This document shows, one piece after another, positions 1-64,000 of a stretch of 64,000 nt of DNA. The notes beneath the pieces are model-generated. The model did no database searches. It saw only the letters and a program-made list of their open reading frames with translations, and was not told the DNA's origin. This DNA is from an archaeon UBA543 (GTDB lineage Archaea > Undinarchaeota > Undinarchaeia > Undinarchaeales > UBA543), in NCBI GenBank assembly GCA_002502135.1, contig DAPM01000017.1, forward strand, positions 5,548 to 69,547, in the 5' to 3' direction. Numbering within the stretch: position 1 is the stretch's first letter; each line of letters starts with the position of its first letter. A program made the translations under genes and the position numbers.

Positions 1-213
1 TCTATTCCTTGTACGGTGCCTCATAGCTTCTATTACGCCAGCACTTATGTAAACTTCAATTGGACCTTTCCCTGGATATGTATAACTAATATTATCTTCA
101 GGAGGTTCTGCTTCCATAACCTCTACTTTTGTTTCACTAACAATCTTTGGTTGTGTCTTCCTCACAATTCTTGGTGGTTTCTTCTTCACAATCCTCGGCG
201 TTGGCACTGTCAT
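1..213 (-). CDS. Hypothetical protein, partial; ORF runs off the window start
   Basis: Minus-strand ATG at 213..211 reads without a stop to position 1 (71 codons). The product contains PRIVKKKPP/PRIVRKTQP/PKIV repeats. It is absent from the ORF track because it has no stop inside the window. No family recognised. Confidence 0.25.
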   Translation of the reverse strand, partial: MTVPTPRIVKKKPPRIVRKTQPKIVSETKVEVMEAEPPEDNISYTYPGKGPIEVYISAGVIEAMRHRTRNR

Positions 214-285
214 ACTTATCCTTGTATCTGTTTTCCCTTATATCCTTTCCCAAAGTATTTATCCAGCGAAACCACAGTTTCTCTA

Positions 286-705
286 ATGAAACAGAATATT
301 ACAGCTCACGGCCATGCAAATGTACTCAGCACACACTCTACAACTATTGAAATCACAAAAGAAACAGAATTAACATCAGCTGGTGATTGTATTATTGCAA
401 TTGGGGCTTCAGCTTCCTGCGCTGACTTGAATATTGAGCTGAGGAAAGCAATTCAGGAAGGCAAGAAGATTAAAGTGACTCTGAAAGTCGGAGAAACTGA
501 GGATGTTGTTACTGGTTTTGGAAACCCTGAATTGACTTTGAAGCACACCCATGACATTGTTATTCGCAAATCAGATTTCAAATGCTCCAGAACTTTAATG
601 ATTAATTCTGACAAAGCTGCTTGTGATTTGAAACCTGAATTAATTGAGAAATTGAAGAAACCAACAAGCAAACTGAATTTTACTATTGAAGTATTAAACC
701 TATAA
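286..705 (+). CDS. DUF371-like conserved archaeal protein
   Basis: Track ORF 16..705. The N-terminal 90 aa are low-complexity (W/F/C/H-rich) and look non-coding. The internal Met at 286 gives a ~139-aa protein (MKQNITAHGHANV...GDCIIAIGAS...IVIRKSDF) that resembles DUF371 proteins from memory. Confidence 0.45.
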   Translation: MKQNITAHGHANVLSTHSTTIEITKETELTSAGDCIIAIGASASCADLNIELRKAIQEGKKIKVTLKVGETEDVVTGFGNPELTLKHTHDIVIRKSDFKCSRTLMINSDKAACDLKPELIEKLKKPTSKLNFTIEVLNL

Positions 706-1524
706 CCTTTTCCTTGTTTTATTATATTCACGTGTTATATGCGTACACACATCTCCCATATTCAATTTTCCATAATATGAAATAATCTTTCTAAGTTCCT
801 CTCTGAACTTTCTTTCATCTGTTCCACGTTCTGAATTTCCATAATCAATTATCCTAATCTTATCTTTTAATTGGAGTTTTGTGTTAGCTACATTAGTTTT
901 ATTTATGAAGACGTGAGCCCCAGGATCATCATTATGAAGTATTCCTGCTGAGTGAAGATTTGCCACTATTTGTCCAATAAGCTTGCATACAGTAACCTTT
1001 CTCTTATTAACTGTTTTCATTATTTCTGGATTGTAAATTTCTCCCCACCCTTTGGCAGGGTCTAGAAACTCCTCCTCAAACATGTAAATATTTGATTTCA
1101 TATACATGAGGTTCGTATAAATAAAATCATAAACCTCTGGCGATGCTCTTGCTTTTTCAAAAGCGTCTTTTGAAATATCATACTCTGTTTGTGATTCTCC
1201 TTCTCTATCCAGTGTTATACAATGCTCTGGTTTAACTACTCTAAACTCCCGTCTTTTTGTATAAAGAAAGACCAAATCATATTTATTATCCATTAAGTAA
1301 TTGCTTAATAACTCATACCCAGCCTCGTTGTACATAACTGTTCTTTTTTTATGAAAATCACCTTTTGCAAGATATTCTGGGTTTTTGAATATGTATATCT
1401 TCTCTGCTCCCAAATCTTTTAATGTCTTGTAGAAAACTTCAACACAAGTGTATAGTTTTCTATCCTTTCTTTGTCCAAATGGGTTTATTAATTTCCAATA
1501 ATTCTTGTAAATTCTTTCTGCCAT
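700..1524 (-). CDS. Protein-kinase-like fold protein (lipopolysaccharide/Kdo-kinase-like family)
   Basis: 274 aa. Contains LHSAGILHNDDPGAHVFI (catalytic-loop-like H-x-D) and IIDYGNSE (DFG-like), as in PKL/Kdo-kinase/RIO-type small kinases. The assignment is tentative. Confidence 0.35.
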   Translation of the reverse strand: MAERIYKNYWKLINPFGQRKDRKLYTCVEVFYKTLKDLGAEKIYIFKNPEYLAKGDFHKKRTVMYNEAGYELLSNYLMDNKYDLVFLYTKRREFRVVKPEHCITLDREGESQTEYDISKDAFEKARASPEVYDFIYTNLMYMKSNIYMFEEEFLDPAKGWGEIYNPEIMKTVNKRKVTVCKLIGQIVANLHSAGILHNDDPGAHVFINKTNVANTKLQLKDKIRIIDYGNSERGTDERKFREELRKIISYYGKLNMGDVCTHITREYNKTRKRL

Positions 1525-1558
1525 TGCATTTTTAATAGACTTTCTGAATACTTATAGC

Positions 1559-2380
1559 TTACGCGCTCTCTTTAAACTTCAACACATTCTGATCTAATTC
1601 AACACCCAAATCATTAGCAACAGGCTCACACTTTGCCTTCAGCATAAACAAAATCCTTCTTGGATTCTCACTCAAGGTTTCGTAATGCCCCATCCCCTTT
1701 GCAATTACCAAGTCAGCTGTTTCAAATTCTTTCAAAAACTCTTCAGAAGCTTCAACAAGATTTGTTCCAATACAATCAGTTCCAATTGAAATCACTTTAC
1801 AATATTTTTCATAACCAGCTTCCTTTAAATCAGTAACAGTAGCATCATTAGTAATGTCACTTTCTTTTCCAGCAACAATAACGTCAGCTTCTATTTTCTT
1901 AATAAACAGCAAATCAAACAAATGCTCCCCGCAATTGTCTGTTAAATACAAAATCTTCTTTCCTTTTTGGAAATATTTCTTAGCCTTGTCAAAATCATCA
2001 ATCGCCAGTTTAATATTGAATGCATCAGCAACATTTTCCAACTCCTGCTCACTTCTTACAGTAACAACATCAACAAAATTACCAGCTACAGCAGATCGGC
2101 AAGCATCTTTCAGGGTTTTAATAGTTGGCTCAACTTCTTTCAGGATTTCAGTAGCTGCTTCAGTGCCTTCCTGTTTCTCCCCTGCAAATGGGTTCTTGCC
2201 AGTCTCTTTCATTATCAATCTGTGAAAAACAGTGCCTTCTGTTGCAGGAATACCTTGGATGTGCTCTTTAGAATATTTCAATGCCTCTTGTTTAACTTCT
2301 TCAGAAACTTTTCCTAATGTCACAGCTCGCTCTATCTGCTGTTTCTGGCACTCCAAGCAATATTTCGGGTCACTTTTCAT
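1559..2380 (-). CDS. DUF89 (ARMT1-like) damage-control phosphatase family protein
   Basis: 273 aa. The YLTDNCGEHLFDLLFIKK...IAKGMGHYETL arrangement matches DUF89 architecture (D-N-x-G-E plus later acidic motifs). Confidence 0.5.
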   Translation of the reverse strand: MKSDPKYCLECQKQQIERAVTLGKVSEEVKQEALKYSKEHIQGIPATEGTVFHRLIMKETGKNPFAGEKQEGTEAATEILKEVEPTIKTLKDACRSAVAGNFVDVVTVRSEQELENVADAFNIKLAIDDFDKAKKYFQKGKKILYLTDNCGEHLFDLLFIKKIEADVIVAGKESDITNDATVTDLKEAGYEKYCKVISIGTDCIGTNLVEASEEFLKEFETADLVIAKGMGHYETLSENPRRILFMLKAKCEPVANDLGVELDQNVLKFKESA

Positions 2381-3378
2381 TTACTTAAAACAGTTCTCCC
2401 AGTCTTTGTAACCAAAATATCATCCTCAATCCTGATTCCGAACTTCCCTTTAATGTAAACACCAGGCTCTACAGTGAAAACCATGCCCGGCTCCAAAACA
2501 GTTTCGAACTTCTTGCCAATATATGGCCACTCATGAATTGTCAAGCCAATTCCATGTCCAGTTGAATGTCTGAGTGTGTACCCGTTCTTTTTCAAATGGT
2601 TTGAGCAGATGTTATCAATCTCTTTAGCTGTTTTACCAGGAGCAACAGCGTCAATAGCAAGTTCCTGAGCTTCTTTAACAATCTCATATGCTTTTTCAAA
2701 ACTCTTATCTCTCTTCAGCCGAACCGTTCTTGTTAAATCAGCATGATAACCTTTCCACTTTGCTCCAATATCGCATAACAGGCAAACTCCATTCTTATCT
2801 TTAGTCGGTTTAGCATGCGGAAGTGCCGCATTCTTGCCATAAGAAATTATTGGATCAAAAGACCATCTGGCTTCTTTCCGCCTCAGAAACGCTGACATAT
2901 CTGCAGAAATATCCAATTCACTTTTTCCAGGAACCGCCAGCTTGAACATTTCTTTTGTCAGGCTTATTGCTTTCCTCAATTTCGCAACCTCAGCAGGAGT
3001 TTTAATTGCCATCATCTTCACAAGCTCCCTAGAAACATCCTTAATCAGAATATTGTGCTTTTTCAGAAACTTGTAAATCTCAAAAGGAAGAGCCTTTCCA
3101 TTAATCCCTACTGTTTTCCCTTTCATCTTTTTGAAAATACTCTCAAAACTTTTCTTCGGCCTTGCTATAACATTCAACTCTGAATCTTTTTTTGCTCTAG
3201 GAGTCTCAAAACCAGAAACATAAACTTTCTGCGTCGAACTGCCCATATAAACAGCTTTTTCGTAATCAAGCAAGCCGGTCATGTAGCTGAAAGCCGGGTC
3301 TATCAAGTGCAGTTTTGGGCTGACAAGAACTAGTGCATCCAATTCTTTTTCTTTCAACAGAGGCTTGATGTTAATCAC
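2377..3378 (-). CDS. Xaa-Pro aminopeptidase / M24 metallopeptidase (creatinase-prolidase fold)
   Basis: 333 aa. C-terminal pita-bread motifs HSTGHGIGLTIHEWP and FTVEPGVYI...GIRIEDDILV. Confidence 0.85.
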   Translation of the reverse strand: MINIKPLLKEKELDALVLVSPKLHLIDPAFSYMTGLLDYEKAVYMGSSTQKVYVSGFETPRAKKDSELNVIARPKKSFESIFKKMKGKTVGINGKALPFEIYKFLKKHNILIKDVSRELVKMMAIKTPAEVAKLRKAISLTKEMFKLAVPGKSELDISADMSAFLRRKEARWSFDPIISYGKNAALPHAKPTKDKNGVCLLCDIGAKWKGYHADLTRTVRLKRDKSFEKAYEIVKEAQELAIDAVAPGKTAKEIDNICSNHLKKNGYTLRHSTGHGIGLTIHEWPYIGKKFETVLEPGMVFTVEPGVYIKGKFGIRIEDDILVTKTGRTVLSK

Positions 3379-3409
3379 AATTAGAATTAGTCTTTAAGCG
3401 TATTAAAGC

Positions 3410-3775
3410 TTAGTGATTTGCAATATGCTTCAGCTTTTCAGCGTGGATTAACTGGTTTTTGTTATGGTCGTAGAAGTGCCGCAGGAACTCCCTTCCAGCT
3501 GCTTCAATACCGAATTCTTTCTCAAATTTCTCCAGTGCTGCAATATGATGCCTGTTTCCAGGTTTTTCAACAAACCGAACCATCTTTTCCAAGTCAGTGT
3601 CTGTTAGTTGATCCAGTGCTTCAGCGTATTTGTCTCCTAGAATCTTGTGCTGGTCAATAGAAGTTCTGAGTTTTGCAATATGATCCTGCACATCTGCGTG
3701 CATTGGTGTGATTTTTGTTAGAATATGAAGTATTTCGTCAAAGAATTGGCTGATTTCTGCGTGGTCTGGGGTCAT
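3410..3775 (-). CDS. Hypothetical small helical protein
   Basis: 121-aa ORF, overlaps the next gene by 4 nt (operon-like). No family recognised. Confidence 0.35.
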   Translation of the reverse strand: MTPDHAEISQFFDEILHILTKITPMHADVQDHIAKLRTSIDQHKILGDKYAEALDQLTDTDLEKMVRFVEKPGNRHHIAALEKFEKEFGIEAAGREFLRHFYDHNKNQLIHAEKLKHIANH

Positions 3776-4389
3776 TTGTATCCAAAAAGTTCTTTTGCAA
3801 AATTTTTCTTTAGGTTATTTGTTCCTTTATCAATATTATCTAAAAGCTCTATTTTTTTCTTTGCATCACTATTAAAAAGAGTTTGACAAATTATTATCTG
3901 TTCTCTAAGTGCTGTTAAAAACTCTTTCAATATATCTTGTTCTTCTGTATCTTTATCGGTGTAAAATTTTATAGTATTGTTATATGTGTCCTCAAGTTCT
4001 GTTAGTTCTTTTCCGTGTTTCTCTCCAAGCTCTTCCTGTATTGATTTATGTTTTTCCAAAAAATCTATCATTTGGTCCTGAAGTTCTTTTGGGGTATGTT
4101 TTAAAAGGTATTTTTTATTTAAGTTAGAGATAGTTTCTAAAGTCTCAAATGTGTGCATAAACTGGTAAATACTCTCTTCACCTTTTTTTAATTCTTCTTT
4201 TAATTCTGTCGGCACATTCATATCTAAAAGTACTTCTTGCATTCCCATAATTATCTGTGCTCTAGTGAAATATATATTAAAATCGACATTGAGTGTTTTT
4301 TCCCATAATAAATCAACATGTATCCAATCTTTTAATAATTCCTTTACCAAGAATGGACTTATCTTCGTCTTGAGTTTTTCAAATTTCAT
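3772..4389 (-). CDS. Hypothetical coiled-coil protein
   Basis: Track ORF 3772..4494 runs into the tRNA-Leu gene. Trimmed to the internal Met (MKFEKLKTK...) at 4389. The product is lysine/glutamate-rich. Confidence 0.35.
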   Translation of the reverse strand: MKFEKLKTKISPFLVKELLKDWIHVDLLWEKTLNVDFNIYFTRAQIIMGMQEVLLDMNVPTELKEELKKGEESIYQFMHTFETLETISNLNKKYLLKHTPKELQDQMIDFLEKHKSIQEELGEKHGKELTELEDTYNNTIKFYTDKDTEEQDILKEFLTALREQIIICQTLFNSDAKKKIELLDNIDKGTNNLKKNFAKELFGYK

Positions 4390-4424
4390 TGTGTTCTCTT
4401 GTATTACTTCATATAAATAATTAA

Positions 4425-4510
4425 TGCGGGAGAAGAGATTCGAACTCTCGAAGGCACTAAGCCACAGCGACCTGAACGCTGCACATTTGACCAAACTTTG
4501 CTACCCCCGC
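4425..4510 (-). tRNA. tRNA-Leu (anticodon CAG), type II with a long variable arm
   Basis: The reverse complement folds into a cloverleaf: acceptor GCGGGGG/CTCCCGC (one G-U), 3-bp D-stem, anticodon stem CAGCG/CGCTG with loop TTCAGGT (anticodon CAG), variable arm GGC-TTAGT-GCC, T-arm GAGAG-TTCGAAT-CTCTT, discriminator A. CCA is not encoded. Confidence 0.85.
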
Positions 4511-4547
4511 AATAACTTTTTCTATAAAATCGCTATTTAATAAGCTT

Positions 4548-4865
4548 TTACACAGGTCGTCCAGCATTAACAAAAGTAACAGTATCAACACCATCAACTT
4601 CATTCAAAGCCTGTTCCAGTGCATCCTGTGACCCACCAGCATCTGGTATTTCATAAGTAGCAACAACTTTCTTAGTTCCAAAAACAAAATCCTGAACTTC
4701 AATTGCACCAACATTGCAGTAATACTGCTCGTCCACACTCTCATCTTTAGAGCTAGGCCCGGAGCCAATTATAGTAACTCCTTTCAGCTTCTCAGCAACA
4801 ACGTCGGCTCCCGCCTGGTCGTTCTGGCTTGGTACAACATCGTAAACAATTATTACGCTTCCCAT
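4548..4865 (-). CDS. Hypothetical protein (small alpha/beta protein)
   Basis: Track ORF 4548..4889. The likely start is MGSVIIVYDVV at 4865, immediately after the stop of the upstream Zn-ribbon gene (TAAAAATG). Confidence 0.35.
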   Translation of the reverse strand: MGSVIIVYDVVPSQNDQAGADVVAEKLKGVTIIGSGPSSKDESVDEQYYCNVGAIEVQDFVFGTKKVVATYEIPDAGGSQDALEQALNEVDGVDTVTFVNAGRPV

Positions 4866-4867
4866 TT

Positions 4868-5029
4868 TTAAGGTCCCACAAATTTGCATTTAGAGCAAGT
4901 GTACTCTCTAGACAGCTTCTTGCACCTCTGGCATCTTCCAATCACAATGTCGCTGCAACCAGGGCACTTGAATTCTGCTTTCACTTCTTCTGCTTCGAGA
5001 TTTGCTCCGCAACTAGTACATGTAGTCAT
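4868..5029 (-). CDS. Small Zn-ribbon protein (two CxxC pairs)
   Basis: 53-aa ORF missed by the ORF track: MTTCTSCGANLEAEEVKAEFKCPGCSDIVIGRCQRCKKLSREYTCSKCKFVGP. It has CxxC...CxxC...CxxC...CxxC Zn-ribbon spacing and is tightly coupled to the downstream gene. Confidence 0.5.
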   Translation of the reverse strand: MTTCTSCGANLEAEEVKAEFKCPGCSDIVIGRCQRCKKLSREYTCSKCKFVGP

Positions 5030-5132
5030 AGTAGGGTTTTGTATAAAATGGGTTGGTTATAAATGTTATTGTTTACCTGCCCCTACAAATCCAATTTACA
5101 TAATGCTTTTAAACTAAATTTAGGACTATTTC

Positions 5133-5798
5133 TTGTTCAAAATGGGACTAGTGATTTTAAATTTCAAGGCGTATGAAGAAGCAACAGGCTCTAAAGCAGA
5201 GGAACTCTCAAAAATCTGCAAAGAGACAGCTGAAGCAACAGGAGCTCGGATTATAGTGGCTCCGCAAACAGCAGATATTCTAAGAACTTCTCCATTAATT
5301 GAGACTATTGCACAGTCTGCAAGTTCTATAAAACCAGGATCTGGCACAGGTTCTAATCTTGTTGAATCTCTGAAACAAGCTGGAGCAGTTGGCTCAATTC
5401 TGAACCACTCAGAACACAGAATTCCGCACATGCAGATTTCTGAAACAGTTCTGAGACTAAAAGAAGCTGGAATGATTAGTGTTGTCTGTGCTCAGGACGA
5501 TGAAGAAGCCAAGGCTTTGGCAGAATTCGCTCCAGATTACATTGCAGTTGAGCCTCCAGAACTAATTGGCTCAGGTGTTTCAGTATCACAATCAAAACCA
5601 GAAGTAGTTACCAAAACAGTTGAAAATATAAAACAGGTTAATCCTGATGTTAAGGTACTCTGCGGTGCAGGAATCTCAAACGGATCTGATGTGAAAAAAG
5701 CATTGGAACTTGGTGTTGATGGTGTTCTGCTTGCAAGCGCTTTCACAAAAGCAGCTGACCCAAGGGCAGTGCTTCTGGATATTTGTGGTGGATTATAA
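5133..5798 (+). CDS. tpiA: Triosephosphate isomerase (archaeal short type)
   Basis: 221 aa, the typical archaeal TIM length. Motifs NFKAY, SEHR and GAGIS... are present. Its stop overlaps the pgk start (TAATG). Confidence 0.85.
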   Translation: MFKMGLVILNFKAYEEATGSKAEELSKICKETAEATGARIIVAPQTADILRTSPLIETIAQSASSIKPGSGTGSNLVESLKQAGAVGSILNHSEHRIPHMQISETVLRLKEAGMISVVCAQDDEEAKALAEFAPDYIAVEPPELIGSGVSVSQSKPEVVTKTVENIKQVNPDVKVLCGAGISNGSDVKKALELGVDGVLLASAFTKAADPRAVLLDICGGL

Positions 5799-7021
5799 TG
5801 GCTTTCAAAACTATTGACAACTTTGACTTCAAGGGCAAAACAGTCCTTGTCCGTGTGGATATAAATTGTCCAATTGATCCTGAAACTAATGAGTTCCTGG
5901 ACACACGAAGAGTACGAATTCACACTAAAACCATCAAAGAGCTTTCAGATAAGGGTGGCAAAGTTGTTGTTTTAGCTCACCAAGGCAGACCAGGCTCTGA
6001 ATACGACTTTACAAGCCTGGAAAAGCACGCTGAAGAGCTTTCAAAGCACACAGGCAACGGTGTCAAGTACATTCCTGATGTTATTGGTCCTACTGCTCAA
6101 GCAGCAATAAAGGCCATGCAGGACGGCGACATTATTGTTCTTGAAAATGTCAGATTCCTGGCTGAAGAACTGCTCAAAAGACCTTCAGATGTGCAGGCTA
6201 ATACTCACTTTGTGAAAACACTAGCACCACTTGCAGACTACTTTGTGTGCGATGCTTTTGCAACAGCACACAGGTCACAGCCTTCAATTGTCGGATTCAC
6301 AGAAGTTCTTCCATCCTGCGCAGGTCGGGTAATGCAAGAAGAAGTTGAAGTAATGGCAAAAGTCTTGGAATCAAACAAAAAGCCAGCAATTTACATTGCC
6401 GGCGGAGCAAAAGTAAAGAGTTCACTTAGGGTTATTAAAACTTTCCTGGAATATGGAGTAATGGACAAAATCCTGACAAGCGGACTTGTAGCTTCTGTTT
6501 TCCTTTCAGCAAAAGGATATGATATTCCTGGAAAAGATTACATTGACAATTACGAAACTCACCTGAAAACAGCAAAAGAATTACTTGCAGAATACTCAAC
6601 TCAGATTGAAATTCCAATGGATCTTGCACTTGACAAACAGGGCAAAAGGTTTGAAGTAGCACTTTCAGAAATGCCACTTCCTTACAAAGTTGCAGATATT
6701 GGAAACGGCACAATCGGAAGGTACAAGTACATTATTGAAAACGCAGGCACAATTATTGCAAATGGCCCAGCTGGTGTTTTCGAAGAAGCTGCATTTGAAA
6801 AAGGGACAATGGAAATTGTAAAATCAATAGCAGAAGCAGATGCTTTCTCAGTAGTCGGAGGCGGACACATTGCAATTGCAATTGTGAAAGCAGGTCTTGA
6901 GGATAAAATAACTCACATCAGCACTGGTGGCGGAGCTTGCATAACTCACTTGGCTGGAATAAAGTTGTGGGCTTTGGATGCACTTGAGCGAGCTGCTCAA
7001 AAAGAGGTCAAAAATGATTAA
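5798..7021 (+). CDS. pgk: Phosphoglycerate kinase
   Basis: Start set at MAFKTIDNFDF. The PGK N-domain (RVDINCP..., HQGRPG) and C-domain (GGGACITHLAG) are present. Confidence 0.9.
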   Translation: MAFKTIDNFDFKGKTVLVRVDINCPIDPETNEFLDTRRVRIHTKTIKELSDKGGKVVVLAHQGRPGSEYDFTSLEKHAEELSKHTGNGVKYIPDVIGPTAQAAIKAMQDGDIIVLENVRFLAEELLKRPSDVQANTHFVKTLAPLADYFVCDAFATAHRSQPSIVGFTEVLPSCAGRVMQEEVEVMAKVLESNKKPAIYIAGGAKVKSSLRVIKTFLEYGVMDKILTSGLVASVFLSAKGYDIPGKDYIDNYETHLKTAKELLAEYSTQIEIPMDLALDKQGKRFEVALSEMPLPYKVADIGNGTIGRYKYIIENAGTIIANGPAGVFEEAAFEKGTMEIVKSIAEADAFSVVGGGHIAIAIVKAGLEDKITHISTGGGACITHLAGIKLWALDALERAAQKEVKND

Positions 7022-8027
7022 AGTCGGAATTAATGGATACGGAACAATTGGAAAACGCGTTGCAGATGCGGTTTCCAAGCAGGATGACATGGAAATTGTC
7101 GGTGTTACAAAGACTCGCCCTACTTGGGAAGCAAAAAATGCAATCAAAGCAGGCTACAAACTATTCTGCGGAATTCCAGATAATGTAAATAATTTCAAGG
7201 AAGCTGGAATTGAGCTAGCTGGAGACATTAATGATTTGCTAGGTCAGTGCGATATTATGATTGATTGTTCTCCAAAAAAGATTGGAGCTGAAAATTTGGA
7301 GAAATATTACAAACCACAAGGCATCAAGGCAATTTACCAGGGTGCTGTGAAACACGATGCAATTGGGGAGAGCTTTAATGCACAGTCTAATTACGATTCA
7401 GCAAAAGGAAAACAGAATGTTAGAGTTGTTTCCTGTAATACCACAGGGCTCAGCAGAGTTCTTGGAGCTTTAGACAAGGCTTACGGAGTAAAGAAAGCTA
7501 GAGTTGTGCTAGTTCGAAGAGCTTCCGATCCTGGCAGTTCAAAGAGCGGGCCTGTTGATGGAATTGTTCCAAACCCAATAACAGTGCCAAGTCATCACGG
7601 TCCTGATGTTCTAACTGTTCTTCCAAAGTTGAATATTGTTACAAGCGCATTCAAAGTTTCAAGCACTTTCATGCACGCCCATTCACTTATGATAGAATTG
7701 GACAAGGAAGTTTCAGCAGAAGAAGTTAAAGAACTTTTCAAGAAAACACCACGCTTGCTTATGGTTAATTCTTCAGAGGGATTGACTTCAACAGCAGAGT
7801 TGATGGAATTTGCACGAGACTTTGGCAGACCAAGGTATGATATGTATGAGAACCTAGTCTGGGAAGACTCAATTGGAGTTGAAGGCAATGAATTGTACTT
7901 CTTCCAGGCAGTTCCGCAAGAATCCATAGTTATTCCAGAAAATATTGATTGTATTCGCGCAATGTGCAGTGATGTTAGTGCAGAAGAGAGTATGGAGAAG
8001 ACTAACAAAACACTTGGAATTAAATAA
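7014..8027 (+). CDS. gap: Glyceraldehyde-3-phosphate dehydrogenase, archaeal type II
   Basis: Start MIKVGINGYGTIGKRVADAV is the archaeal GAPDH N-terminus. There is an 8-nt overlap with pgk, consistent with translational coupling. Confidence 0.9.
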   Translation: MIKVGINGYGTIGKRVADAVSKQDDMEIVGVTKTRPTWEAKNAIKAGYKLFCGIPDNVNNFKEAGIELAGDINDLLGQCDIMIDCSPKKIGAENLEKYYKPQGIKAIYQGAVKHDAIGESFNAQSNYDSAKGKQNVRVVSCNTTGLSRVLGALDKAYGVKKARVVLVRRASDPGSSKSGPVDGIVPNPITVPSHHGPDVLTVLPKLNIVTSAFKVSSTFMHAHSLMIELDKEVSAEEVKELFKKTPRLLMVNSSEGLTSTAELMEFARDFGRPRYDMYENLVWEDSIGVEGNELYFFQAVPQESIVIPENIDCIRAMCSDVSAEESMEKTNKTLGIK

Positions 8028-8667
8028 ACCCAACCAAATATCCATAAATCAACATTCCAACATACTTCACTAACCACCAATTAAACAGAAAAGCAACTGA
8101 GGTTCCAATTACATATTTTGACAACGGAGTTTTCATTGGGAATATAATTCTTAGCATCAGCAATAATCCGAGCCACGGGCCATACAAAATCAAATAGTAA
8201 AACGGAAGATTGGAAACAACAACACCGACACTAATCACCTGAACAAACACACCCATCACACTAATTGAAATAACACTATACCCCAACTGTTTCAAAATAT
8301 TTCTTTCCCCAGCTCTGAAAAAACTCTTTAATGGAATATCGGCCATGTAAAGCCACATCCTTAACGGAACCGACAGTAGTCTAAGCACAAGCGCTGTAAT
8401 CGGCCCAAGAGTCAGCACAATCATAAACAGCAAAAAATACGAAAACCGAATCCCAAACTCAGTAAACCTTGTCATTCTAGAAATTGTCAGAAGCAACAAA
8501 AGCCCAACATACAATCCAAGCAAACCCCAATTAACAAAAGAAGCTGCACCAACAAGTAATTTCCAAACCAAATAAACAATAGACAATCCAAAAACAACAA
8601 CAGTCAGCACTATTTTCCAAGGCTCCAGCTTGAACAGAAAGTCTTTAAAGCTCGATTTCCTCTTCAT
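8020..8667 (-). CDS. Hypothetical polytopic membrane protein
   Basis: 215 aa with about 6 hydrophobic segments. No family recognised. Confidence 0.4.
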   Translation of the reverse strand: MKRKSSFKDFLFKLEPWKIVLTVVVFGLSIVYLVWKLLVGAASFVNWGLLGLYVGLLLLLTISRMTRFTEFGIRFSYFLLFMIVLTLGPITALVLRLLSVPLRMWLYMADIPLKSFFRAGERNILKQLGYSVISISVMGVFVQVISVGVVVSNLPFYYLILYGPWLGLLLMLRIIFPMKTPLSKYVIGTSVAFLFNWWLVKYVGMLIYGYLVGFI

Positions 8668-8740
8668 TTCTTTCTTTCTGGTTTGTCCTCATAATTTATA
8701 TAATACTTGGTATTTAATATAGGAAAAGGGGGAGATACAT

Positions 8741-9931
8741 TTGGCAGAGATTTCAAACAGAACAGCTACACTAGGCACTGAAAACGCATTTGTTGTTCTT
8801 GCAGAAGTGAAGAAGCGCATAAAGCAAGGCGACGATATTGTTAATTTTTGTATTGGTCAGCCCGACTTCGATACACCTGATAATATAAAAAAAGCTGCAA
8901 TCAGGGCCATTATCGAAGGGAAAACTGGCTACACACCATCTGCTGGAATTACCGAACTTCGAGAAGCAGCTGCAAAATACTTTTCACGAACAAGGGGCAT
9001 TGAAGTTGATCCAAAACATGTTGCAACAGCTTGCGGAGGCAAACCGTTCATTTACTGGACAATTCTGAGTACAACTGATCACGGGGTTGGTGATGAAATC
9101 CTATACCCAAATCCTGGTTTCCCAATTTACGAATCACAAATCAAAGCATGTGGAGCAGTTCCAGTTGCCCTCCCACTTCGAGAAGAGAACGCATTCTCTT
9201 TCAGTATTGACGACTTAGCAGAGAAAATCACTTCGAAAACCAAAATGCTCATACTCAACTCACCACACAACCCAACTGGCAATGTCCTAAAAAAGCACGA
9301 ACTTAAGGGAATTGCCGACCTTGCTATGGAGCACGATTTTTGGGTGTATTCTGATGAGGTTTACTCCAGTCTGATTTATGATGGCAAGTTTGAGTCAATA
9401 GTTTCAATTCCTGGGATGGAGGAACACACAATAGTTGTGGATTGCGTTTCAAAATCATATGCAATGACTGGTTGGCGTCTTGGTTACGCTTACAACAAGC
9501 ACTTATCAGAGCATTTTGCAAGATGGATGACAAATACTGATTCCTGTGCTTCTCATCCTATCCAATGGGCAGGCGTTGAGGCTTTGAATGGTCCGCAGGG
9601 GCACAGTCAGTTAATGACTGAAAGCTTTAAAGAGCGCCGGAACTTAATTGTTAATGGTTTGAATGAAATGTCTGGTGTTTCTTGCTTATCTCCTGGTGGC
9701 GCTTTCTATGCCTGGCCAAATGTTACTGAAGCTTGCAGAAAGGTTGGAGCAGCGAATTCAGAGGAGTTCAGAAAGATGCTTTTGGATCACGGCGTAGCGG
9801 TTTTGGCCGATACCCACTTTGGTCCTAAGAATCCTGGCCAAGAACAGGAATACATAAGGTTTTCATATGCCACTTCACAAGAAGAAATCAGTGAAGGGCT
9901 TAAAAGAATGAAGGAATTTGTGGAAAAATGA
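8741..9931 (+). CDS. Aspartate/aromatic aminotransferase (class I, PLP-dependent)
   Basis: 396 aa. Motifs NFCIGQPDF, NSPHNPTG and SKSYAMTGWRLGY (PLP lysine). Confidence 0.85.
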   Translation: MAEISNRTATLGTENAFVVLAEVKKRIKQGDDIVNFCIGQPDFDTPDNIKKAAIRAIIEGKTGYTPSAGITELREAAAKYFSRTRGIEVDPKHVATACGGKPFIYWTILSTTDHGVGDEILYPNPGFPIYESQIKACGAVPVALPLREENAFSFSIDDLAEKITSKTKMLILNSPHNPTGNVLKKHELKGIADLAMEHDFWVYSDEVYSSLIYDGKFESIVSIPGMEEHTIVVDCVSKSYAMTGWRLGYAYNKHLSEHFARWMTNTDSCASHPIQWAGVEALNGPQGHSQLMTESFKERRNLIVNGLNEMSGVSCLSPGGAFYAWPNVTEACRKVGAANSEEFRKMLLDHGVAVLADTHFGPKNPGQEQEYIRFSYATSQEEISEGLKRMKEFVEK

Positions 9932-11880
9932 AAAAATATTCAGTTGAAGAACTTGAAAATGCAGCAAAAGAAATGCGGGCTTATATGCTAGTTGCTCTCC
10001 ATGCTGCTGGTTCCGGCCACTCAGGTGGATCACTTTCTTGTATGGATCTTGTTGCAGCAGCTTATCTGAATGTAATGAATCACGATCCAAAAAACCCAAA
10101 ACTGGAAGACCGCGACCGTTTCTTATTCTCTGCAGGACACAAAGCACCTGCACTTTATGCAGCCCTTGGCTACTCAGGTTATTTTGATATCAAAGATTTA
10201 ATGAAGCTCAGAAAACTGGAAAGCCCTTACCAGGGACACCCACACTGGCTCAAACTTGAAGGTGTTGAAGCTTCAACTGGCTCGCTTGGTCAGGGTTTGA
10301 GTATTGCTATTGGGTTCGCACTCAGGGCAAAACTTGACAAAAAGGATTACAGAATTTACTGCTTAATGGGTGATGGTGAGCAACAGGAAGGACAAGTTTG
10401 GGAAGCTGCAATGGAAGCTTCGCATTACAAATTGGGCAATTTAACAGCAATTGTTGATGTTAATAATCTCCAAATTGACGGAAACGTTTCAGATGTTATG
10501 ACTATTCAGCCTCTGAAAGAAAAATACGAGTCTTTTGGCTGGAATGTTATTGAAATTGACGGGCACGATATGCAGCAGATTGTGGATGCTTATTCAAAAA
10601 CAGCAACAGACAAACCTACAGTTATTCTTGCAAAAACAGTAAAAGGCAAGGGCGTTTCCTTTATGGAAGACCAGGCTGGATGGCATGGTAAAGCTCCAAA
10701 CAGGGAAGAACTTGAAACAACTCTCAAAGAACTCGGCGTAGAACTTCCAATTGACGATCTTTTGAAAATTGCGCAGGATTATCAGGCAAAAATGGATAAG
10801 AAAGTGGCTGATATGATTCCGAAATTCTCCAAAAACTACTGGTGGAATGAACAGGACAATATGAAAGCAGAAATGAAGCCAACCAGAAAAGGATTTGGTG
10901 AATGTCTGGCAGAAATCGGCGATGACGAGAGAATTGTCTGCCTGGGTGCGGATATTTCAGGATCAATTTGTATTAATCAGTTCAACAAAGACAAACCAGA
11001 ACGCGACAACCGCTTTTTGAGTATGGGAATTGCAGAGCAGAGTGGAACAGCAGTTGCAGCAGGACTTGCAAAAGAAGGAAAGATTCCGATTTTCGGAACT
11101 TATGCTGTTTTCTCAGCTGGAAGAGCACTTGACCAGATCAGAACAACTGTTTGTTATGGAAATTTCAATGTTAAGATCACTGGAGCTCACGGCGGTGTCT
11201 CAGTTGGACCAGATGGTGCAACCCACCAAGCACTGGAAGATATTTTCCAGATGTGTGGTTTGCCAAACATGAATGTGTTTGTGCCTTGCGATTCTGTAGA
11301 AACCAAGAAAGCATCTAACGCAATGATTCTTGATGTTGAAGGGCCTTGTTATATCCGATATGCAAGAGAATCAACTCCAATTATTTCAACTGAAGATACT
11401 CCTTACAAGTCCGGAACAGCGAACGTAATCCGATACAGGGGGGCAAAAGATAATTTCATTGAAGCTTTTGAAACCAAATTAGCAAGTGATTACAATTCAG
11501 AAAATGAAGACTTGACAATTGTGGCCTGCGGTCCTGAAGTACCAGAAGCAATGCGAGCTGCCTGGATTCTGAAAGGAGAATTCGGACTTGAAACCAGAAT
11601 TATCAACATGCACACCTTAAAACCACTTGACACAGACGCACTCACAGCAGCTGGAAAAGAAACTAAAATAATCATAACTGCTGAAGAACACCAGAAAGGC
11701 GGACTTGGAAACCTGGTTGCTGCAGCACTACTTGAAGCTGGTGTTGCTCCAGAAAAGTTCGCAATGATTGGAGTTCCTGATAGGTTCGGCGAATCTGGTG
11801 GTTCCTGGGAATTAGTCAAGTATTTCAGGCTTTCTGCAGAGTTTATTGCTCAAAAAGCAAAAGAGCTTGCAGGGAAATAA
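9928..11880 (+). CDS. tkt: Transketolase (fused N/C full-length form)
   Basis: 650 aa. TPP site GSGHSGGSLS...GDGEQQEG, followed by pyrimidine-binding and C-terminal domains. Confidence 0.9.
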   Translation: MKKYSVEELENAAKEMRAYMLVALHAAGSGHSGGSLSCMDLVAAAYLNVMNHDPKNPKLEDRDRFLFSAGHKAPALYAALGYSGYFDIKDLMKLRKLESPYQGHPHWLKLEGVEASTGSLGQGLSIAIGFALRAKLDKKDYRIYCLMGDGEQQEGQVWEAAMEASHYKLGNLTAIVDVNNLQIDGNVSDVMTIQPLKEKYESFGWNVIEIDGHDMQQIVDAYSKTATDKPTVILAKTVKGKGVSFMEDQAGWHGKAPNREELETTLKELGVELPIDDLLKIAQDYQAKMDKKVADMIPKFSKNYWWNEQDNMKAEMKPTRKGFGECLAEIGDDERIVCLGADISGSICINQFNKDKPERDNRFLSMGIAEQSGTAVAAGLAKEGKIPIFGTYAVFSAGRALDQIRTTVCYGNFNVKITGAHGGVSVGPDGATHQALEDIFQMCGLPNMNVFVPCDSVETKKASNAMILDVEGPCYIRYARESTPIISTEDTPYKSGTANVIRYRGAKDNFIEAFETKLASDYNSENEDLTIVACGPEVPEAMRAAWILKGEFGLETRIINMHTLKPLDTDALTAAGKETKIIITAEEHQKGGLGNLVAAALLEAGVAPEKFAMIGVPDRFGESGGSWELVKYFRLSAEFIAQKAKELAGK

Positions 11881-11909
11881 GTTTAAACTAGCAATTTCTT
11901 AATTTTACT

Positions 11910-12260
11910 ATGGATTTCAACTACAAACAAGCAATCTTAATCAGAAAAGACCTTAACCTGAGCAAAGGCAAGGCAATAGCACAGGGAGCGCACGCCAGTG
12001 TTGAAGCATTTGTTAAATCAAAAGAAATTGGAAACACCTGGCTGCAAGAAGGAATGAAGAAAGTCGTGCTCGAAGTTGCAGATGAAGCAGAATTAATCAA
12101 ATATTTCCAAACTGCTAAAGATCTTGGCCTGCCAGCTTGCTTAATCACAGATGCTGGCCACACTGAAATTCCTGCTGGAAAAAAAACCGCAGTTGGTATT
12201 GGCCCTGCTCTTGATGCTGATATTGACAAAGTTACTGGGGAGTTGAAACTTTTAGGGTGA
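11910..12260 (+). CDS. pth2: Peptidyl-tRNA hydrolase, archaeal Pth2
   Basis: 116 aa. KAIAQGAHASVEAF...TDAGHTEIPAGKKTAVGIGP matches the Pth2 family. Confidence 0.85.
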   Translation: MDFNYKQAILIRKDLNLSKGKAIAQGAHASVEAFVKSKEIGNTWLQEGMKKVVLEVADEAELIKYFQTAKDLGLPACLITDAGHTEIPAGKKTAVGIGPALDADIDKVTGELKLLG

Positions 12261-13402
12261 TGGATTTCTCAACATTCGGAATAACACAATTTGCCACTAA
12301 GGCAGACGGATTTTCAGGAAAATTCAAGCAAGAGCCTGGCGACTTTGTTGTTCAAGAAATTCTAGTTGACGGAACAGTTGCCAGTTTGGAACCTGATAAT
12401 TCTGCTAAACCCTTGGATTCTGAATACACTCAATTCACTTTAGTAAAACGGGACTGGAATCAGGACACAATCCTAAAGAAAATCGCAATGTATTGCGGTG
12501 TTTCCAGAAAACGAGTTTCCTACGCAGGAACAAAAGACAAATACGCTCTAACAGCTCAGAGAATTTCAGCTTGGAAAATTTCTCCAGAACAACTTGCAAA
12601 TATCAGAATCAAAGATGTTGAAATCGGTGACTTCACTGCATTTGACAAGCGTTTAGAGCTTGGAGATCTCTGGGGAAACAGATTCACAATTAAAATCACA
12701 GATGTGGCCGATCCAAAATCTGCAGTCAAATCCTGCAATGAAACTTTCAAACAACTTGAAAAACTTGGTGGACTTCCAAACTTCTTTGGTCAGCAAAGAT
12801 TCGGAATGCGCAGAAACAATCACATTATCGGAAAGCACCTGCTCCAAGGAAAAATGGAAGATGCTTGCAAGGGCTTCCTTATTGAAACAACCGATGATGA
12901 AAAACCTGAAGGAAAAGCAGCAAGAGAAGACCTTGCAAAGAACTGGGGCACTTTCAAACAGTTCCCGAAATTTATGAGATTTGAAAACGCAGTAATAAAT
13001 CAGTTGATCCAGCATCCAAGCGATTTTGTGGGAGCTTTCAAAAGACTAAGCAAGAATATTTACAAAATTTTCACTCACGCTTACCAATCCAACTTATTTA
13101 ACATTCTTTTATCTGAGCGACTGGAGAAACAAGATTCTCTGAGTGGTGAGGGAAACTTAGTAGGATATGATTCTGAGCTAACTGAGCAAGAGTTGAGCTT
13201 GCTAAAGAAAGATGAGCTGACACAAAAAGGTCTGCGAATCAAACAGTTTCCAGAAGCAAGCGTCAGTGGGGGCAAGCGAAAATGGCTGGCAGAAATGAAG
13301 AACTTCTCCTGCGAAGCTGGCGACAATTCTGTAACAATCAAGTTCGATTTGCAAAAAGGAGCATATGCAACAGTCCTTCTCAGAGAATTATTGAAATCAT
13401 AA
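12257..13402 (+). CDS. truD: tRNA pseudouridine(13) synthase TruD/Pus7
   Basis: 381 aa. Motifs GTKDKYA and NFFGQQRFG are TruD signature motifs. Confidence 0.8.
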   Translation: MMDFSTFGITQFATKADGFSGKFKQEPGDFVVQEILVDGTVASLEPDNSAKPLDSEYTQFTLVKRDWNQDTILKKIAMYCGVSRKRVSYAGTKDKYALTAQRISAWKISPEQLANIRIKDVEIGDFTAFDKRLELGDLWGNRFTIKITDVADPKSAVKSCNETFKQLEKLGGLPNFFGQQRFGMRRNNHIIGKHLLQGKMEDACKGFLIETTDDEKPEGKAAREDLAKNWGTFKQFPKFMRFENAVINQLIQHPSDFVGAFKRLSKNIYKIFTHAYQSNLFNILLSERLEKQDSLSGEGNLVGYDSELTEQELSLLKKDELTQKGLRIKQFPEASVSGGKRKWLAEMKNFSCEAGDNSVTIKFDLQKGAYATVLLRELLKS

Positions 13403-13437
13403 CCTTTTTATATTATCAAACAGGGATGAACTAATCC

Positions 13438-14199
13438 ATGATAAACCCGGTCAGATCTATTTATAGAAGAGTGGTCTCAATTCCACATATCTTATTTCCA
13501 AAAAAGCTAAACACGATGCCTTATTTCCAGAGAATGAAACTCTTCTACAAACTCGAGCGAGTTCACTGGAACATCAGGTGCTATCACAAAAGGAGTCACA
13601 TAGTACCGTTTATCAAATGGCTTATTGAAAATCCTGAGATCGGGGGCTCTATTATTGAAGCAGGATGCGGACAGGGCGGAAGTACAACTAAACTCAGCAT
13701 TATCGCCAAAATGCTTAACAAGAAACTAATAGTTTTTGACAGTTTCCAAGGTCTTCCACATGGAAGCGACGAAGTTAAAAACATTCTTGGAAATCCTGCA
13801 GAGAAATTCAAAACTGGAAATTTCGCAACTCCACTTAAACAAGTCAAAGAAAACATTTCAAAATACGGAGAACTTGGCCAGTGCAAATTTGTTGAAGGCT
13901 GGTTCAAGGACACTCTGCCCTCTTTTAACGAAACCATCTGCGCAGCATATATTGATGTTGATCTCCCATCCAGCACAGCAACTTGTATCAAATATCTGTT
14001 CCCACATCTCTCTGAACATGGGCTTTTCTATTCACAAGATGGTGATTACCCTTCTGTTCTCGCAACCTTCTTATCAACAGATATATGGCATGACATCCAA
14101 TATAATGTTCCTAAAATCCGCCATCTTGGAAGCAAATTAAAAATCATCTGGATTGAAAGAACAATTCCAAGCGCTAGGCAAAAGCATAATCTTTATTAA
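13438..14199 (+). CDS. TylF/MycF-like SAM-dependent O-methyltransferase
   Basis: 253 aa. GSIIEAGCGQGGST...FDSFQGLP...GWFKDTLP matches the macrocin-O-methyltransferase family layout. It sits immediately upstream of the aglB pair. Confidence 0.55.
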   Translation: MINPVRSIYRRVVSIPHILFPKKLNTMPYFQRMKLFYKLERVHWNIRCYHKRSHIVPFIKWLIENPEIGGSIIEAGCGQGGSTTKLSIIAKMLNKKLIVFDSFQGLPHGSDEVKNILGNPAEKFKTGNFATPLKQVKENISKYGELGQCKFVEGWFKDTLPSFNETICAAYIDVDLPSSTATCIKYLFPHLSEHGLFYSQDGDYPSVLATFLSTDIWHDIQYNVPKIRHLGSKLKIIWIERTIPSARQKHNLY

Positions 14200-14224
14200 T
14201 ACCTGTTTTCAACCAGTGTGCATG
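14180..14224 (+). promoter_or_regulatory. Putative archaeal TATA promoter for aglB copy 1; member of a duplicated 45-nt upstream sequence
   Basis: AAAAGCATAATCTTTATTAATACCTGTTTTCAACCAGTGTGCATG is near-identical to 16442..16486. The TTTATTAATA box is centred ~27 nt before the ATG, which implies a leaderless mRNA. Confidence 0.5.
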
Positions 14225-16435
14225 AATGAGGGGGGAGAGGATGATTCATCCTTTGATTTTTCAAAGTTAAAGAATCGATTCAAGCGCGACAAAGCGTCTG
14301 GCGACAGCATGGCTCTGGATCTTTCTGGCCCAGCCAAGTGGCTCAAAAACAACAAGAAGTTCCTAATTTACGGGCTTCTGGTTTTGCTTTTATTATTCTC
14401 CGGATGGCTTAGATTTATGCCAGAGGAAAAGTACACTGGAATTTATGAAAATTCACTTTCTGCCATGGATCCTTACTGGCATTACAGACATGCAAACGAC
14501 GTTTATGAGCATGGTTTTGTTGGTGACGAAGAAGTCTGCTATAATGAGGCAGCGAAACTAACAACCAAATATGATGGCTCGTGTCCACCCGGTTCTGAAC
14601 ACGCCTATTGGGATTTCATGCACGATGCCCCTGAAGGAAGTCGTATTGACCAGGAATTCTACCCATACTTTTCTGCATATTCTTACAAGTTTTTCGGTAG
14701 AGCATTTGCACCTAACTTGCTTGTCTGGCACCGCTGGACACCTGCGCTTTTCGGAATACTAGCAGTTCTTGGAATGTTCCTTCTGGCAAAACAATTATTC
14801 GGGCCTTACGCAGGACTTGCTGCAGGTTTCCTCTTTTCACTAGCGCCTTCATTTTTAACAAGAAGTGTTTCTGGATTTGCAGATACTGACGCAGTAATCG
14901 GGTTCTTCACTGTATTCTCGCTTTATTTCTTCATAAAAGCCTGGGATAACAACTCCATATTATATGCAATAATCGGTGGAGTCTGTCTTGGTTTGTTTGG
15001 TGTAGCCTGGCCAGGGTACGAGTTCATGCCACTTCTATTGATGGGCATGGCTGGATTTTTCTTTGTTTACAAAACCGTCCCTAAAATAATTGAAGGTTCC
15101 AGAAATTTCATAAAATTGGTTGTCGATCATTTGAAAGAGTATTGGAAAAAGTATGCAATTCTTGCGCTCTTACTATTGGTTACTCTAACTCTTGTAGGAT
15201 CTATCCGCGGTTTCAAGGAAGTTAATGTGTTTGAAGCAATAACTGCTTCTACAAGATTCAAAGTTGAAGATGTTGTTGACACTTCTGTTGAAGGAGAGGA
15301 CGTACTTGAGGTTTACAAAACCGTTGCTGAGATGAATCCTTCAAATCTCAGAAATATTGTTATTCGTCTTCATTACGCTCTTGTACTTCTTGCTGTTGGT
15401 TTCATAGCCTTACTCCCATTTGGATTATGGAAAAAGGTGAAAGATAATACACACCATATCGCCTTCCTCTTACTTTGGTTCGGTGCTACATTCTACATGT
15501 CTTTCAAGGCAATGAGGTTTATTGGAATGGCAGTATTCCCTGTTTGTATTTTTGCAGGAATCACTATTGCATTCTTGATTTCAAAAATCAAGCTGAAGCG
15601 CCCTGTTATTTCAGTTATATTTGCACTTATCATTTTCCTTTCAATCTTTGCAGTTCCTAATATTGCTATGGTCAAGGGGCAGGAATGGGGTGTATCCTAT
15701 TACGCCAGTGGAAGAGCAACTGCAGATCAAACTGGTCCATCTTTAGGACCTAATTGGTTTGACTTCCTCTACTGGGCCAGAGACTCGACTCCTGAAGGCT
15801 CAATATTCGCATCTTGGTGGGATCCTGGACATGCAATGACAGCTATCGGTGAGCGTCCTGCGGTTGCTGACGGAAGTCAGAACTCCTGGCATATCCACGA
15901 TCTCGCAGTCATCTTCACCACAACTGATGAAAATCTCGCAGTTGAACGGCTCAAAAAATATGATGTGTCTTACTTTTACACAAGTTCTGACCTGATTAAC
16001 AAGTATGGTGCAATCAGTTTCCTGTCTAATGGACAGGGTGAAAACTATCCGTTCCTCAATCTTGCTGAATCCAAGGAAGTTGCTTCAGGAAATGTTTTGA
16101 TATATCCTGTTGCTTCTCAGACAGACATAATCCTTGAATTAAGAGAAGATGGGATGAGTGCAGTTATATCTCAGAGATTCCAGAAACAGACAATAAAACG
16201 GATCTTCTACACTCAGAACGATCAGAGCTATGTTTCAGAATCAGATGACCCAGATGCATTCGAAGCAATGCTGTATCTCCAGCCTAATTTCCAGCAGGCC
16301 ATATTCCTTCCAATTCATCTGGAAAACAATATGCTCACCCAGCTTCACTTCTTCAATGGTCAGAATCTTGAGCACTTTGAGTATGTTGGCAATTACGGTG
16401 ATGAAATAAAAGTTTTCAAAGTCATTTATGACTAG
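14222..16435 (+). CDS. aglB: Oligosaccharyltransferase AglB/STT3 family, paralog 1
   Basis: Start placed at MNEGGEDD (leaderless, after the TATA). N-terminal polytopic membrane domain carries a DPYWHYR first-loop motif (cf. STT3 DPWFNYR), a T-x-x-E-like KTVAEM and a C-terminal WWDPGH (variant of the WWDYG motif). Confidence 0.75.
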   Translation: MNEGGEDDSSFDFSKLKNRFKRDKASGDSMALDLSGPAKWLKNNKKFLIYGLLVLLLLFSGWLRFMPEEKYTGIYENSLSAMDPYWHYRHANDVYEHGFVGDEEVCYNEAAKLTTKYDGSCPPGSEHAYWDFMHDAPEGSRIDQEFYPYFSAYSYKFFGRAFAPNLLVWHRWTPALFGILAVLGMFLLAKQLFGPYAGLAAGFLFSLAPSFLTRSVSGFADTDAVIGFFTVFSLYFFIKAWDNNSILYAIIGGVCLGLFGVAWPGYEFMPLLLMGMAGFFFVYKTVPKIIEGSRNFIKLVVDHLKEYWKKYAILALLLLVTLTLVGSIRGFKEVNVFEAITASTRFKVEDVVDTSVEGEDVLEVYKTVAEMNPSNLRNIVIRLHYALVLLAVGFIALLPFGLWKKVKDNTHHIAFLLLWFGATFYMSFKAMRFIGMAVFPVCIFAGITIAFLISKIKLKRPVISVIFALIIFLSIFAVPNIAMVKGQEWGVSYYASGRATADQTGPSLGPNWFDFLYWARDSTPEGSIFASWWDPGHAMTAIGERPAVADGSQNSWHIHDLAVIFTTTDENLAVERLKKYDVSYFYTSSDLINKYGAISFLSNGQGENYPFLNLAESKEVASGNVLIYPVASQTDIILELREDGMSAVISQRFQKQTIKRIFYTQNDQSYVSESDDPDAFEAMLYLQPNFQQAIFLPIHLENNMLTQLHFFNGQNLEHFEYVGNYGDEIKVFKVIYD

Positions 16436-16441
16436 AGCAGA

Positions 16442-16486
16442 AAAAGCATAATCTTTATTAATACCAGTTTTCAACCAATGTCTATG
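16442..16486 (+). promoter_or_regulatory. Putative TATA promoter for aglB copy 2 (duplicate of 14180..14224)
   Basis: AAAAGCATAATCTTTATTAATACCAGTTTTCAACCAATGTCTATG has the same TATA box and spacing. Confidence 0.5.
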
Positions 16487-18697
16487 GCAGATGGGGAAGA
16501 AGGTAAATCCTTTAAGTTTTCAGATATAGAGAGCCGGCTAAATGAAGGTCGCGATATCTCTAAAAGTATTACCTGGGTCAAGGAGAACAAAAAGACTGTA
16601 ATCTATCTTGTCTTGTTTCTGATATTACTATTTTCAACGGTTATCCGATTTGCTCCTGAACAACAGTATACAGGAATTTATGAGGACACTCTTGCTCTTG
16701 GGGACTCTTACTGGCATTACAGACACGCAAAAAACGTTTATGAGCATGGTTTTGTGGGTGATGAAGAGCTTTGCTATAACGAGCAAACCAAAGATACCCA
16801 GGCCTATGACGGTTCGTGCCCTGATGGATATGAACCAGCGTATTTTGACACACTGCACGATGCTCCATTTGGGGTTAAAATTGAGCAGGAATTCTATCCA
16901 TATTTCTCAGCTTATTCCTATAAATATTTCGGTAGAGCATTTGCACCTAACTTGCTTGTCTGGCACCGCTGGACACCTGCATTTTTCGGAATCCTATCAG
17001 TTCTTGGAATGTTCCTTCTCGTTAAACAATTATTCGGACCTTATGCCGGACTTGCTGCAGGTTTAATTTTTTCCCTTGCTCCCTATACTATAATCAAAAC
17101 TATTTCAGGAACAGCTGATACTGAAGCAGTTGTGACATTTTTCACTATATTTACTTTCTACTTTTTTGTAAAGGCGTGGAATCTTTCATCATTTAAATAT
17201 GCTGTAGCCGGAGGCATCACTCTCGGATTGTTCGGAATTGCCTGGGCATCCTATAGGTTCGCTCCTGTCCTCATGCTGGCTGTACTATTCTTCTTCTTTT
17301 TGCAGAAAGTTTATCCTAAATTCAAACAAGGGCGCAGGGATATCTTCAAATTAATAAAAGAGCACTTGACAGAGTACTGGAAAAAATATACTACATTCTT
17401 AATAATACTCGCCATTGGACTTCCTATTATCGGTTTTGTCCGCGGCTTCATTCATATTAATTTCTTCTATGCAATTACAACAGCTTTAAAATTAAAAACA
17501 ACAACAGCTGCGACAACAGTTGGAGGAGAAGTCATCCGTGATGTTTACTCTACAATCACTGAAATGAAGCAAATCGGACTTCATACTATTGTAACAAGGC
17601 TTCACCTTGTTCCAGCACTTCTCTGCGCATCTTTCTTTGCTCTTCTTCCATTTGGCTTGTGGAAAAAATACAAGGATAAAGCTCCCCAGGTTCTTTTTAT
17701 TTTAGTCTGGTTTGCAGCTGCAGTTTTTATGACTTTTAAGGCAACCCGATTTATTATAATGCTGATTCTTCCAGTTTCAGTACTTGCTGGAACAGCTGTT
17801 GGATTCGTGATCTCAAAGATGAGGCAAAAGAAGCTTGTTTTTTCGGTTGTAATTGCTGTTATCCTTCTCATAGTGCTTTTTGTTCTTCCAAACATTCCTG
17901 CTCAGCAAGGCCAGCCAGAACTTCCACAATCTGGTGTTTCACGAAATCGTTCATATTTCTCAACTGGAATTGAATTTACATCTCTTCCAAAACCTCTTTT
18001 AAACCAAAATTGGATAAATTTCTACAAATGGGCGCGTGAACAAACTCCAGAAGATGCAATCTTTGCTTCATGGTGGGATCATGGCCACCTAACTACCGCT
18101 GTTGCTGAACGGGCTATTGTAGCAGACGGAAGTCAAAACAATCTTCATATTCACGATCTTGCCGTTATTCTTACTACTAATGACGAAGATCTAGCTGTAG
18201 AGCGATTGAAAAAATACAATGTTTCATACTTCTTCACAAGTTCAGATATGATAAACAAGTATGGACTGATACTATATCTTGCTGATAAACAGGGCAGTGA
18301 GTATACATTAATTGTTAACCCTGAAATCCAAACCACCCCTCTCGGGCCGGTTTTAGTTTATACTATGGATGAAGCAAATAAAATCACTTTGAAACAGGAA
18401 GAAGATGAACGAATATCTGCTACATTAAGACAGGGGTATCAAACAACACCAATCAATCGAACTCTTTATTACACTAATAATTCTACGCCACTCATTTCTG
18501 AAAGCGAGGCAGAGGATGCGCTCGACATGCTGATTTATGTTCTTCCTCAATGGTTTGGAATCTTTCTTTTAAACCCTGAGATTGAAAAATCAATGCTCAC
18601 TCAACTCCACTTTTTCAATGCAGATTATCTTGAGCATTTCGAATTTATTGAAAGTTTTGGCGGAGAAATCAAGGTCTTTAAGGTAAATTATGACTAA
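16484..18697 (+). CDS. aglB: Oligosaccharyltransferase AglB/STT3 family, paralog 2
   Basis: Track start is 16478; the ATG homologous to copy 1 is 16484 (MADGEEG). Motifs: DSYWHYR, STITEM, WWDHGH. A stretch around 16929..16982 is nucleotide-identical to 14697..14750. Confidence 0.75.
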   Translation: MADGEEGKSFKFSDIESRLNEGRDISKSITWVKENKKTVIYLVLFLILLFSTVIRFAPEQQYTGIYEDTLALGDSYWHYRHAKNVYEHGFVGDEELCYNEQTKDTQAYDGSCPDGYEPAYFDTLHDAPFGVKIEQEFYPYFSAYSYKYFGRAFAPNLLVWHRWTPAFFGILSVLGMFLLVKQLFGPYAGLAAGLIFSLAPYTIIKTISGTADTEAVVTFFTIFTFYFFVKAWNLSSFKYAVAGGITLGLFGIAWASYRFAPVLMLAVLFFFFLQKVYPKFKQGRRDIFKLIKEHLTEYWKKYTTFLIILAIGLPIIGFVRGFIHINFFYAITTALKLKTTTAATTVGGEVIRDVYSTITEMKQIGLHTIVTRLHLVPALLCASFFALLPFGLWKKYKDKAPQVLFILVWFAAAVFMTFKATRFIIMLILPVSVLAGTAVGFVISKMRQKKLVFSVVIAVILLIVLFVLPNIPAQQGQPELPQSGVSRNRSYFSTGIEFTSLPKPLLNQNWINFYKWAREQTPEDAIFASWWDHGHLTTAVAERAIVADGSQNNLHIHDLAVILTTNDEDLAVERLKKYNVSYFFTSSDMINKYGLILYLADKQGSEYTLIVNPEIQTTPLGPVLVYTMDEANKITLKQEEDERISATLRQGYQTTPINRTLYYTNNSTPLISESEAEDALDMLIYVLPQWFGIFLLNPEIEKSMLTQLHFFNADYLEHFEFIESFGGEIKVFKVNYD

Positions 18698-19652
18698 AAC
18701 AAGATCAATTGTTTCAAAAGCACTCCCTATCTTTGGAGTCCTTTTGTTCGCATATATTCTTTACAGGGTTGGGCTTGGAAATATCTGGGGCAATATACGA
18801 GTTCTCAATCTAAAGTACTTTTCAATAGCAGTCGCACTGTTAATTCCTACAATTCTCATCAAAGCGTTCAAATGGAACCGAGTCCTGGCTGCCATGGGAT
18901 TCAAATATCCTCTTGGTGAGAGTTCAAAGTCTCTTACAATCTCTTATTTTATTGGCTCGTTAACCCCAGCCCGCCTTGGAGACTTTACAAGAGCACTTTA
19001 TTTGAAAAAATACAAGGTTTCACTTTCAAAAGCATTCTCCTCTGTTCTAATTGACAGATTATTTGATGTCGGAATCCTTGTCCTAATGGCTGTGTTCAGT
19101 GTAATAACACTTGTTCAGAGATTTTCTCTTGCGTTTTCAAGCATTTTACTCGTGCTCTTCATAGCGGTTTCATTTGGAGCTATTCTTCTACTTGTGCTCA
19201 GAAAAAAATTAATGCGAAAACTTCTCAAGCCATTCTTCTATATGTTGATTCCTGAGAAATTCCAGAAACAGCTCATAAATATCTTCGATGACTTTTATAC
19301 TAGCATTGCCGAATTCAGTCAGAATTTGTCAGTGATGTTCTCACTCTCGTTTTTGACATTAATTTCCTGGATAATCTCATTTATTTCAACATATTTTATT
19401 GCACTTTCACTTGGAATTGAAATCAAATTCTTTATACTTCTATTAATGCTCCCATTCTCAACACTAGTTGAAATGCTTCCAATCTCATTCTCAGGAGTCG
19501 GAACCAGAGATGCAGTATTTATCTTAATGTTCTCCCTCCTAGCAATACCAGCTGCAAAAGCAGTTTCATTCTCACTCATGATACTGATTTTCAATTATAT
19601 CCTATGTCTGGTCGGAGCCCTGCTCTGGGTCAAAAAACCATTCAAGGTCTAA
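18690..19652 (+). CDS. UPF0104 / lysylphosphatidylglycerol-synthase-TM-like (flippase-like) membrane protein
   Basis: 320-aa polytopic protein. The overall pattern resembles the flippase-like domain family often found beside GT2 genes. Confidence 0.5.
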   Translation: MTKTRSIVSKALPIFGVLLFAYILYRVGLGNIWGNIRVLNLKYFSIAVALLIPTILIKAFKWNRVLAAMGFKYPLGESSKSLTISYFIGSLTPARLGDFTRALYLKKYKVSLSKAFSSVLIDRLFDVGILVLMAVFSVITLVQRFSLAFSSILLVLFIAVSFGAILLLVLRKKLMRKLLKPFFYMLIPEKFQKQLINIFDDFYTSIAEFSQNLSVMFSLSFLTLISWIISFISTYFIALSLGIEIKFFILLLMLPFSTLVEMLPISFSGVGTRDAVFILMFSLLAIPAAKAVSFSLMILIFNYILCLVGALLWVKKPFKV

Positions 19653-19697
19653 ATTTCCATAAGTTATAAAAACCCAACAAATGAGTTCTAGAATACA

Positions 19698-22013
19698 ATG
19701 CAGATTGTAGTACTAGCTGGCGGATTGGCAACACGTATGAGACCGGTTACAGAGACCATTCCAAAAGCAATGATTCAGGTCAATGGCAAGCCTTTTCTGG
19801 AGCACCAGATTAAACTATTCCGAAGGAACGGAGTTACTGATATTATCTTGTGTGTTGGATACAGGGCTCAGCAGATAAAGGATTATTTCGGGGACGGCTC
19901 TAAATTCGATGTCAGAATCCGCTACAGTGACGAAGGAGACAACCTAAAAGGCACAGCAGGCGCTCTAAAGCAAGCAGAAGCGCTTCTGGATGACGAATTC
20001 CTTGTGATTTATGGAGATTCTTTTCTCACAACCAATTTTCAGGATGTAATTGATCATTTTAACAAGAATGACAAGTCAGCTCTTTGCACTGTTTACAAAA
20101 ACGATTTAGAATATCACAAAAACAATATGCAGGTTGCAGACGGGATGATTGTAAAGTACGACAAAACTGCTCAGACACCTGAAATGAAGCATGTTGACTA
20201 CGGACTTTCTATTCTCAGAAAATCAATATTGGATTCAATTCATCCTGATCGTGTAATCCAACTTGACGAAATATTCCAAACTCTAATCGCTAACAAGGGG
20301 TTACTTGCTTACGAAGTTTCTGACAGGTTTTATGAAATTGGTGAACCTGAAGGACTTAAACAGTTTGAGGATTATTTGAAGAGTAAAGACGAAACTACAA
20401 AAGCTTCAGGATGTGCTGGGTGTCCAAAATCAAGAATGTGCGGTACTGGGGTTCAGACTTCTTTTGAGCACAAGCGAGTTGAAACAATTGTTGGGCTTCC
20501 TGATAGTGTTGGAAAAGGGAAAAGTATCAAGAAGGTTCTGTTAATCTTTCCACACAGGATAAGTTTTTCCGGATACAAAGAGGATTTATCTCCTCCAATG
20601 GGCATGGCTTGTCTTGGTGCAGTTCTGGAAAACGCAGGATATGAAGTTAAAATTATTGATGCTGCAGCAGAGGATTTCAACCATTCTGAAAAAATTAATG
20701 ACAACATGGTACGGCTCGGAATAAGTATGGAAGACTTGAAACAGAGAATTACAGACTATCATCCTGATTTTGTTGGGGTGTCTTGTCTTTTCACAGCTCA
20801 GATCAAGACTGTTCTTGAAATCTGCAAGTCAATTAAGGAAGTTGATCCAAGTGTTCCTGTTGCAGTTGGTGGTTCTCATCCATCCGCTTTGCCTGAGCAG
20901 TCACTCAAATCACAATTCTTGGATTATGTAATCATTGGAGAAGGTGAATACACTTGCCGAGAGCTTCTCAACAAGCTGAAAACCAATGAGTCAGTTTCTG
21001 ATATTGACGGTTTTGCCTGGAAAGAAGACGGCAAGATTCACGTAAATCCTAAAACAAAATTTATAGAAGACATTAATGAGCTTCCTGAGCCAGCAAGGCA
21101 CTTACTGCCTATGAAAACATATTTTGACATTAATCTACCTCAGTGCGGAACCTCTCTCAAGAGACCGAACACTACAATTGCAACTTCAAGGGGGTGCACA
21201 GGCAACTGTGTGTTCTGTGCAACTACAAAACTCTGGGGAAGACGGTTCAGGCCGTTTGCAGTTGAGCGAGTTCTGGATGAAATGGAGACACTAATCAAGG
21301 ATTACGGAATTAAGGAGTTCCAATTTATTGACGACAACCTCACACTCAACAAAGAACGTGCAATGAAGATTTTCCAGGGAATGATTGACCGAAAATTCAA
21401 TATTGTCTGGAATACTCCGCAAGGTATAGCAATCTGGGCACTGGATAATGAGCTTCTGGACAAAATGAAAGAATCTGGGTGCTACGAAATCACAATTGCT
21501 GTTGAGAGCGGAGACCAGGATGTTCTTACTAACATAATCCACAAGCCAACAAACCTTTCAAAAGTTGAGGGAATTGTAAAACATGCAAAGAAACTCGGCT
21601 TGATTGTGAAAGGATACTTTGTTGTAGGATTCCCGGGTGAAAAGAAATGGCAGATGCAGAAAACTTTTGATATTGCAAAAGACTTGAAGTTTGATGCAGC
21701 TGGAATTTTCATTGCAACACCACTTCCAGGCACACAATTATACAAACAATGCAAGGAAAAAGGGTATCTTCGCCCTGGTTTTGATTTTGAACGTGTGAAT
21801 TATGGAGTTGGAAATATTATTACTCCAGATTTCAAGCCTGAAGAAATCGAGCAGATGGTTTCAGAAAATATTATCAAAATCAACATGGCTCTCTTGTACA
21901 GAAATCCTTGGAAGTTTGCAAAGAAGTATTTCCAGCTTGTTAAGCGAAATCCAAGAGTTATGTTTGATTATATGGGCTTCTTATGGAAGAAAGCAAGGAG
22001 GAAGAAATCATAA
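19698..22013 (+). CDS. Fusion protein: sugar-1-phosphate nucleotidyltransferase (N-terminal) plus cobalamin-binding radical SAM enzyme (C-terminal)
   Basis: 771 aa. The N-terminus MQIVVLAGGLATRMRPVTETIPKAMIQVNGKPFLEHQI is a G-x-G-x-R NTP-transferase fold (HddC/RmlA-like). The middle region is a B12-binding Rossmann (VLLIFPHRISFSGY...VIIGEGEY). Then comes ATSRGCTGNCVFCATT, the CxxxCxxC radical-SAM cluster. Confidence 0.8.
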   Translation: MQIVVLAGGLATRMRPVTETIPKAMIQVNGKPFLEHQIKLFRRNGVTDIILCVGYRAQQIKDYFGDGSKFDVRIRYSDEGDNLKGTAGALKQAEALLDDEFLVIYGDSFLTTNFQDVIDHFNKNDKSALCTVYKNDLEYHKNNMQVADGMIVKYDKTAQTPEMKHVDYGLSILRKSILDSIHPDRVIQLDEIFQTLIANKGLLAYEVSDRFYEIGEPEGLKQFEDYLKSKDETTKASGCAGCPKSRMCGTGVQTSFEHKRVETIVGLPDSVGKGKSIKKVLLIFPHRISFSGYKEDLSPPMGMACLGAVLENAGYEVKIIDAAAEDFNHSEKINDNMVRLGISMEDLKQRITDYHPDFVGVSCLFTAQIKTVLEICKSIKEVDPSVPVAVGGSHPSALPEQSLKSQFLDYVIIGEGEYTCRELLNKLKTNESVSDIDGFAWKEDGKIHVNPKTKFIEDINELPEPARHLLPMKTYFDINLPQCGTSLKRPNTTIATSRGCTGNCVFCATTKLWGRRFRPFAVERVLDEMETLIKDYGIKEFQFIDDNLTLNKERAMKIFQGMIDRKFNIVWNTPQGIAIWALDNELLDKMKESGCYEITIAVESGDQDVLTNIIHKPTNLSKVEGIVKHAKKLGLIVKGYFVVGFPGEKKWQMQKTFDIAKDLKFDAAGIFIATPLPGTQLYKQCKEKGYLRPGFDFERVNYGVGNIITPDFKPEEIEQMVSENIIKINMALLYRNPWKFAKKYFQLVKRNPRVMFDYMGFLWKKARRKKS

Positions 22014-22046
22014 AGCCTTTAAATTAAAATCATCGATTTAACTACA

Positions 22047-23027
22047 ATGATCATAACACAAACCCCACTCAGAATAACACTCGGCGGAGGAGGCACAGAT
22101 TTAGCTTCCTATTACTCAAAACACACAGGATTCCTGATAAGCGCTGCAATCGACAAGTATGTTTACATTAGTTTGCACAAGACTTTTGACAAGGATATTA
22201 CAGCCCACTATTCAAAACATGAGAAAGTTTCAAATGTTGCAGAATTACAGCACCCCATCATCATGGAAGCACTCAAACTCACAGGAATCGAGAGTGGTAT
22301 AGAGGTTTCCAGCATGGCAGACATCCCAGCAGGAACAGGATTAGGTTCTTCCGGATGTTTCACAGTCGGACTTCTGAATGCACTTCACACTTCTAAAAGA
22401 GAAAAATTATCTTCACACGAGCTAGCAGAAGAGGCTTGCAAAATCGAAATTGATCTTCTAAAAGAGCCAATTGGCAAGCAGGATCAGCACGCTTGTGCTA
22501 CAGGGGGCTTGACTGCATTCACTTTTGAGAAAGACGGCACTGTCAAAGCAGAGCCAATGAAAGTTTCCCAGAAAACAATGAATGCACTGGAAGACAATCT
22601 CTTACTTTTCTTTACAAATTACTCCAGAAGTGCTTCAGGTATTCTGAAAGAGCAGGATGACAAGAGCAAACAGGATGAAGATGAAATGATTCAGAACCTG
22701 CACAAAGTCAAAGAGCTTGGTGTTGAGAGCAAGCTTGCACTTGAATCTGGAAATCCTGACAAGCTTGGAGAATTAATGCACATTCACTGGGAGAACAAGA
22801 AAAAACGCTCAGGTTCAATGAGTAATCCTAAAATTGACAAATGGTACAACATTGCAATGGAGAATGGTGCTCTTGGCGGAAAACTGGTTGGCGCTGGCGG
22901 AGGCGGATTCCTGATGTTCTACGCAAATGACAAAGAGAAGCTTCGGGAAGCAATGCGCAAGGAAGGTTTGAGTGAGGTCAGGTTCAGATTCGACTTTGAT
23001 GGTTCTAAAGTATTGGTGAATGTATGA
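22047..23027 (+). CDS. GHMP-family sugar kinase, HddA-like (D-glycero-alpha-D-manno-heptose-7-phosphate kinase-like)
   Basis: 326 aa. MIITQTPLRITLGGGGTDL is the HddA-type N-terminus; the GHMP motif PAGTGLGSSG is present. Confidence 0.7.
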   Translation: MIITQTPLRITLGGGGTDLASYYSKHTGFLISAAIDKYVYISLHKTFDKDITAHYSKHEKVSNVAELQHPIIMEALKLTGIESGIEVSSMADIPAGTGLGSSGCFTVGLLNALHTSKREKLSSHELAEEACKIEIDLLKEPIGKQDQHACATGGLTAFTFEKDGTVKAEPMKVSQKTMNALEDNLLLFFTNYSRSASGILKEQDDKSKQDEDEMIQNLHKVKELGVESKLALESGNPDKLGELMHIHWENKKKRSGSMSNPKIDKWYNIAMENGALGGKLVGAGGGGFLMFYANDKEKLREAMRKEGLSEVRFRFDFDGSKVLVNV

Positions 23028-23788
23028 AGAGAGCAGTTGTAACTGGTGGAAGCGGTGGAATTGGAAAAATTATAGCAAAAGCACTGCACGATAACGGTTT
23101 TGAAATCATTCTTGTTGCTAGAAATGAAGAGAATTTGAAAAAAGCTGCACCAGAAATTGGAACTAATGTTAAAACATTCCCTTGCGATGTTACAAGCTAC
23201 ACTCATGTTGAATCTCTTTTCGCAAATTTTGATAAAATTGATGTTCTAGTAAATTCTGCAGGCATTCTTGGGCCAACTGAAACCCTTGCAGATTCTGACA
23301 TTGCTAATTGGAAGCGAGTACTTGAAGTTAATTTAATAGGAACAGTAAATTGCTGCAAAGCTGCTGGCCCCATTCTTGAAAAGTCAGAGCACGGGAAAAT
23401 TGTGAATATTGCAGGCGGTGGTGCTGCATATGCAAGACCACTTCATTCTGCTTATGCAACTTCAAAAGCAGGAGTAGTCAGGTTCACCGAAGAATTATCA
23501 TTGGAACTGAAGAACACAGATGTTAATGTTATTGCTCCTGGAGCGCACAACACAAAACTCTGGGAAGATGAGAAGGTTGATGAACCGCCAGAGCAGTGGG
23601 CAAACCCAGAAGATGTTGCAAAACTTGTGCTCTATCTTGCTTCTGAAAAATCTAATGGAATTACTGGCAAATTCATACACATCAAGGATGATTACGAAAG
23701 TTTCACTCCAGAGCTTTCAAAATCTGACAAATGCGCATTGAGGCGCGTTGACGACATATTGCTGGAGAAATTGAAAAATGAATTATAA
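23024..23788 (+). CDS. Short-chain dehydrogenase/reductase (SDR)
   Basis: 254 aa. Motifs TGGSGGIGK and YATSKAG (Y-x3-K). Confidence 0.8.
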   Translation: MKRAVVTGGSGGIGKIIAKALHDNGFEIILVARNEENLKKAAPEIGTNVKTFPCDVTSYTHVESLFANFDKIDVLVNSAGILGPTETLADSDIANWKRVLEVNLIGTVNCCKAAGPILEKSEHGKIVNIAGGGAAYARPLHSAYATSKAGVVRFTEELSLELKNTDVNVIAPGAHNTKLWEDEKVDEPPEQWANPEDVAKLVLYLASEKSNGITGKFIHIKDDYESFTPELSKSDKCALRRVDDILLEKLKNEL

Positions 23789-23816
23789 AGTTGAGGAGGT
23801 TGGAAAATACTAATAT

Positions 23817-23889
23817 CGGGGCACTGTGGAACCGCGGGGCCGGAGCGCCGAACGGCGCCCCTGCGCACCCGCGCCCCGGATCCACTGGA
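23817..23889. repeat. GC-rich structured intergenic element (copy A)
   Basis: A ~73-nt stretch of very high GC in a ~40% GC context. The core 23852..23879 (ACGGCGCCCCTGCGCACCCGCGCCCCGG) is the exact reverse complement of 60499..60526. It contains internal hairpins GCGCC-GAAC-GGCGC and GCGC-ACCC-GCGC. Confidence 0.6.
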
Positions 23890-23894
23890 CAAAA

Positions 23895-24860
23895 ATGAAA
23901 ACAGGAATTATTGGTTGCGGTCTAATCGGCTGGCGCAGAGCTAGTTTTCTAGGCGAGGATGAGCTTGTAATGTGCGCAGATGTCGATGAGGAGCGCGCCA
24001 AAAAGCTTGCAGAGGAATTTGATTGCGAATATTCTACTGATTCTACAAAAGTAACAAGTGATCCTCGAATTGAAGCTGTAATTATTTCGACTACAAACCA
24101 ATTCTTAGCAGAAATCGCTACCGATGCTGTCCGAAATAACAAACACTGCTTAATTGAAAAACCAGGAGCAAGAACTCTTGTTGAATATGAGCAGTTGATG
24201 AATGTTGCTAAAGAGCAAGGCGTTAAAGTGAAAATCGGTTACAATCACAGATTCCACCCATCCTTCTTGAAAGCTAGGGAGATTGTTGATTCTGGAGAAA
24301 TTGGTGAAGTAATGTATGTCAGGGGAAGGTATGGTCACGGCGGACGGCTTGGGTACGATAAAGAGTGGCGTGCAGATCCGCAAAAGTCTGGTGGTGGTGA
24401 GATGCTAGATCAGGGAACTCACTTAATTGACTTGGCTCGATGGTTCTGTGGCGAATTCACAGATGTTAAAGGCCATGTTGGCACTTTCTTCTGGGACATG
24501 CCAGTTGAGGATAATGGTTTTGCGCTCCTAAAAACAGATTCAGGCAAAGTTGCATGGCTGACTGCAAGCTGTACTCAGTGGAAGAATTTGTTCTGCTTTG
24601 AGATTCACTGCAAAACTGGATTGCTTGTAATTGACGGTCTTGGCAAGAGTTATGGCAAAGAAACACTCACTTTCCACAAAATGAAGCCTGAAATGGGTAT
24701 TCCTGATACTGAAACCTTCACTTGGGATGAAGATGATTCCTGGAAAAAGGAGTGGGTTGAGTTTAGAAGTGCGATTTCAGAGAATCGGGAGCCAATGAGC
24801 TCAATCTCAGATGCTTATGGAAACTTTAAGGTTGTTTCTGACCTCTACAAAACCCACTGA
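23895..24860 (+). CDS. Gfo/Idh/MocA-family NAD(P)-dependent oxidoreductase
   Basis: Track ORF starts at 23826, but its first 23 aa translate the GC-rich element. The real start is MKTGIIGCGLIGWRRA (Rossmann), followed by a C-terminal Gfo/Idh/MocA alpha/beta domain. Confidence 0.8.
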   Translation: MKTGIIGCGLIGWRRASFLGEDELVMCADVDEERAKKLAEEFDCEYSTDSTKVTSDPRIEAVIISTTNQFLAEIATDAVRNNKHCLIEKPGARTLVEYEQLMNVAKEQGVKVKIGYNHRFHPSFLKAREIVDSGEIGEVMYVRGRYGHGGRLGYDKEWRADPQKSGGGEMLDQGTHLIDLARWFCGEFTDVKGHVGTFFWDMPVEDNGFALLKTDSGKVAWLTASCTQWKNLFCFEIHCKTGLLVIDGLGKSYGKETLTFHKMKPEMGIPDTETFTWDEDDSWKKEWVEFRSAISENREPMSSISDAYGNFKVVSDLYKTH

Positions 24861-24904
24861 TTTTAACATACATAACCCTTAAAACCTCTTTTCCCGACCA
24901 TTTT

Positions 24905-25516
24905 TTGATAATAATGGATAATGTAGAGTATATCAACAAATACTTTTCCGAAATGAAAGATGTTATTGGAAACATCTCTGCGGAAGACACAGCTGGGGTA
25001 GTTAATGCGCTATTCACAGCCTGGAAAAACGGAAACCAAGTATTCCTAATTGGAAACGGTGGTTCTGCAAGCACAGCCACTCACATGGCATGCGACCTAA
25101 ACAAGTGCACAATTGTTGAGGGAAAACCTCGAATGAAAGCTCTTGCACTGGTTGACAATATTCCAGTAGTCAGCGCACTTACAAATGACGACGGCTGGGG
25201 TGAAATTTATGTTGAACAGCTTAAGAATTTCTTTAAAACAGGTGATGTTGTTATTGCTTTTAGTGTTCACGGCGGATCTGGAAGCGACAAGGCAGGTGCC
25301 TGGTCACAGAACCTTTTGAAAGGACTGCAGTATGCAAAAGATAATGGCGGAGTTGCAATTGGAATCTCCGGGTTTGACGGCGGAGCAATGAAGCAAATGG
25401 CAGACCACTGCATTGTAGTGCCTGTGGAATCAACACCACACACCGAATCACTGCATTTAGCAATCGAGCATCTCATTACAAACTGCTTGAAGGAGAAAAT
25501 AATCAACCAAGCATGA
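24905..25516 (+). CDS. gmhA: SIS-domain sedoheptulose-7-phosphate isomerase (GmhA-like), copy 1
   Basis: 203 aa. FLIGNGGSASTATHMACDL is the GmhA signature. Confidence 0.75.
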   Translation: MIIMDNVEYINKYFSEMKDVIGNISAEDTAGVVNALFTAWKNGNQVFLIGNGGSASTATHMACDLNKCTIVEGKPRMKALALVDNIPVVSALTNDDGWGEIYVEQLKNFFKTGDVVIAFSVHGGSGSDKAGAWSQNLLKGLQYAKDNGGVAIGISGFDGGAMKQMADHCIVVPVESTPHTESLHLAIEHLITNCLKEKIINQA

Positions 25517-26118
25517 AAAGAGCAGTTTTCCTTGACAGAGATGACACAATAAATAAGTCAATTTACATTTCAGATGAGAACAGGATTGAGAGTCCTCTAA
25601 AACCAGAGGAATTCGAACTGTTTTCAACAGCAGGAGACGCAATCAAAATCTTCAATGAACTTGGATTCCTGGTAATTGTGGTCACAAATCAGCCCGCAAT
25701 TGCAAAAGCAAAAACAACAGTTGAACTAGTTGATCAAATTCACGAAAAAATGAAAGCAGATCTTGAAGCTCAAGGCACTCAGGTGGATGAGGTTTACTAT
25801 TGCCCTCACTCAGAACCTGGAAAAGGAAAAATCCCTGAGTTTACAAAAATCTGTGACTGCAGAAAGCCTGGACAAGGTATGTTTTTGCAGGCAAAAGAGA
25901 GATTCGATATTGACATGGAAAATTCATATATGATAGGTGATAGCTGGCGAGATATTAAAGTTGGAAATTCGCTAGGCTGCACTACATTTAAAGTCGATCA
26001 TTCAATGATCGAAACTCATAGTGATTTAATCACAGAACAGCTAAATAATCCAGATCACAAGGTTAAGGATTTATATGAGGCTGCATTACTAATCAAAAAC
26101 TTAGAGGAGAAAAAATAA
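25513..26118 (+). CDS. gmhB: D-glycero-D-manno-heptose-1,7-bisphosphate phosphatase (HAD, GmhB-like)
   Basis: 201 aa. FLDRDDTIN (DxDxT), VVTNQ, and CPHSEPGKGKIPEFTKICDCRKP (GmhB Zn-binding Cys/His insert). Confidence 0.75.
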   Translation: MKRAVFLDRDDTINKSIYISDENRIESPLKPEEFELFSTAGDAIKIFNELGFLVIVVTNQPAIAKAKTTVELVDQIHEKMKADLEAQGTQVDEVYYCPHSEPGKGKIPEFTKICDCRKPGQGMFLQAKERFDIDMENSYMIGDSWRDIKVGNSLGCTTFKVDHSMIETHSDLITEQLNNPDHKVKDLYEAALLIKNLEEKK

Positions 26119-26119
26119 A

Positions 26120-26773
26120 ATGGACATTTATATAGACACTGCAAATCTTGAAGAAATAAAAAACGCTGTTGATATGGGCATCATAGATGGGTGCACAACC
26201 AATCCAGCAATTGTTGCCAAAGAGGGATGTGAATTTGAAAGCAGGATGAAGGAAATCCTTGCACTTGTCAAAGGCCCTGTCAGCATTGAAGTTACTACAA
26301 TTGATGTTGACACAATGGTTGAAGAAGCTGTAAAGTATTCAAAATGGGGCGACAATGTTGTTGTCAAAATCCCTATGGATGCAAACGGGCTTCGCGCAAC
26401 AAAAATCCTAACGGAAAAAGGCATCAAAACTAATGTGACCTGTTGCATGAGCTCAACTCAGGCAGTTCTGGCTGCAAAAGCAGGAGCAACATACGTTTCT
26501 CTGTTCTACGGCAGAATCGCTGACATGGGTTATGATGCAATGTACGAACTTGCAGATGCTGTAAATATTTTTGAACATTCTGGATTTGAATCCAAGATTA
26601 TTGCAGGAAGCCTAAGATCTGTTGCTGATGTTATGACAGCAATCCGCGCAGGAGTGCACATAGTTACTGTTCCGCCTGCATCTCTTAACAAAATGTACGT
26701 TCACCCAAGAACAAAAGAAACTATCCAGGAATTCCTGGACTTCTGGGCTGACTACAAGAAAAAACATAAGTGA
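26120..26773 (+). CDS. Transaldolase / fructose-6-phosphate aldolase (short TalC/FSA type)
   Basis: 217 aa. Begins MDIYIDTANLEEIK with the Schiff-base-lysine region VVVKIP. Confidence 0.8.
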   Translation: MDIYIDTANLEEIKNAVDMGIIDGCTTNPAIVAKEGCEFESRMKEILALVKGPVSIEVTTIDVDTMVEEAVKYSKWGDNVVVKIPMDANGLRATKILTEKGIKTNVTCCMSSTQAVLAAKAGATYVSLFYGRIADMGYDAMYELADAVNIFEHSGFESKIIAGSLRSVADVMTAIRAGVHIVTVPPASLNKMYVHPRTKETIQEFLDFWADYKKKHK

Positions 26774-27510
26774 GAATGGACGGAGACCACGACATAACAC
26801 TGTTTTTCCCTGTTTATAATGAAGAGGGGAACATACGTTCAGTTATCACTACTGCAAGCAATGTTCTGAAAAAGATTTCACGGAATTATGAAGTTCTGCT
26901 TGTGCTTTATGCTGGTTCTACTGATAAAAGTGAGGAAATCATCCGAGAAATGGCTAAAGAGGATCCGCACATCAGGCTGGTAATTCAGCCTACAAGCGAT
27001 CCTGGAGTCGGCAGAGCTTACAGAATTGGTTTTGAGCAGGCAAAGTATCCGATTATTGCTTATTCTGATTCTGACAACCAGTTCAACTTAAATGAGCTTG
27101 TGAAATTCCTCCCATACCTTGATGAGTATGACATTATTGCAGGTTACAAATTGAAACGACAGGATCCACTTCCAAGAATAATCACTTCTTGGGGCTACAA
27201 CACACTAGTGAGAACTCTTTTCAGGATAAACACAATGGATGTTAATACTGCTTTCAGGGTTGTGAAGAAACCAGTTCTGGATAAAGTCAAATTAACTTCA
27301 AGACTTGGAACAGTCACAACCGAACTTCTTGTAAAAGCAAAAAAGAACGGGTTCAGCATAAAACAGATAGGCGTAACCCACTTTCCAAGAACAGAAGGCA
27401 AGCCTTTATACGAAGTTACAAGCGGAATGCTGTCACCAAAAACAATAATCAATGTTTCAAAGGAAATTGTAAGGCTTTGGTGGAGTGTTAATGTGAGGAA
27501 ACAATACTAA
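26770..27510 (+). CDS. Family-2 glycosyltransferase (Dol-P-sugar-synthase-like, soluble)
   Basis: 246 aa. LFFPVYNEEGNI...YSDSDNQ (DxD). Confidence 0.75.
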   Translation: MRMDGDHDITLFFPVYNEEGNIRSVITTASNVLKKISRNYEVLLVLYAGSTDKSEEIIREMAKEDPHIRLVIQPTSDPGVGRAYRIGFEQAKYPIIAYSDSDNQFNLNELVKFLPYLDEYDIIAGYKLKRQDPLPRIITSWGYNTLVRTLFRINTMDVNTAFRVVKKPVLDKVKLTSRLGTVTTELLVKAKKNGFSIKQIGVTHFPRTEGKPLYEVTSGMLSPKTIINVSKEIVRLWWSVNVRKQY

Positions 27511-28481
27511 TGGAGATTAAGGGAAAGAAGATTTTCATAACTGGCGGAGCAGGATTCGTTGGCAGTCACACTGCTGACAAGCTTCTGGAAATGGATTGCA
27601 GTGTAACTGTTTATGACAATCTGAAAACAGGGCAATCTGATATTTTCCTAAAAGACGCCAAGACCAACAAGGATTTCAAAATGGTTGAGGGCGATATTCT
27701 CGATCTTGACAAATTGAAATCTGAAATGGATGGTCACGATTTTGTATTCCATCTTTCTGCAAATGCTGATGTGCGCGGAGGTCTTGACAACACTCGAATT
27801 GATCTTGAGCAGAACACAATCGGAACTTGGAATGTTCTTGAAGCAATGAAAATCAACAATGTGAAAGGAATTGCATTTTCTTCAACATCTGCAATGTATG
27901 GCGAGCCTGATAAATTCCCAACACCTGAAAACTATAATCCTACTCAAACCTCACTTTACGGAGCGTCAAAACTCGCAGGAGAAGCAATGATACAGGCATT
28001 TTGCGAGGGTTTTGGCATAAAATCGTGGATTTTCCGCTTTGTTTCGCTTATTGGAGAGAGGTATACCCACGGGGTGATATTCGACTTCATCAAGAAGCTC
28101 CATTCCGACCCAAAAGAGCTGGAAATCCTCGGAGATGGCGAGCAAAAGAAATCCTATTTGTATATTGGCGACTGTGTGAATGCAATGGTATTCGCAATCC
28201 AGAATGCTGATGAAAAAGTTAATACTTTCAATCTAGGAAATGTCGAATATATGAATGTAAAAGATGTTGCAAACATCATAATCGAGGAAATGAAACTCTC
28301 AGATGTCAAATTCAAGTTCACTGGCGGTGAAAAAGGCTGGATCGGAGATGCTCCGTTTGTCCAGCTTGCTGTTGACCGCATTCAATCACTAGGATGGAAG
28401 CCCGAAGTGTCTATAGAGGACGGAATTAGGAAAACTGCGCAGTACCTTTTGCAAAACAAAGAGCTTCTTGACAGGAGATAA
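27510..28481 (+). CDS. NAD-dependent nucleotide-sugar epimerase/dehydratase (extended SDR)
   Basis: 323 aa. ITGGAGFVGSH and YGASKLAGE (Y-x3-K). Confidence 0.8.
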   Translation: MEIKGKKIFITGGAGFVGSHTADKLLEMDCSVTVYDNLKTGQSDIFLKDAKTNKDFKMVEGDILDLDKLKSEMDGHDFVFHLSANADVRGGLDNTRIDLEQNTIGTWNVLEAMKINNVKGIAFSSTSAMYGEPDKFPTPENYNPTQTSLYGASKLAGEAMIQAFCEGFGIKSWIFRFVSLIGERYTHGVIFDFIKKLHSDPKELEILGDGEQKKSYLYIGDCVNAMVFAIQNADEKVNTFNLGNVEYMNVKDVANIIIEEMKLSDVKFKFTGGEKGWIGDAPFVQLAVDRIQSLGWKPEVSIEDGIRKTAQYLLQNKELLDRR

Positions 28482-28483
28482 TC

Positions 28484-29425
28484 TTGGAAATCAATGATTT
28501 CGTAAGCTTGCTGAAATGCCCGGCGTGTTGGAAGCCTGGTCTTGAACCTGTAATACAGAATGATAGGACTTTTTTGCATTGCAAATCCTGCAGTCTTTTG
28601 TATGCATTCAGGAAGAATTTTGTGAATTTTATGGATTCTTTCAAATCTGCTGGGATGAAATTAAAAGATTTCAAACCAGAGAAGCTTGGTGAGCAGGATT
28701 CAAGCAGAACAGACTTGAGGATGATTTCCTACAACTACTACACAAGACACAAAGCATTTTTCAAAAAAGCAGACATTGATTTCAAGAGCACTGTTGTTGA
28801 TGTTGGGTGTTCAGCAGGTGTGCTGGCCCAGAACTTCGAGAATTATGTTGGTCTTGACTTATCAGAAGATCTAGAAAATGTTGCAAAAGACAATCCTGCG
28901 AAGTTTTTTGTCAGAGCCGATGCAATGCAAATGCCATTTGTTGATAACTGTTTTGACTCTTTTGTATCAAGACACCTTCTTGAGCACACTCCAACACCTC
29001 GAAAAGTTCTATCAGAACTGAAAAGGGTTTGCAGAAGTGGTGGTGTTCTTGAACTTCCTGTAAAAGAATTCCCCTTCCTCTTCGATCCTCTTAATTTCAC
29101 TCTTCAAAAAATGAAAAAACAGCCTAAGAAGTTCGGAATCTATGGTTTCGGACATCAACGGGTGTTTGCAACAAAAGAATGGGATGAAATTATTACAAGC
29201 ACTTTCAAAATCAAGGATTCTGTAAAGTTGTGCAGAGGCGCTTTCTACAATCTAATCTGTCTTTTTGAGAATATTCTGTTCTCCAGAAAAGATGATTATG
29301 ATGTGCCTAGCCAGCAAGTTAAAAAGTGGCTGCTCAAACCACTAAATCTTATTTACGATCTCCTGAACCTGATCGATCCTAAGATCACAGGCTCTCACAC
29401 CATTCTTTACAATGTTGAACCATGA
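28484..29425 (+). CDS. Class I SAM-dependent methyltransferase with N-terminal Zn-ribbon
   Basis: 313 aa. CPACW...CKSC ribbon, then VVDVGCSAGV (motif I). Confidence 0.6.
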   Translation: MEINDFVSLLKCPACWKPGLEPVIQNDRTFLHCKSCSLLYAFRKNFVNFMDSFKSAGMKLKDFKPEKLGEQDSSRTDLRMISYNYYTRHKAFFKKADIDFKSTVVDVGCSAGVLAQNFENYVGLDLSEDLENVAKDNPAKFFVRADAMQMPFVDNCFDSFVSRHLLEHTPTPRKVLSELKRVCRSGGVLELPVKEFPFLFDPLNFTLQKMKKQPKKFGIYGFGHQRVFATKEWDEIITSTFKIKDSVKLCRGAFYNLICLFENILFSRKDDYDVPSQQVKKWLLKPLNLIYDLLNLIDPKITGSHTILYNVEP

Positions 29426-30993
29426 AAAACAAGACTCTACTCCTATTATTGCTTATAATTCTAACTGGAGCTGTGCTCAGGTTTGCTTTTCTTGCAAGTC
29501 CTAGCATCAGAGGAGATGAAGGTCCTGCTCTTTTCATGAGTGAGCGTCCTTTTGGAGAATTGTGGGAGAACACTAAAGCAGATTCCCATCCTCCACTATT
29601 CTATCTTGTGCTTAGGGCGGTTCCAAAAATCGGGGAAATCCTACCATACCGCTTGCTTGTTGCAATTCTAAGTATTGCAGCGATTCCAGTTGCATTCCTG
29701 CTCGGTAAAAAACTGTTTAATGAAAATGTTGGCTTGTTTTCAGCATTCATGTTCTCAATTTCGCAGATGAATATAAAATACGCCCAAATGGTGAGAAGCT
29801 ATTCTCTGATAACTTTACTTGCAATGCTTTCAATTTACTTTTTCATATCATACTTGAAAGATAGAAAGACTTCGCAAATTACCTGGTGGGTTGTTTTCTC
29901 AGCATTAGCCTGCTGGACTCACTACTTCATGCTGTTCGTGCTTGTTGCTGAAGCAGCTTACATTCTGTCTTATCATTTGAAAGACAAAAAACTCATTAAA
30001 TCATTTTTCTTCCATGGATTTTTGCTGGTGATTCTAATTGCCCCGCTTGCTCCGCTTTTCCAAGCTCAATCTGCAACAATAAAGGATGTCTTGGCTCCGA
30101 TTTATCAGTATAATGATCCACTTCTCCAGCCAACCCTGACTACACCAATTGCAAATAATATCCTGGTCCGGAATGCAATGATGTTCTTTCATTTGAGTGT
30201 TGGTCACACAAAATTCACTCCAACAGTCTTTTTCGCAGTCTTTTTTGCGCTCACTGCTCTTGCATTCGGCTTGCCATTGCTTGCTAATCTGAAAAATCTA
30301 CTTAAAGATAAGAAAACATTCTTGCCATTAGCCCTATTCCTTTCAGTTCCAATCTTCATGTCGCTTATGTGGATTACAAAGTTCTTGATTTACCATACGT
30401 ATGCTCGATATCTTTTGTTTGTATCACCTCTTTACTATCTCTTTATTTCAAAAGGAGTGTTTAATCTAAAGAATTTAATTCCGAAAATCAATTTAAAGAA
30501 AGTGGTAATTGTTTTTGCAATCCTGATTCTTGCTTTGAATGCAGTTTCCTTGTATGGATATTATACAAGCACACTCCAGCATGAAAATTTCAAATATTTG
30601 ACTTCAAAAATCACTGGAGCTGGCTCTGAAGATGTTATAATTATCCACACTGGTTTTTATTCCCAAAATATTGAGCGAACTTACAAAGGAGAAGCTCAAA
30701 TCTGTCTTGGCCCAGATGGAATAAAAGTAGGTCCAGACATTACGATTTTGGATTATTTGAAATCAAAGAAACCAGCAACAGAAGAGAACAAGTGCGACAT
30801 TCTCAAATGTACCGAAGGCGCTGATAATATCTGGCTTATGCAGAACAATCCTAGTGTTCATGACTCTGAAAAACTTTTGAAAAACTGCCTTGAAAATAAT
30901 TTCAAGCTGGAAAACACTTATTCCAATACCTATAAGAACGCTCAAGGGGAAGACGAAACAGATTTCTTCCTTTATGAATTCACTAAACAATGA
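29422..30993 (+). CDS. GT-C fold membrane glycosyltransferase (ArnT/PMT, GT39/GT83-like)
   Basis: 523-aa polytopic protein. The first loop carries RGDEGPALFMSER...SHPPLFY, typical of ArnT/PMT-type Dol-P/Und-P-sugar-dependent transferases. Confidence 0.6.
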   Translation: MKNKTLLLLLLIILTGAVLRFAFLASPSIRGDEGPALFMSERPFGELWENTKADSHPPLFYLVLRAVPKIGEILPYRLLVAILSIAAIPVAFLLGKKLFNENVGLFSAFMFSISQMNIKYAQMVRSYSLITLLAMLSIYFFISYLKDRKTSQITWWVVFSALACWTHYFMLFVLVAEAAYILSYHLKDKKLIKSFFFHGFLLVILIAPLAPLFQAQSATIKDVLAPIYQYNDPLLQPTLTTPIANNILVRNAMMFFHLSVGHTKFTPTVFFAVFFALTALAFGLPLLANLKNLLKDKKTFLPLALFLSVPIFMSLMWITKFLIYHTYARYLLFVSPLYYLFISKGVFNLKNLIPKINLKKVVIVFAILILALNAVSLYGYYTSTLQHENFKYLTSKITGAGSEDVIIIHTGFYSQNIERTYKGEAQICLGPDGIKVGPDITILDYLKSKKPATEENKCDILKCTEGADNIWLMQNNPSVHDSEKLLKNCLENNFKLENTYSNTYKNAQGEDETDFFLYEFTKQ

Positions 30994-32489
30994 ATACTGA
31001 AAAAAAATACAGCAAAATCTCTGGACAAGTAATCTTCTCAAACATCGTTTTAGTTCTAACAATCCTGATTTCTCCAGTTCTGATTGCGCTTCTTACAAGA
31101 GTTCTTAGTATTGCAGATTTTGGAGTTTATTCTCTTCTGACTTCTTTTGTAGCATTAATGTCACTGCTTCTGATTCTTGGATTGTCAAAATATATTATTG
31201 CCCGCTTGCCTGGAAAACAAAGAACTGAGCAAGCAACCAAATTCTATGCAATTGTAATTTTCAATGCAGTAATTGTTGCAGTTCTCTTACTTGTTGCATA
31301 CTTCAGTCCATTCAAACCATGGTTCTTAGGGATAACAAACCTGCAAGCATACAGCGCTGAATTTGGAATTTGTTTGTTTGTAATCTTTGCAATGGCAATG
31401 GGTAAGTTGTTTTTTGAATACTACAGTGCCAAAGAACGCCTAAATTTCGCAAATACAATGGATTTTTTAGTTAACAAGGGCTGGATGTTTATTCTTGTTG
31501 CAATTTTCCTGATTTTCAGAAGCTTCACCCTCTCTCAGGTGTTTATTGTTTGGCTTGTCGGAGTTGTGCTCGCTGTTTTAATCTATTCTCTCTGTTCACT
31601 CGGAGATATCAAAATATTCCTTAAAGAAAAATTCAATACTGCTGTGCTGAAACGAGCATTGTGGTTTGGGCTTCCGGTTATACCAGTTGTAATTTCTGGT
31701 TGGCTTATCTCACTTAGCGATCGATTTATTCTAAACCACTTTATGACTGCAGAAGCAGTAGGACTCTATACTCTTCCATATTCACTTCTTGGAGTTGTCA
31801 AAACTTTCGGAACATCTGCAAGTGTTGTAATTCTGCCTTATTTTGCAGCTGCATACAACAATAAGAATAAAGATTCTACAAAACTGATAAGTGCTGCAAT
31901 GAAATTCGGGCTTGTTCTAATTGTTCCTTTCTTGGTGGGCGCAGCAGTTCTTGGAAAGCAGATTATTCTGATAATTTCTGGAGCAAAATACCTTCCTGCA
32001 GTTCCATATCTTCTTCCACTTCTTCTCTATCCACTATTCTACTTCATGGCTTCAATTTTCTATGATGGTCTTGTTGTTGCTGGCCAGACAAAACATGCTG
32101 GAATCGCTTATACTGGCGCTGCAATTCTAAATATTATTCTAAATATCTGGTGGATTCCAAAAATAGGCATCTATGGAGCCGTTTTCTCAACAGTTCTTAG
32201 CTACTTGCTAATGTCTATTTACATGTATTCTGTGTTCAAAAAATACTGTAAAATCAGTCCAAGCTTTATAAAATTCGGGAGAATACTGATTGCTAGCATT
32301 ATCATGGGCATTCCTATTTACTTTATCAATCCTAGTGGACTTTTCATGACAGTAGCTACAACAGCACTCGGTGGAGCAATATATTGTATCCTTCTGCTTG
32401 TTTTCAAAGTAATTTCACATCACGAATTAAGATTATTCTTCAGCAAAGTGCCTGTAGTTCATAAAATTATTGATAAAATATTTGCTTAA
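30990..32489 (+). CDS. Wzx-like polysaccharide/oligosaccharide flippase (MOP superfamily)
   Basis: 499 aa with about 12-14 TM segments and a polysaccharide-biosynthesis-protein-like pattern. Confidence 0.7.
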   Translation: MNTEKKYSKISGQVIFSNIVLVLTILISPVLIALLTRVLSIADFGVYSLLTSFVALMSLLLILGLSKYIIARLPGKQRTEQATKFYAIVIFNAVIVAVLLLVAYFSPFKPWFLGITNLQAYSAEFGICLFVIFAMAMGKLFFEYYSAKERLNFANTMDFLVNKGWMFILVAIFLIFRSFTLSQVFIVWLVGVVLAVLIYSLCSLGDIKIFLKEKFNTAVLKRALWFGLPVIPVVISGWLISLSDRFILNHFMTAEAVGLYTLPYSLLGVVKTFGTSASVVILPYFAAAYNNKNKDSTKLISAAMKFGLVLIVPFLVGAAVLGKQIILIISGAKYLPAVPYLLPLLLYPLFYFMASIFYDGLVVAGQTKHAGIAYTGAAILNIILNIWWIPKIGIYGAVFSTVLSYLLMSIYMYSVFKKYCKISPSFIKFGRILIASIIMGIPIYFINPSGLFMTVATTALGGAIYCILLLVFKVISHHELRLFFSKVPVVHKIIDKIFA

Positions 32490-32986
32490 GCAGTTGGTTT
32501 TTCCAAAACCATCTCAACAGCAGGCCTGTCTTTGTGCGTAATATCTGTTTTTTCTGTGAATCCAAGCTTTTTGAAAACTGCAATTGAAATTGGATTGTCT
32601 GTTCTTATGTAGGTCTGGTATTTTTCAATTCCAAGACTGTCAAAACCATACTGGCAAGCAGTTCTTATTACTGCAGTTCCATATCCTTTACCTTGTTCTG
32701 GCTTGTCAATGTAAATTGCAATATCGGAAATACCTGAGTCAATGTCAAACCGTATTACACCCATTGGTGTTGACTCAGAATTCTCTATAATAAAAAATCT
32801 AGTTGTTTCAGAATCCACTCTGTTTGCAAACCATTTCTCATGGTTTTCAAACGGAATTTCATCTGCTTCAAAAGCTCTCTGTCGTGTTTCCGGATCATTT
32901 CGCCACCCCCACAACATTCTACTATCCTCTAGAGTTGCAGGTCGTGCCTTCAATTCCTTCTCTGCAATTTCGAAAACATACGCCAT
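32486..32986 (-). CDS. GNAT N-acetyltransferase
   Basis: 166 aa. PEQGKGYGTAVIRTACQYGFDSLGIEK is the acetyl-CoA-binding motif A. Confidence 0.75.
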   Translation of the reverse strand: MAYVFEIAEKELKARPATLEDSRMLWGWRNDPETRQRAFEADEIPFENHEKWFANRVDSETTRFFIIENSESTPMGVIRFDIDSGISDIAIYIDKPEQGKGYGTAVIRTACQYGFDSLGIEKYQTYIRTDNPISIAVFKKLGFTEKTDITHKDRPAVEMVLEKPTA

Positions 32987-33059
32987 AATTCTAACTCTGC
33001 CTTATGCCTTTAAACCTTTTATGATAATTAATTCAAAAACATTATAAACCGATTTCGCC

Positions 33060-34091
33060 GTGTGTTTTAATAACATGGCACGATTTTCACACGAAATTGG
33101 ACAGTCTTTTAGGTCTCTGCTGACATCTAGAGGCAAAGGCCTAGATTGGGCTTACAGGAAGTATCGCTACTTATGGAAGCGTGCACCTGCGAAGCAGAAA
33201 GTGCTGAAATTCCCACTTCACTTGGATATTGAAAACACCAACAACTGCAATCTTCGCTGTGTAATGTGCGCTATTAATTTTGCTGAAGAGGCTTTCGGAT
33301 CAATGGATTGGAACCTCTACACAAAGATTATTGACGAGGGTGCAAAGAACGGACTGGCATCTATCAAGCTCAACTGGCGCGGAGAACCACTTCTTCATCC
33401 AAAAATTGTTGAAATGGTGAAATATGCAAAAGATAAGGGAATTGTTGAAGTGCAGTTCAACACCAATGCTCAGCTTTTAACAGAAGACTTATCTCGCAGA
33501 TTAATTGACGCAGGTCTGGACAGGATTATTTTCTCAGTAGACGGAGCTACAACCGAAACTTACGAGAAAATAAGACGTGGCGGTAAATACGACAGACTTG
33601 TTAATAATATTGAAACTTTCCTAAGACTCAAAAAAGAAAAAGGAACCAAACTTCCTCTTACAAGAATACAATTTGTGAAAATGAAAGAGAACGAGAACGA
33701 AGCTGACTTGTTCAAGAAAACTTGGGATGGGAAAATTGATGAAGTGATTGTTAATCCATTCCTTGATTACACTTCCCTCAGCGACACAGCTGAGAAACAG
33801 GACAATCTAAAATCTTCCGACCAAATTAAAATAACTGGAAGAAAGCCATGTAACCAGCTTTGGCAGAGATTAATAATCAGTTATGATGGTGAAGTGATGA
33901 TGTGTTGTGATGACTGGAACATGGAAGTTAAACTCGGAAATGTTAATAATCAGAATATTTACGATATCTGGCATGGTGAAAAGCTGAACAAAATCCGCAA
34001 GCTTCATGCAACTGGCCAATGGGACAATATTCCTGTTTGCAAAAACTGTACAGAACTTGACGGATGTACTTACGAGAAAAATGAAAATTAG
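33060..34091 (+). CDS. Radical SAM enzyme with C-terminal SPASM domain
   Basis: 343 aa. NTNNCNLRCVMCA (CxxxCxxC), then C-terminal CNQLW...MMCCDDW...CKNCTELDGC auxiliary-cluster cysteines. Confidence 0.75.
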   Translation: MCFNNMARFSHEIGQSFRSLLTSRGKGLDWAYRKYRYLWKRAPAKQKVLKFPLHLDIENTNNCNLRCVMCAINFAEEAFGSMDWNLYTKIIDEGAKNGLASIKLNWRGEPLLHPKIVEMVKYAKDKGIVEVQFNTNAQLLTEDLSRRLIDAGLDRIIFSVDGATTETYEKIRRGGKYDRLVNNIETFLRLKKEKGTKLPLTRIQFVKMKENENEADLFKKTWDGKIDEVIVNPFLDYTSLSDTAEKQDNLKSSDQIKITGRKPCNQLWQRLIISYDGEVMMCCDDWNMEVKLGNVNNQNIYDIWHGEKLNKIRKLHATGQWDNIPVCKNCTELDGCTYEKNEN

Positions 34092-35373
34092 CAAATTAAT
34101 TGAAGAATCATACCTTTTGAATCGGGTTTTTGTATCTGATGATTTAGTAAAAGCTCTGGACAACCTATCTGCTCACACTGATGTTGAATTTAAGGATTAC
34201 AAATTCAAAACAGGCACTGATGTTAATGGTTTTGTAATTCCTAGCAAATGGAGTGTTGATGATGCAAAGATTTTGAAAGATGGTAAAGTTGTTTATGATG
34301 GAATGCAGCATGTTCTTTGTGTTATTGCAAATTCAGCAAGCTTTGAAGGAAAAGTTTCCAAAGAAGAGCTTGTAAAACATCTACACACTGCTCCAAAACA
34401 GCCAAAAGCAATTCCATTCCACTTCAGGCAGATGTACAGACCTTGGCAGGAAGATTGGGGATTCTGTATGCCACAGGAATTATTTGATTCTCTAGAAGAT
34501 GGCGAATATGAAGTTGTTCTAAAAACAAAATCAGAACCTGGAGAAATGGTAATGCGAGAATTCACTTTGCCTGGAAAATCAAAGGAAACAGTTCTTTTTG
34601 TTGCTCATATTGATCATCCAGGACTTTCAAATGATGATTTGTCTGGTTGTTCTGTCGGAATTGCGCTTTTAGAAGAGCTCAAGAAACTGAAAGATCGCAA
34701 ATACACTTACAAACTTCTGCTTACTCAGGAAATAATCGGCTCAGTTTTTTACTTGAATGCAATTAAACAAGCGAAAAAGGATCTGAAATATTCATTATTC
34801 ATTGAAATGTTCGGAAACAGTACAGATTTGGCTTTACAGAAGTCTTTTTCAGGAGAAACTGAAATTGACAAAGCCTGCGAATTAGTTCTGCAGGGAATAG
34901 TGAAAGAACCTGTAATAAAACCTTTTAGAGAGCATGTTGGCAACGATGAAATTGCTTTTGAAGCTCCTGGTTTTGAAATTCCAATGCCTTCAATTTCAAG
35001 ATGGCCTTATCCTGAATATCACACTAATCTGGAGAACATGGATTTGATTGATGAGGACAAATTGCAGGAAGCTTTGAAGTATTTGCTCGATGTTGTGAAT
35101 GTTTTGGAGAAAAATGCTATTGTCAAGAGAAAATTTGAAGGATTAGTTGGTCTTGCCAATCCAAAATACGATTTGTATATGGGTCCTGGTCAGATTCTGA
35201 GCACAAGCGAGAAAGGGGACAAGCTGAAATGTCTGTTCCAGTACAAAATGCCTCGTTATCTTGAAGGCGACAAAACTGTTTTGGACATAGCTCTAGAATT
35301 CGGACTTGATTTTAACTGGACTCACGATTATTTCTGTAAAATGGCTGAGAAAGATTTAGTTGAACTTCTTTAA
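34081..35373 (+). CDS. Zinc-aminopeptidase-fold (M28/DUF4910-like) protein
   Basis: Track ORF 34006; the likely start is MKISKLIEE at 34081, overlapping the radical-SAM stop. VAHIDHPGLSNDDLSGCSVGIALLEEL resembles the metal-binding core of M28-like domains. The assignment is tentative. Confidence 0.4.
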   Translation: MKISKLIEESYLLNRVFVSDDLVKALDNLSAHTDVEFKDYKFKTGTDVNGFVIPSKWSVDDAKILKDGKVVYDGMQHVLCVIANSASFEGKVSKEELVKHLHTAPKQPKAIPFHFRQMYRPWQEDWGFCMPQELFDSLEDGEYEVVLKTKSEPGEMVMREFTLPGKSKETVLFVAHIDHPGLSNDDLSGCSVGIALLEELKKLKDRKYTYKLLLTQEIIGSVFYLNAIKQAKKDLKYSLFIEMFGNSTDLALQKSFSGETEIDKACELVLQGIVKEPVIKPFREHVGNDEIAFEAPGFEIPMPSISRWPYPEYHTNLENMDLIDEDKLQEALKYLLDVVNVLEKNAIVKRKFEGLVGLANPKYDLYMGPGQILSTSEKGDKLKCLFQYKMPRYLEGDKTVLDIALEFGLDFNWTHDYFCKMAEKDLVELL

Positions 35374-35395
35374 GTGGTAATTTTACAAGCTATTT

Positions 35396-36346
35396 TCAGA
35401 TTCCCTGCATATCAGGCTCAACATACTTGTCTAAATTCTCTTTGTAATAATCTATAACAGCTTTCAAACCGTCTTCAATAGTCCATTTTGGTTCGTATCC
35501 AAGTTTTTCCTGTGCTTTTTTAATCTCAGGAACTCTCTTGAACACTTCCCGCCACTTTCCACGGATCTTATCACCGAATTCCACGTGCTCAATCTTGCTC
35601 TGGCTTCCAGAAATCTCCACAATCTTTTGTGCAAGCTGTTCCATGCTGACTTCTCCTCCAGGGTTTCCAATATTGAAAATTTCGTTTTTTGCTTTCTCTT
35701 CAAAAATACCTTTGCAAATTCCCTGAACAATATCATCAACATAACAGAATGCTCTTGTTTGCTGGCCATCTCCGAAAAGTTTCAGTGTCTCATTCTTGAG
35801 GGCTGCTGTTATGAATAATGGAACAACAAACTCATTTCTCTGTTCTCCATAAACATTGAAGAATCGTAGAATTGTATAATCTAAATTGTATTTCTTGCTG
35901 TAAGCTTTGATATATTCCTCGCCAATAACCTTACTTGCACCGTATTCTGATTTTGGTGAATAGTCTGCAGTTTCCAGGATAGGTAGTTCTCTAGGCTCAC
36001 CATAAATTTCTGAAGAACTTGAGAAAACAAATCTCTTGATATCGTTTTTGACACTTGCTTCCAACATATTTCTTGTGCCGAGAACATTAACGTCAAGACA
36101 TTCAAGAGGTGCTTTCAGTGATCTGTCTACACCAACAGTAGCTGCTAAGTGAACAACATATTCACAGCCGTCCATGGCCTTGTCAATATCCATTGGGCTC
36201 AAAATTGTACCCTGGATATAATTAGTGCCTTCAATCTTAACATCGTGAATGTCAAGCATGTTGACTTCGTGGCCGTCCTTGACGAGTTTCTCGACAAGCG
36301 CGGCTCCTACCATTCCTGATCCTCCTGTAACTAAAATTTTTACCAT
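35396..36346 (-). CDS. NAD-dependent nucleotide-sugar epimerase/dehydratase
   Basis: 316 aa. ILVTGGSGMVGAAL and YGASKVIGE. Confidence 0.8.
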   Translation of the reverse strand: MVKILVTGGSGMVGAALVEKLVKDGHEVNMLDIHDVKIEGTNYIQGTILSPMDIDKAMDGCEYVVHLAATVGVDRSLKAPLECLDVNVLGTRNMLEASVKNDIKRFVFSSSSEIYGEPRELPILETADYSPKSEYGASKVIGEEYIKAYSKKYNLDYTILRFFNVYGEQRNEFVVPLFITAALKNETLKLFGDGQQTRAFCYVDDIVQGICKGIFEEKAKNEIFNIGNPGGEVSMEQLAQKIVEISGSQSKIEHVEFGDKIRGKWREVFKRVPEIKKAQEKLGYEPKWTIEDGLKAVIDYYKENLDKYVEPDMQGI

Positions 36347-36347
36347 T

Positions 36348-37028
36348 TTAATAGCTCCTCATGTCTTCGATAATTTTACCGTGTTTTTCCAAAAGGTACT
36401 TTTTCGCTTCTTCAACCTTTGTTTTATCCCCGGTTATGCTATCAGGTCTCCTGTTATAGGTAAATAAAGGTTCTGAAACATGGATACTCGTGCATTTTTC
36501 CTGGGCTTTTATGATAATGTCGTACTCTGGAAGCACAATAGCTTCATCATATGGGCCTGCGTCTTGTAAAACACTTTTTTTGTACAAAATACCGCCTGCA
36601 ATTGTGTCCATTAGGTTATCAACAGTGACAGTTTTCACTTCCTCTCTTGTTTTCTCAAAATAATCACAATAAGAGAATCCCAAATCAGGATCTGTTTCAA
36701 ATGGTTTGTATAATTTCTCTAATGCAGTTGGTTCCAACCAATCGTCAGAGTCCAGAATTATGATAAAGTCGCCTGTTGCAGTATCAATTCCCTGATTCAA
36801 GGCTTTGATAGCACCCAAATGCGCATTTTTGATAACTACAACATTCCCTTGTGCGTTTGCAAAGGTGTCTAGAAGCTCTTGGGTGTTATCTGTAGAACCA
36901 TCATCAACACAAATCAATTCAATTTGCTCTTTTGTCAGAGTTTGTGCTGCCACGCTATCTAGTGCTTTCTGAACAAAAGCTGAACTATTGTAAGTTCTTA
37001 GAATGATGCTAATTTTTCCTAATTCCAT
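36348..37028 (-). CDS. Family-2 glycosyltransferase (short)
   Basis: 226 aa. ISIILRTYNSSAFV...VDDGSTD...LDSDD. Confidence 0.7.
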   Translation of the reverse strand: MELGKISIILRTYNSSAFVQKALDSVAAQTLTKEQIELICVDDGSTDNTQELLDTFANAQGNVVVIKNAHLGAIKALNQGIDTATGDFIIILDSDDWLEPTALEKLYKPFETDPDLGFSYCDYFEKTREEVKTVTVDNLMDTIAGGILYKKSVLQDAGPYDEAIVLPEYDIIIKAQEKCTSIHVSEPLFTYNRRPDSITGDKTKVEEAKKYLLEKHGKIIEDMRSY

Positions 37029-37759
37029 GTTCGTGCTGTACCTGCTGGTATATTTTCATTCAAAGCCTTAATTTCTGGATTTGCATCAAGCCATTTCAAA
37101 ACATCTTTCAGCTTGACAAAATTACCATCCTGAACCAAAGCATCGTAACTTCGCCTTGCAACAATCAAATCTTCTGGATTATCAACTGTCAGTCTGACTT
37201 CAGGTCGTCTTAATTCCTCATCTACTTGCTGCATCTGAATCTTGAATTTGTCAGGATTCTCATTAATGTAAAGTGAGATCAGTTCGCTCCTGTGTTTGTC
37301 CTCGCCATCTTGGTGTGATTTCCTAAGTGCATCCATTGTTATAATTTCCACGTGAGTTCCTACTGGAATATTCTCGCAAACTGCAAGAGATGCTTTCTCA
37401 TCCAAAAGTTTCTGATACATCTCATCAACTTTTTCAACATAAATGTAAGGGTTCTCAGTAGTGCTTCTCAGAATAACATCAGCTTCAACCAAGTCTCCGC
37501 CTTTTATCAGTCGTCCAAGAACATCTTTCTCATTTCCATAAACATAAGGAATGTTGTGTTCTTTTGCTAGAAGTTCGAAATGAACATTCTCCTGACCTTC
37601 GCTAATTGCAAAAACAATTTCATCAATTGATTTACATTGCTCTCTGATCCTGTCAACAACATGCATAACTATTGGCTTTCCGCCAACAAGCTGTAACGGC
37701 TTAGCATAAAGTCGTGTTGATTTATTTCTGCAAGCTAATACTGCAACAAATTTTGTCAT
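37019..37759 (-). CDS. Acylneuraminate/pseudaminate-type cytidylyltransferase (CTP_transf_3, NeuA/SpsF/PseF-like)
   Basis: 246 aa. VAVLACRNKSTRLYAKPL is the N-x-x-S-T-R-L nucleotide-binding motif of CMP-ulosonic acid synthetases. Confidence 0.65.
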   Translation of the reverse strand: MTKFVAVLACRNKSTRLYAKPLQLVGGKPIVMHVVDRIREQCKSIDEIVFAISEGQENVHFELLAKEHNIPYVYGNEKDVLGRLIKGGDLVEADVILRSTTENPYIYVEKVDEMYQKLLDEKASLAVCENIPVGTHVEIITMDALRKSHQDGEDKHRSELISLYINENPDKFKIQMQQVDEELRRPEVRLTVDNPEDLIVARRSYDALVQDGNFVKLKDVLKWLDANPEIKALNENIPAGTARTWN

Positions 37760-38790
37760 TTTAACATATCCTCCACAATAACTTCATTTTTTGGAACGTC
37801 CCTTGCTGCTGTTTTTCCAACAACTTCCTCTACTCGCAGGAAGGGCAAGTCTTTTTCAACTCTTTTGAGATGAATATCATCAATTTTAATTTCGTCTCCA
37901 GCTTTCAGGTCTTTCTGAGCTAGAATGTGCTTTCTTACAAGTTTTCTGTACTCTTTCTCGCCGTCATTCAGAACATATTCTTTGCTTCCCAAACTCTTCT
38001 CAACTCTTCGCACATATTCCACGAACTTTTTGAACTCATCAGGATTCAAGGATGACTGGTAATCCACTCCTTTCTGGCTTCTGTCCCAAGTAATGTGCTT
38101 TTCCATTATCACTGCATTCATTCCCATTGGCATAAGTGGATATGGAACTGCAAGCTCATCATCACCATCAAGATGTCCCGCATAACCTACAGGCAATCCG
38201 AACTTCTCTTGAATCATTCTAATCCGCTCAAGATTTGTGTCCTCTAATTTTGTAGGGAAGTTCTGGAACCCGTGCATGATTGCGATTTCAGTTGCTCCAT
38301 ATTCCTTTGCTTTAGCAACAGCGTACTCTGCATCATCTAAGCTTGCGCCACCAACGTAAAGGAACACTGGTTTTCCTGTTTCAGCAACTTTTTTGATTAA
38401 AATTGAGTTTGTAATATCTGAGGAATGGATTTCATAAGCATCCAGATTGAATTGTTCCATATCTGCAAGGCTGGTTTCGCCAAAAACATCTGCAAAGACC
38501 ATTAATCCAAGATCTTTTGCATATTCAACAAGTCCTTTCCATTCATCAATTGGCATTTCACACTTTTTCAGAATTTCATAATATGAATATCCCGGTACTG
38601 AAATCTCATCTGCAAGAATTCTTTGCACTTTGACTGCATTAGCTCCGCCATCTGCAGAAGCTTTAATTATCTTTTTGGCAATTTCCACATTCCCGTCATG
38701 AGCATTTGCCATTTCTGCAATAACAAGTGTGTTCCTGCTATTGAATTCCTCTCCTTTGATTGTTATTTTCGGATTGTACATTCTTCCCAC
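37756..38790 (-). CDS. N-acetylneuraminate / nonulosonic acid synthase (NeuB/PseI/LegI family)
   Basis: 344 aa. NeuB TIM-barrel (IAEMANAHDG...GANAVKVQ) plus a C-terminal SAF/antifreeze-like domain. Confidence 0.8.
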   Translation of the reverse strand: MGRMYNPKITIKGEEFNSRNTLVIAEMANAHDGNVEIAKKIIKASADGGANAVKVQRILADEISVPGYSYYEILKKCEMPIDEWKGLVEYAKDLGLMVFADVFGETSLADMEQFNLDAYEIHSSDITNSILIKKVAETGKPVFLYVGGASLDDAEYAVAKAKEYGATEIAIMHGFQNFPTKLEDTNLERIRMIQEKFGLPVGYAGHLDGDDELAVPYPLMPMGMNAVIMEKHITWDRSQKGVDYQSSLNPDEFKKFVEYVRRVEKSLGSKEYVLNDGEKEYRKLVRKHILAQKDLKAGDEIKIDDIHLKRVEKDLPFLRVEEVVGKTAARDVPKNEVIVEDMLK

Positions 38791-38841
38791 CTAATTACTA
38801 TGAATTTTGATTTTTGCTTTAAATTGTTTATGATTTTACTT

Positions 38842-40686
38842 TCACAGCATGTTTTCAATGATCTTTGCAACTTCTACTGCTGCTGGTTTTCCCTTCTGCT
38901 TTACATACTGTTTTGCAAGTTCTTTAGCTTCTTCCGTTTTTCCTGTTCTAAGTATTCTGTCAAGTGCCTCACTTAATTCTTGCCCTGTTTTAACAATTTC
39001 AACCATTCCTTCTTTCCTTTTCGGGAAACTTGAAAGCGGAGCATTCATTGTGTTAATATAAATCACTGGCTTGCCATAAGCCATTGCTTCAAGTGCTACA
39101 GTTGATTTTGTTGTTACAAGAGCTGTACAACCTGCAAGAAGTTCTAAAAGATGTTTTTTTGTCAGTATGTTATTACTCACCCCATGCTTTTTCAACAGAG
39201 TCTTGTAAAGTCGTTCACTTTCTGCAGGATGAGGTTTTGAAACCACTTGCAAATTCCTGTATTTCTTTATTGTGTTGTAGAAAATATCATATGGGTGATA
39301 TGATGCACTTTCGGGAACGCAAGTTCCTCCAAAAACAATTATTGGTCTTGTTCTGTCAAGCCCAAGTGCAGTTAGCACATTATTTACCTTTTCCATACTG
39401 AGCTCCTTATTCTCTTTTCCTTCTGGTTGACCAACTGCAAACAATCGAGTTCTACTCACACCACTTCTCACAAGAGTTTCTACTGAAGATTGACCATATA
39501 CTGCCATTCTATCTGCATTAACTGGAACTCCTTTTGGTCTTTGGTCAAGAAGACCGTACCGCATTACAAAAGTTTTCAAGTTCTTCTGTTTTGCAATTGC
39601 AAGCAGTGTGTTTGGATATCTGCTCCAGTCATCAACACCACACACAATCTCTGGTTTTTCAGTATCAAGAATTTTGTTGAACACTTCAATTCTGATTAAA
39701 GTTTCAATAAATCTCTCGTAGAACAGGAATGAAAATAGTTTTGAGCAAACCGGCCACAACCTGACTCCTTTGTACTCGAATTTTGTTTTGAAGTTTTCAT
39801 TTTTCTCCAATTTGTCCAGAATACCTTCTAGTTTTTTCTGCAAACCCTCAATTTTTCTTATAATTTCTTTGTCAGCATAGTCTTGGAATCGCTCATATCT
39901 TATTCCAGCTTTCTTGAATTCATCTGAAACTTCTTTTCTAGGATCAAGTCCAACACACACCCTGTCACAATTCTGCAATTCTCTAGCCCATGGCAGAACC
40001 TTGTCAGTTTCACAGTGATCGTAGAAGAACAGAGTCTTAGGATCTTTAGATTCTGTTGGTTTTGGGGTTCTATTCTTCAAGCCTTTCAAAATCTTGTCAG
40101 CATGTCGACCTGTGAACAATTTCACTCCTCGGTCTTTGTTCTCATTGATTTTTCCAATAACTTTCAAGCCCATTGACTTTGCAACAAGTGCAAACACTTT
40201 CTGGTGCATACTTGAATTATTGAAAATAACAACCTGCTCAATCTTTTCTTTTTTCAAAACTCTAAATGCCTCGTCAATTGTTTTTATAATTGGAACCAGA
40301 TAGAAGCGCCATACTTCTGCAACATTTAAATTCCAGAGCTTCAAGCCCCTGTACTTCATTATTGAATCAATTCCTGCAATTGTTGATTCCATTTCTCGCA
40401 TAAACTGATAAGTATTATTCCAAGTTTCGTCATCCAGGAACTGTTCTGTTACTTCTGAAAGGCAGATATGAATGATTTCCTGCCTCTCTAGTTCCTGACT
40501 TGTCATGTAGTCAAGAGCAATTATTGAAATATCCTTGTATTTTTTCTCCAGACTACTAAGTTTTTGGTGCAGTCTTTTGAACATTACATCACTTTCACAA
40601 TCCTTTACAAAATCATAAACACCCCGAAGTGGGTGCGAGAACGCCATTTTCTGAACATCAAGTATAACTGCAGTTTTTTTTATCAT
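38842..40686 (-). CDS. Large GT-B-like glycosyltransferase with a K-x-H-P motif (candidate CMP-ulosonic acid transferase)
   Basis: 614 aa. The C-terminal half PIIVFGGT...VVSKPHPAE...ALVTTKSTVALEAMAYGKPVI looks like a GT-B C-domain with an HP motif. Such motifs are seen in KpsC/KpsS-type and sialyltransferase families. Family placement is tentative. Confidence 0.4.
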   Translation of the reverse strand: MIKKTAVILDVQKMAFSHPLRGVYDFVKDCESDVMFKRLHQKLSSLEKKYKDISIIALDYMTSQELERQEIIHICLSEVTEQFLDDETWNNTYQFMREMESTIAGIDSIMKYRGLKLWNLNVAEVWRFYLVPIIKTIDEAFRVLKKEKIEQVVIFNNSSMHQKVFALVAKSMGLKVIGKINENKDRGVKLFTGRHADKILKGLKNRTPKPTESKDPKTLFFYDHCETDKVLPWARELQNCDRVCVGLDPRKEVSDEFKKAGIRYERFQDYADKEIIRKIEGLQKKLEGILDKLEKNENFKTKFEYKGVRLWPVCSKLFSFLFYERFIETLIRIEVFNKILDTEKPEIVCGVDDWSRYPNTLLAIAKQKNLKTFVMRYGLLDQRPKGVPVNADRMAVYGQSSVETLVRSGVSRTRLFAVGQPEGKENKELSMEKVNNVLTALGLDRTRPIIVFGGTCVPESASYHPYDIFYNTIKKYRNLQVVSKPHPAESERLYKTLLKKHGVSNNILTKKHLLELLAGCTALVTTKSTVALEAMAYGKPVIYINTMNAPLSSFPKRKEGMVEIVKTGQELSEALDRILRTGKTEEAKELAKQYVKQKGKPAAVEVAKIIENML

Positions 40687-41381
40687 TTCTTTTTCTTTAG
40701 GAAGTCACTTCTAACAGATCTGTGCTGCATAATGAAATATGCAAACCAATACAGGTTGCCTACAACAGCCAGGCCCCATAACACCAGGTAAAGCTGGTTT
40801 AGCAGAGCCCCAACAGCAATAATGTTAATGTGCCACTGCCTTGCATAGAAGAATAGATTGTACCATTTCCCAAACCCGCTAAATTTCTTTTTAACTACTT
40901 TGTGTGGGATTTGGTTCAAGGTATAAAATCTTGCTGTGACATAAAATACTGTGAAGAAGTAAAGGCTGGCAAGTCCGAGAATCCAGATGTGAGTTACTGG
41001 ATAAATTCTGTATGCGCCAATTGTAATTGCAATTATCAGAAGTGGATCGAGTATTAAGTCAAGTGCCGAATCAAGATATCCGCCGTAATAGCTGGATTCT
41101 TTCCTGCATCTTGCAAGTTCGCCATCACAAAGATCAAGAATGTATCCGAATTCAAGCAGAACAGCTCCCCAGATCAGACATTTCCAAACTCCTGTTGTGA
41201 AAAGAGCAGCTCCTGCCATGCAAAACAAGAAACCGATAACAGTAACCTGATTTCCAGTAAGCGAAGTATGATTGTAAAGGAATGGAGTTATCCTTCTTGA
41301 GATTTTCCTGTGAACCCAATGAGTTATTAACTGGTCATTCTCCCTGTCAGGAACATCTTTTGTAGTGATTTTCTTTTTCAT
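40683..41381 (-). CDS. CDP-alcohol phosphatidyltransferase-family membrane enzyme
   Basis: 232 aa. DLCDGELARCRKESSYYGGYLDSALDLILD matches the D-G-x2-A-R-x8-G-x3-D-x3-D signature. Confidence 0.75.
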   Translation of the reverse strand: MKKKITTKDVPDRENDQLITHWVHRKISRRITPFLYNHTSLTGNQVTVIGFLFCMAGAALFTTGVWKCLIWGAVLLEFGYILDLCDGELARCRKESSYYGGYLDSALDLILDPLLIIAITIGAYRIYPVTHIWILGLASLYFFTVFYVTARFYTLNQIPHKVVKKKFSGFGKWYNLFFYARQWHINIIAVGALLNQLYLVLWGLAVVGNLYWFAYFIMQHRSVRSDFLKKKK

Positions 41382-42097
41382 TTGAGTAGTTTAGGATAAA
41401 TTTCGTTTTTAGCTTTTTCCAAATCATCTGGAAAGTCGATTTCAATCCACGGAAGTTTGTCAGTTGGCACAATTTTTATTGGAAATCCTTTTTCTGCAAG
41501 ATTTGTCAGTGCTGAAGTGTCGTAATCCATGAATCTGCCTTCTGCAAGTAGTGATTCAATTTCTGGAATTAGTTTTTTCCAGCCTTCTGAACTGAATTTG
41601 ATAATTCCAGTCCATTCTCCGCCTGCTTGGTCAAGTGGAATTGCCTTACTGGATTCAATTAAGTGTCCTTTCTCATCCAATTTGACTTTCATTGACTCTT
41701 CATCAAAAACTTCAGTGTCTGTAACAAGAACAATATCTCCCTCAGCGTCAATCGCTTTTTTTATTAGCTCATCGTGGTAGAGCAGGTCGCTGTGCAAGTA
41801 AAGAAACGGCTCGTCTCCTACTGCTTCTTTTCCGAACCAGAGCGAAGCCATGTCATTTGTAGTTTCGTAAAATGGATTGAACAGGTGAGTTACAGAATCT
41901 CCAAGTTTCTCATGAATTTTCTCTTTTTTCCAGCCACTAACAATTGCAATATCTGTAATTCCGTGCTTTTTCAGATTTTCAAGAGTGAGATCGAGAAGTG
42001 TTTTTCCTTCAGCAACTTCTGTAAGGCATTTCGGAATCTCAGAATCATTCCCGTATAACCGGGTTCCGCGCCCTGCTGCAACAATTACTGCTTTCAT
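41378..42097 (-). CDS. Nucleotidyltransferase (NTP_transf_3-like; candidate phosphonate- or alcohol-phosphate cytidylyltransferase)
   Basis: 239 aa. The N-terminus is MKAVIVAAGRGTRL. It overlaps both neighbours by 4 nt, consistent with an operon. Confidence 0.7.
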   Translation of the reverse strand: MKAVIVAAGRGTRLYGNDSEIPKCLTEVAEGKTLLDLTLENLKKHGITDIAIVSGWKKEKIHEKLGDSVTHLFNPFYETTNDMASLWFGKEAVGDEPFLYLHSDLLYHDELIKKAIDAEGDIVLVTDTEVFDEESMKVKLDEKGHLIESSKAIPLDQAGGEWTGIIKFSSEGWKKLIPEIESLLAEGRFMDYDTSALTNLAEKGFPIKIVPTDKLPWIEIDFPDDLEKAKNEIYPKLLK

Positions 42098-43047
42098 TCT
42101 AGTATTTTCTTGAAAATGTTAATCAAGTCCTCCTTTGAAACTTCTTTTGGATTATTATCAAGATGCCTTTTGTCTGGGAACACAACTTCTGCAAGTTCTT
42201 CAGCTGTTCCTGTAATCTCCACATTTCCTAGTCCTGTTTCTGTAATAATGCTTTTAATCTCTTGTGAAAGCGCAGGATCTGTTCCATTAAAGTCCATTGC
42301 GTGCGGAAGAACAATTGCAATTGCCTCTCCATGTGGAATTCCCTGGTTTGAGAGTGGATAAGAGAGTGCATGCGCAAGAGTTGTTCCAGAATTGCCGAAA
42401 GCTTTTCCAGCAACCAGACTTGCGTAAGACATCTGCTCTTTTGCCAATTCGTCACCTTCAATTGCTTTCTTGAGATTAATTTTGATTATGTCAATTGCTT
42501 CTTTTGCCAGTGTCTTGGTTGTTTCATCACTCTTTTTTGATTCAGAACATTCAACTGCATGAGCTAGAGCATCAATTCCTGTGCAGGCTGCGAGCTTCTT
42601 CGGCATTGTAAATGTGAGCTCAGGATCCACTAGCGCAACATCAGGAAGAAGGTTTTCGTTTTTAATTCCCTTTTTCTTGCCTTCCACTTTCAGGACAGCA
42701 TCATGGGTTACTTCACTTCCAGTTCCTGCAGTTGTTGGGATCATAATTTTCTTTGCATTTAGCTCCATTGCAGCGTATTTTGCAACATCCAAAACAGACC
42801 CTCCACCTAGTCCAATAATTGTGTCAGCCCCAAGTGCTTTAACTTTCTCAACAGTTTCCATACTTGGTTCTGGTTCTACATCTGAGAAGATTTTGATTTC
42901 ACCTAGAAGTGTTTTGATTTTGTCAACTGGTCCGCGTGTTAGCATACCTTTAGAAGTAACTAGAAGAACAGCGCCTTCTGTAAATTCAGGCAGTTTGCTG
43001 ATTGCTCCTCTTTCGAATATTATGTGCTCCGGCAGTATCAATTCCAT
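42094..43047 (-). CDS. Iron-containing (group III) alcohol dehydrogenase superfamily; candidate phosphonoacetaldehyde reductase
   Basis: 317 aa. The GLGGGSVLDVAKYAA NAD-binding motif and the His-rich metal-site region (AHAVEC...) are present. Confidence 0.65.
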   Translation of the reverse strand: MELILPEHIIFERGAISKLPEFTEGAVLLVTSKGMLTRGPVDKIKTLLGEIKIFSDVEPEPSMETVEKVKALGADTIIGLGGGSVLDVAKYAAMELNAKKIMIPTTAGTGSEVTHDAVLKVEGKKKGIKNENLLPDVALVDPELTFTMPKKLAACTGIDALAHAVECSESKKSDETTKTLAKEAIDIIKINLKKAIEGDELAKEQMSYASLVAGKAFGNSGTTLAHALSYPLSNQGIPHGEAIAIVLPHAMDFNGTDPALSQEIKSIITETGLGNVEITGTAEELAEVVFPDKRHLDNNPKEVSKEDLINIFKKILE

Positions 43048-43152
43048 ACAAAACAGGTGTTTGAATTGGGTATTTTAAGGTTATGCAAGTTTATAGCACC
43101 GAATAGTTTATCACAACCTTAATAACCACTTTTCAGAACACAATTCTTACAA

Positions 43153-43629
43153 ATGGTTAATACAAGTGAGTTTCTCGCTAAACTTTCAGAACTTGGATAC
43201 AATTTCTACGCTGGAGTACCTTGCTCTATTTTCAAAACTCTAATCAGCCAGCTAGAATCTGGAGATAATTACACACCAGTTACTCGAGAGGATGAAGGTC
43301 TTGGATTATGCACAGGGGCTCAGCTAGCTGGAAAGAAGCCTGTAATGGTTATGCAGAATTCCGGTCTTGGAAATTCAATTAATGTTCTGTCTTCACTGCT
43401 TCTACTCTACAAAATCCCGACACTCATGCTGATCAGCTGGAGGGGCGAGACAAAAGAGGATGCTCCTGAGCATTGGGTAATGGGAGAATCAATGACTAAA
43501 CTGCTTGATTCAATTGGTGTTCCGTATTTTATTTTTGAAACACTTGAGGATATGGAAAAAGCTAATGCAAAACTGACTGAAACAAACCAGCCAGTTGCAG
43601 TTATTTTCAAAAAGGGGTCACTTGAATGA
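43153..43629 (+). CDS. Phosphonopyruvate (or sulfopyruvate) decarboxylase, alpha subunit (TPP enzyme, PYR domain)
   Basis: 158 aa. The pattern is like split Ppd/ComD N-terminal halves. Its stop overlaps the start of the beta subunit. Confidence 0.7.
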   Translation: MVNTSEFLAKLSELGYNFYAGVPCSIFKTLISQLESGDNYTPVTREDEGLGLCTGAQLAGKKPVMVMQNSGLGNSINVLSSLLLLYKIPTLMLISWRGETKEDAPEHWVMGESMTKLLDSIGVPYFIFETLEDMEKANAKLTETNQPVAVIFKKGSLE

Positions 43630-44174
43630 AAACACAAGAAGCAGTTGCAAAAATAGTATCTCTTTTGAAAGGGGATGAAGTTATTATTTCTGCTAATGGT
43701 TTTATTTCACGAGAACTTCACGACACTGGCGACAATGAGCGGAATTTCTATATGATTGGCTCAATGGGAATGGGTGCATCAATTGGAGCTGGAATTGCAC
43801 TGAATTCTCAAAAGAAAGTGGTTGTTCTGGATGGCGACGGGAATGTTCTGATGAATCTGGGTGCGCTGGCTACAATTGGCAATAAAAAACCTGAGAATTT
43901 CCTTCATATTGTAATTGACAATGGTGTTTACGAATCAACTGGCTCTCAGAAAACTGTTTCTGCAACAATTGAGCTGGAAAATGTTGCAAAATCAGCTGGA
44001 TACACTACTTGTGTTAAAGTTTCTAATCTTGAAGAACTGGAATCAGCAATTGTCAGCGAGTACACTGGTTCGGTTTTCATTCGAGTAATAGTTGAAGCAG
44101 GCAAAAGAGAAGTTGGCAGAGTGCAGGCAAGCCCGGAAGAAATTGCAAACCGGCTCAGAACTTACCTTCCATAA
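43626..44174 (+). CDS. Phosphonopyruvate (or sulfopyruvate) decarboxylase, beta subunit (TPP-binding)
   Basis: 182 aa. LDGDGNVLMNLGALATIG...IVIDNG is the G-D-G...N-N TPP-binding motif. Confidence 0.75.
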   Translation: MKTQEAVAKIVSLLKGDEVIISANGFISRELHDTGDNERNFYMIGSMGMGASIGAGIALNSQKKVVVLDGDGNVLMNLGALATIGNKKPENFLHIVIDNGVYESTGSQKTVSATIELENVAKSAGYTTCVKVSNLEELESAIVSEYTGSVFIRVIVEAGKREVGRVQASPEEIANRLRTYLP

Positions 44175-44207
44175 CTCTTTTAACCTAAAATCAGGACGTT
44201 CAATTCA

Positions 44208-45830
44208 ATGACCAAGGCTAAAAAGCTCAGAGAACTGTTTGAAAGCAAGGATCTTGTACGGATCGTTGGAGCTCACAATGGACTAACTGCAAAACTTGTA
44301 GAGCTGAACGGTTTTGATGGTGTATGGGCTTCTGGTTTAGAAGTTTCAGCATCCAACGCTGTTCCTGATGCTAATATTCTCACAATGTCTGATTATCTTG
44401 CAGCAGCAGCCAGCATGAATGATGCTACAAGCATTCCAGTTGTTGTGGACTGCGATACTGGATACGGCAATTCAATGAATGTAATCCGAATGGTGAAGAA
44501 ATTCGAGGATGCCGGAATTGCTGCTGTTTGCATGGAGGACAAGAAATTCCCAAAAACCAACAGTTTGCTTGAAGGCGGGAAACAGGAGCTGGCTCCAATT
44601 GCTGAGTTTGTTGGCAAGATAATGGCTGCTAAGAATGCTCAGGAGTCAGATGATTTTATGGTTATTGCTCGTGTTGAGGCTTTGATTGCTGGCTGGGGAC
44701 AGGAAGAAGCACTCAAAAGAGCTCGCGCTTATGCTGATGCAGGCGCTGATGCAATTTTTATTCACTCAAAAAAGTCTGATCCTAAAGAAATTGAGGATTT
44801 CCTCAAAGCTTGGGACAATTACAAACCAGTTGTGTTGGTTCCAACAAATTATCCTAGCTTCACAGAAGCTCAGATGAAGCAGTATGGTGTGAAACTTGTT
44901 ATTTATGCTAATCACGGAATCCGGACAATTGTAAAACACGTTAATGAAACTCTTGCAGAAATTAAGGAAAAAGGGATTACTGAAATTGATTCTAAAATCG
45001 CTAGCGTGAAAGACCTTTTTGCTTTGCAGGAAATGGATAAATTCAAGGAAGATCAGGACAAGTTTGTCAGAACAAAAGAATCTGTAAAAGCAATTATTCC
45101 AGCTGCTGGGGACAGAAGCGTTGAACCTAGTTTGAAAGAACTTCTACAGGACAGACCACTTACAATGATTGATGTTAATGGAAAGTCAATTCTGCAGAGA
45201 AGTGTTGAGAATCTGAAGCAGTGCGGTGTTGATGACATCAAAGTTATTGGCGGTTACAAGGCAGAGCATGTTGTTGCTGATGATATTAATCTAGTTGTGA
45301 ATGAGGCATATGCTGACGGGCATATTATGGATTCAATTTCAAAAGCTGGAGAGGAATATGCTGAAAAGAATCTGATAATCTACTCTGACATTATTTTCGA
45401 AACAGAAATTCTTGATAAATTGCTAAAAACTGACAAGGATATTACACTTGTAATTGACAGTTCTGTTAGAAAGTCTGAAGTCAGGTCTGATATTGATCTT
45501 GTAATTGCTGAAAAGCCTCCTTTGGACGGCGAGAGAGTGATTAATGTTAATAAAGAGAATAAAATTCTGAACATTGGAAAGGATTTGGACAGAGAGAAGG
45601 CAAAACACGAGTTTGTTGGAATAGTTCTGCTTTCAAAAATTGGAATGCAGAAGCTGATGCAGGTTTACAAGGATGCTGGAGATCAGAAAATGGGTCTCTG
45701 CACTGCGATTCAGAAGCTTATTGATTCTGGTGAGGCTGTTAATTCACTTGAAATCAGCAGAGGGTGGAGTGAAATTCACGATTTTGAAGATTATAAGAAA
45801 GTTTCTGAGATGTTGGCTACTGAAAATTAA
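44208..45830 (+). CDS. Phosphoenolpyruvate phosphomutase (PepM) fused to a C-terminal nucleotidyltransferase domain
   Basis: 540 aa. The N-terminal ~290 aa belong to the ICL/PEP-mutase superfamily and carry the PepM-diagnostic EDKKFPKTNS (EDKX5NS). The C-terminal ~230 aa are AIIPAAGDRS...IDVNGKSIL, an NTP-transferase fold. Confidence 0.85.
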   Translation: MTKAKKLRELFESKDLVRIVGAHNGLTAKLVELNGFDGVWASGLEVSASNAVPDANILTMSDYLAAAASMNDATSIPVVVDCDTGYGNSMNVIRMVKKFEDAGIAAVCMEDKKFPKTNSLLEGGKQELAPIAEFVGKIMAAKNAQESDDFMVIARVEALIAGWGQEEALKRARAYADAGADAIFIHSKKSDPKEIEDFLKAWDNYKPVVLVPTNYPSFTEAQMKQYGVKLVIYANHGIRTIVKHVNETLAEIKEKGITEIDSKIASVKDLFALQEMDKFKEDQDKFVRTKESVKAIIPAAGDRSVEPSLKELLQDRPLTMIDVNGKSILQRSVENLKQCGVDDIKVIGGYKAEHVVADDINLVVNEAYADGHIMDSISKAGEEYAEKNLIIYSDIIFETEILDKLLKTDKDITLVIDSSVRKSEVRSDIDLVIAEKPPLDGERVINVNKENKILNIGKDLDREKAKHEFVGIVLLSKIGMQKLMQVYKDAGDQKMGLCTAIQKLIDSGEAVNSLEISRGWSEIHDFEDYKKVSEMLATEN

Positions 45831-46972
45831 AGCAATTTCTCAGCTGCTTCAACAATTTTTCTAGGTTCTAATTCAACAAGGCACTTCCTGTCCTTGCAAT
45901 TAAAATAATTAGCAGTAAAAGAATCAACACAAGGAATACAAGCCAAGTCTTTTTTCACAACAATAACTTTCTCACCATAAGGTTTTGCTTTTTCAGAATC
46001 TGTAGGACCGAAAATACTAACTACTGGAATTCCAAGTGCTGCTGCAAGATGCCCAGGCCCAGTATCTGTGCTAATGAAAATATCACAATTCTTAATCAAA
46101 GCAGCTGTTTCTGGAATAGTTTTGTCAAAGAACATCAACGGTTTCTCTTGCATCATTGCGTGAATACTCTTGCCAGCATGAGCTTCTTCTGGCCCACCAA
46201 CTATCATAATCTTTGTATTATGCTTCTTGGCAAGTTCAGTACATGCTTCTGCAAAGCCATGCTGAGTCCACTGTTTGTATTTGGTTTCATGAACTGAGCC
46301 GGTGTGCACGCCAATAAGTTTCTGACCTTCACCAAGTCCTCTGGATTTCAGAAGGTTTCGAGCACCATATACTTTAGCGTCTGGCAATTCAAGTTTAATA
46401 CTTCTGTCAATTTCTTTTTCACCAAGCATTTTAGCAATATCCAAATTCACATCAACACAGTGCTTGCTAGTGCTTTTAACAACAATATTTGAGAAAACTC
46501 CTGATTTGAAGAACCCGACGTTCTGCTCAACTCCAATCATTTTCTTTGCTCCAATGAATTTTGTAGCTACCCCGCTGAACTTTCCGCTTGGGTATGTTAG
46601 AATTGAAAGATCGAATTTTCTTTTTCCAAGTTCTTTCATGAATTTTCTTTTCTTGAAAATCCCTCTATGCTCTTCTGGATTGAAGAAAACAATATCGTCC
46701 ACTAGTTTGTTTGCCTGCATTAATTCAACAACTGGTTTGTATGAAGCAAGCAGAGTGATTTTTGCAGTTGGAAACCTTTTTCTTAAAGTTTTGAGCAAAG
46801 GAATTGAAAAAATCATATTTCCCAAGCCCATCAGGTTTACAACAACAATATTCTGAAAATTCTCATCAACTGGTCTGCTTCTTGCAAATAACAAATCCCA
46901 CGGAATCAAGAATTTCAAGGCTAGTATGTTCTCAAACATTCTAACATGCAAAGGAATTTTTATTTTAGACAT
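45827..46972 (-). CDS. GT9 family heptosyltransferase-like glycosyltransferase
   Basis: 381 aa. IVVVNLMGLGNMIFSIPLLKTLRKRFP is the GT9 N-terminal motif. C-terminal HTGS...GGPEE... GT-B half is also present. Confidence 0.7.
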   Translation of the reverse strand: MSKIKIPLHVRMFENILALKFLIPWDLLFARSRPVDENFQNIVVVNLMGLGNMIFSIPLLKTLRKRFPTAKITLLASYKPVVELMQANKLVDDIVFFNPEEHRGIFKKRKFMKELGKRKFDLSILTYPSGKFSGVATKFIGAKKMIGVEQNVGFFKSGVFSNIVVKSTSKHCVDVNLDIAKMLGEKEIDRSIKLELPDAKVYGARNLLKSRGLGEGQKLIGVHTGSVHETKYKQWTQHGFAEACTELAKKHNTKIMIVGGPEEAHAGKSIHAMMQEKPLMFFDKTIPETAALIKNCDIFISTDTGPGHLAAALGIPVVSIFGPTDSEKAKPYGEKVIVVKKDLACIPCVDSFTANYFNCKDRKCLVELEPRKIVEAAEKLL

Positions 46973-46973
46973 T

Positions 46974-47432
46974 TTAAAGTTTTGAAATTATGTCTGTTGT
47001 TGAATCACAATCAACTAACTTCAATATTTCCAGTCTTCCGCCATATTCTTCTAAAGCTTTTTTCTCAGGAACTTGTTCTGGGGTATAATCTCCGCCTTTA
47101 GCTTGGATTCCTGGTTTCAGCTCGCGGATAAGCTGTTCTGGAGTGTTTTCATCATAAATCACAACATAATCCACGCTTTCTAGGGAATCAAGCACTTCAG
47201 CTCGCTGATCCTGCTGAATTAATGGTCGTTTCTCACCTTTCAACTTTTTAACTGATGCATCGCTGTTCAGTCCAACAATCAGAACATCTCCGAGTTCTCT
47301 GGCTTCTTTCAAATAGCGAATATGACCAATATGCAGAATATCAAAACAACCATTAGTGAAAACTACTGTTTTCCCTGCTGTTTTCAGCTGGTCTACAGTC
47401 TGTTTTGCATCTTCTCTTGACAAAACACTCAT
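46974..47432 (-). CDS. D-beta-D-heptose-1-phosphate adenylyltransferase (HldE domain II / RfaE2-like)
   Basis: 152 aa. TNGCFDILHIGHIRYL...IVGLNSD...KGGDY...CDSTTDIISK is collinear with the E. coli HldE C-terminal domain. Confidence 0.8.
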   Translation of the reverse strand: MSVLSREDAKQTVDQLKTAGKTVVFTNGCFDILHIGHIRYLKEARELGDVLIVGLNSDASVKKLKGEKRPLIQQDQRAEVLDSLESVDYVVIYDENTPEQLIRELKPGIQAKGGDYTPEQVPEKKALEEYGGRLEILKLVDCDSTTDIISKL

Positions 47433-48349
47433 TTTAGAGCCTCCCTCAGGTCGATTTTGTGAACGCGCCTCTTCCCAATAACAAAACCAGCTGCTTTGTT
47501 AGCCAGTTTTGCAGATTCAAGATCATTTATTCCAGATGCAAGAGCAACAGCAAGCACTGCAGCAACAGTATCTCCAGCTCCTGTAACATCATAAACCTCT
47601 TTAGCTTCTACTGGAATTTGTTCTGCAGTTCCATTTGAAACAAGCATCATTCCTTCTGCTCCCATTGTCATCAAAACTTTGCAGTTCAGCTTTTCTGAAA
47701 GTGTTTTTCCGATTTCTTCAGAAGTGCTGTTCTCAGAATTAACAATTTCTCTGGATTCTTTTAAGTTCGGAGTAATAATTTCAACTCCTTTGAAAATTTC
47801 AGCATTAACTGGTTTTGGATCCACAAGCACTTTCTTTCCAGTTTGCTTTGCAGCTTCCACAATTTTATCAGTCATAACACCTTTTGCATAATCTGAAAGA
47901 ACAATTATGCTGGCGTCTCCTGCTTTTTCTGAAATAGCAGATATGATTTTATCCTCATCCTCTTCACTGATTTTGTCTTTTTTTTCAGTATCAATTCTGA
48001 GCAACTGCTCTAACTCACTAGTTACAATCCTTTTCTTAACAGTTGTAGGACGGTTTTTGTCAATTATAATTGAGTCAGCCGTTATTCCGCTGGATTTGAT
48101 AAGTTCTGCAAGCTCTTTGCCTTCTGAATCATCACCAATAACACCAACCAGCTCTGCTTTTGCTCCAAGCTCAACAATATTTTTTGCAACATTTGCAGCT
48201 CCGCCAAGAACATCCTTTATTTTCTCTTTGTTAAAAACCGGTACAGGAGCTTCTGGTGAAATCCTACTTGCATCTCCAATAACATATCTGTCCAGCATTA
48301 AGTCTCCAATAATAAGTACTTTGACTGATTCTGGTTTCAGCTCGCTCAT
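47429..48349 (-). CDS. D-beta-D-heptose-7-phosphate kinase (HldE domain I / RfaE1-like, PfkB family)
   Basis: 306 aa. IIGDLMLDRYVIGDASRISPEAPVPV...GGAANVAKN matches HldE domain I. C-terminal DVTGAGDT is the PfkB motif. Confidence 0.75.
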   Translation of the reverse strand: MSELKPESVKVLIIGDLMLDRYVIGDASRISPEAPVPVFNKEKIKDVLGGAANVAKNIVELGAKAELVGVIGDDSEGKELAELIKSSGITADSIIIDKNRPTTVKKRIVTSELEQLLRIDTEKKDKISEEDEDKIISAISEKAGDASIIVLSDYAKGVMTDKIVEAAKQTGKKVLVDPKPVNAEIFKGVEIITPNLKESREIVNSENSTSEEIGKTLSEKLNCKVLMTMGAEGMMLVSNGTAEQIPVEAKEVYDVTGAGDTVAAVLAVALASGINDLESAKLANKAAGFVIGKRRVHKIDLREALK

Positions 48350-48888
48350 TCAAGCGCCTCGCAAATTTCATGAAGTATGAAAGCGTGCATTTCTTGAATT
48401 CGTGGAACCTGATCTGATTGCACCTGAATACCAAGATCGCATTCTCCAGCAAGTGTTCCGACATTTCCTGTCAATGCAATTGTCTTTATTCCAAGTGATT
48501 TTGCTTTCTGAGCAGCTTTAACAACATTCTCAGAAGTTCCGCTTGTGCTAATCACAATTAAAACATCTCCTTGCTTGCCTAGAGCTTCAACCTGCCTCTC
48601 AAAAACTTTGTCATAACCATAATCATTGGAAATTGCTGTCATAACAGCAGTGTTAGCATTAAGAGAAATTCCTTCAAGGGGCTTCCTGTCGCTTTTGTAC
48701 TTGCAAACCAGTTCTGCAATAAAATGGTTAGCATCAGAAGCAGATCCGCCATTACCGCAAGCAAGAACTTTGTGCCCAGCCAGGTGGCACTCTTTAATTG
48801 CATTTACTGCATTCTGCACCTGATCTTTCAGGCCAATAGCGCTTCGCGCCAGGCTTGCTAAATTTTCTGCTCGCTCTTCAAATGTCAT
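48346..48888 (-). CDS. gmhA: Sedoheptulose-7-phosphate isomerase GmhA (SIS), copy 2
   Basis: 180 aa. LACGNGGSASDANHF...ISTSGTSENV. Confidence 0.8.
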   Translation of the reverse strand: MTFEERAENLASLARSAIGLKDQVQNAVNAIKECHLAGHKVLACGNGGSASDANHFIAELVCKYKSDRKPLEGISLNANTAVMTAISNDYGYDKVFERQVEALGKQGDVLIVISTSGTSENVVKAAQKAKSLGIKTIALTGNVGTLAGECDLGIQVQSDQVPRIQEMHAFILHEICEALE

Positions 48889-49009
48889 AGTTTTAGAACT
48901 CCTGATTTTGTTATTTAAAGTTAATGAAAGGCTAATTTATCTTGAAGTGGCAGAAAATCCATGTTTTCAAATCACTCAGACCGCTTCAAGATTCACCCAG
49001 GAAATAGAA

Positions 49010-49029
49010 CCCCGGCCGTTAGGTCGGGG
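49010..49029 (-). terminator. Candidate stem-loop terminator downstream of the 49046..49999 gene
   Basis: CCCCGGCC-GTTA-GGTCGGGG hairpin, 17 nt after the stop of the minus-strand gene and followed by a T-rich stretch on the transcribed strand. Confidence 0.3.
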
Positions 49030-49045
49030 ATTGAATGACTGGGTG

Positions 49046-49999
49046 TTATCTGATTCCTGCGCGTATTTTGCTCTTCAAACCGCTCCCAATCTTCGAGTAA
49101 GCAGAAGCAGCTAATTTCAATGAACTACTAGAGTAAACACGAGTGTAATCAGCAATTTCACCACCCCAGCCTAGTTTGAAGTTTCGGATTCCCTCAATTC
49201 CGGCTCCCAACATGTCGTATTTCTTAAAACCATTTTCATAAGCCCATTTTATTATATGCCACTGGATTACATTATTTGGATACAATTTTGCAAGTTCTCC
49301 CTTGATCGATGCACCTGTCCAATAATAAATTGTTTTTCCAGAGTGCGGGAAAGCAGCACAGCCTATTGTTTTTCCCTGATACTTTGCAAATAAGAGTTTG
49401 ATCTGGTTCTTTGCATGCAAGCCCTGGATTATTTTCTTGTAAAATTCTTTTGGAAGTGGATTATAGTCGCTTGCAGAGTAGGTTTCCATTAGCATTTTGT
49501 AATAAGTTTCAATTGCTTCATCAGAATAATCTTCTTCAATTGTTACTCCATCCTTCTCAGCTTTGTTAACGCAGTATCTGTGCCCTTTTTTGATTATTTT
49601 GAAGTGCTCCTCAGCACTTGGTTGATTGAATTTTGTAATAATTGTCTGAGCTGTTTCAGAAGAGCCGAAATCTGTCTGAGTTCCAGGTGGAAGTATCATG
49701 AAAAAGTTTCCAGCTTCTTTTTTGAGTTGTTTGAGCTTGCTGTTAATATCAGAATCTTTTGAAACAATGCCAAGGTATGCTGTTTCTGTTCCGAAAATCG
49801 GTGAGAATCCAATCTCCACTGGCCCCATCTTTTTTCTGAAAATCGGGCAAATAGCATTTTTAAAAACAGCAATTTCGCATTTAGTTCCTAGACTTTCTAA
49901 TGCAGACAACCATTCATAAGAATGGAAAGGCGTTGCTTGCTCAAGCTGACTATATTCTTCAACAAGTTCCTTTGCTTCTTCAAGTGTTTTGATTTCCAT
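49046..49999 (-). CDS. FemAB-like / GNAT-fold (Acetyltransf_6-like) aminoacyl- or acyl-transferase candidate
   Basis: 317 aa. Two-lobed GNAT-like pattern with a conserved ...QWHIIKWAYENGFKKYDMLGAG... C-terminus, as in FemAB/BioF2-like proteins. The assignment is tentative. Confidence 0.4.
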   Translation of the reverse strand: MEIKTLEEAKELVEEYSQLEQATPFHSYEWLSALESLGTKCEIAVFKNAICPIFRKKMGPVEIGFSPIFGTETAYLGIVSKDSDINSKLKQLKKEAGNFFMILPPGTQTDFGSSETAQTIITKFNQPSAEEHFKIIKKGHRYCVNKAEKDGVTIEEDYSDEAIETYYKMLMETYSASDYNPLPKEFYKKIIQGLHAKNQIKLLFAKYQGKTIGCAAFPHSGKTIYYWTGASIKGELAKLYPNNVIQWHIIKWAYENGFKKYDMLGAGIEGIRNFKLGWGGEIADYTRVYSSSSLKLAASAYSKIGSGLKSKIRAGIR

Positions 50000-50855
50000 T
50001 TACTTTTTCTGCAATTTTCATGCAGTTTGCTTTCCAGCATTTCTGATCTTTTGAAACTCTTTCAACTAACCACTGGTAGAACTGTCTCTGTCTTGGTAGG
50101 TCTTCGGAAAGCGAGCGCTGGTGTACGATTATGTTTATTATTTTTCTATCTTGTTTGGCTTTCTGAATTAATGCCTCGACTTTCTCAATCGCTTTTTCCA
50201 GTTTCAGATTTTCGTAAAATGGACTGAACAAGTAGGTCTCCATTAAATGAACAGGAATTTCAACAATCCCTTCTGGAGTTTTGTAAGCCTGCTTTAATCC
50301 TCCTGATTTGTCAAGTTCTGTTGTATCATATTCATATCCAGCAGTTTTCAGGAGCTTGAGCATATTTGGGTGAGTTTTGAGGTAATGCATCCGAATTCCT
50401 CTCGGCCTTCTATGAAGCATATTGTAAAGAGTTGCATATTCGTCCTTGATTTCTTTTTCATTATCCTGAAACTGTCCATGCACTCCAACTTCAAAATTGA
50501 ATGGAATTGTTTTTACTTTCTCCCTTGCTTGGTCTCGGTCGTACTTCAAGCCGATTCCTGGGTTCATTGCAAAAAAGAAAGTGCTTGGAATACTGTTTTT
50601 GAAATCCAGTTCACACATTTCGTGAACACAATCCCATGAATCTTTTTTAGTGAAAAAAGAGTTTTTTATAACTTTCAGATAGCTTAGGATACTTCTCCTA
50701 AGTCTGAGTACTTCAATCGAACAGGTAACCCAGAATTCAATTATTTCCCAAAACCGGTGCTCCTTGTGCCCTAAATGGTCAACATCGTGACTAATGCAGA
50801 TTCCCCACTCATATTCTTCAGGAAGTATTGACGCCATGTTCGAAGCTTCCTTCAA
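49980..50855 (-). CDS. Hypothetical protein, possibly polysaccharide-deacetylase-like (CE4-like His/Asp motif)
   Basis: 291 aa. ICISHDVDHLGH suggests a metal-dependent deacetylase-type site. Confidence is low. Confidence 0.3.
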   Translation of the reverse strand: MKEASNMASILPEEYEWGICISHDVDHLGHKEHRFWEIIEFWVTCSIEVLRLRRSILSYLKVIKNSFFTKKDSWDCVHEMCELDFKNSIPSTFFFAMNPGIGLKYDRDQAREKVKTIPFNFEVGVHGQFQDNEKEIKDEYATLYNMLHRRPRGIRMHYLKTHPNMLKLLKTAGYEYDTTELDKSGGLKQAYKTPEGIVEIPVHLMETYLFSPFYENLKLEKAIEKVEALIQKAKQDRKIINIIVHQRSLSEDLPRQRQFYQWLVERVSKDQKCWKANCMKIAEKVNGNQNT

Positions 50856-50894
50856 AAAGTATTTAAGAGTTATTAAGGAGAAATCGTTACTACA

Positions 50895-52184
50895 ATGAGA
50901 ATAAGTGTTATCGGAACTGGTTACGTCGGTCTAATTACTGGAACAGGCCTTGCCAGCAAGGGGCATACAGTCACTTGCGTGGATATTGATAAAGAGAAGG
51001 TTGAGAAGATCAACAAGGGGATTTCTCCTATTTTTGAAGAGAATCTGGATGAAATGCTGAAAAAAGCTATTGCAAAAGGCAATTTCAATGCAACTCTCGA
51101 TATCAAAAATGCAATTTTCAATACTGAACTTTCTTTTATTTGTGTAGGAACTCCTTCCAAGGATGACGGAAGCGCTGACCTGAAATACGTTGAAGCTGCT
51201 GCAAAATCAATAGGAGAAGCACTGAAAGAAAAAGATGCTTACCATCTTGTTATTATGAAAAGCACTGTAATCCCTGGAACAACTGAGAATGTGCTTATTC
51301 CAATACTGGAGAAAGAATCTGGCAAGAAAGCTGGTGAAGCTTTCGGAGTCTGCATGACCCCTGAGTTTCTGCGAGAAGGCAGAGCAGTTGAAGATTTCCT
51401 GAATCCTGACCGAGTTATAATTGGACAACTGGACAGCAAAGCTGGAAATCTGGCAAAACAGGTTCATGAAACAAAGGACAGGCCGTTCCTGCGAACAGAT
51501 TTGAGAACTGCAGAAATGATAAAATACTCAAGTAATGCTTTCCTTGCTACAAAAATCTCATTCATTAATGAAATTGGTAATATTTGCAAGAAAATTGGAG
51601 CAGACACACTACAGGTTTCACGCGGAATTGGTATGGATCATAGGATTTCACCGCACTTTCTGCGTCCTGGAATTGGGTTCGGAGGCTCCTGCTTTCCAAA
51701 AGATGTGAAAGCACTGATGCACCAGGCATCTGATGATTATGATTACAAACCAAAGATTCTGAATGCAGTAATGGAAGTTAATGATGACCAGCCATTGAGA
51801 CTTATTGAATTAGCTGAAAAGAAACTTGGCGACTTAAACGGCAAGACTGCTGCTATCCTTGGATTGGCGTTTAAGGCAGGTACTGACGACTTGAGAGAGT
51901 CCAGAGCTATTCCAATTATTCACAAACTCATTGAAAAAGGTGTTAAAGTGCAGGGTTATGATCCAAAAGCTGGTGAAACTGCCAAGGAAGAGTTTGGAGA
52001 CAAGATAACTTATGCTCAAAACATCCAAGAAGCTTTGAAAGATGCTGACTTTTGTTTAATAACAACTGAGTGGCCTGAGTTCAAGAACATTAATTTTGAT
52101 GGAATGAAGGGAAAAGCAGTGTTTGACGGAAGAAATATTCTTGAGAACCGCGCAGATGTTGATTATGAAGGGCTTTGTTGGTGA
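50895..52184 (+). CDS. UDP-glucose/UDP-N-acetyl-hexosamine 6-dehydrogenase (nucleotide-sugar dehydrogenase)
   Basis: 429 aa. Begins MRISVIGTGYVGLITG. Catalytic region GFGGSCFPKDV is present. Confidence 0.85.
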   Translation: MRISVIGTGYVGLITGTGLASKGHTVTCVDIDKEKVEKINKGISPIFEENLDEMLKKAIAKGNFNATLDIKNAIFNTELSFICVGTPSKDDGSADLKYVEAAAKSIGEALKEKDAYHLVIMKSTVIPGTTENVLIPILEKESGKKAGEAFGVCMTPEFLREGRAVEDFLNPDRVIIGQLDSKAGNLAKQVHETKDRPFLRTDLRTAEMIKYSSNAFLATKISFINEIGNICKKIGADTLQVSRGIGMDHRISPHFLRPGIGFGGSCFPKDVKALMHQASDDYDYKPKILNAVMEVNDDQPLRLIELAEKKLGDLNGKTAAILGLAFKAGTDDLRESRAIPIIHKLIEKGVKVQGYDPKAGETAKEEFGDKITYAQNIQEALKDADFCLITTEWPEFKNINFDGMKGKAVFDGRNILENRADVDYEGLCW

Positions 52185-52305
52185 GATTTAGCTAATTTCT
52201 CTATATTTCGTTGTTTTAGCTGTGCGATTATGAGTTTAATGCCTTTAGCGGTATCTCAATACACGACATATGAACATATAAATACTAGTAAAAATAACCC
52301 AGATT

Positions 52306-52917
52306 ATGCGTGAAATCAGGTTTTCAATAAAACATAAGGGAAGCTGGTCTTTAGAAGCAGTTGCGGACTTCTTTGATGTGAAGGCTAGTCTAATTGGAAA
52401 TAACTTGTGGAAGTTTGAAGCCAAAGATGAGAGACAGATTGCGGACTTTCTAAAATTCTTTCAGAATCACAGATCTGTTGATGCTTCAAAACTCGTTTTC
52501 CAGCAGGGAAAGTTTGCAGTTGTTCACGAGAAATCAGGTTCTGAAATCCGCAATCTAATTTCCAAACACAATTGCCACGCAGGTTCGAACATGTCAGTAG
52601 CAAATGGTTTTGAGAACTGGGTTGTTTTTGCAGAGAATTCACAGGATGCAACCAATTTGATGAAAGACTTGAACAAGCTTGGCGAAGTTATTGTTGATAA
52701 AATGGGGAAATATGATCCAAATAAGAGCCAATTCCAGCTTACTGACAAGCAATTACATTCAATAAATCTGGCTGTTGCTTATGGTTACTACAACTGGCCT
52801 CGCAAAGTAACTCTAGAAGAGCTAGCAACTGTCCGAAAAGTTTCCAGACGCACTTATCAGGACCATCTGAGAAAAGCTGAAGAGAAAATTCTTAGGAAAA
52901 TTGTTGAAGAACTCTAA
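52306..52917 (+). CDS. Putative transcriptional regulator with C-terminal HTH_10 (bacterio-opsin-activator-type) domain
   Basis: 203 aa. The C-terminus NWPRKVTLEELATVRKVSRRTYQDHLRKAEEKILRK matches the archaeal HTH_10 pattern. An ATATAAAT box lies ~30 nt upstream. Confidence 0.5.
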   Translation: MREIRFSIKHKGSWSLEAVADFFDVKASLIGNNLWKFEAKDERQIADFLKFFQNHRSVDASKLVFQQGKFAVVHEKSGSEIRNLISKHNCHAGSNMSVANGFENWVVFAENSQDATNLMKDLNKLGEVIVDKMGKYDPNKSQFQLTDKQLHSINLAVAYGYYNWPRKVTLEELATVRKVSRRTYQDHLRKAEEKILRKIVEEL

Positions 52918-53888
52918 AACAGAATTCCCCACAACAAACCTAAACCGTAACTAAAGTGCACAACCATATACCCTACAAACATTACAATACCTTCATTAGC
53001 ATTCTTTGCAATTTTCGTGCAGGAGTAGATTATCGGTGCAACATAGATCACAAAACCAGCAAGCAGGAGCTGTTTTGCAATTGGGAACATACAGCTCAGA
53101 ATTGATAGTGTTACAAAGAATAGAACCATTGAAGCTGGAACAAGATAAACTGGTTTGAATGAGTAATGATGCTTCTCAATCATTTTTGTGCGGGCCCACC
53201 CGTACCAGAACATCTGCTTTGCCAATCCAGTATAGCTCGGTCGCTTGTATTGCTCAACATAAGTCTGCGGAGTGTACAGAAGTTTGTAACCGTCTTTTCT
53301 CAATTTAATATTTAATTCAGCATCTTGTCCGATTCTGAATTTCGGATCATTCAAACCAACATCAAGAAGCGCTTTTTTTCTATAAAGTGTAAATGAAACT
53401 GACTCCACAAAATTGTCTTTTTCATCCTGACTTTGCGAAGTTCCTATTCCGCCAACTCTGCTGTAAAGGATTTTCCCAACTGCTTTCTGGAAATCTGTGG
53501 AATCTGCAGGATCTTTGTGCCTGCACCCAACTCCTGCAACATTTGTTGGCTGGCTGTCCAGTTTTTTAGTAAGAATTTTCAGTAAATTTGGAGCAACTAG
53601 TGTGTGTCCGGACAACTGCATAATGTATTTGCCTTTTGCTTTCTTTATTCCAATATTTCTTCCTGATCCTGACTCCTGATGCTGGTTGTTCAGCAGAGTA
53701 ATTTTCACTTTAGACTTCTTCTGCCACTCTCGAATAATGTCTCTAGTATTATCTTCAGACTTTCCGTCTGCAAAAATGATTTCGTAGTCCTTTACAGGGT
53801 AATGCTGTTTGACCAGGGTTGGAATTACTTTCGTAAGGTTTCTGCCCTCATTCCTCACAGCAATTACAATTGATACTTTTACTCCCAC
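52914..53888 (-). CDS. Family-2 glycosyltransferase with C-terminal TM helices (GTG start)
   Basis: The track ORF (to 54050) has no in-frame ATG before the GT2 core. The only candidate start is GTG at 53888 (VGVKVSIVIAVRNE...ADGKSED...). The upstream 'coding' stretch is actually a repeat element. Confidence 0.65.
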   Translation of the reverse strand: MGVKVSIVIAVRNEGRNLTKVIPTLVKQHYPVKDYEIIFADGKSEDNTRDIIREWQKKSKVKITLLNNQHQESGSGRNIGIKKAKGKYIMQLSGHTLVAPNLLKILTKKLDSQPTNVAGVGCRHKDPADSTDFQKAVGKILYSRVGGIGTSQSQDEKDNFVESVSFTLYRKKALLDVGLNDPKFRIGQDAELNIKLRKDGYKLLYTPQTYVEQYKRPSYTGLAKQMFWYGWARTKMIEKHHYSFKPVYLVPASMVLFFVTLSILSCMFPIAKQLLLAGFVIYVAPIIYSCTKIAKNANEGIVMFVGYMVVHFSYGLGLLWGILF

Positions 53889-53942
53889 ATTATCTGTTCT
53901 AATTAGTGTATTTAAGAGTTTTGTGGATTGCTGTTGTTTTGT

Positions 53943-54050
53943 AGGATTAGGTGTTAGGCGTTGGGCTTTAGGCTTTAGGTTTTGATAGAACAGAACTAAC
54001 GCCCAAAGCCCATTCTGTTTACTCAAATAACTCAGAACGCCTAACGCCAT
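53943..54050. repeat. Imperfect long palindrome built from TTAGGC-type heptamer repeats
   Basis: Left arm TTAGGTG-TTAGGCG-TTGGGCT-TTAGGCT-TTAGG, spacer TTTTGATAGAACAGAACT, right arm AACGCCC-AAAGCCC...GAACGCC-TAACGCC (reverse complements). It lies in a divergent promoter region. Confidence 0.6.
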
Positions 54051-54095
54051 CGTTCCCCAACTTATTTAAACAACAAATTCTGATACTTTTCGGGA

Positions 54096-55028
54096 ATGGG
54101 CGACAAAGTTTTAGTAACAGGTTCAGCTGGTTTTATCGGCTCTAATCTAGCAGAAGCACTCTGCAAAAAAGACTACAACGTTCTTGGGATTGACTGTTTT
54201 ACTGATTATTATCCAAGGAAGCTGAAAGAACAGAACCTTTCAAACCTAAAATCAGAGAAGAATTTCGAGTTTCTGGAAACAAATCTGGTCGACTGCGATA
54301 TTTCAAAGCTTCTAGACGGTGTTTCAACAATCTACCACGAAGCTGCACAACCAGGTGTTCGATACAGCTGGGATCATGTGCAAGTCTATATTGATAACAA
54401 CATAATCGCAACCCAGCGCCTGCTTGAAGCTGCAAGAAAAAACAAGCAGAAAATTGTTTTTGCATCATCCTCTTCTGTTTACGGAGATGTGAAAGAGCTT
54501 CCAGTAAAAGAATCCACCGAATTGAATCCAATTTCGCCCTACGGTGTCACCAAAGTCACTTGCGAGGATCTTCTCAAGATTTACAATGAAGCTCATGGAA
54601 TTCCTTCTGCGATTCTCAGATATTTCACAGTTTACGGGCCAAGGCAGAGGCCGGATATGGCGATTAATATTTTCAGTAATAAAATAATGAATGGTGAAGC
54701 ATTTGAATTGTACGGCGATGGTTCGCAGTCCCGTGATTTCACTTATGTTGATGACATTGTTGCAGGAACAATTTCTGCAGGCGAGTCTTCAAAAGAATTT
54801 GAAACTTACAATATTGGCGGCGGTTCTACTATAACTGTGAAGGGATTAATTGACAAAATCGGAGAAATAGTTGGAAAAGAGCCGAACTACAAGTGTGTAG
54901 GAGAGCAGAAAGGGGATGTAAAACACACTCATGCTGATATCACAAAAGCTAAAAACGATCTTGGCTATTCACCAAAGACGAAAACCGCTGAAGGTCTTCA
55001 AAATTATATTAATTTCATTAAAGGTTAA
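54096..55028 (+). CDS. NAD-dependent nucleotide-sugar epimerase (UDP-glucuronate/UDP-glucose 4-epimerase-like)
   Basis: 310 aa. LVTGSAGFIGSNL and YGVTKVTCE. Confidence 0.8.
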   Translation: MGDKVLVTGSAGFIGSNLAEALCKKDYNVLGIDCFTDYYPRKLKEQNLSNLKSEKNFEFLETNLVDCDISKLLDGVSTIYHEAAQPGVRYSWDHVQVYIDNNIIATQRLLEAARKNKQKIVFASSSSVYGDVKELPVKESTELNPISPYGVTKVTCEDLLKIYNEAHGIPSAILRYFTVYGPRQRPDMAINIFSNKIMNGEAFELYGDGSQSRDFTYVDDIVAGTISAGESSKEFETYNIGGGSTITVKGLIDKIGEIVGKEPNYKCVGEQKGDVKHTHADITKAKNDLGYSPKTKTAEGLQNYINFIKG

Positions 55029-55034
55029 CCCAAA

Positions 55035-56702
55035 ATGGCTGAAAAAACCAAAAAATTCGACAAAAAATACGTCATCTATATAGCACTCGTGCTTTTGATA
55101 CTTGTTGGCGCATACTTCCGTTTTTACCATGCGGATTATCCTGCTGTGGGGTACCACAATTGGAAAGAAACCCACTATCTCACTGAAGCTAGGAACTTCA
55201 ATCAGGACGGTTTCTTTGCAAATGGATTCTTTGCACCAGAATGGGATTATCCTGCACTTAACACAAATCAAGCTGGTTTGCACGGCGATACTTTCCCCAT
55301 GATAAGTGTGCTTACTGCAGTTTCTTTCAAAATTTTCGGAGAAACATTGCTTGCAGCGCGGATGATAGGAATCCTATGCGGACTAGCTGCAATTTATCTG
55401 ATGTTCCAGATCTGCAAGAAAATGTTCAAGCGCGATGATATTGCAATCGTTGCTGCAGCTCTTACGGCTATAAGTCCGCTGTTTGTGTTTTTCAGCAGAA
55501 ATGTTCAGCTTGTAAATCCTGCACTTCTATTCATGCTGTTGTCCTGGTATTTCTTCCTTGATTGGCGTGAGTCACTTGCTTTGAAGAAAGGTATACTGAC
55601 TGCGTTATTTTTGATGCTATCTCTTCTGACAAAATATTCATTCTTCTTAATTGCAATTCCAATGCTTGCAACAATTCCTAAGAAAGTTTGGAAAGAAGTT
55701 GGCGGAGCTGCAAAGAAATTCAATTTGAAAAAGCTCAAACCATATCTGATTTATGGTGCACTCATGCTTCCGGTTCCTGCCTGGTATGCTTATGCAAAAG
55801 TCCTTGAAGCAAAGAGTGGAATGACAACTGTTTCAAGCTCTATTTTCACTGCAGACATGGCTGGAATTCTTTCCAGTTCATGGTGGACTGCAGTTAAGGG
55901 ATATGTAGCTGACAATTACACAATGATTGGGTTTATTATTGCAATTGTCGGGCTTCTGCTTGTTTACTTTATGAAAAAGGACAGTTTCGGCAACAAATTC
56001 ACACTCTGGTATGCTGCAGGATCTGTTCCATGGATTCTAATGATGGTCGGACAGCTTGGAGGCCACTCTTACCATCAATATCCAATTGCTCCTTTGATTA
56101 TAATTCTGATGTCATATGCGCTTGTGGCTGTTGTAACAAACATTGCTGGAATGGTTGGAAAAGGAGTTACAAGAGATTATGCAAAGTATGGACTCCTCTT
56201 GTTAGCAGTAATTCTTCTCCTAATACCGTCTGTAAGTGCAGCTTCCAGGCAGTTTGATGTTCAATTCCTGGGATTGGATATTGCTGGCGAATATATTAAA
56301 GATCACAGCTCTCCTGAAGACAGAATAATTTTCTCCAGAGGCCAGAGCTTTGGAGTATTATGGCATGCAGACAGGAAAGGATATGGAATTCCGCTTCCAG
56401 AAGCGGATCAGATAATGGCTGGAGAAGCTCAAGGTGTGAAGTGGATTTTGCTTTATCAATGGGGATTAGGAACTTTCCAGAATCCTGGCAGTGCTGGATA
56501 CTTGCAGGAAAATTATGCTCCTGTGCAAATGGGCTTCATGAGCAATGGCGAGCAGACTCAACTGGTTTATATCTTGTTAAAGAAGGGAGGCTCTTTCACT
56601 CAGGAGAGTTTGCAAGCATTCCCTAATGAACATGGGGTTGACACTAAAATCTATGAATTCTCCAAAGGATACATAGAATTTGCATACTCTTCTGCTGACT
56701 AA
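55035..56702 (+). CDS. GT-C fold membrane glycosyltransferase (PMT_2/ArnT-like)
   Basis: 555-aa polytopic protein. The N-terminus FRFYHADYPAVGYHNWKETHYLTEAR resembles YkcB/ArnT-like proteins, and there is a large C-terminal soluble domain. Confidence 0.5.
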   Translation: MAEKTKKFDKKYVIYIALVLLILVGAYFRFYHADYPAVGYHNWKETHYLTEARNFNQDGFFANGFFAPEWDYPALNTNQAGLHGDTFPMISVLTAVSFKIFGETLLAARMIGILCGLAAIYLMFQICKKMFKRDDIAIVAAALTAISPLFVFFSRNVQLVNPALLFMLLSWYFFLDWRESLALKKGILTALFLMLSLLTKYSFFLIAIPMLATIPKKVWKEVGGAAKKFNLKKLKPYLIYGALMLPVPAWYAYAKVLEAKSGMTTVSSSIFTADMAGILSSSWWTAVKGYVADNYTMIGFIIAIVGLLLVYFMKKDSFGNKFTLWYAAGSVPWILMMVGQLGGHSYHQYPIAPLIIILMSYALVAVVTNIAGMVGKGVTRDYAKYGLLLLAVILLLIPSVSAASRQFDVQFLGLDIAGEYIKDHSSPEDRIIFSRGQSFGVLWHADRKGYGIPLPEADQIMAGEAQGVKWILLYQWGLGTFQNPGSAGYLQENYAPVQMGFMSNGEQTQLVYILLKKGGSFTQESLQAFPNEHGVDTKIYEFSKGYIEFAYSSAD

Positions 56703-57679
56703 TGAAAATAAGCAAGCGTATTAAGACAGTTCTCGCAATCTTACTGACTGTTGGTCTTGTCTGGTTTCTTGCAATGCAGGTTAATTTAGCTGATGTTATT
56801 CAGATTATTCAGCAAATGCCGATTAGTTTGCTTCTTGCAAGTTTTGGTTTGTATGTATTGGGTCATCTTGGCAGAACTATTCGGTTTTACAAGCTTCTTG
56901 GCTGGAAAAACGGATTTCACGAGCTTTTCAGTATTGTTGCCCTGCACAACTTGTTCATAAATACGCTTCCTGCAAGGACAGGTGAGCTTTCATACCTTTA
57001 CATGACTAAAAAACGAGATGTTTCTATTGCAAAGAGTGGTTCTGTGCTTGTAATTGCTCGTATTCTGGACATGATTGCTATTGCAGTTATTCTATTGGTT
57101 GCTGTAATTATGGTTCCAGTGCTTCCTGCATTTTTGGCAACTGTTTCTTATTTTGTTGCAGGATTGTTAGTTGTGAGCTTGTTTATGCTGTTTTCACTTG
57201 TTCATTTCGGAAAGCATTTTATGAGCGGAATTGGGAAGCTTTTCAGCTTATTCAGACTTGGAAAAACTAGTATTGCTAAATGGGTTTTGGAAAAAGGTGA
57301 TGAAGCTATTGACAGTTTCAAGGTTTTGAAGTCAAAAGGAAGTTTTTTCGAGCATTTGTTCTACTCACTTTTCATCTGGGGAGTTCGGTTTGTACTGTTT
57401 TGGCTAATAACAATTGGATTAGGTGTTGAAGTTGGTATCTGGGTTGGTATTATTGGAATTACTTTGCCTATGCTTTCAACATTTTTGCCAATTCAAGGGC
57501 TAGGTGGTTTTGGAACTCTAGAAGGTGCTTGGGTTCTGTCGTTTATGTCACTTGGAATTGCTAAAGAAGTTGCTATTCTCACTGGTTTCGGGTTCCATAT
57601 TGTGTTCTTGACATTTTCAATAATTACTGGTGTTTATGGGTTTATGGCGCTGTCGCTAATTAAGAAATTAACAAAATAG
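56702..57679 (+). CDS. UPF0104 / flippase-like membrane protein (second copy)
   Basis: 325 aa. Same overall pattern as 18690..19652. Confidence 0.5.
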   Translation: MKISKRIKTVLAILLTVGLVWFLAMQVNLADVIQIIQQMPISLLLASFGLYVLGHLGRTIRFYKLLGWKNGFHELFSIVALHNLFINTLPARTGELSYLYMTKKRDVSIAKSGSVLVIARILDMIAIAVILLVAVIMVPVLPAFLATVSYFVAGLLVVSLFMLFSLVHFGKHFMSGIGKLFSLFRLGKTSIAKWVLEKGDEAIDSFKVLKSKGSFFEHLFYSLFIWGVRFVLFWLITIGLGVEVGIWVGIIGITLPMLSTFLPIQGLGGFGTLEGAWVLSFMSLGIAKEVAILTGFGFHIVFLTFSIITGVYGFMALSLIKKLTK

Positions 57680-58615
57680 TTATTTCTTCCTCTGAACCTT
57701 TTCAATACTGTAAGTATCACGTGGATCGTGTCTGGTTCTCACAAGCATTTCTGCAAGCACTCCTGTAAAGAACAACTGCACTCCCATAATCACTAAAAGA
57801 AGTGTAAGTATGAGCATTGGCCTGCTTGCTATTGATTCACCATAAACGAATTTTTCTATAAGCAGGTATGCGCCTGAAAGACCACCAAGGAACAGAACCC
57901 CTGCTCCAAGTGTACCAAGAATATGAACTGGCCTTTCGCTGTATCTAAGCAAGAATTTCAGAGTCAGAAGATCAAGCAATCCTTTCATCAGTCTTCCAAC
58001 ACCGTATTTTGATTTTCCAAAGCGTCTTGGCCTGTGATTAGTAACTGCTTCTGAAACTTTGTATCCTTTGCTTGCAATCAGTGCAGGAATGTACCTGTGG
58101 TTTTCCCCAAAAAGCTTCAAACCTTCAACTGCTTCACGTCTGTATGCTCTTAGGGTGCAACCGGAATCATGAATTTTCAATCCTGTAAGCTTCCTGTTTA
58201 AGAAATTTGATAATTTTGAAGGCAGTTTCTTCACAACATTGTCTTTTCTTGCCATTCTCCATCCGCAGACTACATCGTGTCCTGTTTCCAGTTTGTGAAT
58301 CAGCTTTGGAATGTCTGCAGGATCGTTCTGCAAATCAGCATCAAGAGTTACAAGTATTTTCCCTGTTGCGTGGTTGAAACCTGCCATAAGTGCCGGAGTC
58401 TGCCCGAAATTCTTCCTAAGTTTTACAATAACAACGTGAGGATCTTTTCCAGCAATTTCTGTAAGTGCGCGATGAGTTGTGTCTGTAGAGCCGTCGTCAA
58501 TAAAAATCAGCTCGTACTTTCTCTTCATCCTCTGCATAACGTCTGTTAACTCGTCGTATAGCTGCTTCACACTTTCTTCTTCATTGTAAGTTGGAAGAAC
58601 AATTGAGATATCCAT
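57680..58615 (-). CDS. Dolichyl-phosphate sugar synthase-like GT2 (DPM1/AglD/ArnC type) with C-terminal TM helices
   Basis: 311 aa. MDISIVLPTYNEEESV...FIDDGSTD...DADLQ, followed by two C-terminal TM segments. Confidence 0.8.
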   Translation of the reverse strand: MDISIVLPTYNEEESVKQLYDELTDVMQRMKRKYELIFIDDGSTDTTHRALTEIAGKDPHVVIVKLRKNFGQTPALMAGFNHATGKILVTLDADLQNDPADIPKLIHKLETGHDVVCGWRMARKDNVVKKLPSKLSNFLNRKLTGLKIHDSGCTLRAYRREAVEGLKLFGENHRYIPALIASKGYKVSEAVTNHRPRRFGKSKYGVGRLMKGLLDLLTLKFLLRYSERPVHILGTLGAGVLFLGGLSGAYLLIEKFVYGESIASRPMLILTLLLVIMGVQLFFTGVLAEMLVRTRHDPRDTYSIEKVQRKK

Positions 58616-58654
58616 ATACTGAATTTTAGCTGAGATGTTTATATAGGTTATTAT

Positions 58655-58690
58655 TTACTGTTCTGGGTGGATTAGGGGCACGGGGGCTTA
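58655..58690 (+). repeat. G-rich TTAGGGG-repeat element in a divergent promoter region
   Basis: GGATTAGGGGCACGGGGGCTTAGGGGCTTGGAG has three G4-5 runs plus GG. It shares GGGGCAC(C)GGGG with the 60492 element and TTAGG units with the 53943 element. Confidence 0.5.
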
Positions 58691-58751
58691 GGGGCTTGGA
58701 GTTGTTCTTTTTTTCTCAAAACTTAAATACACTTCCAGCAAGTTTTATTGT

Positions 58752-60092
58752 ATGGATATCAAATTCAGCACAACTGGAATCAGGGGAATTTCAAACAAGA
58801 CAATGACAGCAGAGCTTGCGCTGAAGCTAGGACAGACTTTTGGAACGTTTTTTAATGGAAAAGGGAAGGTTTTAGTTGCAAGAGACACCCGAACCAGCTC
58901 GGAAATGTTGCGCAGTGCACTGATTTCAGGTTTGCTTTCTACAGGAATTAATGTTGTGGATGCTGGTCTGGCTCCAGTTCCTGCGCTTTCCCATTGCGTT
59001 AAAGAAGGTTTTGATGCTGGAGTAATGATCACAAGTTCTCATAATCCGCCTGAATATAATGGAATGAAGTTCATGACAGGTGAAAGTGTTGAGTTTTCAT
59101 CTGGTGAAGAGAAGAAATTCATAGAATTAGCAAAAAAAGAGCCAATTAAGGCTGACTGGGATAAGGTTGGCAAGCTGGAAGAGCAGGATATTCTGGAAAA
59201 ATACAGCAAAAAACTAATTGGATTGATTGATGCTGAAGCAGTTAGGTCAGGAAAATTCAAAGTTGTTGTTGATACTGGTAATGGCGCACAGGGAAAACTG
59301 ATGCCAGGGTTGCTGGAGAAGCTGGATTGTGAAGTTGTTGGACTTTTCACAAAATTGACAGGAATTTTCGAAAGAGCACCTGAACCAAGACCAGAAACCC
59401 TTGATGTGTTGATTGAGAAAGTAAAAGCTGAGAATGCTGATTTCGGAGTTGCTTTTGATTGTGACGGTGACAGATGTATTTTTGTTGATGAAACTGGAGA
59501 AGTTGTTATGGGTGATGTTACTGGAACTCTGCTTGCAAGAGAGATTTTAAGAGAAAAGAAAGGTGCAAGAGTTGTTACACCGATTTCCACTTCAAAAGTA
59601 ATGGATGATGTTGCAGAAGCTGAAGGTGGAGAGATTATTAAGACAATGGTTGGTGCTAAATACATTGGTGAGACTTTGAAAAATGAAGGTGCTGATTACG
59701 GTTTTGAAGAAACTGGCGGAAGCTTTTTCCCGGAAATCAGTTTTACTCGAGACGGCTCTGCTGCTACAGTTAAAGTTCTTGAAGTTCTTGCAAAATCTGG
59801 GAAGAAGTTCTCTGAATTAATTGCTGAACTGCCAAAATATTATCAGATTAAGCTGAAAGTTGGCTGTGAAGAGGATAAAAAGTCGGATATTCCTAATTTG
59901 AAAGACAAAATTGACAAAGAGAATAAGGAAATTGTTACAATGGACGGAATTAAAGTTGTTTTTGAAGACGGCTCAGTGCTGATGCGCGCTTCTGGAACAG
60001 AGCCGCTGATAAGAATTTTCGTGGAAGCAATTACAAAAGAGAAAGTTGAGGAGTATGCAAGTTGGGGCGAGAGTTTGGTTAAAGCTCTTTGA
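58752..60092 (+). CDS. Phosphohexomutase (phosphoglucosamine/phosphomannomutase family)
   Basis: 446 aa. The active site ITSSHNPPEYNGMKF and four-domain layout are present. Confidence 0.85.
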   Translation: MDIKFSTTGIRGISNKTMTAELALKLGQTFGTFFNGKGKVLVARDTRTSSEMLRSALISGLLSTGINVVDAGLAPVPALSHCVKEGFDAGVMITSSHNPPEYNGMKFMTGESVEFSSGEEKKFIELAKKEPIKADWDKVGKLEEQDILEKYSKKLIGLIDAEAVRSGKFKVVVDTGNGAQGKLMPGLLEKLDCEVVGLFTKLTGIFERAPEPRPETLDVLIEKVKAENADFGVAFDCDGDRCIFVDETGEVVMGDVTGTLLAREILREKKGARVVTPISTSKVMDDVAEAEGGEIIKTMVGAKYIGETLKNEGADYGFEETGGSFFPEISFTRDGSAATVKVLEVLAKSGKKFSELIAELPKYYQIKLKVGCEEDKKSDIPNLKDKIDKENKEIVTMDGIKVVFEDGSVLMRASGTEPLIRIFVEAITKEKVEEYASWGESLVKAL

Positions 60093-60093
60093 G

Positions 60094-60468
60094 TTATTTC
60101 TTTTTCTTAACAGGTTTCTTTTTCTCAATCTCATCCATCCGAATAGCAACTTTCCTAACTAAATCAGTAATTTGCCTCTGTGTCTCCTGGTTTCTAATAT
60201 AAACATGGAAGATCAATGCAAATGCTCCAAGCAATCCAAGAAGCATCAGTGCATCCAAACCACGTCCAATATCTGTGAATAAGCTGAGGAAATTAGCAAA
60301 AGTCAGAGGGAACAGTGCAACTATTAACAGCAACACAGAAACAGAGCTCCAAATAACAATATCTTTTCTCTTGAACCTGCCTTTTTTGTATAAGACTCTT
60401 GTCTCAAAAGCAATCAGGAGCGCTATTGCGATCCCGACCAGTTGTATTCCAAGTATTTGTAGTTCCAT
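60094..60468 (-). CDS. Small membrane protein (DUF2304-like, GT2-associated)
   Basis: The track ORF starts 10 codons further upstream; the probable start is MELQILGIQ. Two or three TM segments plus a basic C-terminal tail. Confidence 0.4.
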   Translation of the reverse strand: MELQILGIQLVGIAIALLIAFETRVLYKKGRFKRKDIVIWSSVSVLLLIVALFPLTFANFLSLFTDIGRGLDALMLLGLLGAFALIFHVYIRNQETQRQITDLVRKVAIRMDEIEKKKPVKKKK

Positions 60469-60491
60469 TTTTTGTTTGTCCTCCTTATGAA

Positions 60492-60569
60492 GGGGCACCG
60501 GGGCGCGGGTGCGCAGGGGCGCCGTCTTGAGTTTTCGGTGCCCCGGCTACCGGTGCACCGGATCCACGG
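60492..60569. repeat. GC-rich structured intergenic element (copy B, inverted relative to copy A)
   Basis: The core 60499..60526 is the reverse complement of 23852..23879. GGGGCACCG (60492-60500) can pair with CGGTGCCCC (60537-60545). A CCGGTGCACCGG palindrome is also present. Confidence 0.6.
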
Positions 60570-60571
60570 AG

Positions 60572-61276
60572 TTACCTTTTCACCCCTATTGTCCGGAGCA
60601 ACATACTCCACACAATTCTAAGGCCGTTCTTGAACGGCATTTGATTAGTACCTCGCTGAACACTGCGGTCATCATAAATAGCTTTTATTGGTATTTCAAG
60701 TATTCGCAGGTTGTGATGTCCAAGTTGGTGGATTATTTCTGAGCTAACTTCGTATTTATCACACAAAATTATCAGTTTTTCAGCAGCTTCTCGGTTAAAT
60801 GCCCGCAAACCGCTTTGTGAATCAGTGATTGTGGTATCTGAAAGAATGTTTGTAACTCCTGTTAGAAGAGTGTTTCCAAAGCGTTTGATTCTTGGCATTA
60901 ACTCAACATCCTTTTTGCTCATAAAACGGGAACCAATAACTGCATCTGCTTTGTTGTTCTGGATTGGCTTGATTAATCTTTCAACATCTTTTCCTAAGTG
61001 CTGAAGATCTGCATCAAATGTAACTACAATATCTACATTACTCCTGATTGCTGCCTGAATTCCAGTTGAAAGCGCTGCACCAAGTCCGCGGTTGATAACA
61101 TGAGTGAGAACATGAACGCCTTGCGCTTCTGCAAATTCTTTAGTCCTGTCTTTAGATCCGTCATTTACTACAAAAATATCATTTTTCGGGAACTGTCTTT
61201 TCACATCCTTGAGAGTCTGTACTATTGACTCTTCTTCATTGTATGCAGGAATTACAAAGACTAAATTCTGTTTCAT
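60572..61276 (-). CDS. Family-2 glycosyltransferase (soluble Dol-P-sugar synthase-like)
   Basis: 234 aa. LVFVIPAYNEEESI...VNDGSKD...FDADLQ. Confidence 0.75.
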   Translation of the reverse strand: MKQNLVFVIPAYNEEESIVQTLKDVKRQFPKNDIFVVNDGSKDRTKEFAEAQGVHVLTHVINRGLGAALSTGIQAAIRSNVDIVVTFDADLQHLGKDVERLIKPIQNNKADAVIGSRFMSKKDVELMPRIKRFGNTLLTGVTNILSDTTITDSQSGLRAFNREAAEKLIILCDKYEVSSEIIHQLGHHNLRILEIPIKAIYDDRSVQRGTNQMPFKNGLRIVWSMLLRTIGVKR

Positions 61277-61324
61277 TGTTTTTATGCTCTTGATTTTCGG
61301 TTATAAAGATTATGTATTGGGGCT

Positions 61325-62206
61325 TCAGATTAGCAAAGTGACTATTCCTAGTGCAATTTCAATTCCCCAAATCACTGCAACCACTTGCCATTCTTTTCTG
61401 AAGCCAAGCCACATCACAACTTTGATAAGTGAAATATACTTTCCGCGTGGAACTAGTCGTCCATTCTCAATTCCAGTTGGCTGGTGCTCACGTCTGTCCA
61501 TTATTCCAGTGCTGAGGAATTTCAAACCAGAATCAATTGCATACGGAATCAGGAGTATTCCCAAACTCAGCAGGGGAGCGCCAATCAAATACGCTGCAAC
61601 CATCATTGTGCCGATTGGCAAAGTTCCAACATCTCCTGGGAAAACTGTTGCAGGATACTTGTTAAACAAGAGGAATGCAAACAAACAGGCTGTATAAATG
61701 TAGAGTATTGAACTGGCTGGATTGTTGCTTGAACCTGCAAGGAACAGGATTGCAATCATTCCAGTTCCCATTTCAAGACCATTAAATCCTGCGAGCATGT
61801 TTGTCCAGTTTGAAGCAACTGCAACTAATAAGAAAATCATGAGCATTGGTTTTAATTCCCAAGGCACAAGCCATAGAAGTGGAATTGCTGCACAACTGAC
61901 TATGAAGAACTTGCTTTTTGGCGGAAATCCGAAAATATCATCAAACAAGCCGATTGCTGCTGATGTCAAGAATGCTAAAAGAAGAATCAGAGTTGTTATG
62001 TTCTGGTTAATGAAATACATTACAAGCATCAGAATTGTGAATGCTCCTGCAACTGCAATGCCGCCGCTTATTGGTTTCTTTGGTTTTCCTTCCTTGTGAA
62101 AGTCATCAGAAACCAGCCCTTTGATTGTGAATTTCTTTATTGCAAGTTTTGTGAGAACTACTGTTAGGATAAAGGCTGCGCAAATGAGGTAGATAAGTTG
62201 GCTCAT
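61325..62206 (-). CDS. aglH: Polyprenyl-phosphate HexNAc-1-phosphate transferase (AglH/WecA/MraY family)
   Basis: 293 aa with about 9 TM segments. LFDDIFGFPPKSK is the cytoplasmic DDxxD-type motif of the MraY/WecA family. Confidence 0.75.
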   Translation of the reverse strand: MSQLIYLICAAFILTVVLTKLAIKKFTIKGLVSDDFHKEGKPKKPISGGIAVAGAFTILMLVMYFINQNITTLILLLAFLTSAAIGLFDDIFGFPPKSKFFIVSCAAIPLLWLVPWELKPMLMIFLLVAVASNWTNMLAGFNGLEMGTGMIAILFLAGSSNNPASSILYIYTACLFAFLLFNKYPATVFPGDVGTLPIGTMMVAAYLIGAPLLSLGILLIPYAIDSGLKFLSTGIMDRREHQPTGIENGRLVPRGKYISLIKVVMWLGFRKEWQVVAVIWGIEIALGIVTLLI

Positions 62207-63204
62207 AGTTCTAGTGCTTCTCGAACTTTAACAAGCGGATCTTCAAATTCGCCCATTGCATTTTCTGCAATTTTTCTGGAATGGTCTTTGTTTGATTCAC
62301 TAATCATTCTTGCGATTTCTGCAGGATTAAGTGAGTGCTGCATTAAATTCTTGCCTATCAACAGATTGTCAACTTCGAGCAGTTGCTGAGGATAGCAGGA
62401 TACTGTTGGAGTTCCAAGTAGTGCAGATTCCCTTGTCATTGTTCCGCCTTCTCCAAGGAATGCTTCTGAGTAGTAAACCAGGCTGTGGAAGTCAATCCCG
62501 TTTTCAGAAACCTTTGCTCCACACTTTTCAAAAACTGCCTTGTCGTGCTGGTTTCTAGGGAATGCAATTATGTCATAGTCTTTTGAAAGTTCAGAAATGT
62601 GTTTTTCAAGTGAAGTGTCTTTGTTGAAATAGGTTGCATCCAGCGGACCTGTTCTAATAGTCAGAATTTTACCTTCTTCTAATCCGAGCTGATCTAAAAC
62701 ATCTTTTTTAGCAGTGAATCCAGCAATATTAGCAACTTCACAAGTTCCATTAAAGCCAATTATATCCACGTTTCCAAAAGCGAGCTTCATTTTAGCTTCA
62801 ATACATTCCGGAACCACTGTTTTTTCAGAAAAAGGAGTTGTTAGATTGTTCTGCTCAGTGCTCTGATCATTGTCAATCACTAAAGTGCTTGGAATTCCAA
62901 GTCCGTAAGCAATTCGCATTCCTTCAATTGAGTATTTGCACAAGAATTTGTCAGGATTGAACTGTTTTACAATTGGTAGAAGCTCATTTGTGCGGTTTAT
63001 GCTGGCCTGAAGCTTTTCAGAATGGTCTTTTCCAGCGTGTTCTCCTATAATTTTAGCGTCAATGCCTTCTTGTTTTATAATATCCTCTAGGTATCCATAT
63101 TTCCTTGCTGTTATGAGCAGTTCATGATCCGGTTCCAGTTGCTTAATCAGCCGTCTGAAGAACAGAACATGCGGTGAATTGCTTAAATCAATCCATATTT
63201 TCAT
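62203..63204 (-). CDS. DUF354-like protein (GT-B-like, archaeal glycosylation-associated)
   Basis: 333 aa. The N-terminus MKIWIDLSNSPHVLFF resembles DUF354 proteins. Function not established. Confidence 0.45.
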   Translation of the reverse strand: MKIWIDLSNSPHVLFFRRLIKQLEPDHELLITARKYGYLEDIIKQEGIDAKIIGEHAGKDHSEKLQASINRTNELLPIVKQFNPDKFLCKYSIEGMRIAYGLGIPSTLVIDNDQSTEQNNLTTPFSEKTVVPECIEAKMKLAFGNVDIIGFNGTCEVANIAGFTAKKDVLDQLGLEEGKILTIRTGPLDATYFNKDTSLEKHISELSKDYDIIAFPRNQHDKAVFEKCGAKVSENGIDFHSLVYYSEAFLGEGGTMTRESALLGTPTVSCYPQQLLEVDNLLIGKNLMQHSLNPAEIARMISESNKDHSRKIAENAMGEFEDPLVKVREALEL

Positions 63205-63272
63205 CCCTAATCCCTTTCAAAAGTTAATATTAGCTGTATAAATACGTTTTCAATAGTGAAATTGTTTGAAAT

Positions 63273-64000
63273 CTACTTTTTTGAGAGTCTCAGCACATAA
63301 GTCTTGCCTTTCTTTTCCCTGACAACTGTTTTCATCTTTCTCAGCTCTGCAACTATCCTGCTCACTTTCGGACGAGAGAAGCCAGTTAGTTTTGGAAGTG
63401 CTTCTTGCCGTAGTTTTCCTTTACTCTGCTCTATTAAATTGATAATTGTCTGCTCATCATCTTCCAGAGCTTCTGCAGGAACAGATTTTTTCCTGAACAT
63501 CATTGCACCCCACAAACTAGACACTAAAAACACTGCTAATCCACCGATTATTAGTCCAATTACAAGGAATGTGCTCTTTTTTGGATCTTCGCGCTTTATT
63601 GGACGCACATTAGTTTGTTGAAGTCCGCCTAGGTTTGCAAGATCTTTCTTTACAGAATTAGAAGCGTCGCCTATGAGTATTATGCGTGTAGCGCCCAGAC
63701 GCTCAATTGCTGTTTCAACTGCTTCTGGGAGTTCGTCTGGTTCTGTAATCAGGAGAGGGCTGTTGTATTCTATTGCTGTGCGTGCTGCAAGCATGAGTTC
63801 TCCGGCATTTCCTTGAGTAACTACTACTGTTTCTGCAGAGGACCATAAGGTCATTGCAACTCTAGCTGAAGTGCCGTAACGGTTCCAGTCCCAAATACGA
63901 GTGCTGGTCATGCCGATGTTATCTAGTTTTGATTCAATGCTCTTTGGAATAGCTTCAGTTCCACCTATAATCAGGACATCTGTGTATCCTTGCTCTTTGT
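63273..64000 (-). CDS. Membrane-anchored winged-HTH regulator with extracytoplasmic CW_binding_2-like repeat; N-terminus beyond the window
   Basis: The ORF stays open to the window edge, so the track's Met at 63911 is internal. The N-terminal part (...VLIIGGTEAIPKSIESKL..., ...ILIGDASNSVKKDL...) looks like cell-wall-binding-2 repeats. One TM segment follows (FLVIGLIIGGLAVFLVSSLW). The cytoplasmic C-terminus LTGFSRPKVSRIVAELRKMKTV is a winged HTH. Confidence 0.5.
   Translation of the reverse strand, partial: KEQGYTDVLIIGGTEAIPKSIESKLDNIGMTSTRIWDWNRYGTSARVAMTLWSSAETVVVTQGNAGELMLAARTAIEYNSPLLITEPDELPEAVETAIERLGATRIILIGDASNSVKKDLANLGGLQQTNVRPIKREDPKKSTFLVIGLIIGGLAVFLVSSLWGAMMFRKKSVPAEALEDDEQTIINLIEQSKGKLRQEALPKLTGFSRPKVSRIVAELRKMKTVVREKKGKTYVLRLSKK

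Follow-up and report, generated by a model that had tools for sequence, protein, structure and literature searches.

The commonest domain arrangement in which PEP mutases (Ppm) occur as fusion proteins is that with a MobA-like NTP transferase domain of the family PF12804, which is found in 33% of Ppm enzymes (Rice et al., 2019, Nat Commun 10:3698). Clusters that contain a fused and in addition a free nucleotidyltransferase have been described in the same study (Rice et al., 2019, Fig. 3c) and also as the group 'Burkholderiales_CDP-OH' (Li and Horsman, 2022). Active nucleotidyltransferases of the PntC/LicC type carry the signature GXG(T/S)RX4-8PK, and the R15A and K25A variants of PntC of Treponema denticola (Tde-PntC) retain less than 10% activity, while substitution of the equivalent Lys abolishes activity of FrbH and YgbP (Rice et al., 2019). 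In Fom1 of Streptomyces wedmorensis, the pathway of which runs via 2-HEP and CMP-HEP, a PEP mutase likewise shares its polypeptide with a nucleotidyltransferase-family domain; this CyTase domain, however, is located N-terminally and belongs to PF01467 (CTP_transf_like), whereas LicC belongs to PF12804 (Rice et al., 2019). In the literature searched we found no biochemical data or assay for any PepM-fused PF12804 domain, no earlier report of loss of the signature in such domains, and nothing relevant on phosphonate synthesis in Undinarchaeota or DPANN archaea.

How does the fusion protein encoded in the window, the whole stretch of 64,000 nucleotides that was analysed, compare to these systems? 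Its layout is published and very common: a PepM-PF12804 fusion is accompanied by a free nucleotidyltransferase and a CDP-alcohol-type transferase. The fused domain itself has lost the Arg and the Lys of the signature, and the consistency of this loss in PepM-fused copies casts doubt on the standing view of Ppm-fused PF12804 domains as functional 'PntC' cytidylyltransferases.

A single gene for a two-domain protein

The open reading frame of the fusion (Table 1) begins with ATG and runs uninterrupted through 540 codons to its stop. PF13714 (PEP_mutase, residues 7-252, E 1.3e-59) and PF12804 (NTP_transf_3, residues 320-408, 35.6 bits at a cutoff of 27) both match above the Pfam gathering thresholds within this one frame, and the protein thus falls into the Ppm-PF12804 fusion class. 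The N-terminal domain reaches 321.1 bits with the PEP mutase model TIGR02320, above the equivalog cutoff of 319.55, and is matched by the PEP mutases 5UNC and 1M1B of the PDB with E-values of 2e-96 and 4e-86. It contains the Ppm-specific motif EDKXXXXXNS as EDKKFPKTNS (residues 110-119, nucleotides 44535..44564), as do the published Ppm-PF12804 fusions, and residues D54, D81, D83, E110, D111, K112, N118, S119 and R155 are invariant across 119 homologues. Judged by its sequence, the PepM domain is catalytically complete.

AlphaFold2 predicts the whole fusion protein with a mean pLDDT of 92.6 and the C-terminal domain alone with a pLDDT of 93.0 and a pTM of 0.91. The linker is bounded by the last PepM helix (276-286) and the first strand of the C-terminal domain (293-299), as assigned by DSSP on the model, and pLDDT falls to 69 in the block 281-290. 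The pTM of the full-length model is 0.66, suggesting that the relative orientation of the two domains is uncertain.

It could be imagined that a frameshift or an assembly error merged two neighbouring genes. We found nothing in support of such an artefact, which is extremely improbable given that independent samples (Tara, Logan, ENA, NCBI) yielded the identical 540-residue protein on no fewer than 8 contigs, that colinear homologues exist by the hundred in many phyla, and that a short linker joins the domains in a confident two-domain model. Among the 120 best cluster representatives 118 are colinear with the fusion (533-602 residues, query coverage 95-100%), 590 colinear PepM fusion loci were confirmed in species-representative genomes, and PepM is N-terminal in all colinear relatives found in the genome databases, as it is in the window protein. 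The two-gene reading was therefore rejected; the fusion is encoded by a genuine single gene.

An earlier reading of the sequence alone (the sequence-only reading) had proposed one reading frame with PepM N-terminal and a nucleotidyltransferase domain C-terminal, which was borne out by the Pfam matches and the intact frame; the unnoticed frameshift or stop that it had considered is not seen, and the structure prediction and the survey of homologues that it had suggested gave the results above. The string AAGDRS...VNGKSIL, by which it had recognized the domain, is located at residues 299-329. Its view that the domain order is reversed relative to Fom1 did not hold, as the C-terminal domain belongs to PF12804 and the fusion protein has no Pfam match to PF01467, the family of the Fom1 domain. 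By family assignment the window fusion is independent of Fom1 and not a permutation of it, nor is it an unusual permutation at all, since PepM-PF12804 is the commonest Ppm fusion.

Table 1. Coordinates of the fusion gene, its parts and the neighbouring genes in the window
Feature	Position	Strand	Basis
PEP mutase + PntC/LicC-fold nucleotidyltransferase-like domain, 540 aa	44208..45830	+	Pfam, NCBIfam, AF2
PEP mutase domain, aa 1-286	44208..45065	+	PF13714, TIGR02320, PDB matches
Linker, ~6 residues, aa 287-292, RTKESV	45066..45083	+	DSSP on AF2 model
C-terminal nucleotidyltransferase-fold domain, PntC/LicC type, aa 293-540	45084..45827	+	PF12804, Foldseek, hhalign
Degenerate signature loop, aa 299-318, AAGDRSVEPSLKELLQDRPL	45102..45161	+	Column counts, profile alignments
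Asp394, retained candidate metal ligand	45387..45389	+	Alignments
Glu522, partner of Asp394	45771..45773	+	Alignments
Split phosphonopyruvate decarboxylase, alpha 43153..43629, beta 43626..44174	43153..44174	+	TIGR03297, PF02775
Short-form Fe-dependent alcohol dehydrogenase (Fe-ADH)	42094..43047	-	PF00465, PF25137
Free canonical PntC-like nucleotidyltransferase, 239 aa	41378..42097	-	PF00483/PF12804
CDP-alcohol phosphotransferase-family membrane protein, 232 aa	40683..41381	-	PF01066, E 1.7e-11

Fold, conserved residues and signature loop of the C-terminal domain

The C-terminal domain shares its fold with PntC and LicC. Its best Foldseek match in the PDB is PntC-AEPT (6PD2, E 1.3e-14, TM 0.76), the structure of Tde-PntC, which is the N-terminal domain of Tde1415 (6PD1/6PD2), followed by LicC of S. 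pneumoniae (1JYK, E 4.4e-14, TM 0.69) and IPCT (4JD0), and hhalign aligns the fused domain to a set of 25 free canonical nucleotidyltransferases with a probability of 100% (E 2.7e-68). With Tde-PntC and LicC it has the metal-binding Asp/Glu and Gly, Asn and Ser positions of the core in common. Asp394 aligns with Asp106 of Tde-PntC, two residues past Glu104, and with the invariant D104 of the free enzymes, and it is invariant in all three groups that were compared (20/20, 58/58 and 47/47); Glu522 aligns with the invariant E219 of the free enzymes and is kept in 19 of 20 members of the window's subtype. The Glu of the 'YEID' segment of LicC was placed with these metal-site acids in the profile alignment. 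Because G301, G349, S376, D394, E468, G471, G519, W520 and Y529 are invariant and identity to the window protein still averages 43% across archaeal and bacterial phyla (65% for the PepM domain), the fused domain is regarded as conserved and not decaying. In all fused subtypes Tyr392 replaces the amine-binding acid of the characterised enzymes, Glu104 in PntC and Asp105 in LicC, which suggests a different ligand.

The signature loop, in contrast to that of PntC and LicC, is degenerate. It is 2-5 residues longer than the canonical loop, Ser308 stands opposite the catalytic Arg and Leu318 opposite the catalytic Lys, and the dipeptide at the 'PK' position is P317-L318. In Tde-PntC the corresponding Arg15 binds pyrophosphate and Lys25 is the transition-state Lys; the fused domain has neither. 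These positions were assigned by HMM profile alignments to LicC, ST0452 and Tde-PntC and by hhalign to the 25 free enzymes, in which the invariant R13 is aligned with S308, the invariant K23 with L318 and the invariant G11 with a position that varies. Within the loop sequence AAGDRSVEPSL the Arg column falls on Ser308 according to hhalign and HMMER and on Val305 according to hmmalign, and neither residue position holds a conserved Arg in the family. Position 308 is Ser in 99 of 120 homologues, position 303 is variable, position 318 is occupied by Leu (54), Val (37), Ile (17) or Thr (8) in 116/120, with Lys absent from the four most frequent residues, and a conserved basic residue is not seen anywhere in the loop of the 120 homologues. 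As an observation on the same loop, at least one Lys or Arg is present somewhere within it in 116 of 119 homologues, R303 and K310 in the window protein, which could substitute for the lost residues if the loop is flexible.

The loss is restricted to the copies fused to PepM. In named genomes, counted by alignment column and not by regular expression, the full G/G/R/K pattern is found in none of 78 PepM-fused domains versus 43 of 47 free nucleotidyltransferases adjacent to PepM fusions, and 46 of these 47 keep both Arg and Lys. Among representatives at 50% identity, with the PepM-fused class assigned by a PepM HMM, the motif is canonical in 1 of 47 PepM>NT proteins versus 38 of 66 relatives without PepM, and relatives whose fusion partner is a GT2, sulfatase, phosphodiesterase or methyltransferase domain have kept it. 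P0176 and P0223, both with a canonical motif, were rejected as PepM fusions, since Pfam assigns them as GT2+NT and sulfatase+NT. Fused subtypes differ among each other: in the window's subtype, with the pattern 'IIPAAGxxxxxxSL...P[LVI]xMLD', Arg and Lys are both gone, whereas other subtypes, such as the Burkholderia-type copies ('AASRGxxL...PK'), keep the Lys and carry the Arg of 'AASRG', because of which it may be wrong to regard all of the fused lineage as inactive.

Neighbouring genes and a candidate phosphonate pathway

If the fused domain lacks two residues needed for catalysis, which enzyme activates the phosphonate? The sequence-only reading had pointed to a second, free nucleotidyltransferase some 2 kb away and to a CDP-alcohol transferase, and both genes were confirmed (Table 1). 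The free enzyme carries the full GXG(T/S)R...PK signature as AAGRGTRL...IPKC (AAGRGTRLYGNDSEIPKC), and its closest solved relative is Tde-PntC (6PD1, E 9.6e-14, residues 2-238), with R13, K23 and D104 aligned to R15, K25 and D106 and with His102 opposite Glu104. By signature and nearest characterised relative it is most likely a PntC that makes the CMP-phosphonate and, as the fused domain is without the two residues, nucleotide activation is therefore probably carried out by this separate neighbouring enzyme. Its gene overlaps by 4 bp with that of the CDP-alcohol phosphotransferase, which in NCBIfam comes closest to the transferase half of IPCT/DIPPS and is a candidate transferase for the CMP-phosphonate. 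The same adjacent pair is found in one other locus (L019) and homologues of both genes in two more (L003 and L009), so that the earlier proposal of one nucleotidyltransferase providing the donor for the CDP-alcohol transferase is plausible for the free enzyme. The window's subtype is represented by 12 loci with at least 4 kb on each flank, and of these 9 contain a free canonical PF12804 enzyme near the fusion (median distance 805 bp) and a tenth, L014, contains a free PF01467 enzyme, the only one that two phmmer queries of limited sensitivity found in the loci; in the other 2 of the 12 no separate cytidylyltransferase was found within 8 kb.

Directly upstream of the fusion gene and on the same strand are the alpha and beta genes of a split phosphonopyruvate decarboxylase (Ppd), which overlap by 4 bp. 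The model TIGR03297 (Ppyr-DeCO2ase) matches the N-terminal half with 119.5 bits and the C-terminal half with 191.6 bits, models for the alpha and beta subunits of sulfopyruvate decarboxylase match as well, and of the 19 loci that belong to the window's subtype 17 contain a homologue of Ppd. The gene of the Fe-ADH is divergent from the Ppd and PepM genes. Its product is a candidate phosphonoacetaldehyde reductase that would give 2-hydroxyethylphosphonate, an assignment suggested by the context; with the phosphonate-specific NCBIfam model TIGR03405 (Phn_Fe-ADH) it scores 145.7 bits, under the cutoff. That the short Fe-ADH is a truncated pseudogene was rejected, because orthologues of the same short form, 46-48% identical from end to end, adjoin PepM fusions in two other loci (L004 and L006).

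Taken in order, the PepM domain would convert PEP to phosphonopyruvate, which the split decarboxylase would pull towards phosphonoacetaldehyde, and the Fe-ADH would reduce the latter to 2-hydroxyethylphosphonate, at which the cassette appears to stop. The free PntC-like enzyme would then use CTP to form the CMP-phosphonate, from which the CDP-alcohol phosphotransferase would transfer the phosphonyl group to an alcohol of a lipid or glycan. The cassette belongs to a DPANN (Undinarchaeota-like) archaeon of the marine mesopelagic, in the genome of which it is situated within a large surface-glycan island.

Possible roles of the fused domain and comparison with known systems

What could the fused domain contribute? 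Because of Ser308, Leu318 and the lengthened Gly loop, we infer that it is probably not a canonical CTP-dependent activating enzyme, consistent with the crippling effect that Ala at the Arg and Lys positions has in characterised relatives. We favour an explanation that combines the common fusion class, the pathway of the cassette and a non-canonical fused domain with a regulatory or scaffolding role, and give this combination a slightly better than even chance of being right. According to this proposal, the ligand of the fused domain would be a nucleotide or the CMP-phosphonate product, and the domain would regulate the PEP mutase or serve it as a scaffold. A precedent is GMPPA, the non-catalytic paralogue of the GDP-mannose pyrophosphorylase GMPPB, which binds the nucleotide-activated product, senses GDP-mannose for GMPPB and regulates the pathway (PMC11228364). 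For the fused domain, a ligand-binding or regulatory module is more likely than a second activating enzyme. A more specific version, which we put forward only tentatively and as falling well short of even chances, holds that the C-terminal PF12804 domains of PepM proteins are pseudo-enzymes, sensors of CMP-phosphonate (or of CTP/CMP) that control entry into C-P bond formation at its first committed step; retention of the metal acids and the fold core with loss of the pyrophosphate site would then reflect a GMPPA-like feedback built into the enzyme. Metal acids and core positions would also be kept if the domain were an active enzyme whose pyrophosphate site had been remodelled.

The sequence-only reading had taken the two nucleotidyltransferases to suggest that two different intermediates are activated. 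In the corresponding model the fused domain would form a transient NMP-phosphonate for tailoring, similar to the Fom1 pathway, and the free enzyme would supply the CDP-alcohol transferase with its donor. The fold, D394, E522 and the Gly/Asn/Ser core positions, the strong conservation of a domain that is always attached to PepM, the basic residue somewhere in the lengthened loop of most homologues and the naming of these domains as PntCs in the literature (Li and Horsman, 2022) speak for this proposal. Moreover, B12-radical SAM genes adjoin the fusion in L014 and L019 and their products might need a nucleotide-linked substrate like Fom3, but both loci also hold a separate cytidylyltransferase (PF01467 in L014, PF12804 in L019). 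Against it stand the Ser and the Leu, Val or Ile that the whole of the window's subtype has in place of the catalytic Arg and Lys, as well as the different, non-homologous family of the Fom1 domain, and we consider activity of both domains unlikely. Alternatively, the fused domain could catalyse another reaction that does not involve a pyrophosphate leaving group, for example hydrolysis or transfer of the CMP-phosphonate or a nucleotide-dependent handling of phosphonopyruvate. The losses cluster in the triphosphate/pyrophosphate loop (the equivalents of G11, R13 and K23), metal ligands and substrate-side residues are invariant and Tyr392 would fit a different ligand, while the His that hhalign places opposite D221 of the free enzymes could point either way. 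To our knowledge there is no precedent for such a reaction in the PntC/LicC fold, and we regard this alternative as quite improbable. Still less probable is a purely structural relic that serves solubility or oligomerization and binds no ligand; the degenerate signature and the faster evolution of the fused domain relative to PepM would be in line with a relic, but a scaffold needs none of the candidate ligand-contact residues D394, E468, G471, W520 and E522, which vary little or not at all among phyla.

Thus, of the sequence-only reading the real fusion and the free nucleotidyltransferase stood, whereas the reversal of Fom1 and the second activated intermediate were not supported; the lack of catalytic residues in the C-terminal domain, which it had itself considered, is what was found at the level of sequence. 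For about one third of PEP mutases it now becomes a testable question whether the fused domain is a product sensor, a scaffold or a non-canonical enzyme, and should the domains be pseudo-enzymes, they would have inflated the figure published for 'nucleotidyl activation' among phosphonate clusters.

In comparison with the described systems, the window most resembles the Ppm-PF12804 clusters, including the 'Burkholderiales_CDP-OH' group, in which a free nucleotidyltransferase and genes of the CDP-alcohol/phospholipid type are likewise found nearby. It differs from them in its DPANN host and in the presence of an Fe-ADH in place of the AEP transaminase of the published comparison system. The protein of the window that truly resembles PntC is the free nucleotidyltransferase and not the fused domain. 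IPCT/DIPPS (inositol-1-phosphate cytidylyltransferase/CDP-inositol transferase, for example 4MND of A. fulgidus) couples a cytidylyltransferase to a CDP-alcohol phosphotransferase, as the free pair of the window would, and among the NCBIfam models it matches both proteins best, albeit with 67 and 70 bits versus a cutoff of 580; it is, however, a single polypeptide acting on inositol phosphate, whereas the window has two overlapping genes and a context that implies a phosphonate. GMPPA, finally, is proposed here as a functional analogy, an inactive nucleotidyltransferase fold that binds product and regulates, but it is a separate subunit of a eukaryotic sugar-nucleotide pathway, whereas the domain of the window is fused to PepM and would have only a putative role of this kind.

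Domain structure of the PepM fusion

The fusion gene is an intact reading frame that opens with ATG, runs for 540 codons without an internal stop, and joins an N-terminal PEP mutase (PepM; PF13714, aa 7-252, E 1.3e-59) to a C-terminal nucleotidyltransferase-fold domain (PF12804, NTP_transf_3, aa 320-408, 35.6 bits against a cutoff of 27; Pfam), as the sequence-only reading had proposed. In the AlphaFold2 model of the full-length protein (119 homologues, mean pLDDT 92.6) the final PepM helix extends to aa 286, and the second domain opens with a strand at aa 293. The N-terminal half passes the PEP mutase equivalog model TIGR02320 (NCBIfam; 321.1 bits, cutoff 319.55), carries the Ppm-specific motif EDKXXXXXNS as EDKKFPKTNS (aa 110-119) and matches solved PEP mutase structures at E 2e-96. 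An unnoticed frameshift or stop, which that reading had considered, or an assembly artefact can be rejected because the identical 540-aa protein was called on at least eight contigs from independent marine samples.

The gene had also been described as a Fom1 with reversed domain order, a comparison that does not hold, since Rice and colleagues assign LicC to PF12804 and the Fom1 cytidylyltransferase to PF01467 (Rice et al., 2019; PMC6697681), a Pfam family without a match in the fusion protein. The PepM-PF12804 fusion is an independent fusion and much commoner than the Fom1 type; among 1485 inventoried Ppm proteins 33% were fused to PF12804, 23.6% to PF01467 and 2.9% to both (Rice et al., 2019). 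The survey of homologues that the reading had called for recovered the same architecture, with colinear proteins of 533-602 aa making up 118 of the 120 best cluster representatives and 590 confirmed fusion loci in species-representative genomes, among them Planctomycetota, Chloroflexota, Omnitrophota, Nitrospirota, Burkholderiales, Nostoc, Streptomyces and Woesearchaeota. PF12804 fusions exist in both orders, as the nucleotidyltransferase domain comes first in the protein representative P0199. The architecture is not unusual, and the gene as described belongs to a known fusion class.

Catalytic signature of fused and free domains

What kind of domain is fused to PepM? Modelled alone (pLDDT 93.0, pTM 0.91), it is predicted to have the full fold of a PntC/LicC-type nucleotidyltransferase, its top solved structural match being the phosphonate cytidylyltransferase PntC (6PD2, E 1.3e-14, TM 0.76), followed by LicC (1JYK) and inositol-1-phosphate cytidylyltransferase (4JD0). 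Active members share the signature GXG(T/S)RX4-8PK, whose Arg (Arg15 of Tde-PntC) binds the departing pyrophosphate and whose Lys (Lys25) stabilises the transition state; Tde-PntC retains <10% activity after either alanine substitution, R15A or K25A, and FrbH and YgbP are inactive once the corresponding Lys is replaced by Ala (Rice et al., 2019). In the fused domain this region reads IIPAAGDRSVEPSLKELLQDRPLTMIDVNGK, and HMM alignments to LicC, ST0452 and Tde-PntC agree that the signature is absent. Alignment of the fused profile with 25 free canonical relatives (hhalign, probability 100%, E 2.7e-68, 250 columns) places Ser308 opposite the invariant Arg, Leu318 opposite the invariant Lys and a variable position opposite the second Gly, and shows the loop to be longer by 3 residues. 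Among 120 homologues, 99 have Ser at position 308 and 116 have Leu, Val, Ile or Thr at position 318, Lys never being among the four commonest residues there; Arg303 of the window is not conserved, as homologues have Pro, Val, Lys or Asp. Consistent with this loss, the Pfam alignment to PF12804 does not begin until profile position 18, past the signature.

Other parts of the active site persist. D394 and E522 fall opposite D104 and E219, which are invariant in free nucleotidyltransferases; D394 also aligns with Tde-PntC D106, two residues past the Glu104 described by Rice et al. (2019), and the GWxEI segment holding E522 aligns with the YEID segment of LicC, an enzyme for which Rice et al. (2019) name Glu216 as metal-coordinating. 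G349, N365 and S376 are conserved in both fused and free domains, His524 aligns with the nearly invariant Asp D221 of free enzymes, and Tyr392 stands for the amine-contacting Asp/Glu of LicC and PntC. At the sequence level the signature Arg and Lys are missing, as in the degenerate domain that the earlier reading had named as counting against its own model, and the two acids are kept. Across archaeal and bacterial phyla mean identity to the window is 43% for the fused domain and 65% for PepM, and nine positions of the fused domain are invariant; the domain is conserved and is not decaying.

In 80 loci from named genomes, the full G/G/R/K pattern occurs in 0 of 78 PepM-fused domains, whereas the 47 free nucleotidyltransferase-like ORFs of the same loci read GGRK in 43 and GSRK in three cases, 46 keeping both Arg and Lys. 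The window's subtype (IIPAAGxxxxxxSL..P[LVI]xMLD) has neither residue; other fused subtypes (AAGFExxL..PK and AASRGxxL..PK/AAS--QGSL..PK) keep the Lys. A search with the C-terminal domain alone (590 representatives at 50% identity, E<=1e-10) found the canonical signature in 1 of 47 representatives with PepM upstream versus 38 of 66 without, and the motif is retained in relatives that are joined to GT2, sulfatase, phosphodiesterase or methyltransferase domains. By these counts, signature loss is specific to PepM-fused copies. Fusion architecture and motif loss in the window are near certain.

The representatives include further architectures: P0123 (APS kinase, PepM, nucleotidyltransferase-like) lacks the catalytic Arg and Lys, P0199 keeps both, and so do those non-PepM fusions whose loop was inspected, the combinations being nucleotidyltransferase-cupin-HTH_31 (P0201), nucleotidyltransferase-type I phosphodiesterase (P0180), sulfatase-nucleotidyltransferase (P0223), GT2-nucleotidyltransferase (P0176) and nucleotidyltransferase-methyltransferase (P0237).

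Phosphonate cassette and surroundings

Two STT3/AglB oligosaccharyltransferases, an HTH_10 regulator, the PGK and the recovery of window proteins from a mesopelagic Tara fraction (0.1-0.22 um) identify the host as a DPANN (Undinarchaeota-like) archaeon. Most of the window forms a surface-glycan island, with at least 50 kb given to such genes. Directly downstream of the fusion lies a bacterial-LPS-type ADP-heptose set (45827..48888, minus strand) in this apparently archaeal genome.

Features of the window, in order of position
Feature	Position	Strand	Remarks
PGK	5783..7021	+	87% identical to Candidatus Undinarchaeales archaeon PGK
Two tandem STT3/AglB-type oligosaccharyltransferases	14153..16435, 16478..18697	+	
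Nucleotidyltransferase-B12-radical SAM ORF	19698..22013	+	771 aa
Radical SAM/SPASM protein	33060..34091	+	followed by DUF4910/DUF2172/M28-like
DUF4910/DUF2172/M28-like protein	34006..35373	+	
GT2, then epimerase		-	end of minus-strand series, past CTP_transf_3
CTP_transf_3 cytidylyltransferase (CMP-sugar synthetase-like)	37019..37759	-	adjoins NeuB
NeuB-type nonulosonic acid synthase	37756..38790	-	follows TagF/GT-like gene
TagF/GT-like protein		-	614 aa; follows CDP-alcohol phosphotransferase
CDP-alcohol phosphotransferase	40683..41381	-	4-bp overlap with free nucleotidyltransferase gene
Free nucleotidyltransferase	41378..42097	-	after Fe-ADH
Short-form Fe-ADH	42094..43047	-	divergent from fusion gene
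Split phosphonopyruvate decarboxylase (Ppd)	43153..43629, 43626..44174	+	precedes fusion gene
PepM fusion	44208..45830	+	
GT9 heptosyltransferase	45827..46972	-	
RfaE domain II adenylyltransferase	46974..47432	-	TIGR02199 204.7 bits, above cutoff
RfaE domain I kinase	47429..48349	-	
GmhA-like SIS protein	48346..48888	-	
HTH_10 regulator	52306..52917	+	

Pfam matches support the free nucleotidyltransferase and the CDP-alcohol phosphotransferase as previously read. Both Ppd halves match TIGR03297 and also the sulfopyruvate decarboxylase alpha and beta models, and Ppd homologues occur at 17 of 19 loci of the window's subtype. The Fe-ADH matches its C-terminal Pfam domain partially and has 317 aa, versus ~375 aa in homologues from the Planctomycetia locus L019 and the Omnitrophota locus L014; it represents a subfamily and not a truncated gene, because PepM fusions in two Chloroflexota loci (L004, L006) have beside them orthologues of this short form that align end-to-end with 46-48% identity. 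No MpnS/HepD-like ORF was found in the 35-50 kb interval of the window, and the end phosphonate is therefore likely 2-hydroxyethylphosphonate (2-HEP), an assignment from context, as the Fe-ADH scores below the phosphonate-specific cutoff. The NeuB and CTP_transf_3 genes beside the module suggest that the phosphonate may decorate a sialic-acid-like sugar.

The free enzyme carries the signature AAGRGTRL...IPKC, and among solved structures it stands closest to Tde-PntC (E 9.6e-14, full length), the Arg, Lys and Asp of the two enzymes coinciding in the alignment. Its His102, opposite the amine-binding PntC Glu104 and LicC Asp105, would suit a hydroxyl-bearing substrate better than an amine; the position (D28/E8/H7/Y3 in free enzymes beside PepM fusions) may mark preference for 2-HEP or 2-AEP. 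A genuine separate cytidylyltransferase usually accompanies the fusion, and clusters of this kind were already noted by Rice et al. (2019). Among loci that extend for 4 kb or more to either side, a free canonical PF12804 enzyme is present in 9 of 12 belonging to the window's subtype and in 26 of 41 belonging to other subtypes (median distance 805 bp); L014 is a tenth of the window's subtype, with a free PF01467 enzyme, and none was seen within 8 kb in the other two. In L019 PepM-NTlike, B12-rSAM, Ppd, Fe-ADH, B12-rSAM, free nucleotidyltransferase and CDP-alcohol transferase are consecutive.

The 771-aa ORF combines a canonical nucleotidyltransferase domain (LAGGLATRMRPVTETIPK), nearest to sugar-1-phosphate enzymes (Arch_glmU, MurU; HddC matched too), with B12-binding and radical SAM domains, the latter nearest the Sden_1168/PhpK P-methyltransferase families (304 bits, below cutoff). 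It opens a heptose-like operon (HddA-like kinase, SIS, HAD, transaldolase). Since homologues of its radical SAM part (29-34% identity, E 1e-71 to 1e-93) adjoin PepM fusions in L014, L019 and L036, with more in L003, it could, like Fom3, be a tailoring enzyme whose substrate is a phosphonate linked to a nucleotide.

Proposed role of the fused domain

The PepM domain would form phosphonopyruvate, Ppd and Fe-ADH would convert it to 2-HEP, the free PntC-like enzyme would activate this to CMP-HEP, and the CDP-alcohol phosphotransferase would transfer the phosphonyl group onto an alcohol of a lipid or glycan. The fused domain would bind nucleotide or CMP-phosphonate as a regulatory or scaffolding module. 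We lean towards this overall picture. With Arg and Lys missing and metal-site acids and fold core kept, the fused domain most likely does not carry out CTP-dependent activation. The main rival, the earlier proposal that both nucleotidyltransferase domains are active and that two intermediates are nucleotide-activated, strikes us as improbable, even with the metal ligands retained, a Lys or Arg somewhere in the lengthened loop of 116 of 119 homologues, the Lys of other fused subtypes and the two well-flanked loci in which the fusion seems to stand alone.

We found neither a mention of the missing signature in Ppm-fused PF12804 domains nor an assay of such a domain in the literature searched, the characterised PntCs being free or AEPT-fused; this unreported loss is the part worth following. 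Among known systems, the fosfomycin pathway resembles L014, from an uncultured Omnitrophota MAG, where three B12-radical SAM genes, Ppd and Fe-ADH surround a PepM fusion of the window's subtype and the free Fom1-CyTase-type PF01467 enzyme lies at 5805..6239 (+), a layout like the early Fom1/Fom2/FomC/Fom3 logic. For the non-activating module that we propose, the precedent is GMPPA, which controls its paralogue GMPPB and binds GDP-mannose without being a catalytic nucleotidyltransferase itself (PMC11228364); the fused domain would likewise be a non-catalytic, ligand-binding module of nucleotidyltransferase fold.

Follow-up and report, generated by a model that had tools for sequence, protein, structure and literature searches.

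The four-gene operon gmhA-hldA-hldC-GT9, part of the surface-glycan island in a tiny marine archaeon, a Candidatus Undinarchaeales (DPANN), probably serves the synthesis of ADP-heptose and its attachment by the GT9 glycosyltransferase to a surface glycan whose acceptor is not LPS. Pathways of this kind are known and have been reported in archaea before, but here the transferase lacks the usual catalytic aspartate. This reading builds on what was observed in a window of 64,000 nucleotides, that is, the whole stretch of DNA analysed: the identity and operon arrangement of the genes, their conservation and their intact catalytic motifs. The four minus-strand ORFs, encoding proteins of 180, 306, 152 and 381 amino acids, are all real and lie where the preliminary description had placed them, with every motif it had quoted present verbatim. 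They are joined by 4-nt overlaps or a 1-nt gap, and two other Undinarchaeota MAGs share both their order and their flanking genes, with 66-83% amino acid identity. The operon ORFs reach E-values of 1e-55 to 1e-100 and dN/dS among Undinarchaeota orthologs is 0.10-0.23, indicating purifying selection; together with the synteny in two other genomes, these values exclude chance ORFs. On the same strand, a TATA-like TTTAAATA (48912..48919), 24-31 nt 5' of the gmhA ATG, may be read from the sequence as a candidate archaeal promoter, and a GC-rich hairpin followed by a T-rich run (49001..49029) just after the upstream FemAB-like gene (RNA fold MFE -21.2 kcal/mol, z = -3.69 against shuffles) is terminator-like and would set the 5' boundary of the operon. 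The island also holds two AglB genes, a flippase, a GT4 initiating-type enzyme and GT2s, and the archaeal origin of the window is borne out by the two AglB genes, an archaeal GAPDH, HTH_10 and Undinarchaeales labels.

A beta (ADP-type) heptose route with a split HldE had been proposed from the sequence, and for the three biosynthetic genes profile and PDB scores uphold it. The first gene (48346..48888, minus strand) encodes a 180-aa GmhA, sedoheptulose-7-phosphate isomerase, scoring 185.2 bits with TIGR00441 (cut-off 209) and 186 with PRK13936, whose best structural match is the C. jejuni GmhA structure 1TK9 (157.6 bits); in this alignment both the catalytic Glu of HF.AEL and the His of RIQEMH..LH line up. 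Its JGI label is D-sedoheptulose 7-phosphate isomerase, and its dN/dS is 0.10-0.23. The 306-aa PfkB-type kinase (47429..48349, minus strand) is an HldA-type heptose-7-P kinase with 335.4 bits to TIGR02198 (rfaE_dom_I; cut-off 345) and 198 bits to its best solved-structure match, B. cenocepacia HldA 4E84, and carries VLIIGDLMLDRY...SRISPEAPVPV (GDxMLDRY...RISPEAPVPV) and TGAGDT motifs. GmhA and HldA both fall slightly under the NCBIfam equivalog cut-offs in bits. hldC (46974..47432, minus strand) shares its first 4 nt with the end of the kinase gene, and its 152-aa product, an HldC-type (HldE domain II) heptose-1-phosphate adenylyltransferase, exceeds the 181.5 cut-off of TIGR02199 (rfaE_dom_II) with 204.7 bits, matches HldC 5X9Q best among solved structures (114.5 bits), and contains the HIGH and LVDCDSTT motifs as well as TNGCFDILHIGH...NSD...KGGDY. 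The collinearity with domains I and II of E. coli-type HldE noted earlier is confirmed, as the NCBIfam model PRK11316 is matched by the two proteins in turn, kinase residues 7-301 aligning to HldE 9-308 and nucleotidyltransferase residues 2-151 to HldE 321-470 of 475. In the Burkholderia enzymes 4E84 and 5X9Q and the stand-alone 'HENase' class of Tang et al. 2024, kinase and a nucleotidyltransferase of about 150-160 aa are likewise separate and bear the same motifs, whereas the host of the window is an archaeon without LPS.

The fourth gene (45827..46972, minus strand) is separated from the hldC stop by 1 nt, and its 3' end shares 4 nt with a convergent PEP mutase gene. It encodes a 381-aa GT-B glycosyltransferase of the GT9 family (PF01075, 94 bits, cut-off 22), a putative ADP-heptose-dependent heptosyltransferase in which the motif LMGLGNMIFSIPLL is present. 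The AlphaFold model (pLDDT 90) finds 3TOV, WaaF and WaaC as top folds, with a TM of 0.73-0.80 to the Veillonella 3TOV, and GT9 family and GT-B fold are common to all of these. The donor-side Lys, Asp and His of WaaC/WaaF are conserved as K233, D303 and H308 (WaaC K192, D261 and H266); an N-terminal extension of about 40 residues and a C-terminal Cys4 motif (C345, C348, C359 and C364) are additional to WaaC/WaaF. Assignment to the LPS heptosyltransferase family thus stands as regards GT9 membership, by PF01075 and fold search, and fails as regards the LPS type, with scores far under the HepI/II/III equivalog cut-offs and a missing catalytic Asp. To our knowledge, a Kdo2-lipid A acceptor cannot exist in an archaeon. 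The real oddity of the locus is Asn52, which in all orthologs occupies the position of the WaaC catalytic base Asp13. In WaaC, D13A lowers activity about 4700-fold (PMC5713226). A residue compensating for the missing Asp was looked for in the GT9 protein and not found.

This substitution is an argument for an unlikely alternative, namely that activated heptose is made but goes to another enzyme or serves another role, the Asn-type GT9 either using another donor or being a non-catalytic structural protein. Non-enzymatic proteins of GT9 fold do exist, chloroplast NDH subunits being among the fold matches, and one bacterial Asn-type relative belongs to an EPS cluster where heptose genes are absent within 8 kb, so that the donor used by this subgroup can only be presumed. 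The Asn is shared with a large GT9 subgroup that lacks a solved structure and for which no characterisation was found; however, it is invariant across 61 related domains, which suggests a functional state kept by selection and not decay. The conserved donor-site residues, a dN/dS of 0.16-0.23 and the packing of the gene translationally right behind hldC in three lineages further argue against this alternative. The TibC/AAH autotransporter heptosyltransferases (BAHT) provide a precedent for transfer from ADP-D,D-heptose to a non-LPS acceptor, and the CxxC...C...C layout of their C-lobe metal-binding Cys4 ('iron-finger') motif resembles that of the GT9 protein. They are among the fold matches, but weak ones (TIGR04414 19 bits, TM about 0.53); the window protein lacks their N-terminal beta-barrel and beta-hairpin thumb, and TibC retains an Asp base (D110).

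In the preferred reading of the operon as an ADP-heptose module, the enzyme activities that we infer would proceed from sedoheptulose-7-P, supplied within the window by a transketolase (9928..11880, plus strand; Pfam Transketolase_N, Transket_pyr and Transketolase_C), included as context with a presumptive role, and likely by a short transaldolase/FSA-family enzyme (26120..26773, plus strand; TIGR00875 226.9 bits, PF00923 170). GmhA would convert it to D-glycero-D-manno-heptose-7-P, and C1 phosphorylation by the PfkB-type HldA would give the beta-1,7-bisphosphate, from which the 7-phosphate would be removed by the single GmhB and the HldC-type adenylyltransferase would form ADP-heptose. The 'L/D-glycero' product suggested before finds no backing, as no HldD 6-epimerase was found in the window and the best candidate is only a homolog of UDP-GlcA 4-epimerase; TibC illustrates that ADP-D,D-heptose is usable by a heptosyltransferase (PMC4358343). 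The co-transcribed inverting GT-B enzyme would then transfer the heptose as an alpha-linked residue, most plausibly to a lipid-linked oligosaccharide that the island's AglB oligosaccharyltransferases would use once it has been flipped. Heptose is known in a Thermoplasma N-glycan (PMC11407970).

Regarding the nucleotide, Burkholderia HldC carries Arg at motif position 5 (FEHDRSTT), the STTR5 signature, while the window protein has Asp. The three Undinarchaeota HldC orthologs have Asp, Ala and Asp at position 5 of (F/L)XXGXSTT, never Arg; these enzymes therefore lack the STTR5 Arg, because of which ADP-heptose is expected rather than CDP- or UDP-heptose. Formation of CDP- or UDP-heptose instead of, or besides, ADP-heptose is improbable, although Tang et al. 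2024 (PMC11461863) document NTP promiscuity in certain archaeal and bacterial members of the family, and CTP or UTP can be used without a strict need for STTR5; HldC passes the curated adenylyltransferase model and the partner GT9 family is known with ADP-heptose donors only.

GmhB, heptose-1,7-bisphosphate 7-phosphatase (25513..26118, plus strand), is real, as described, with all HAD-IIIA/GmhB motifs intact (DxDxT, TNQ, CDCRKP, GDxxxD and the CxH...CxC zinc loop). It scores 138.7 bits with the beta-type model NF006506 (cut-off 178), 87.9 with the alpha-type NF050049 and 95.8 against E. coli GmhB. Its gene belongs to the other heptose gene set, 20 kb from the operon; no second HAD-IIIA phosphatase occurs among window ORFs of 140 aa or more, and GmhB is presumably common to both sets. 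That other set is a plausible alpha-type (GDP-type) one by its profile matches, all on the plus strand. An HddA-like GHMP kinase (22047..23027) matches the HddA model over its full length with 176.6 bits (cut-off 600) and heptose kinases 3K85, 4N3O and 4USK with 139-160 bits versus 62 for fucokinase. A divergent GmhA-like SIS protein (24905..25516; TIGR00441 87.8 bits, cut-off 209; about 73 bits to GmhA structures) has Asp at the catalytic Glu position and keeps the His. The candidate HddC-equivalent is a 771-aa fusion protein (19698..22013) that joins a sugar-1-P nucleotidyltransferase to a B12-binding radical-SAM domain, with N-terminal matches to HddC (106 bits, cut-off 300), Arch_glmU (121) and MurU (119) and a C-terminal match to the Sden_1168 P-methyltransferase family (304.6 bits, cut-off 575). 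The initial claim of two complete pathways thus goes too far: the alpha-type set is plausible, but every member falls under its curated cut-off and the nucleotidyltransferase is a fusion with generic best matches. In C. jejuni NCTC 11168, ADP-beta (LOS) and GDP-alpha (capsule) heptose pathways likewise coexist, with two GmhA copies, PfkB-type and GHMP-type kinases and a single GmhB that serves both but is encoded in just one of the two clusters (PMC10680097). There GmhB belongs to the ADP/LOS cluster, whereas in the window it belongs to the alpha-type set, and the window further differs in its archaeal host, the fused alpha nucleotidyltransferase and the scores of the set under curated cut-offs.

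In view of this C. jejuni example, the reported archaeal enzymes, the abundance of stand-alone HldC and the split pairs in other DPANN, calling the locus highly unusual was an overstatement. Tang et al. 2024 described archaeal heptose enzymes that are functional, stand-alone nucleotidyltransferases among them, and stand-alone HldC proteins are very common, with at least 7981 at E <= 0.001 among the best 8000 candidates scored. Three other DPANN loci, in Woesearchaeota GCA_016180135 and 'Nanoarchaeota' GCA_043811255 and GCA_034660355, have an HldA-type kinase followed by an HldC-type nucleotidyltransferase in glycan clusters as in the window, with B12/radical-SAM and NTP-transferase genes nearby; they differ in having a cupin and an SDR epimerase upstream rather than an SIS GmhA, and one has a HAD-nucleotidyltransferase fusion. 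In one of them a GT9 gene lies between AglB and the HldA/HldC pair, its product being 24% identical to the window GT9 with Glu at the catalytic position.

Recent acquisition of the module from bacteria, or a mis-binned bacterial fragment in place of a resident archaeal pathway, is very unlikely: the enzymes are bacterial in type, and outside Undinarchaeota their nearest homologs include bacterial ones with about 47% identity, but AglB, archaeal GAPDH and HTH_10 genes share contigs with the module, which is kept with its neighbours in three Undinarchaeota lineages. The horizontal transfer suggested earlier is not borne out, as GC z-scores of -1.2 to +1.4 and codon-usage residuals within 0.75 SD reveal no compositional anomaly, and no donor lineage is identifiable because the kinase lies equally far from its DPANN and its bacterial homologs. 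Hardly credible, finally, is CDP-glycerol or ribose chemistry by a TagD-type glycerol-3-P cytidylyltransferase and a ribokinase, which the preliminary description had named as what would overturn its proposal: the JGI label of the Undinarchaeota 152-aa orthologs reads 'glycerol-3-phosphate cytidylyltransferase', but TagD TIGR01518 (49.5 bits, cut-off 165) and ribokinase (103 bits) score 3- to 4-fold lower than rfaE_dom_II and rfaE_dom_I, the PDB ranking agrees (TagD about 40 bits, best ribokinase 60.6), and both genes share an operon with GmhA and GT9.

The four genes of the operon lie on the minus strand at exactly the coordinates claimed in the preliminary description, and the motifs quoted there are present verbatim in the open reading frames: gmhA (48346-48888) encodes a SIS protein of 180 aa, hldA (47429-48349) a PfkB kinase of 306 aa, hldC (46974-47432) a nucleotidyltransferase (NTase) of 152 aa and the GT9 gene (45827-46972) a protein of 381 aa. 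The gmhA/kinase and kinase/NTase junctions are 4-nt overlaps, a 1-nt gap separates the NTase and GT9 genes, and the 3' end of the GT9 gene shares 4 nt with the convergent PEP mutase gene. The spacer 5' of gmhA has a length of 157 nt and contains, just past the preceding gene, a stable hairpin followed by a T-rich run (MFE -21.2 kcal/mol, z = -3.69), and a TTTAAATA element 24-31 nt 5' of the gmhA ATG, a layout that would be expected of an independent archaeal transcription unit. Directly 5' of gmhA are located genes for a FemAB-like/GNAT (Acetyltransf_6) protein and a weak polysaccharide-deacetylase-like protein (49046-49999 and 49980-50855, minus strand), both of which are kept in all related contigs. 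An Rfam scan gave no matches and a tRNA scan revealed a single tRNA-Leu distant from the operon. This tRNA-Leu(CAG) (4424-4511, minus strand) is overlapped by a 240-aa mechanical ORF (3772-4494, minus strand) without a family match, which is probably not a real gene.

The proposed split HldE is supported, the kinase and the NTase being collinear with consecutive stretches of the bifunctional HldE model PRK11316 (residues 9-308 and 321-470). The kinase aligns over its full length (7-300 to 6-306 of 315) with the NCBIfam model rfaE_dom_I (HldA/HldE domain I) at 335.4 bits, with a cut-off of 345, as compared to 103 bits for ribokinase, the next unrelated NCBIfam family. Its closest solved structure is B. 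cenocepacia HldA 4E84 (198 bits versus 60.6 for the best ribokinase), to which the PfkB GAGD anion-hole motif and the N-terminal GDxMLDxY...RISPEAPVPV align residue for residue, and its predicted product is the beta-anomeric 1,7-bisphosphate. The NTase scores 204.7 bits with the HldE domain II/HldC model TIGR02199 (rfaE_dom_II), above the cut-off of 181.5, versus 49.5 with TagD, and among structures Burkholderia HldC 5X9Q (114.5 bits) is followed by T. volcanium 3GLV (56) and TagD (38-43). It carries HxGH as FDILHIGH and (F/L)XXGXSTT as LVDCDSTT, with the motif Gly replaced by Cys. On these curated-model and PDB scores we reject a TagD and ribokinase pair, the alternative already raised in the preliminary description, and the JGI label 'glycerol-3-phosphate cytidylyltransferase' on the Undinarchaeota NTase orthologs is by the model and structure scores a mis-annotation. 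GmhA falls below the TIGR00441 cut-off (185.2 bits, cut-off 209.45), with this still its top family, DiaA scoring 131.7; it matches C. jejuni GmhA 1TK9 at 157.6 bits with a SIS fold, and the catalytic Glu and His align with those of 1TK9 (HFIAEL/HFAAEL and RIQEMHAFILH/RIQEMHILIIH). Heptose names had already been assigned to window genes by automated pipelines.

The nucleotide specificity of the NTase can be addressed from position 5 of the (F/L)XXGXSTT motif, where Arg (STTR5) confers CDP/UDP-heptose synthesis, as the work of Tang et al. 2024 is summarised in PMC11461863; the summary also states that STTR5 is not strictly required for NTP promiscuity. With STTR5 defined from this published highlight and checked against the Burkholderia HldC sequence, whose aligned motif is FEHDRSTT, position 5 was found to be Asp in the window NTase and in its ortholog of L007, and Ala in that of L008 (loci in two other Undinarchaeota MAGs). 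Since this residue is Asp or Ala and not Arg, the expected product of the NTase would be ADP-heptose. HldD was sought among the three SDR epimerases of the window, and none has HldD as its best match. The protein encoded at 54096-55028 (plus strand) was rejected as HldD, with 251 bits for the UDP-GlcA 4-epimerase 6ZL6 versus 85 for HldD 3SXP, and the remaining two SDRs best match dehydratase/LegB models. Because no HldD is evident among the three SDRs, an L-glycero product is not predicted, which leaves this part of the preliminary description unsupported. The 54096-55028 epimerase fits the nearby AglM-type UDP-glucose 6-dehydrogenase (50895-52184, plus strand; 519.7 bits, cut-off 670), and because of this proximity galacturonic acid is predicted in the glycan.

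GmhB, the heptose-1,7-bisphosphate 7-phosphatase of the HAD-IIIA type, is encoded at 25513-26118 (plus strand). Its best model is the beta-type equivalog NF006506 (138.7 bits, cut-off 178), HAD-IIIA domain models pass and E. coli GmhB is matched at 95.8 bits; all motifs are present, comprising HAD I-IV (the DxDxT nucleophile, TNQ, the CDCRKP lysine and GDxxxD) and the CxH...CxC zinc loop. No second HAD phosphatase exists among window ORFs of at least 140 aa, and since the sole one sits within the alpha-type set, the upstream candidate genes for a GDP-type heptose, it would be shared if both routes operate. A precedent for one GmhB serving two heptose pathways is C. jejuni, where just one of the two clusters carries its gene (PMC10680097). 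As for substrate supply, the window encodes a full-length transketolase (9928-11880, plus strand) and a short transaldolase/FSA-family enzyme (26120-26773, plus strand). Directly beside the glycan island, the plus-strand stretch 5133-11880 encodes triosephosphate isomerase, phosphoglycerate kinase, archaeal GAPDH, an aminotransferase and the transketolase, and these enzymes with the transaldolase at 26120 would provide sedoheptulose-7-P locally.

The alpha-type set (19698-26773) is headed by a 771-aa protein in which a sugar-1-P nucleotidyltransferase is fused to a B12-binding radical-SAM domain (19698-22013, plus strand). Its N-terminus scores 106.4 bits with HddC (cut-off 300), with GlmU-type (121) and MurU (119) models slightly higher, and the best family of its C-terminus is the Sden_1168 P-methyltransferase (B12/radical-SAM; 304.6 bits, cut-off 575); the fusion could methylate an NDP-heptose or a phosphonate. 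This association recurs, since in the Nanoarchaeota locus L013 separate B12-rSAM and NTP-transferase genes are located beside HldA/HldC (10736-12187, 15445-16152 and 16153-17583). The GHMP kinase of the set has HddA NF049969 as its top family (176.6 bits, cut-off 600) and scores 139-160 bits with heptose kinase structures versus 62 with fucokinase, and a divergent GmhA-like SIS protein scores 87.8 bits, with the catalytic Glu aligned to Asp. GmhB, the transaldolase and two oxidoreductases also belong to the set, and an alpha-type NDP-heptose route with a possibly further modified product would be a reasonable reading of it. Of the two complete pathways previously proposed, the beta-type route to ADP-heptose, in which HldE is split and a GT9 adjoins, is supported by curated-model and structure matches, and the alpha-type route is plausible only, because every member of its set falls below the curated threshold.

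Exact copies of window proteins occur on marine metagenome contigs, TARA samples included, and in NCBI nr the label Candidatus Undinarchaeales is attached to proteins that share 90% identity or more with one from the window. Two Candidatus Undinarchaeota MAGs are the nearest reference genomes, with kinase identities of 72% and 80%, and the window holds two AglB/STT3 genes, archaeal-type GAPDH, TruD, DUF371 and an HTH_10 regulator. The gene order FemAB-like, GmhA, kinase, NTase, GT9 and convergent PEP mutase is common to both MAGs, and pairwise dN/dS values of the four operon genes are 0.10-0.23 with dS ~1. This synteny together with the dN/dS values argues that the operon is a resident, selected part of these Undinarchaeota genomes. 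A bacterial origin by horizontal transfer, suggested in the preliminary description, gained no support from base composition or codon usage: with GC z of -1.2 to +1.4 and a length-corrected codon-usage residual z within 0.75, the operon is like the other 55 genes of the window, the sole exception across GC, GC3 and codon usage being the slightly low GC3 of the kinase (z = -2.1). The kinase lies at about equal Kimura distances (0.86-1.08) from all the named DPANN and bacterial homologs compared, and no donor was identified among these homologs. As the composition is normal and the kinase is about equidistant from DPANN and bacteria, there is no evidence of recent transfer, and such data would argue neither for nor against an ancient inter-domain transfer.

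Two complete heptose-nucleotide pathways in one archaeal locus had also been regarded as highly unusual, a view that is not supported. Functional NDP-heptose enzymes in archaea were reported by Tang et al. 2024, with stand-alone nucleotidyltransferases as one of the three architectures defined (as summarised in PMC11461863), and hence little is added here on archaea encoding such enzymes. From 8000 candidates, the NTase has at least 7981 homologs at E <= 0.001, all 120 matches listed are stand-alone proteins of 150-198 aa, and a split kinase/NTase pair is found within glycan clusters of three other DPANN genomes (Woesearchaeota GCA_016180135, and 'Nanoarchaeota' GCA_043811255 and GCA_034660355). 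One DPANN locus has a GT9 between AglB and the kinase/NTase pair, with Glu at the catalytic position and 24% identity. The DPANN loci L011 (6676-9621), L013 (5905-9172) and L014 (8729-11465) share a gene order that runs from a cupin (mannose-P-isomerase-like) through an SDR epimerase and the HldA-type kinase to the HldC-type NTase. No SIS-type GmhA was found near these three sets, which raises the question of the source of heptose-7-P there, or of a different substrate. Directly 3' of the HldA-type kinase in L013, a 333-aa protein combining a HAD phosphatase with a CTP_transf_like domain (8171-9172) appears, from its domain matches, to be a GmhB-HldC fusion. The Undinarchaeota genome paper makes no mention of heptose, glycosylation or phosphonates and does not discuss this island.

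The GT9 protein matches Pfam PF01075 at 94 bits (cut-off 22), and its AlphaFold model (57 sequences; pLDDT 90, pTM 0.88, the N-terminal ~30 residues less confident) has as top solved folds Veillonella GT9 3TOV, then WaaF, WaaC and TibC, the top three entries being 3TOV, 1PSW and 2H1H. Its K233, D303 and H308 correspond to WaaC K192, D261 and H266, with K233 present in at least 90% of aligned sequences and D303 and H308 invariant. The position of the WaaC catalytic base D13 is occupied by Asn52, and Asn is found in all Undinarchaeota orthologs; D13 is said to occur in all heptosyltransferases, and D13A cuts activity 4688-fold (review, PMC5713226). Scores with the HepI/II/III (WaaC, WaaF, WaaQ) equivalogs range from 61.9 to 104.9 bits, all below the cut-offs of 134.6 to 569, and with the catalytic Asp replaced by Asn52 the earlier designation as an LPS-type heptosyltransferase is not supported. 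An LPS acceptor would be implausible, the host being archaeal and the window showing neither lipid A nor Kdo genes.

The Asn state is not a private defect of the window GT9. Orthologs are confined to Undinarchaeales (~70% identity, next matches ~30%), and of the domains aligned from the 150 nearest cluster representatives at 50% identity, 61 have Gly-x-Gly-Asn and 111 have Asp. In a rough NJ tree, computed in numpy without bootstrap support, the window GT9 falls in a group of 70 domains, 52 of them Asn-type, as compared to 9 of ~97 outside. A residue compensating for Asn52 was sought by comparing 61 Asn-type with 99 Asp-type domains, and no other discriminating column emerged. All GT9 structures in the PDB match list are Asp-type, and Asn-type representatives are nearly all metagenome proteins, with one from a Calescamantes bacterium. 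A bacterial Asn-type homolog adjoins a GT9 of the Asp type in a Wzx/Wzy/Wzz polysaccharide cluster, and no heptose gene lies closer than 8 kb; this context suggests lipid-linked repeat units and not lipid A as acceptors of the Asn-type subgroup. Four C-terminal cysteines of the window GT9 (C345, C348, C359, C364) form a CxxC...C....C pattern kept in 80-95% of both Asn- and Asp-types, which resembles the Fe-binding 'iron finger' Cys4 of TibC (PMC4358343). E. coli WaaC has this pattern only in part, with Cys aligned to the first of the four cysteines and Gly to the second. Among the best GT9 matches, many (P0215-P0219, P0221 and others) have 650-820 aa and two matched stretches, as in tandem GT9-GT9 proteins or fusions, and in several of them the better-matching domain has Glu at the catalytic position. 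The case for the N-terminal extension as a membrane anchor is weak, with a maximal 19-residue hydropathy of 1.32, the usual transmembrane level being ~1.6, and a modelled helix 8-20 with pLDDT ~50.

In the explanation we favor, with its biochemistry wholly inferred, the resident operon would make ADP-D,D-heptose to feed the Asn-variant GT9, which would decorate a lipid-linked surface glycan in the AglB-centred island. A reading that goes further, and that we consider rather unlikely, would regard Asn-type GT9 proteins (Gly-x-Gly-Asn for Gly-Asp) as a mechanistically distinct, Asp-base-free class of heptosyltransferases, with the window GT9 as the first archaeal one. In this reading, it would place alpha-D,D-heptose on the dolichol-linked precursor for an N-glycan made by way of AglB, and the alpha-type set would contribute to this glycan another heptose, activated differently and possibly methylated. 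The literature search revealed neither a paper on archaeal GT9 proteins nor a description of an archaeal GT9 heptosyltransferase, and no archaeal heptosyltransferase has been characterised; the one reported archaeal heptose N-glycan, that of Thermoplasma acidophilum (PMC11407970), has no established genetic basis. The chemistry of the large Asn-type GT9 subgroup calls into question the view that every heptosyltransferase has the catalytic Asp, and with four small soluble enzymes plus GmhB the locus is a compact and conserved module that lends itself to testing. The AglB-centred island takes up the greater part of the 64-kb window, and small genomes are reported for the lineage (PMC7414124); this suggests that surface glycans matter for a probable symbiont.

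Within this island, tandem AglB/STT3 paralogs of 760 and 739 aa (14153-16435 and 16478-18697, plus strand) are followed by an LPG_synthase_TM protein, and two such paralogs would imply two N-glycosylation specificities in a lineage with small genomes. A phosphonate set (40683-45830), convergent to the GT9 gene and kept in other Undinarchaeota MAGs, comprises PEP mutase fused to a nucleotidyltransferase (44208-45830), a split phosphonopyruvate decarboxylase (43153-43629 and 43626-44174), Fe-ADH (42094-43047), an NTP transferase (41378-42097) and a CDP-alcohol phosphatidyltransferase (40683-41381). A nonulosonic-acid set on the minus strand (37019-40686) contains a NeuB/PseI-like synthase (37756-38790), a CMP-sugar-type cytidylyltransferase (37019-37759) and a 614-aa protein with weak Epimerase_2/GT1 matches (38842-40686).
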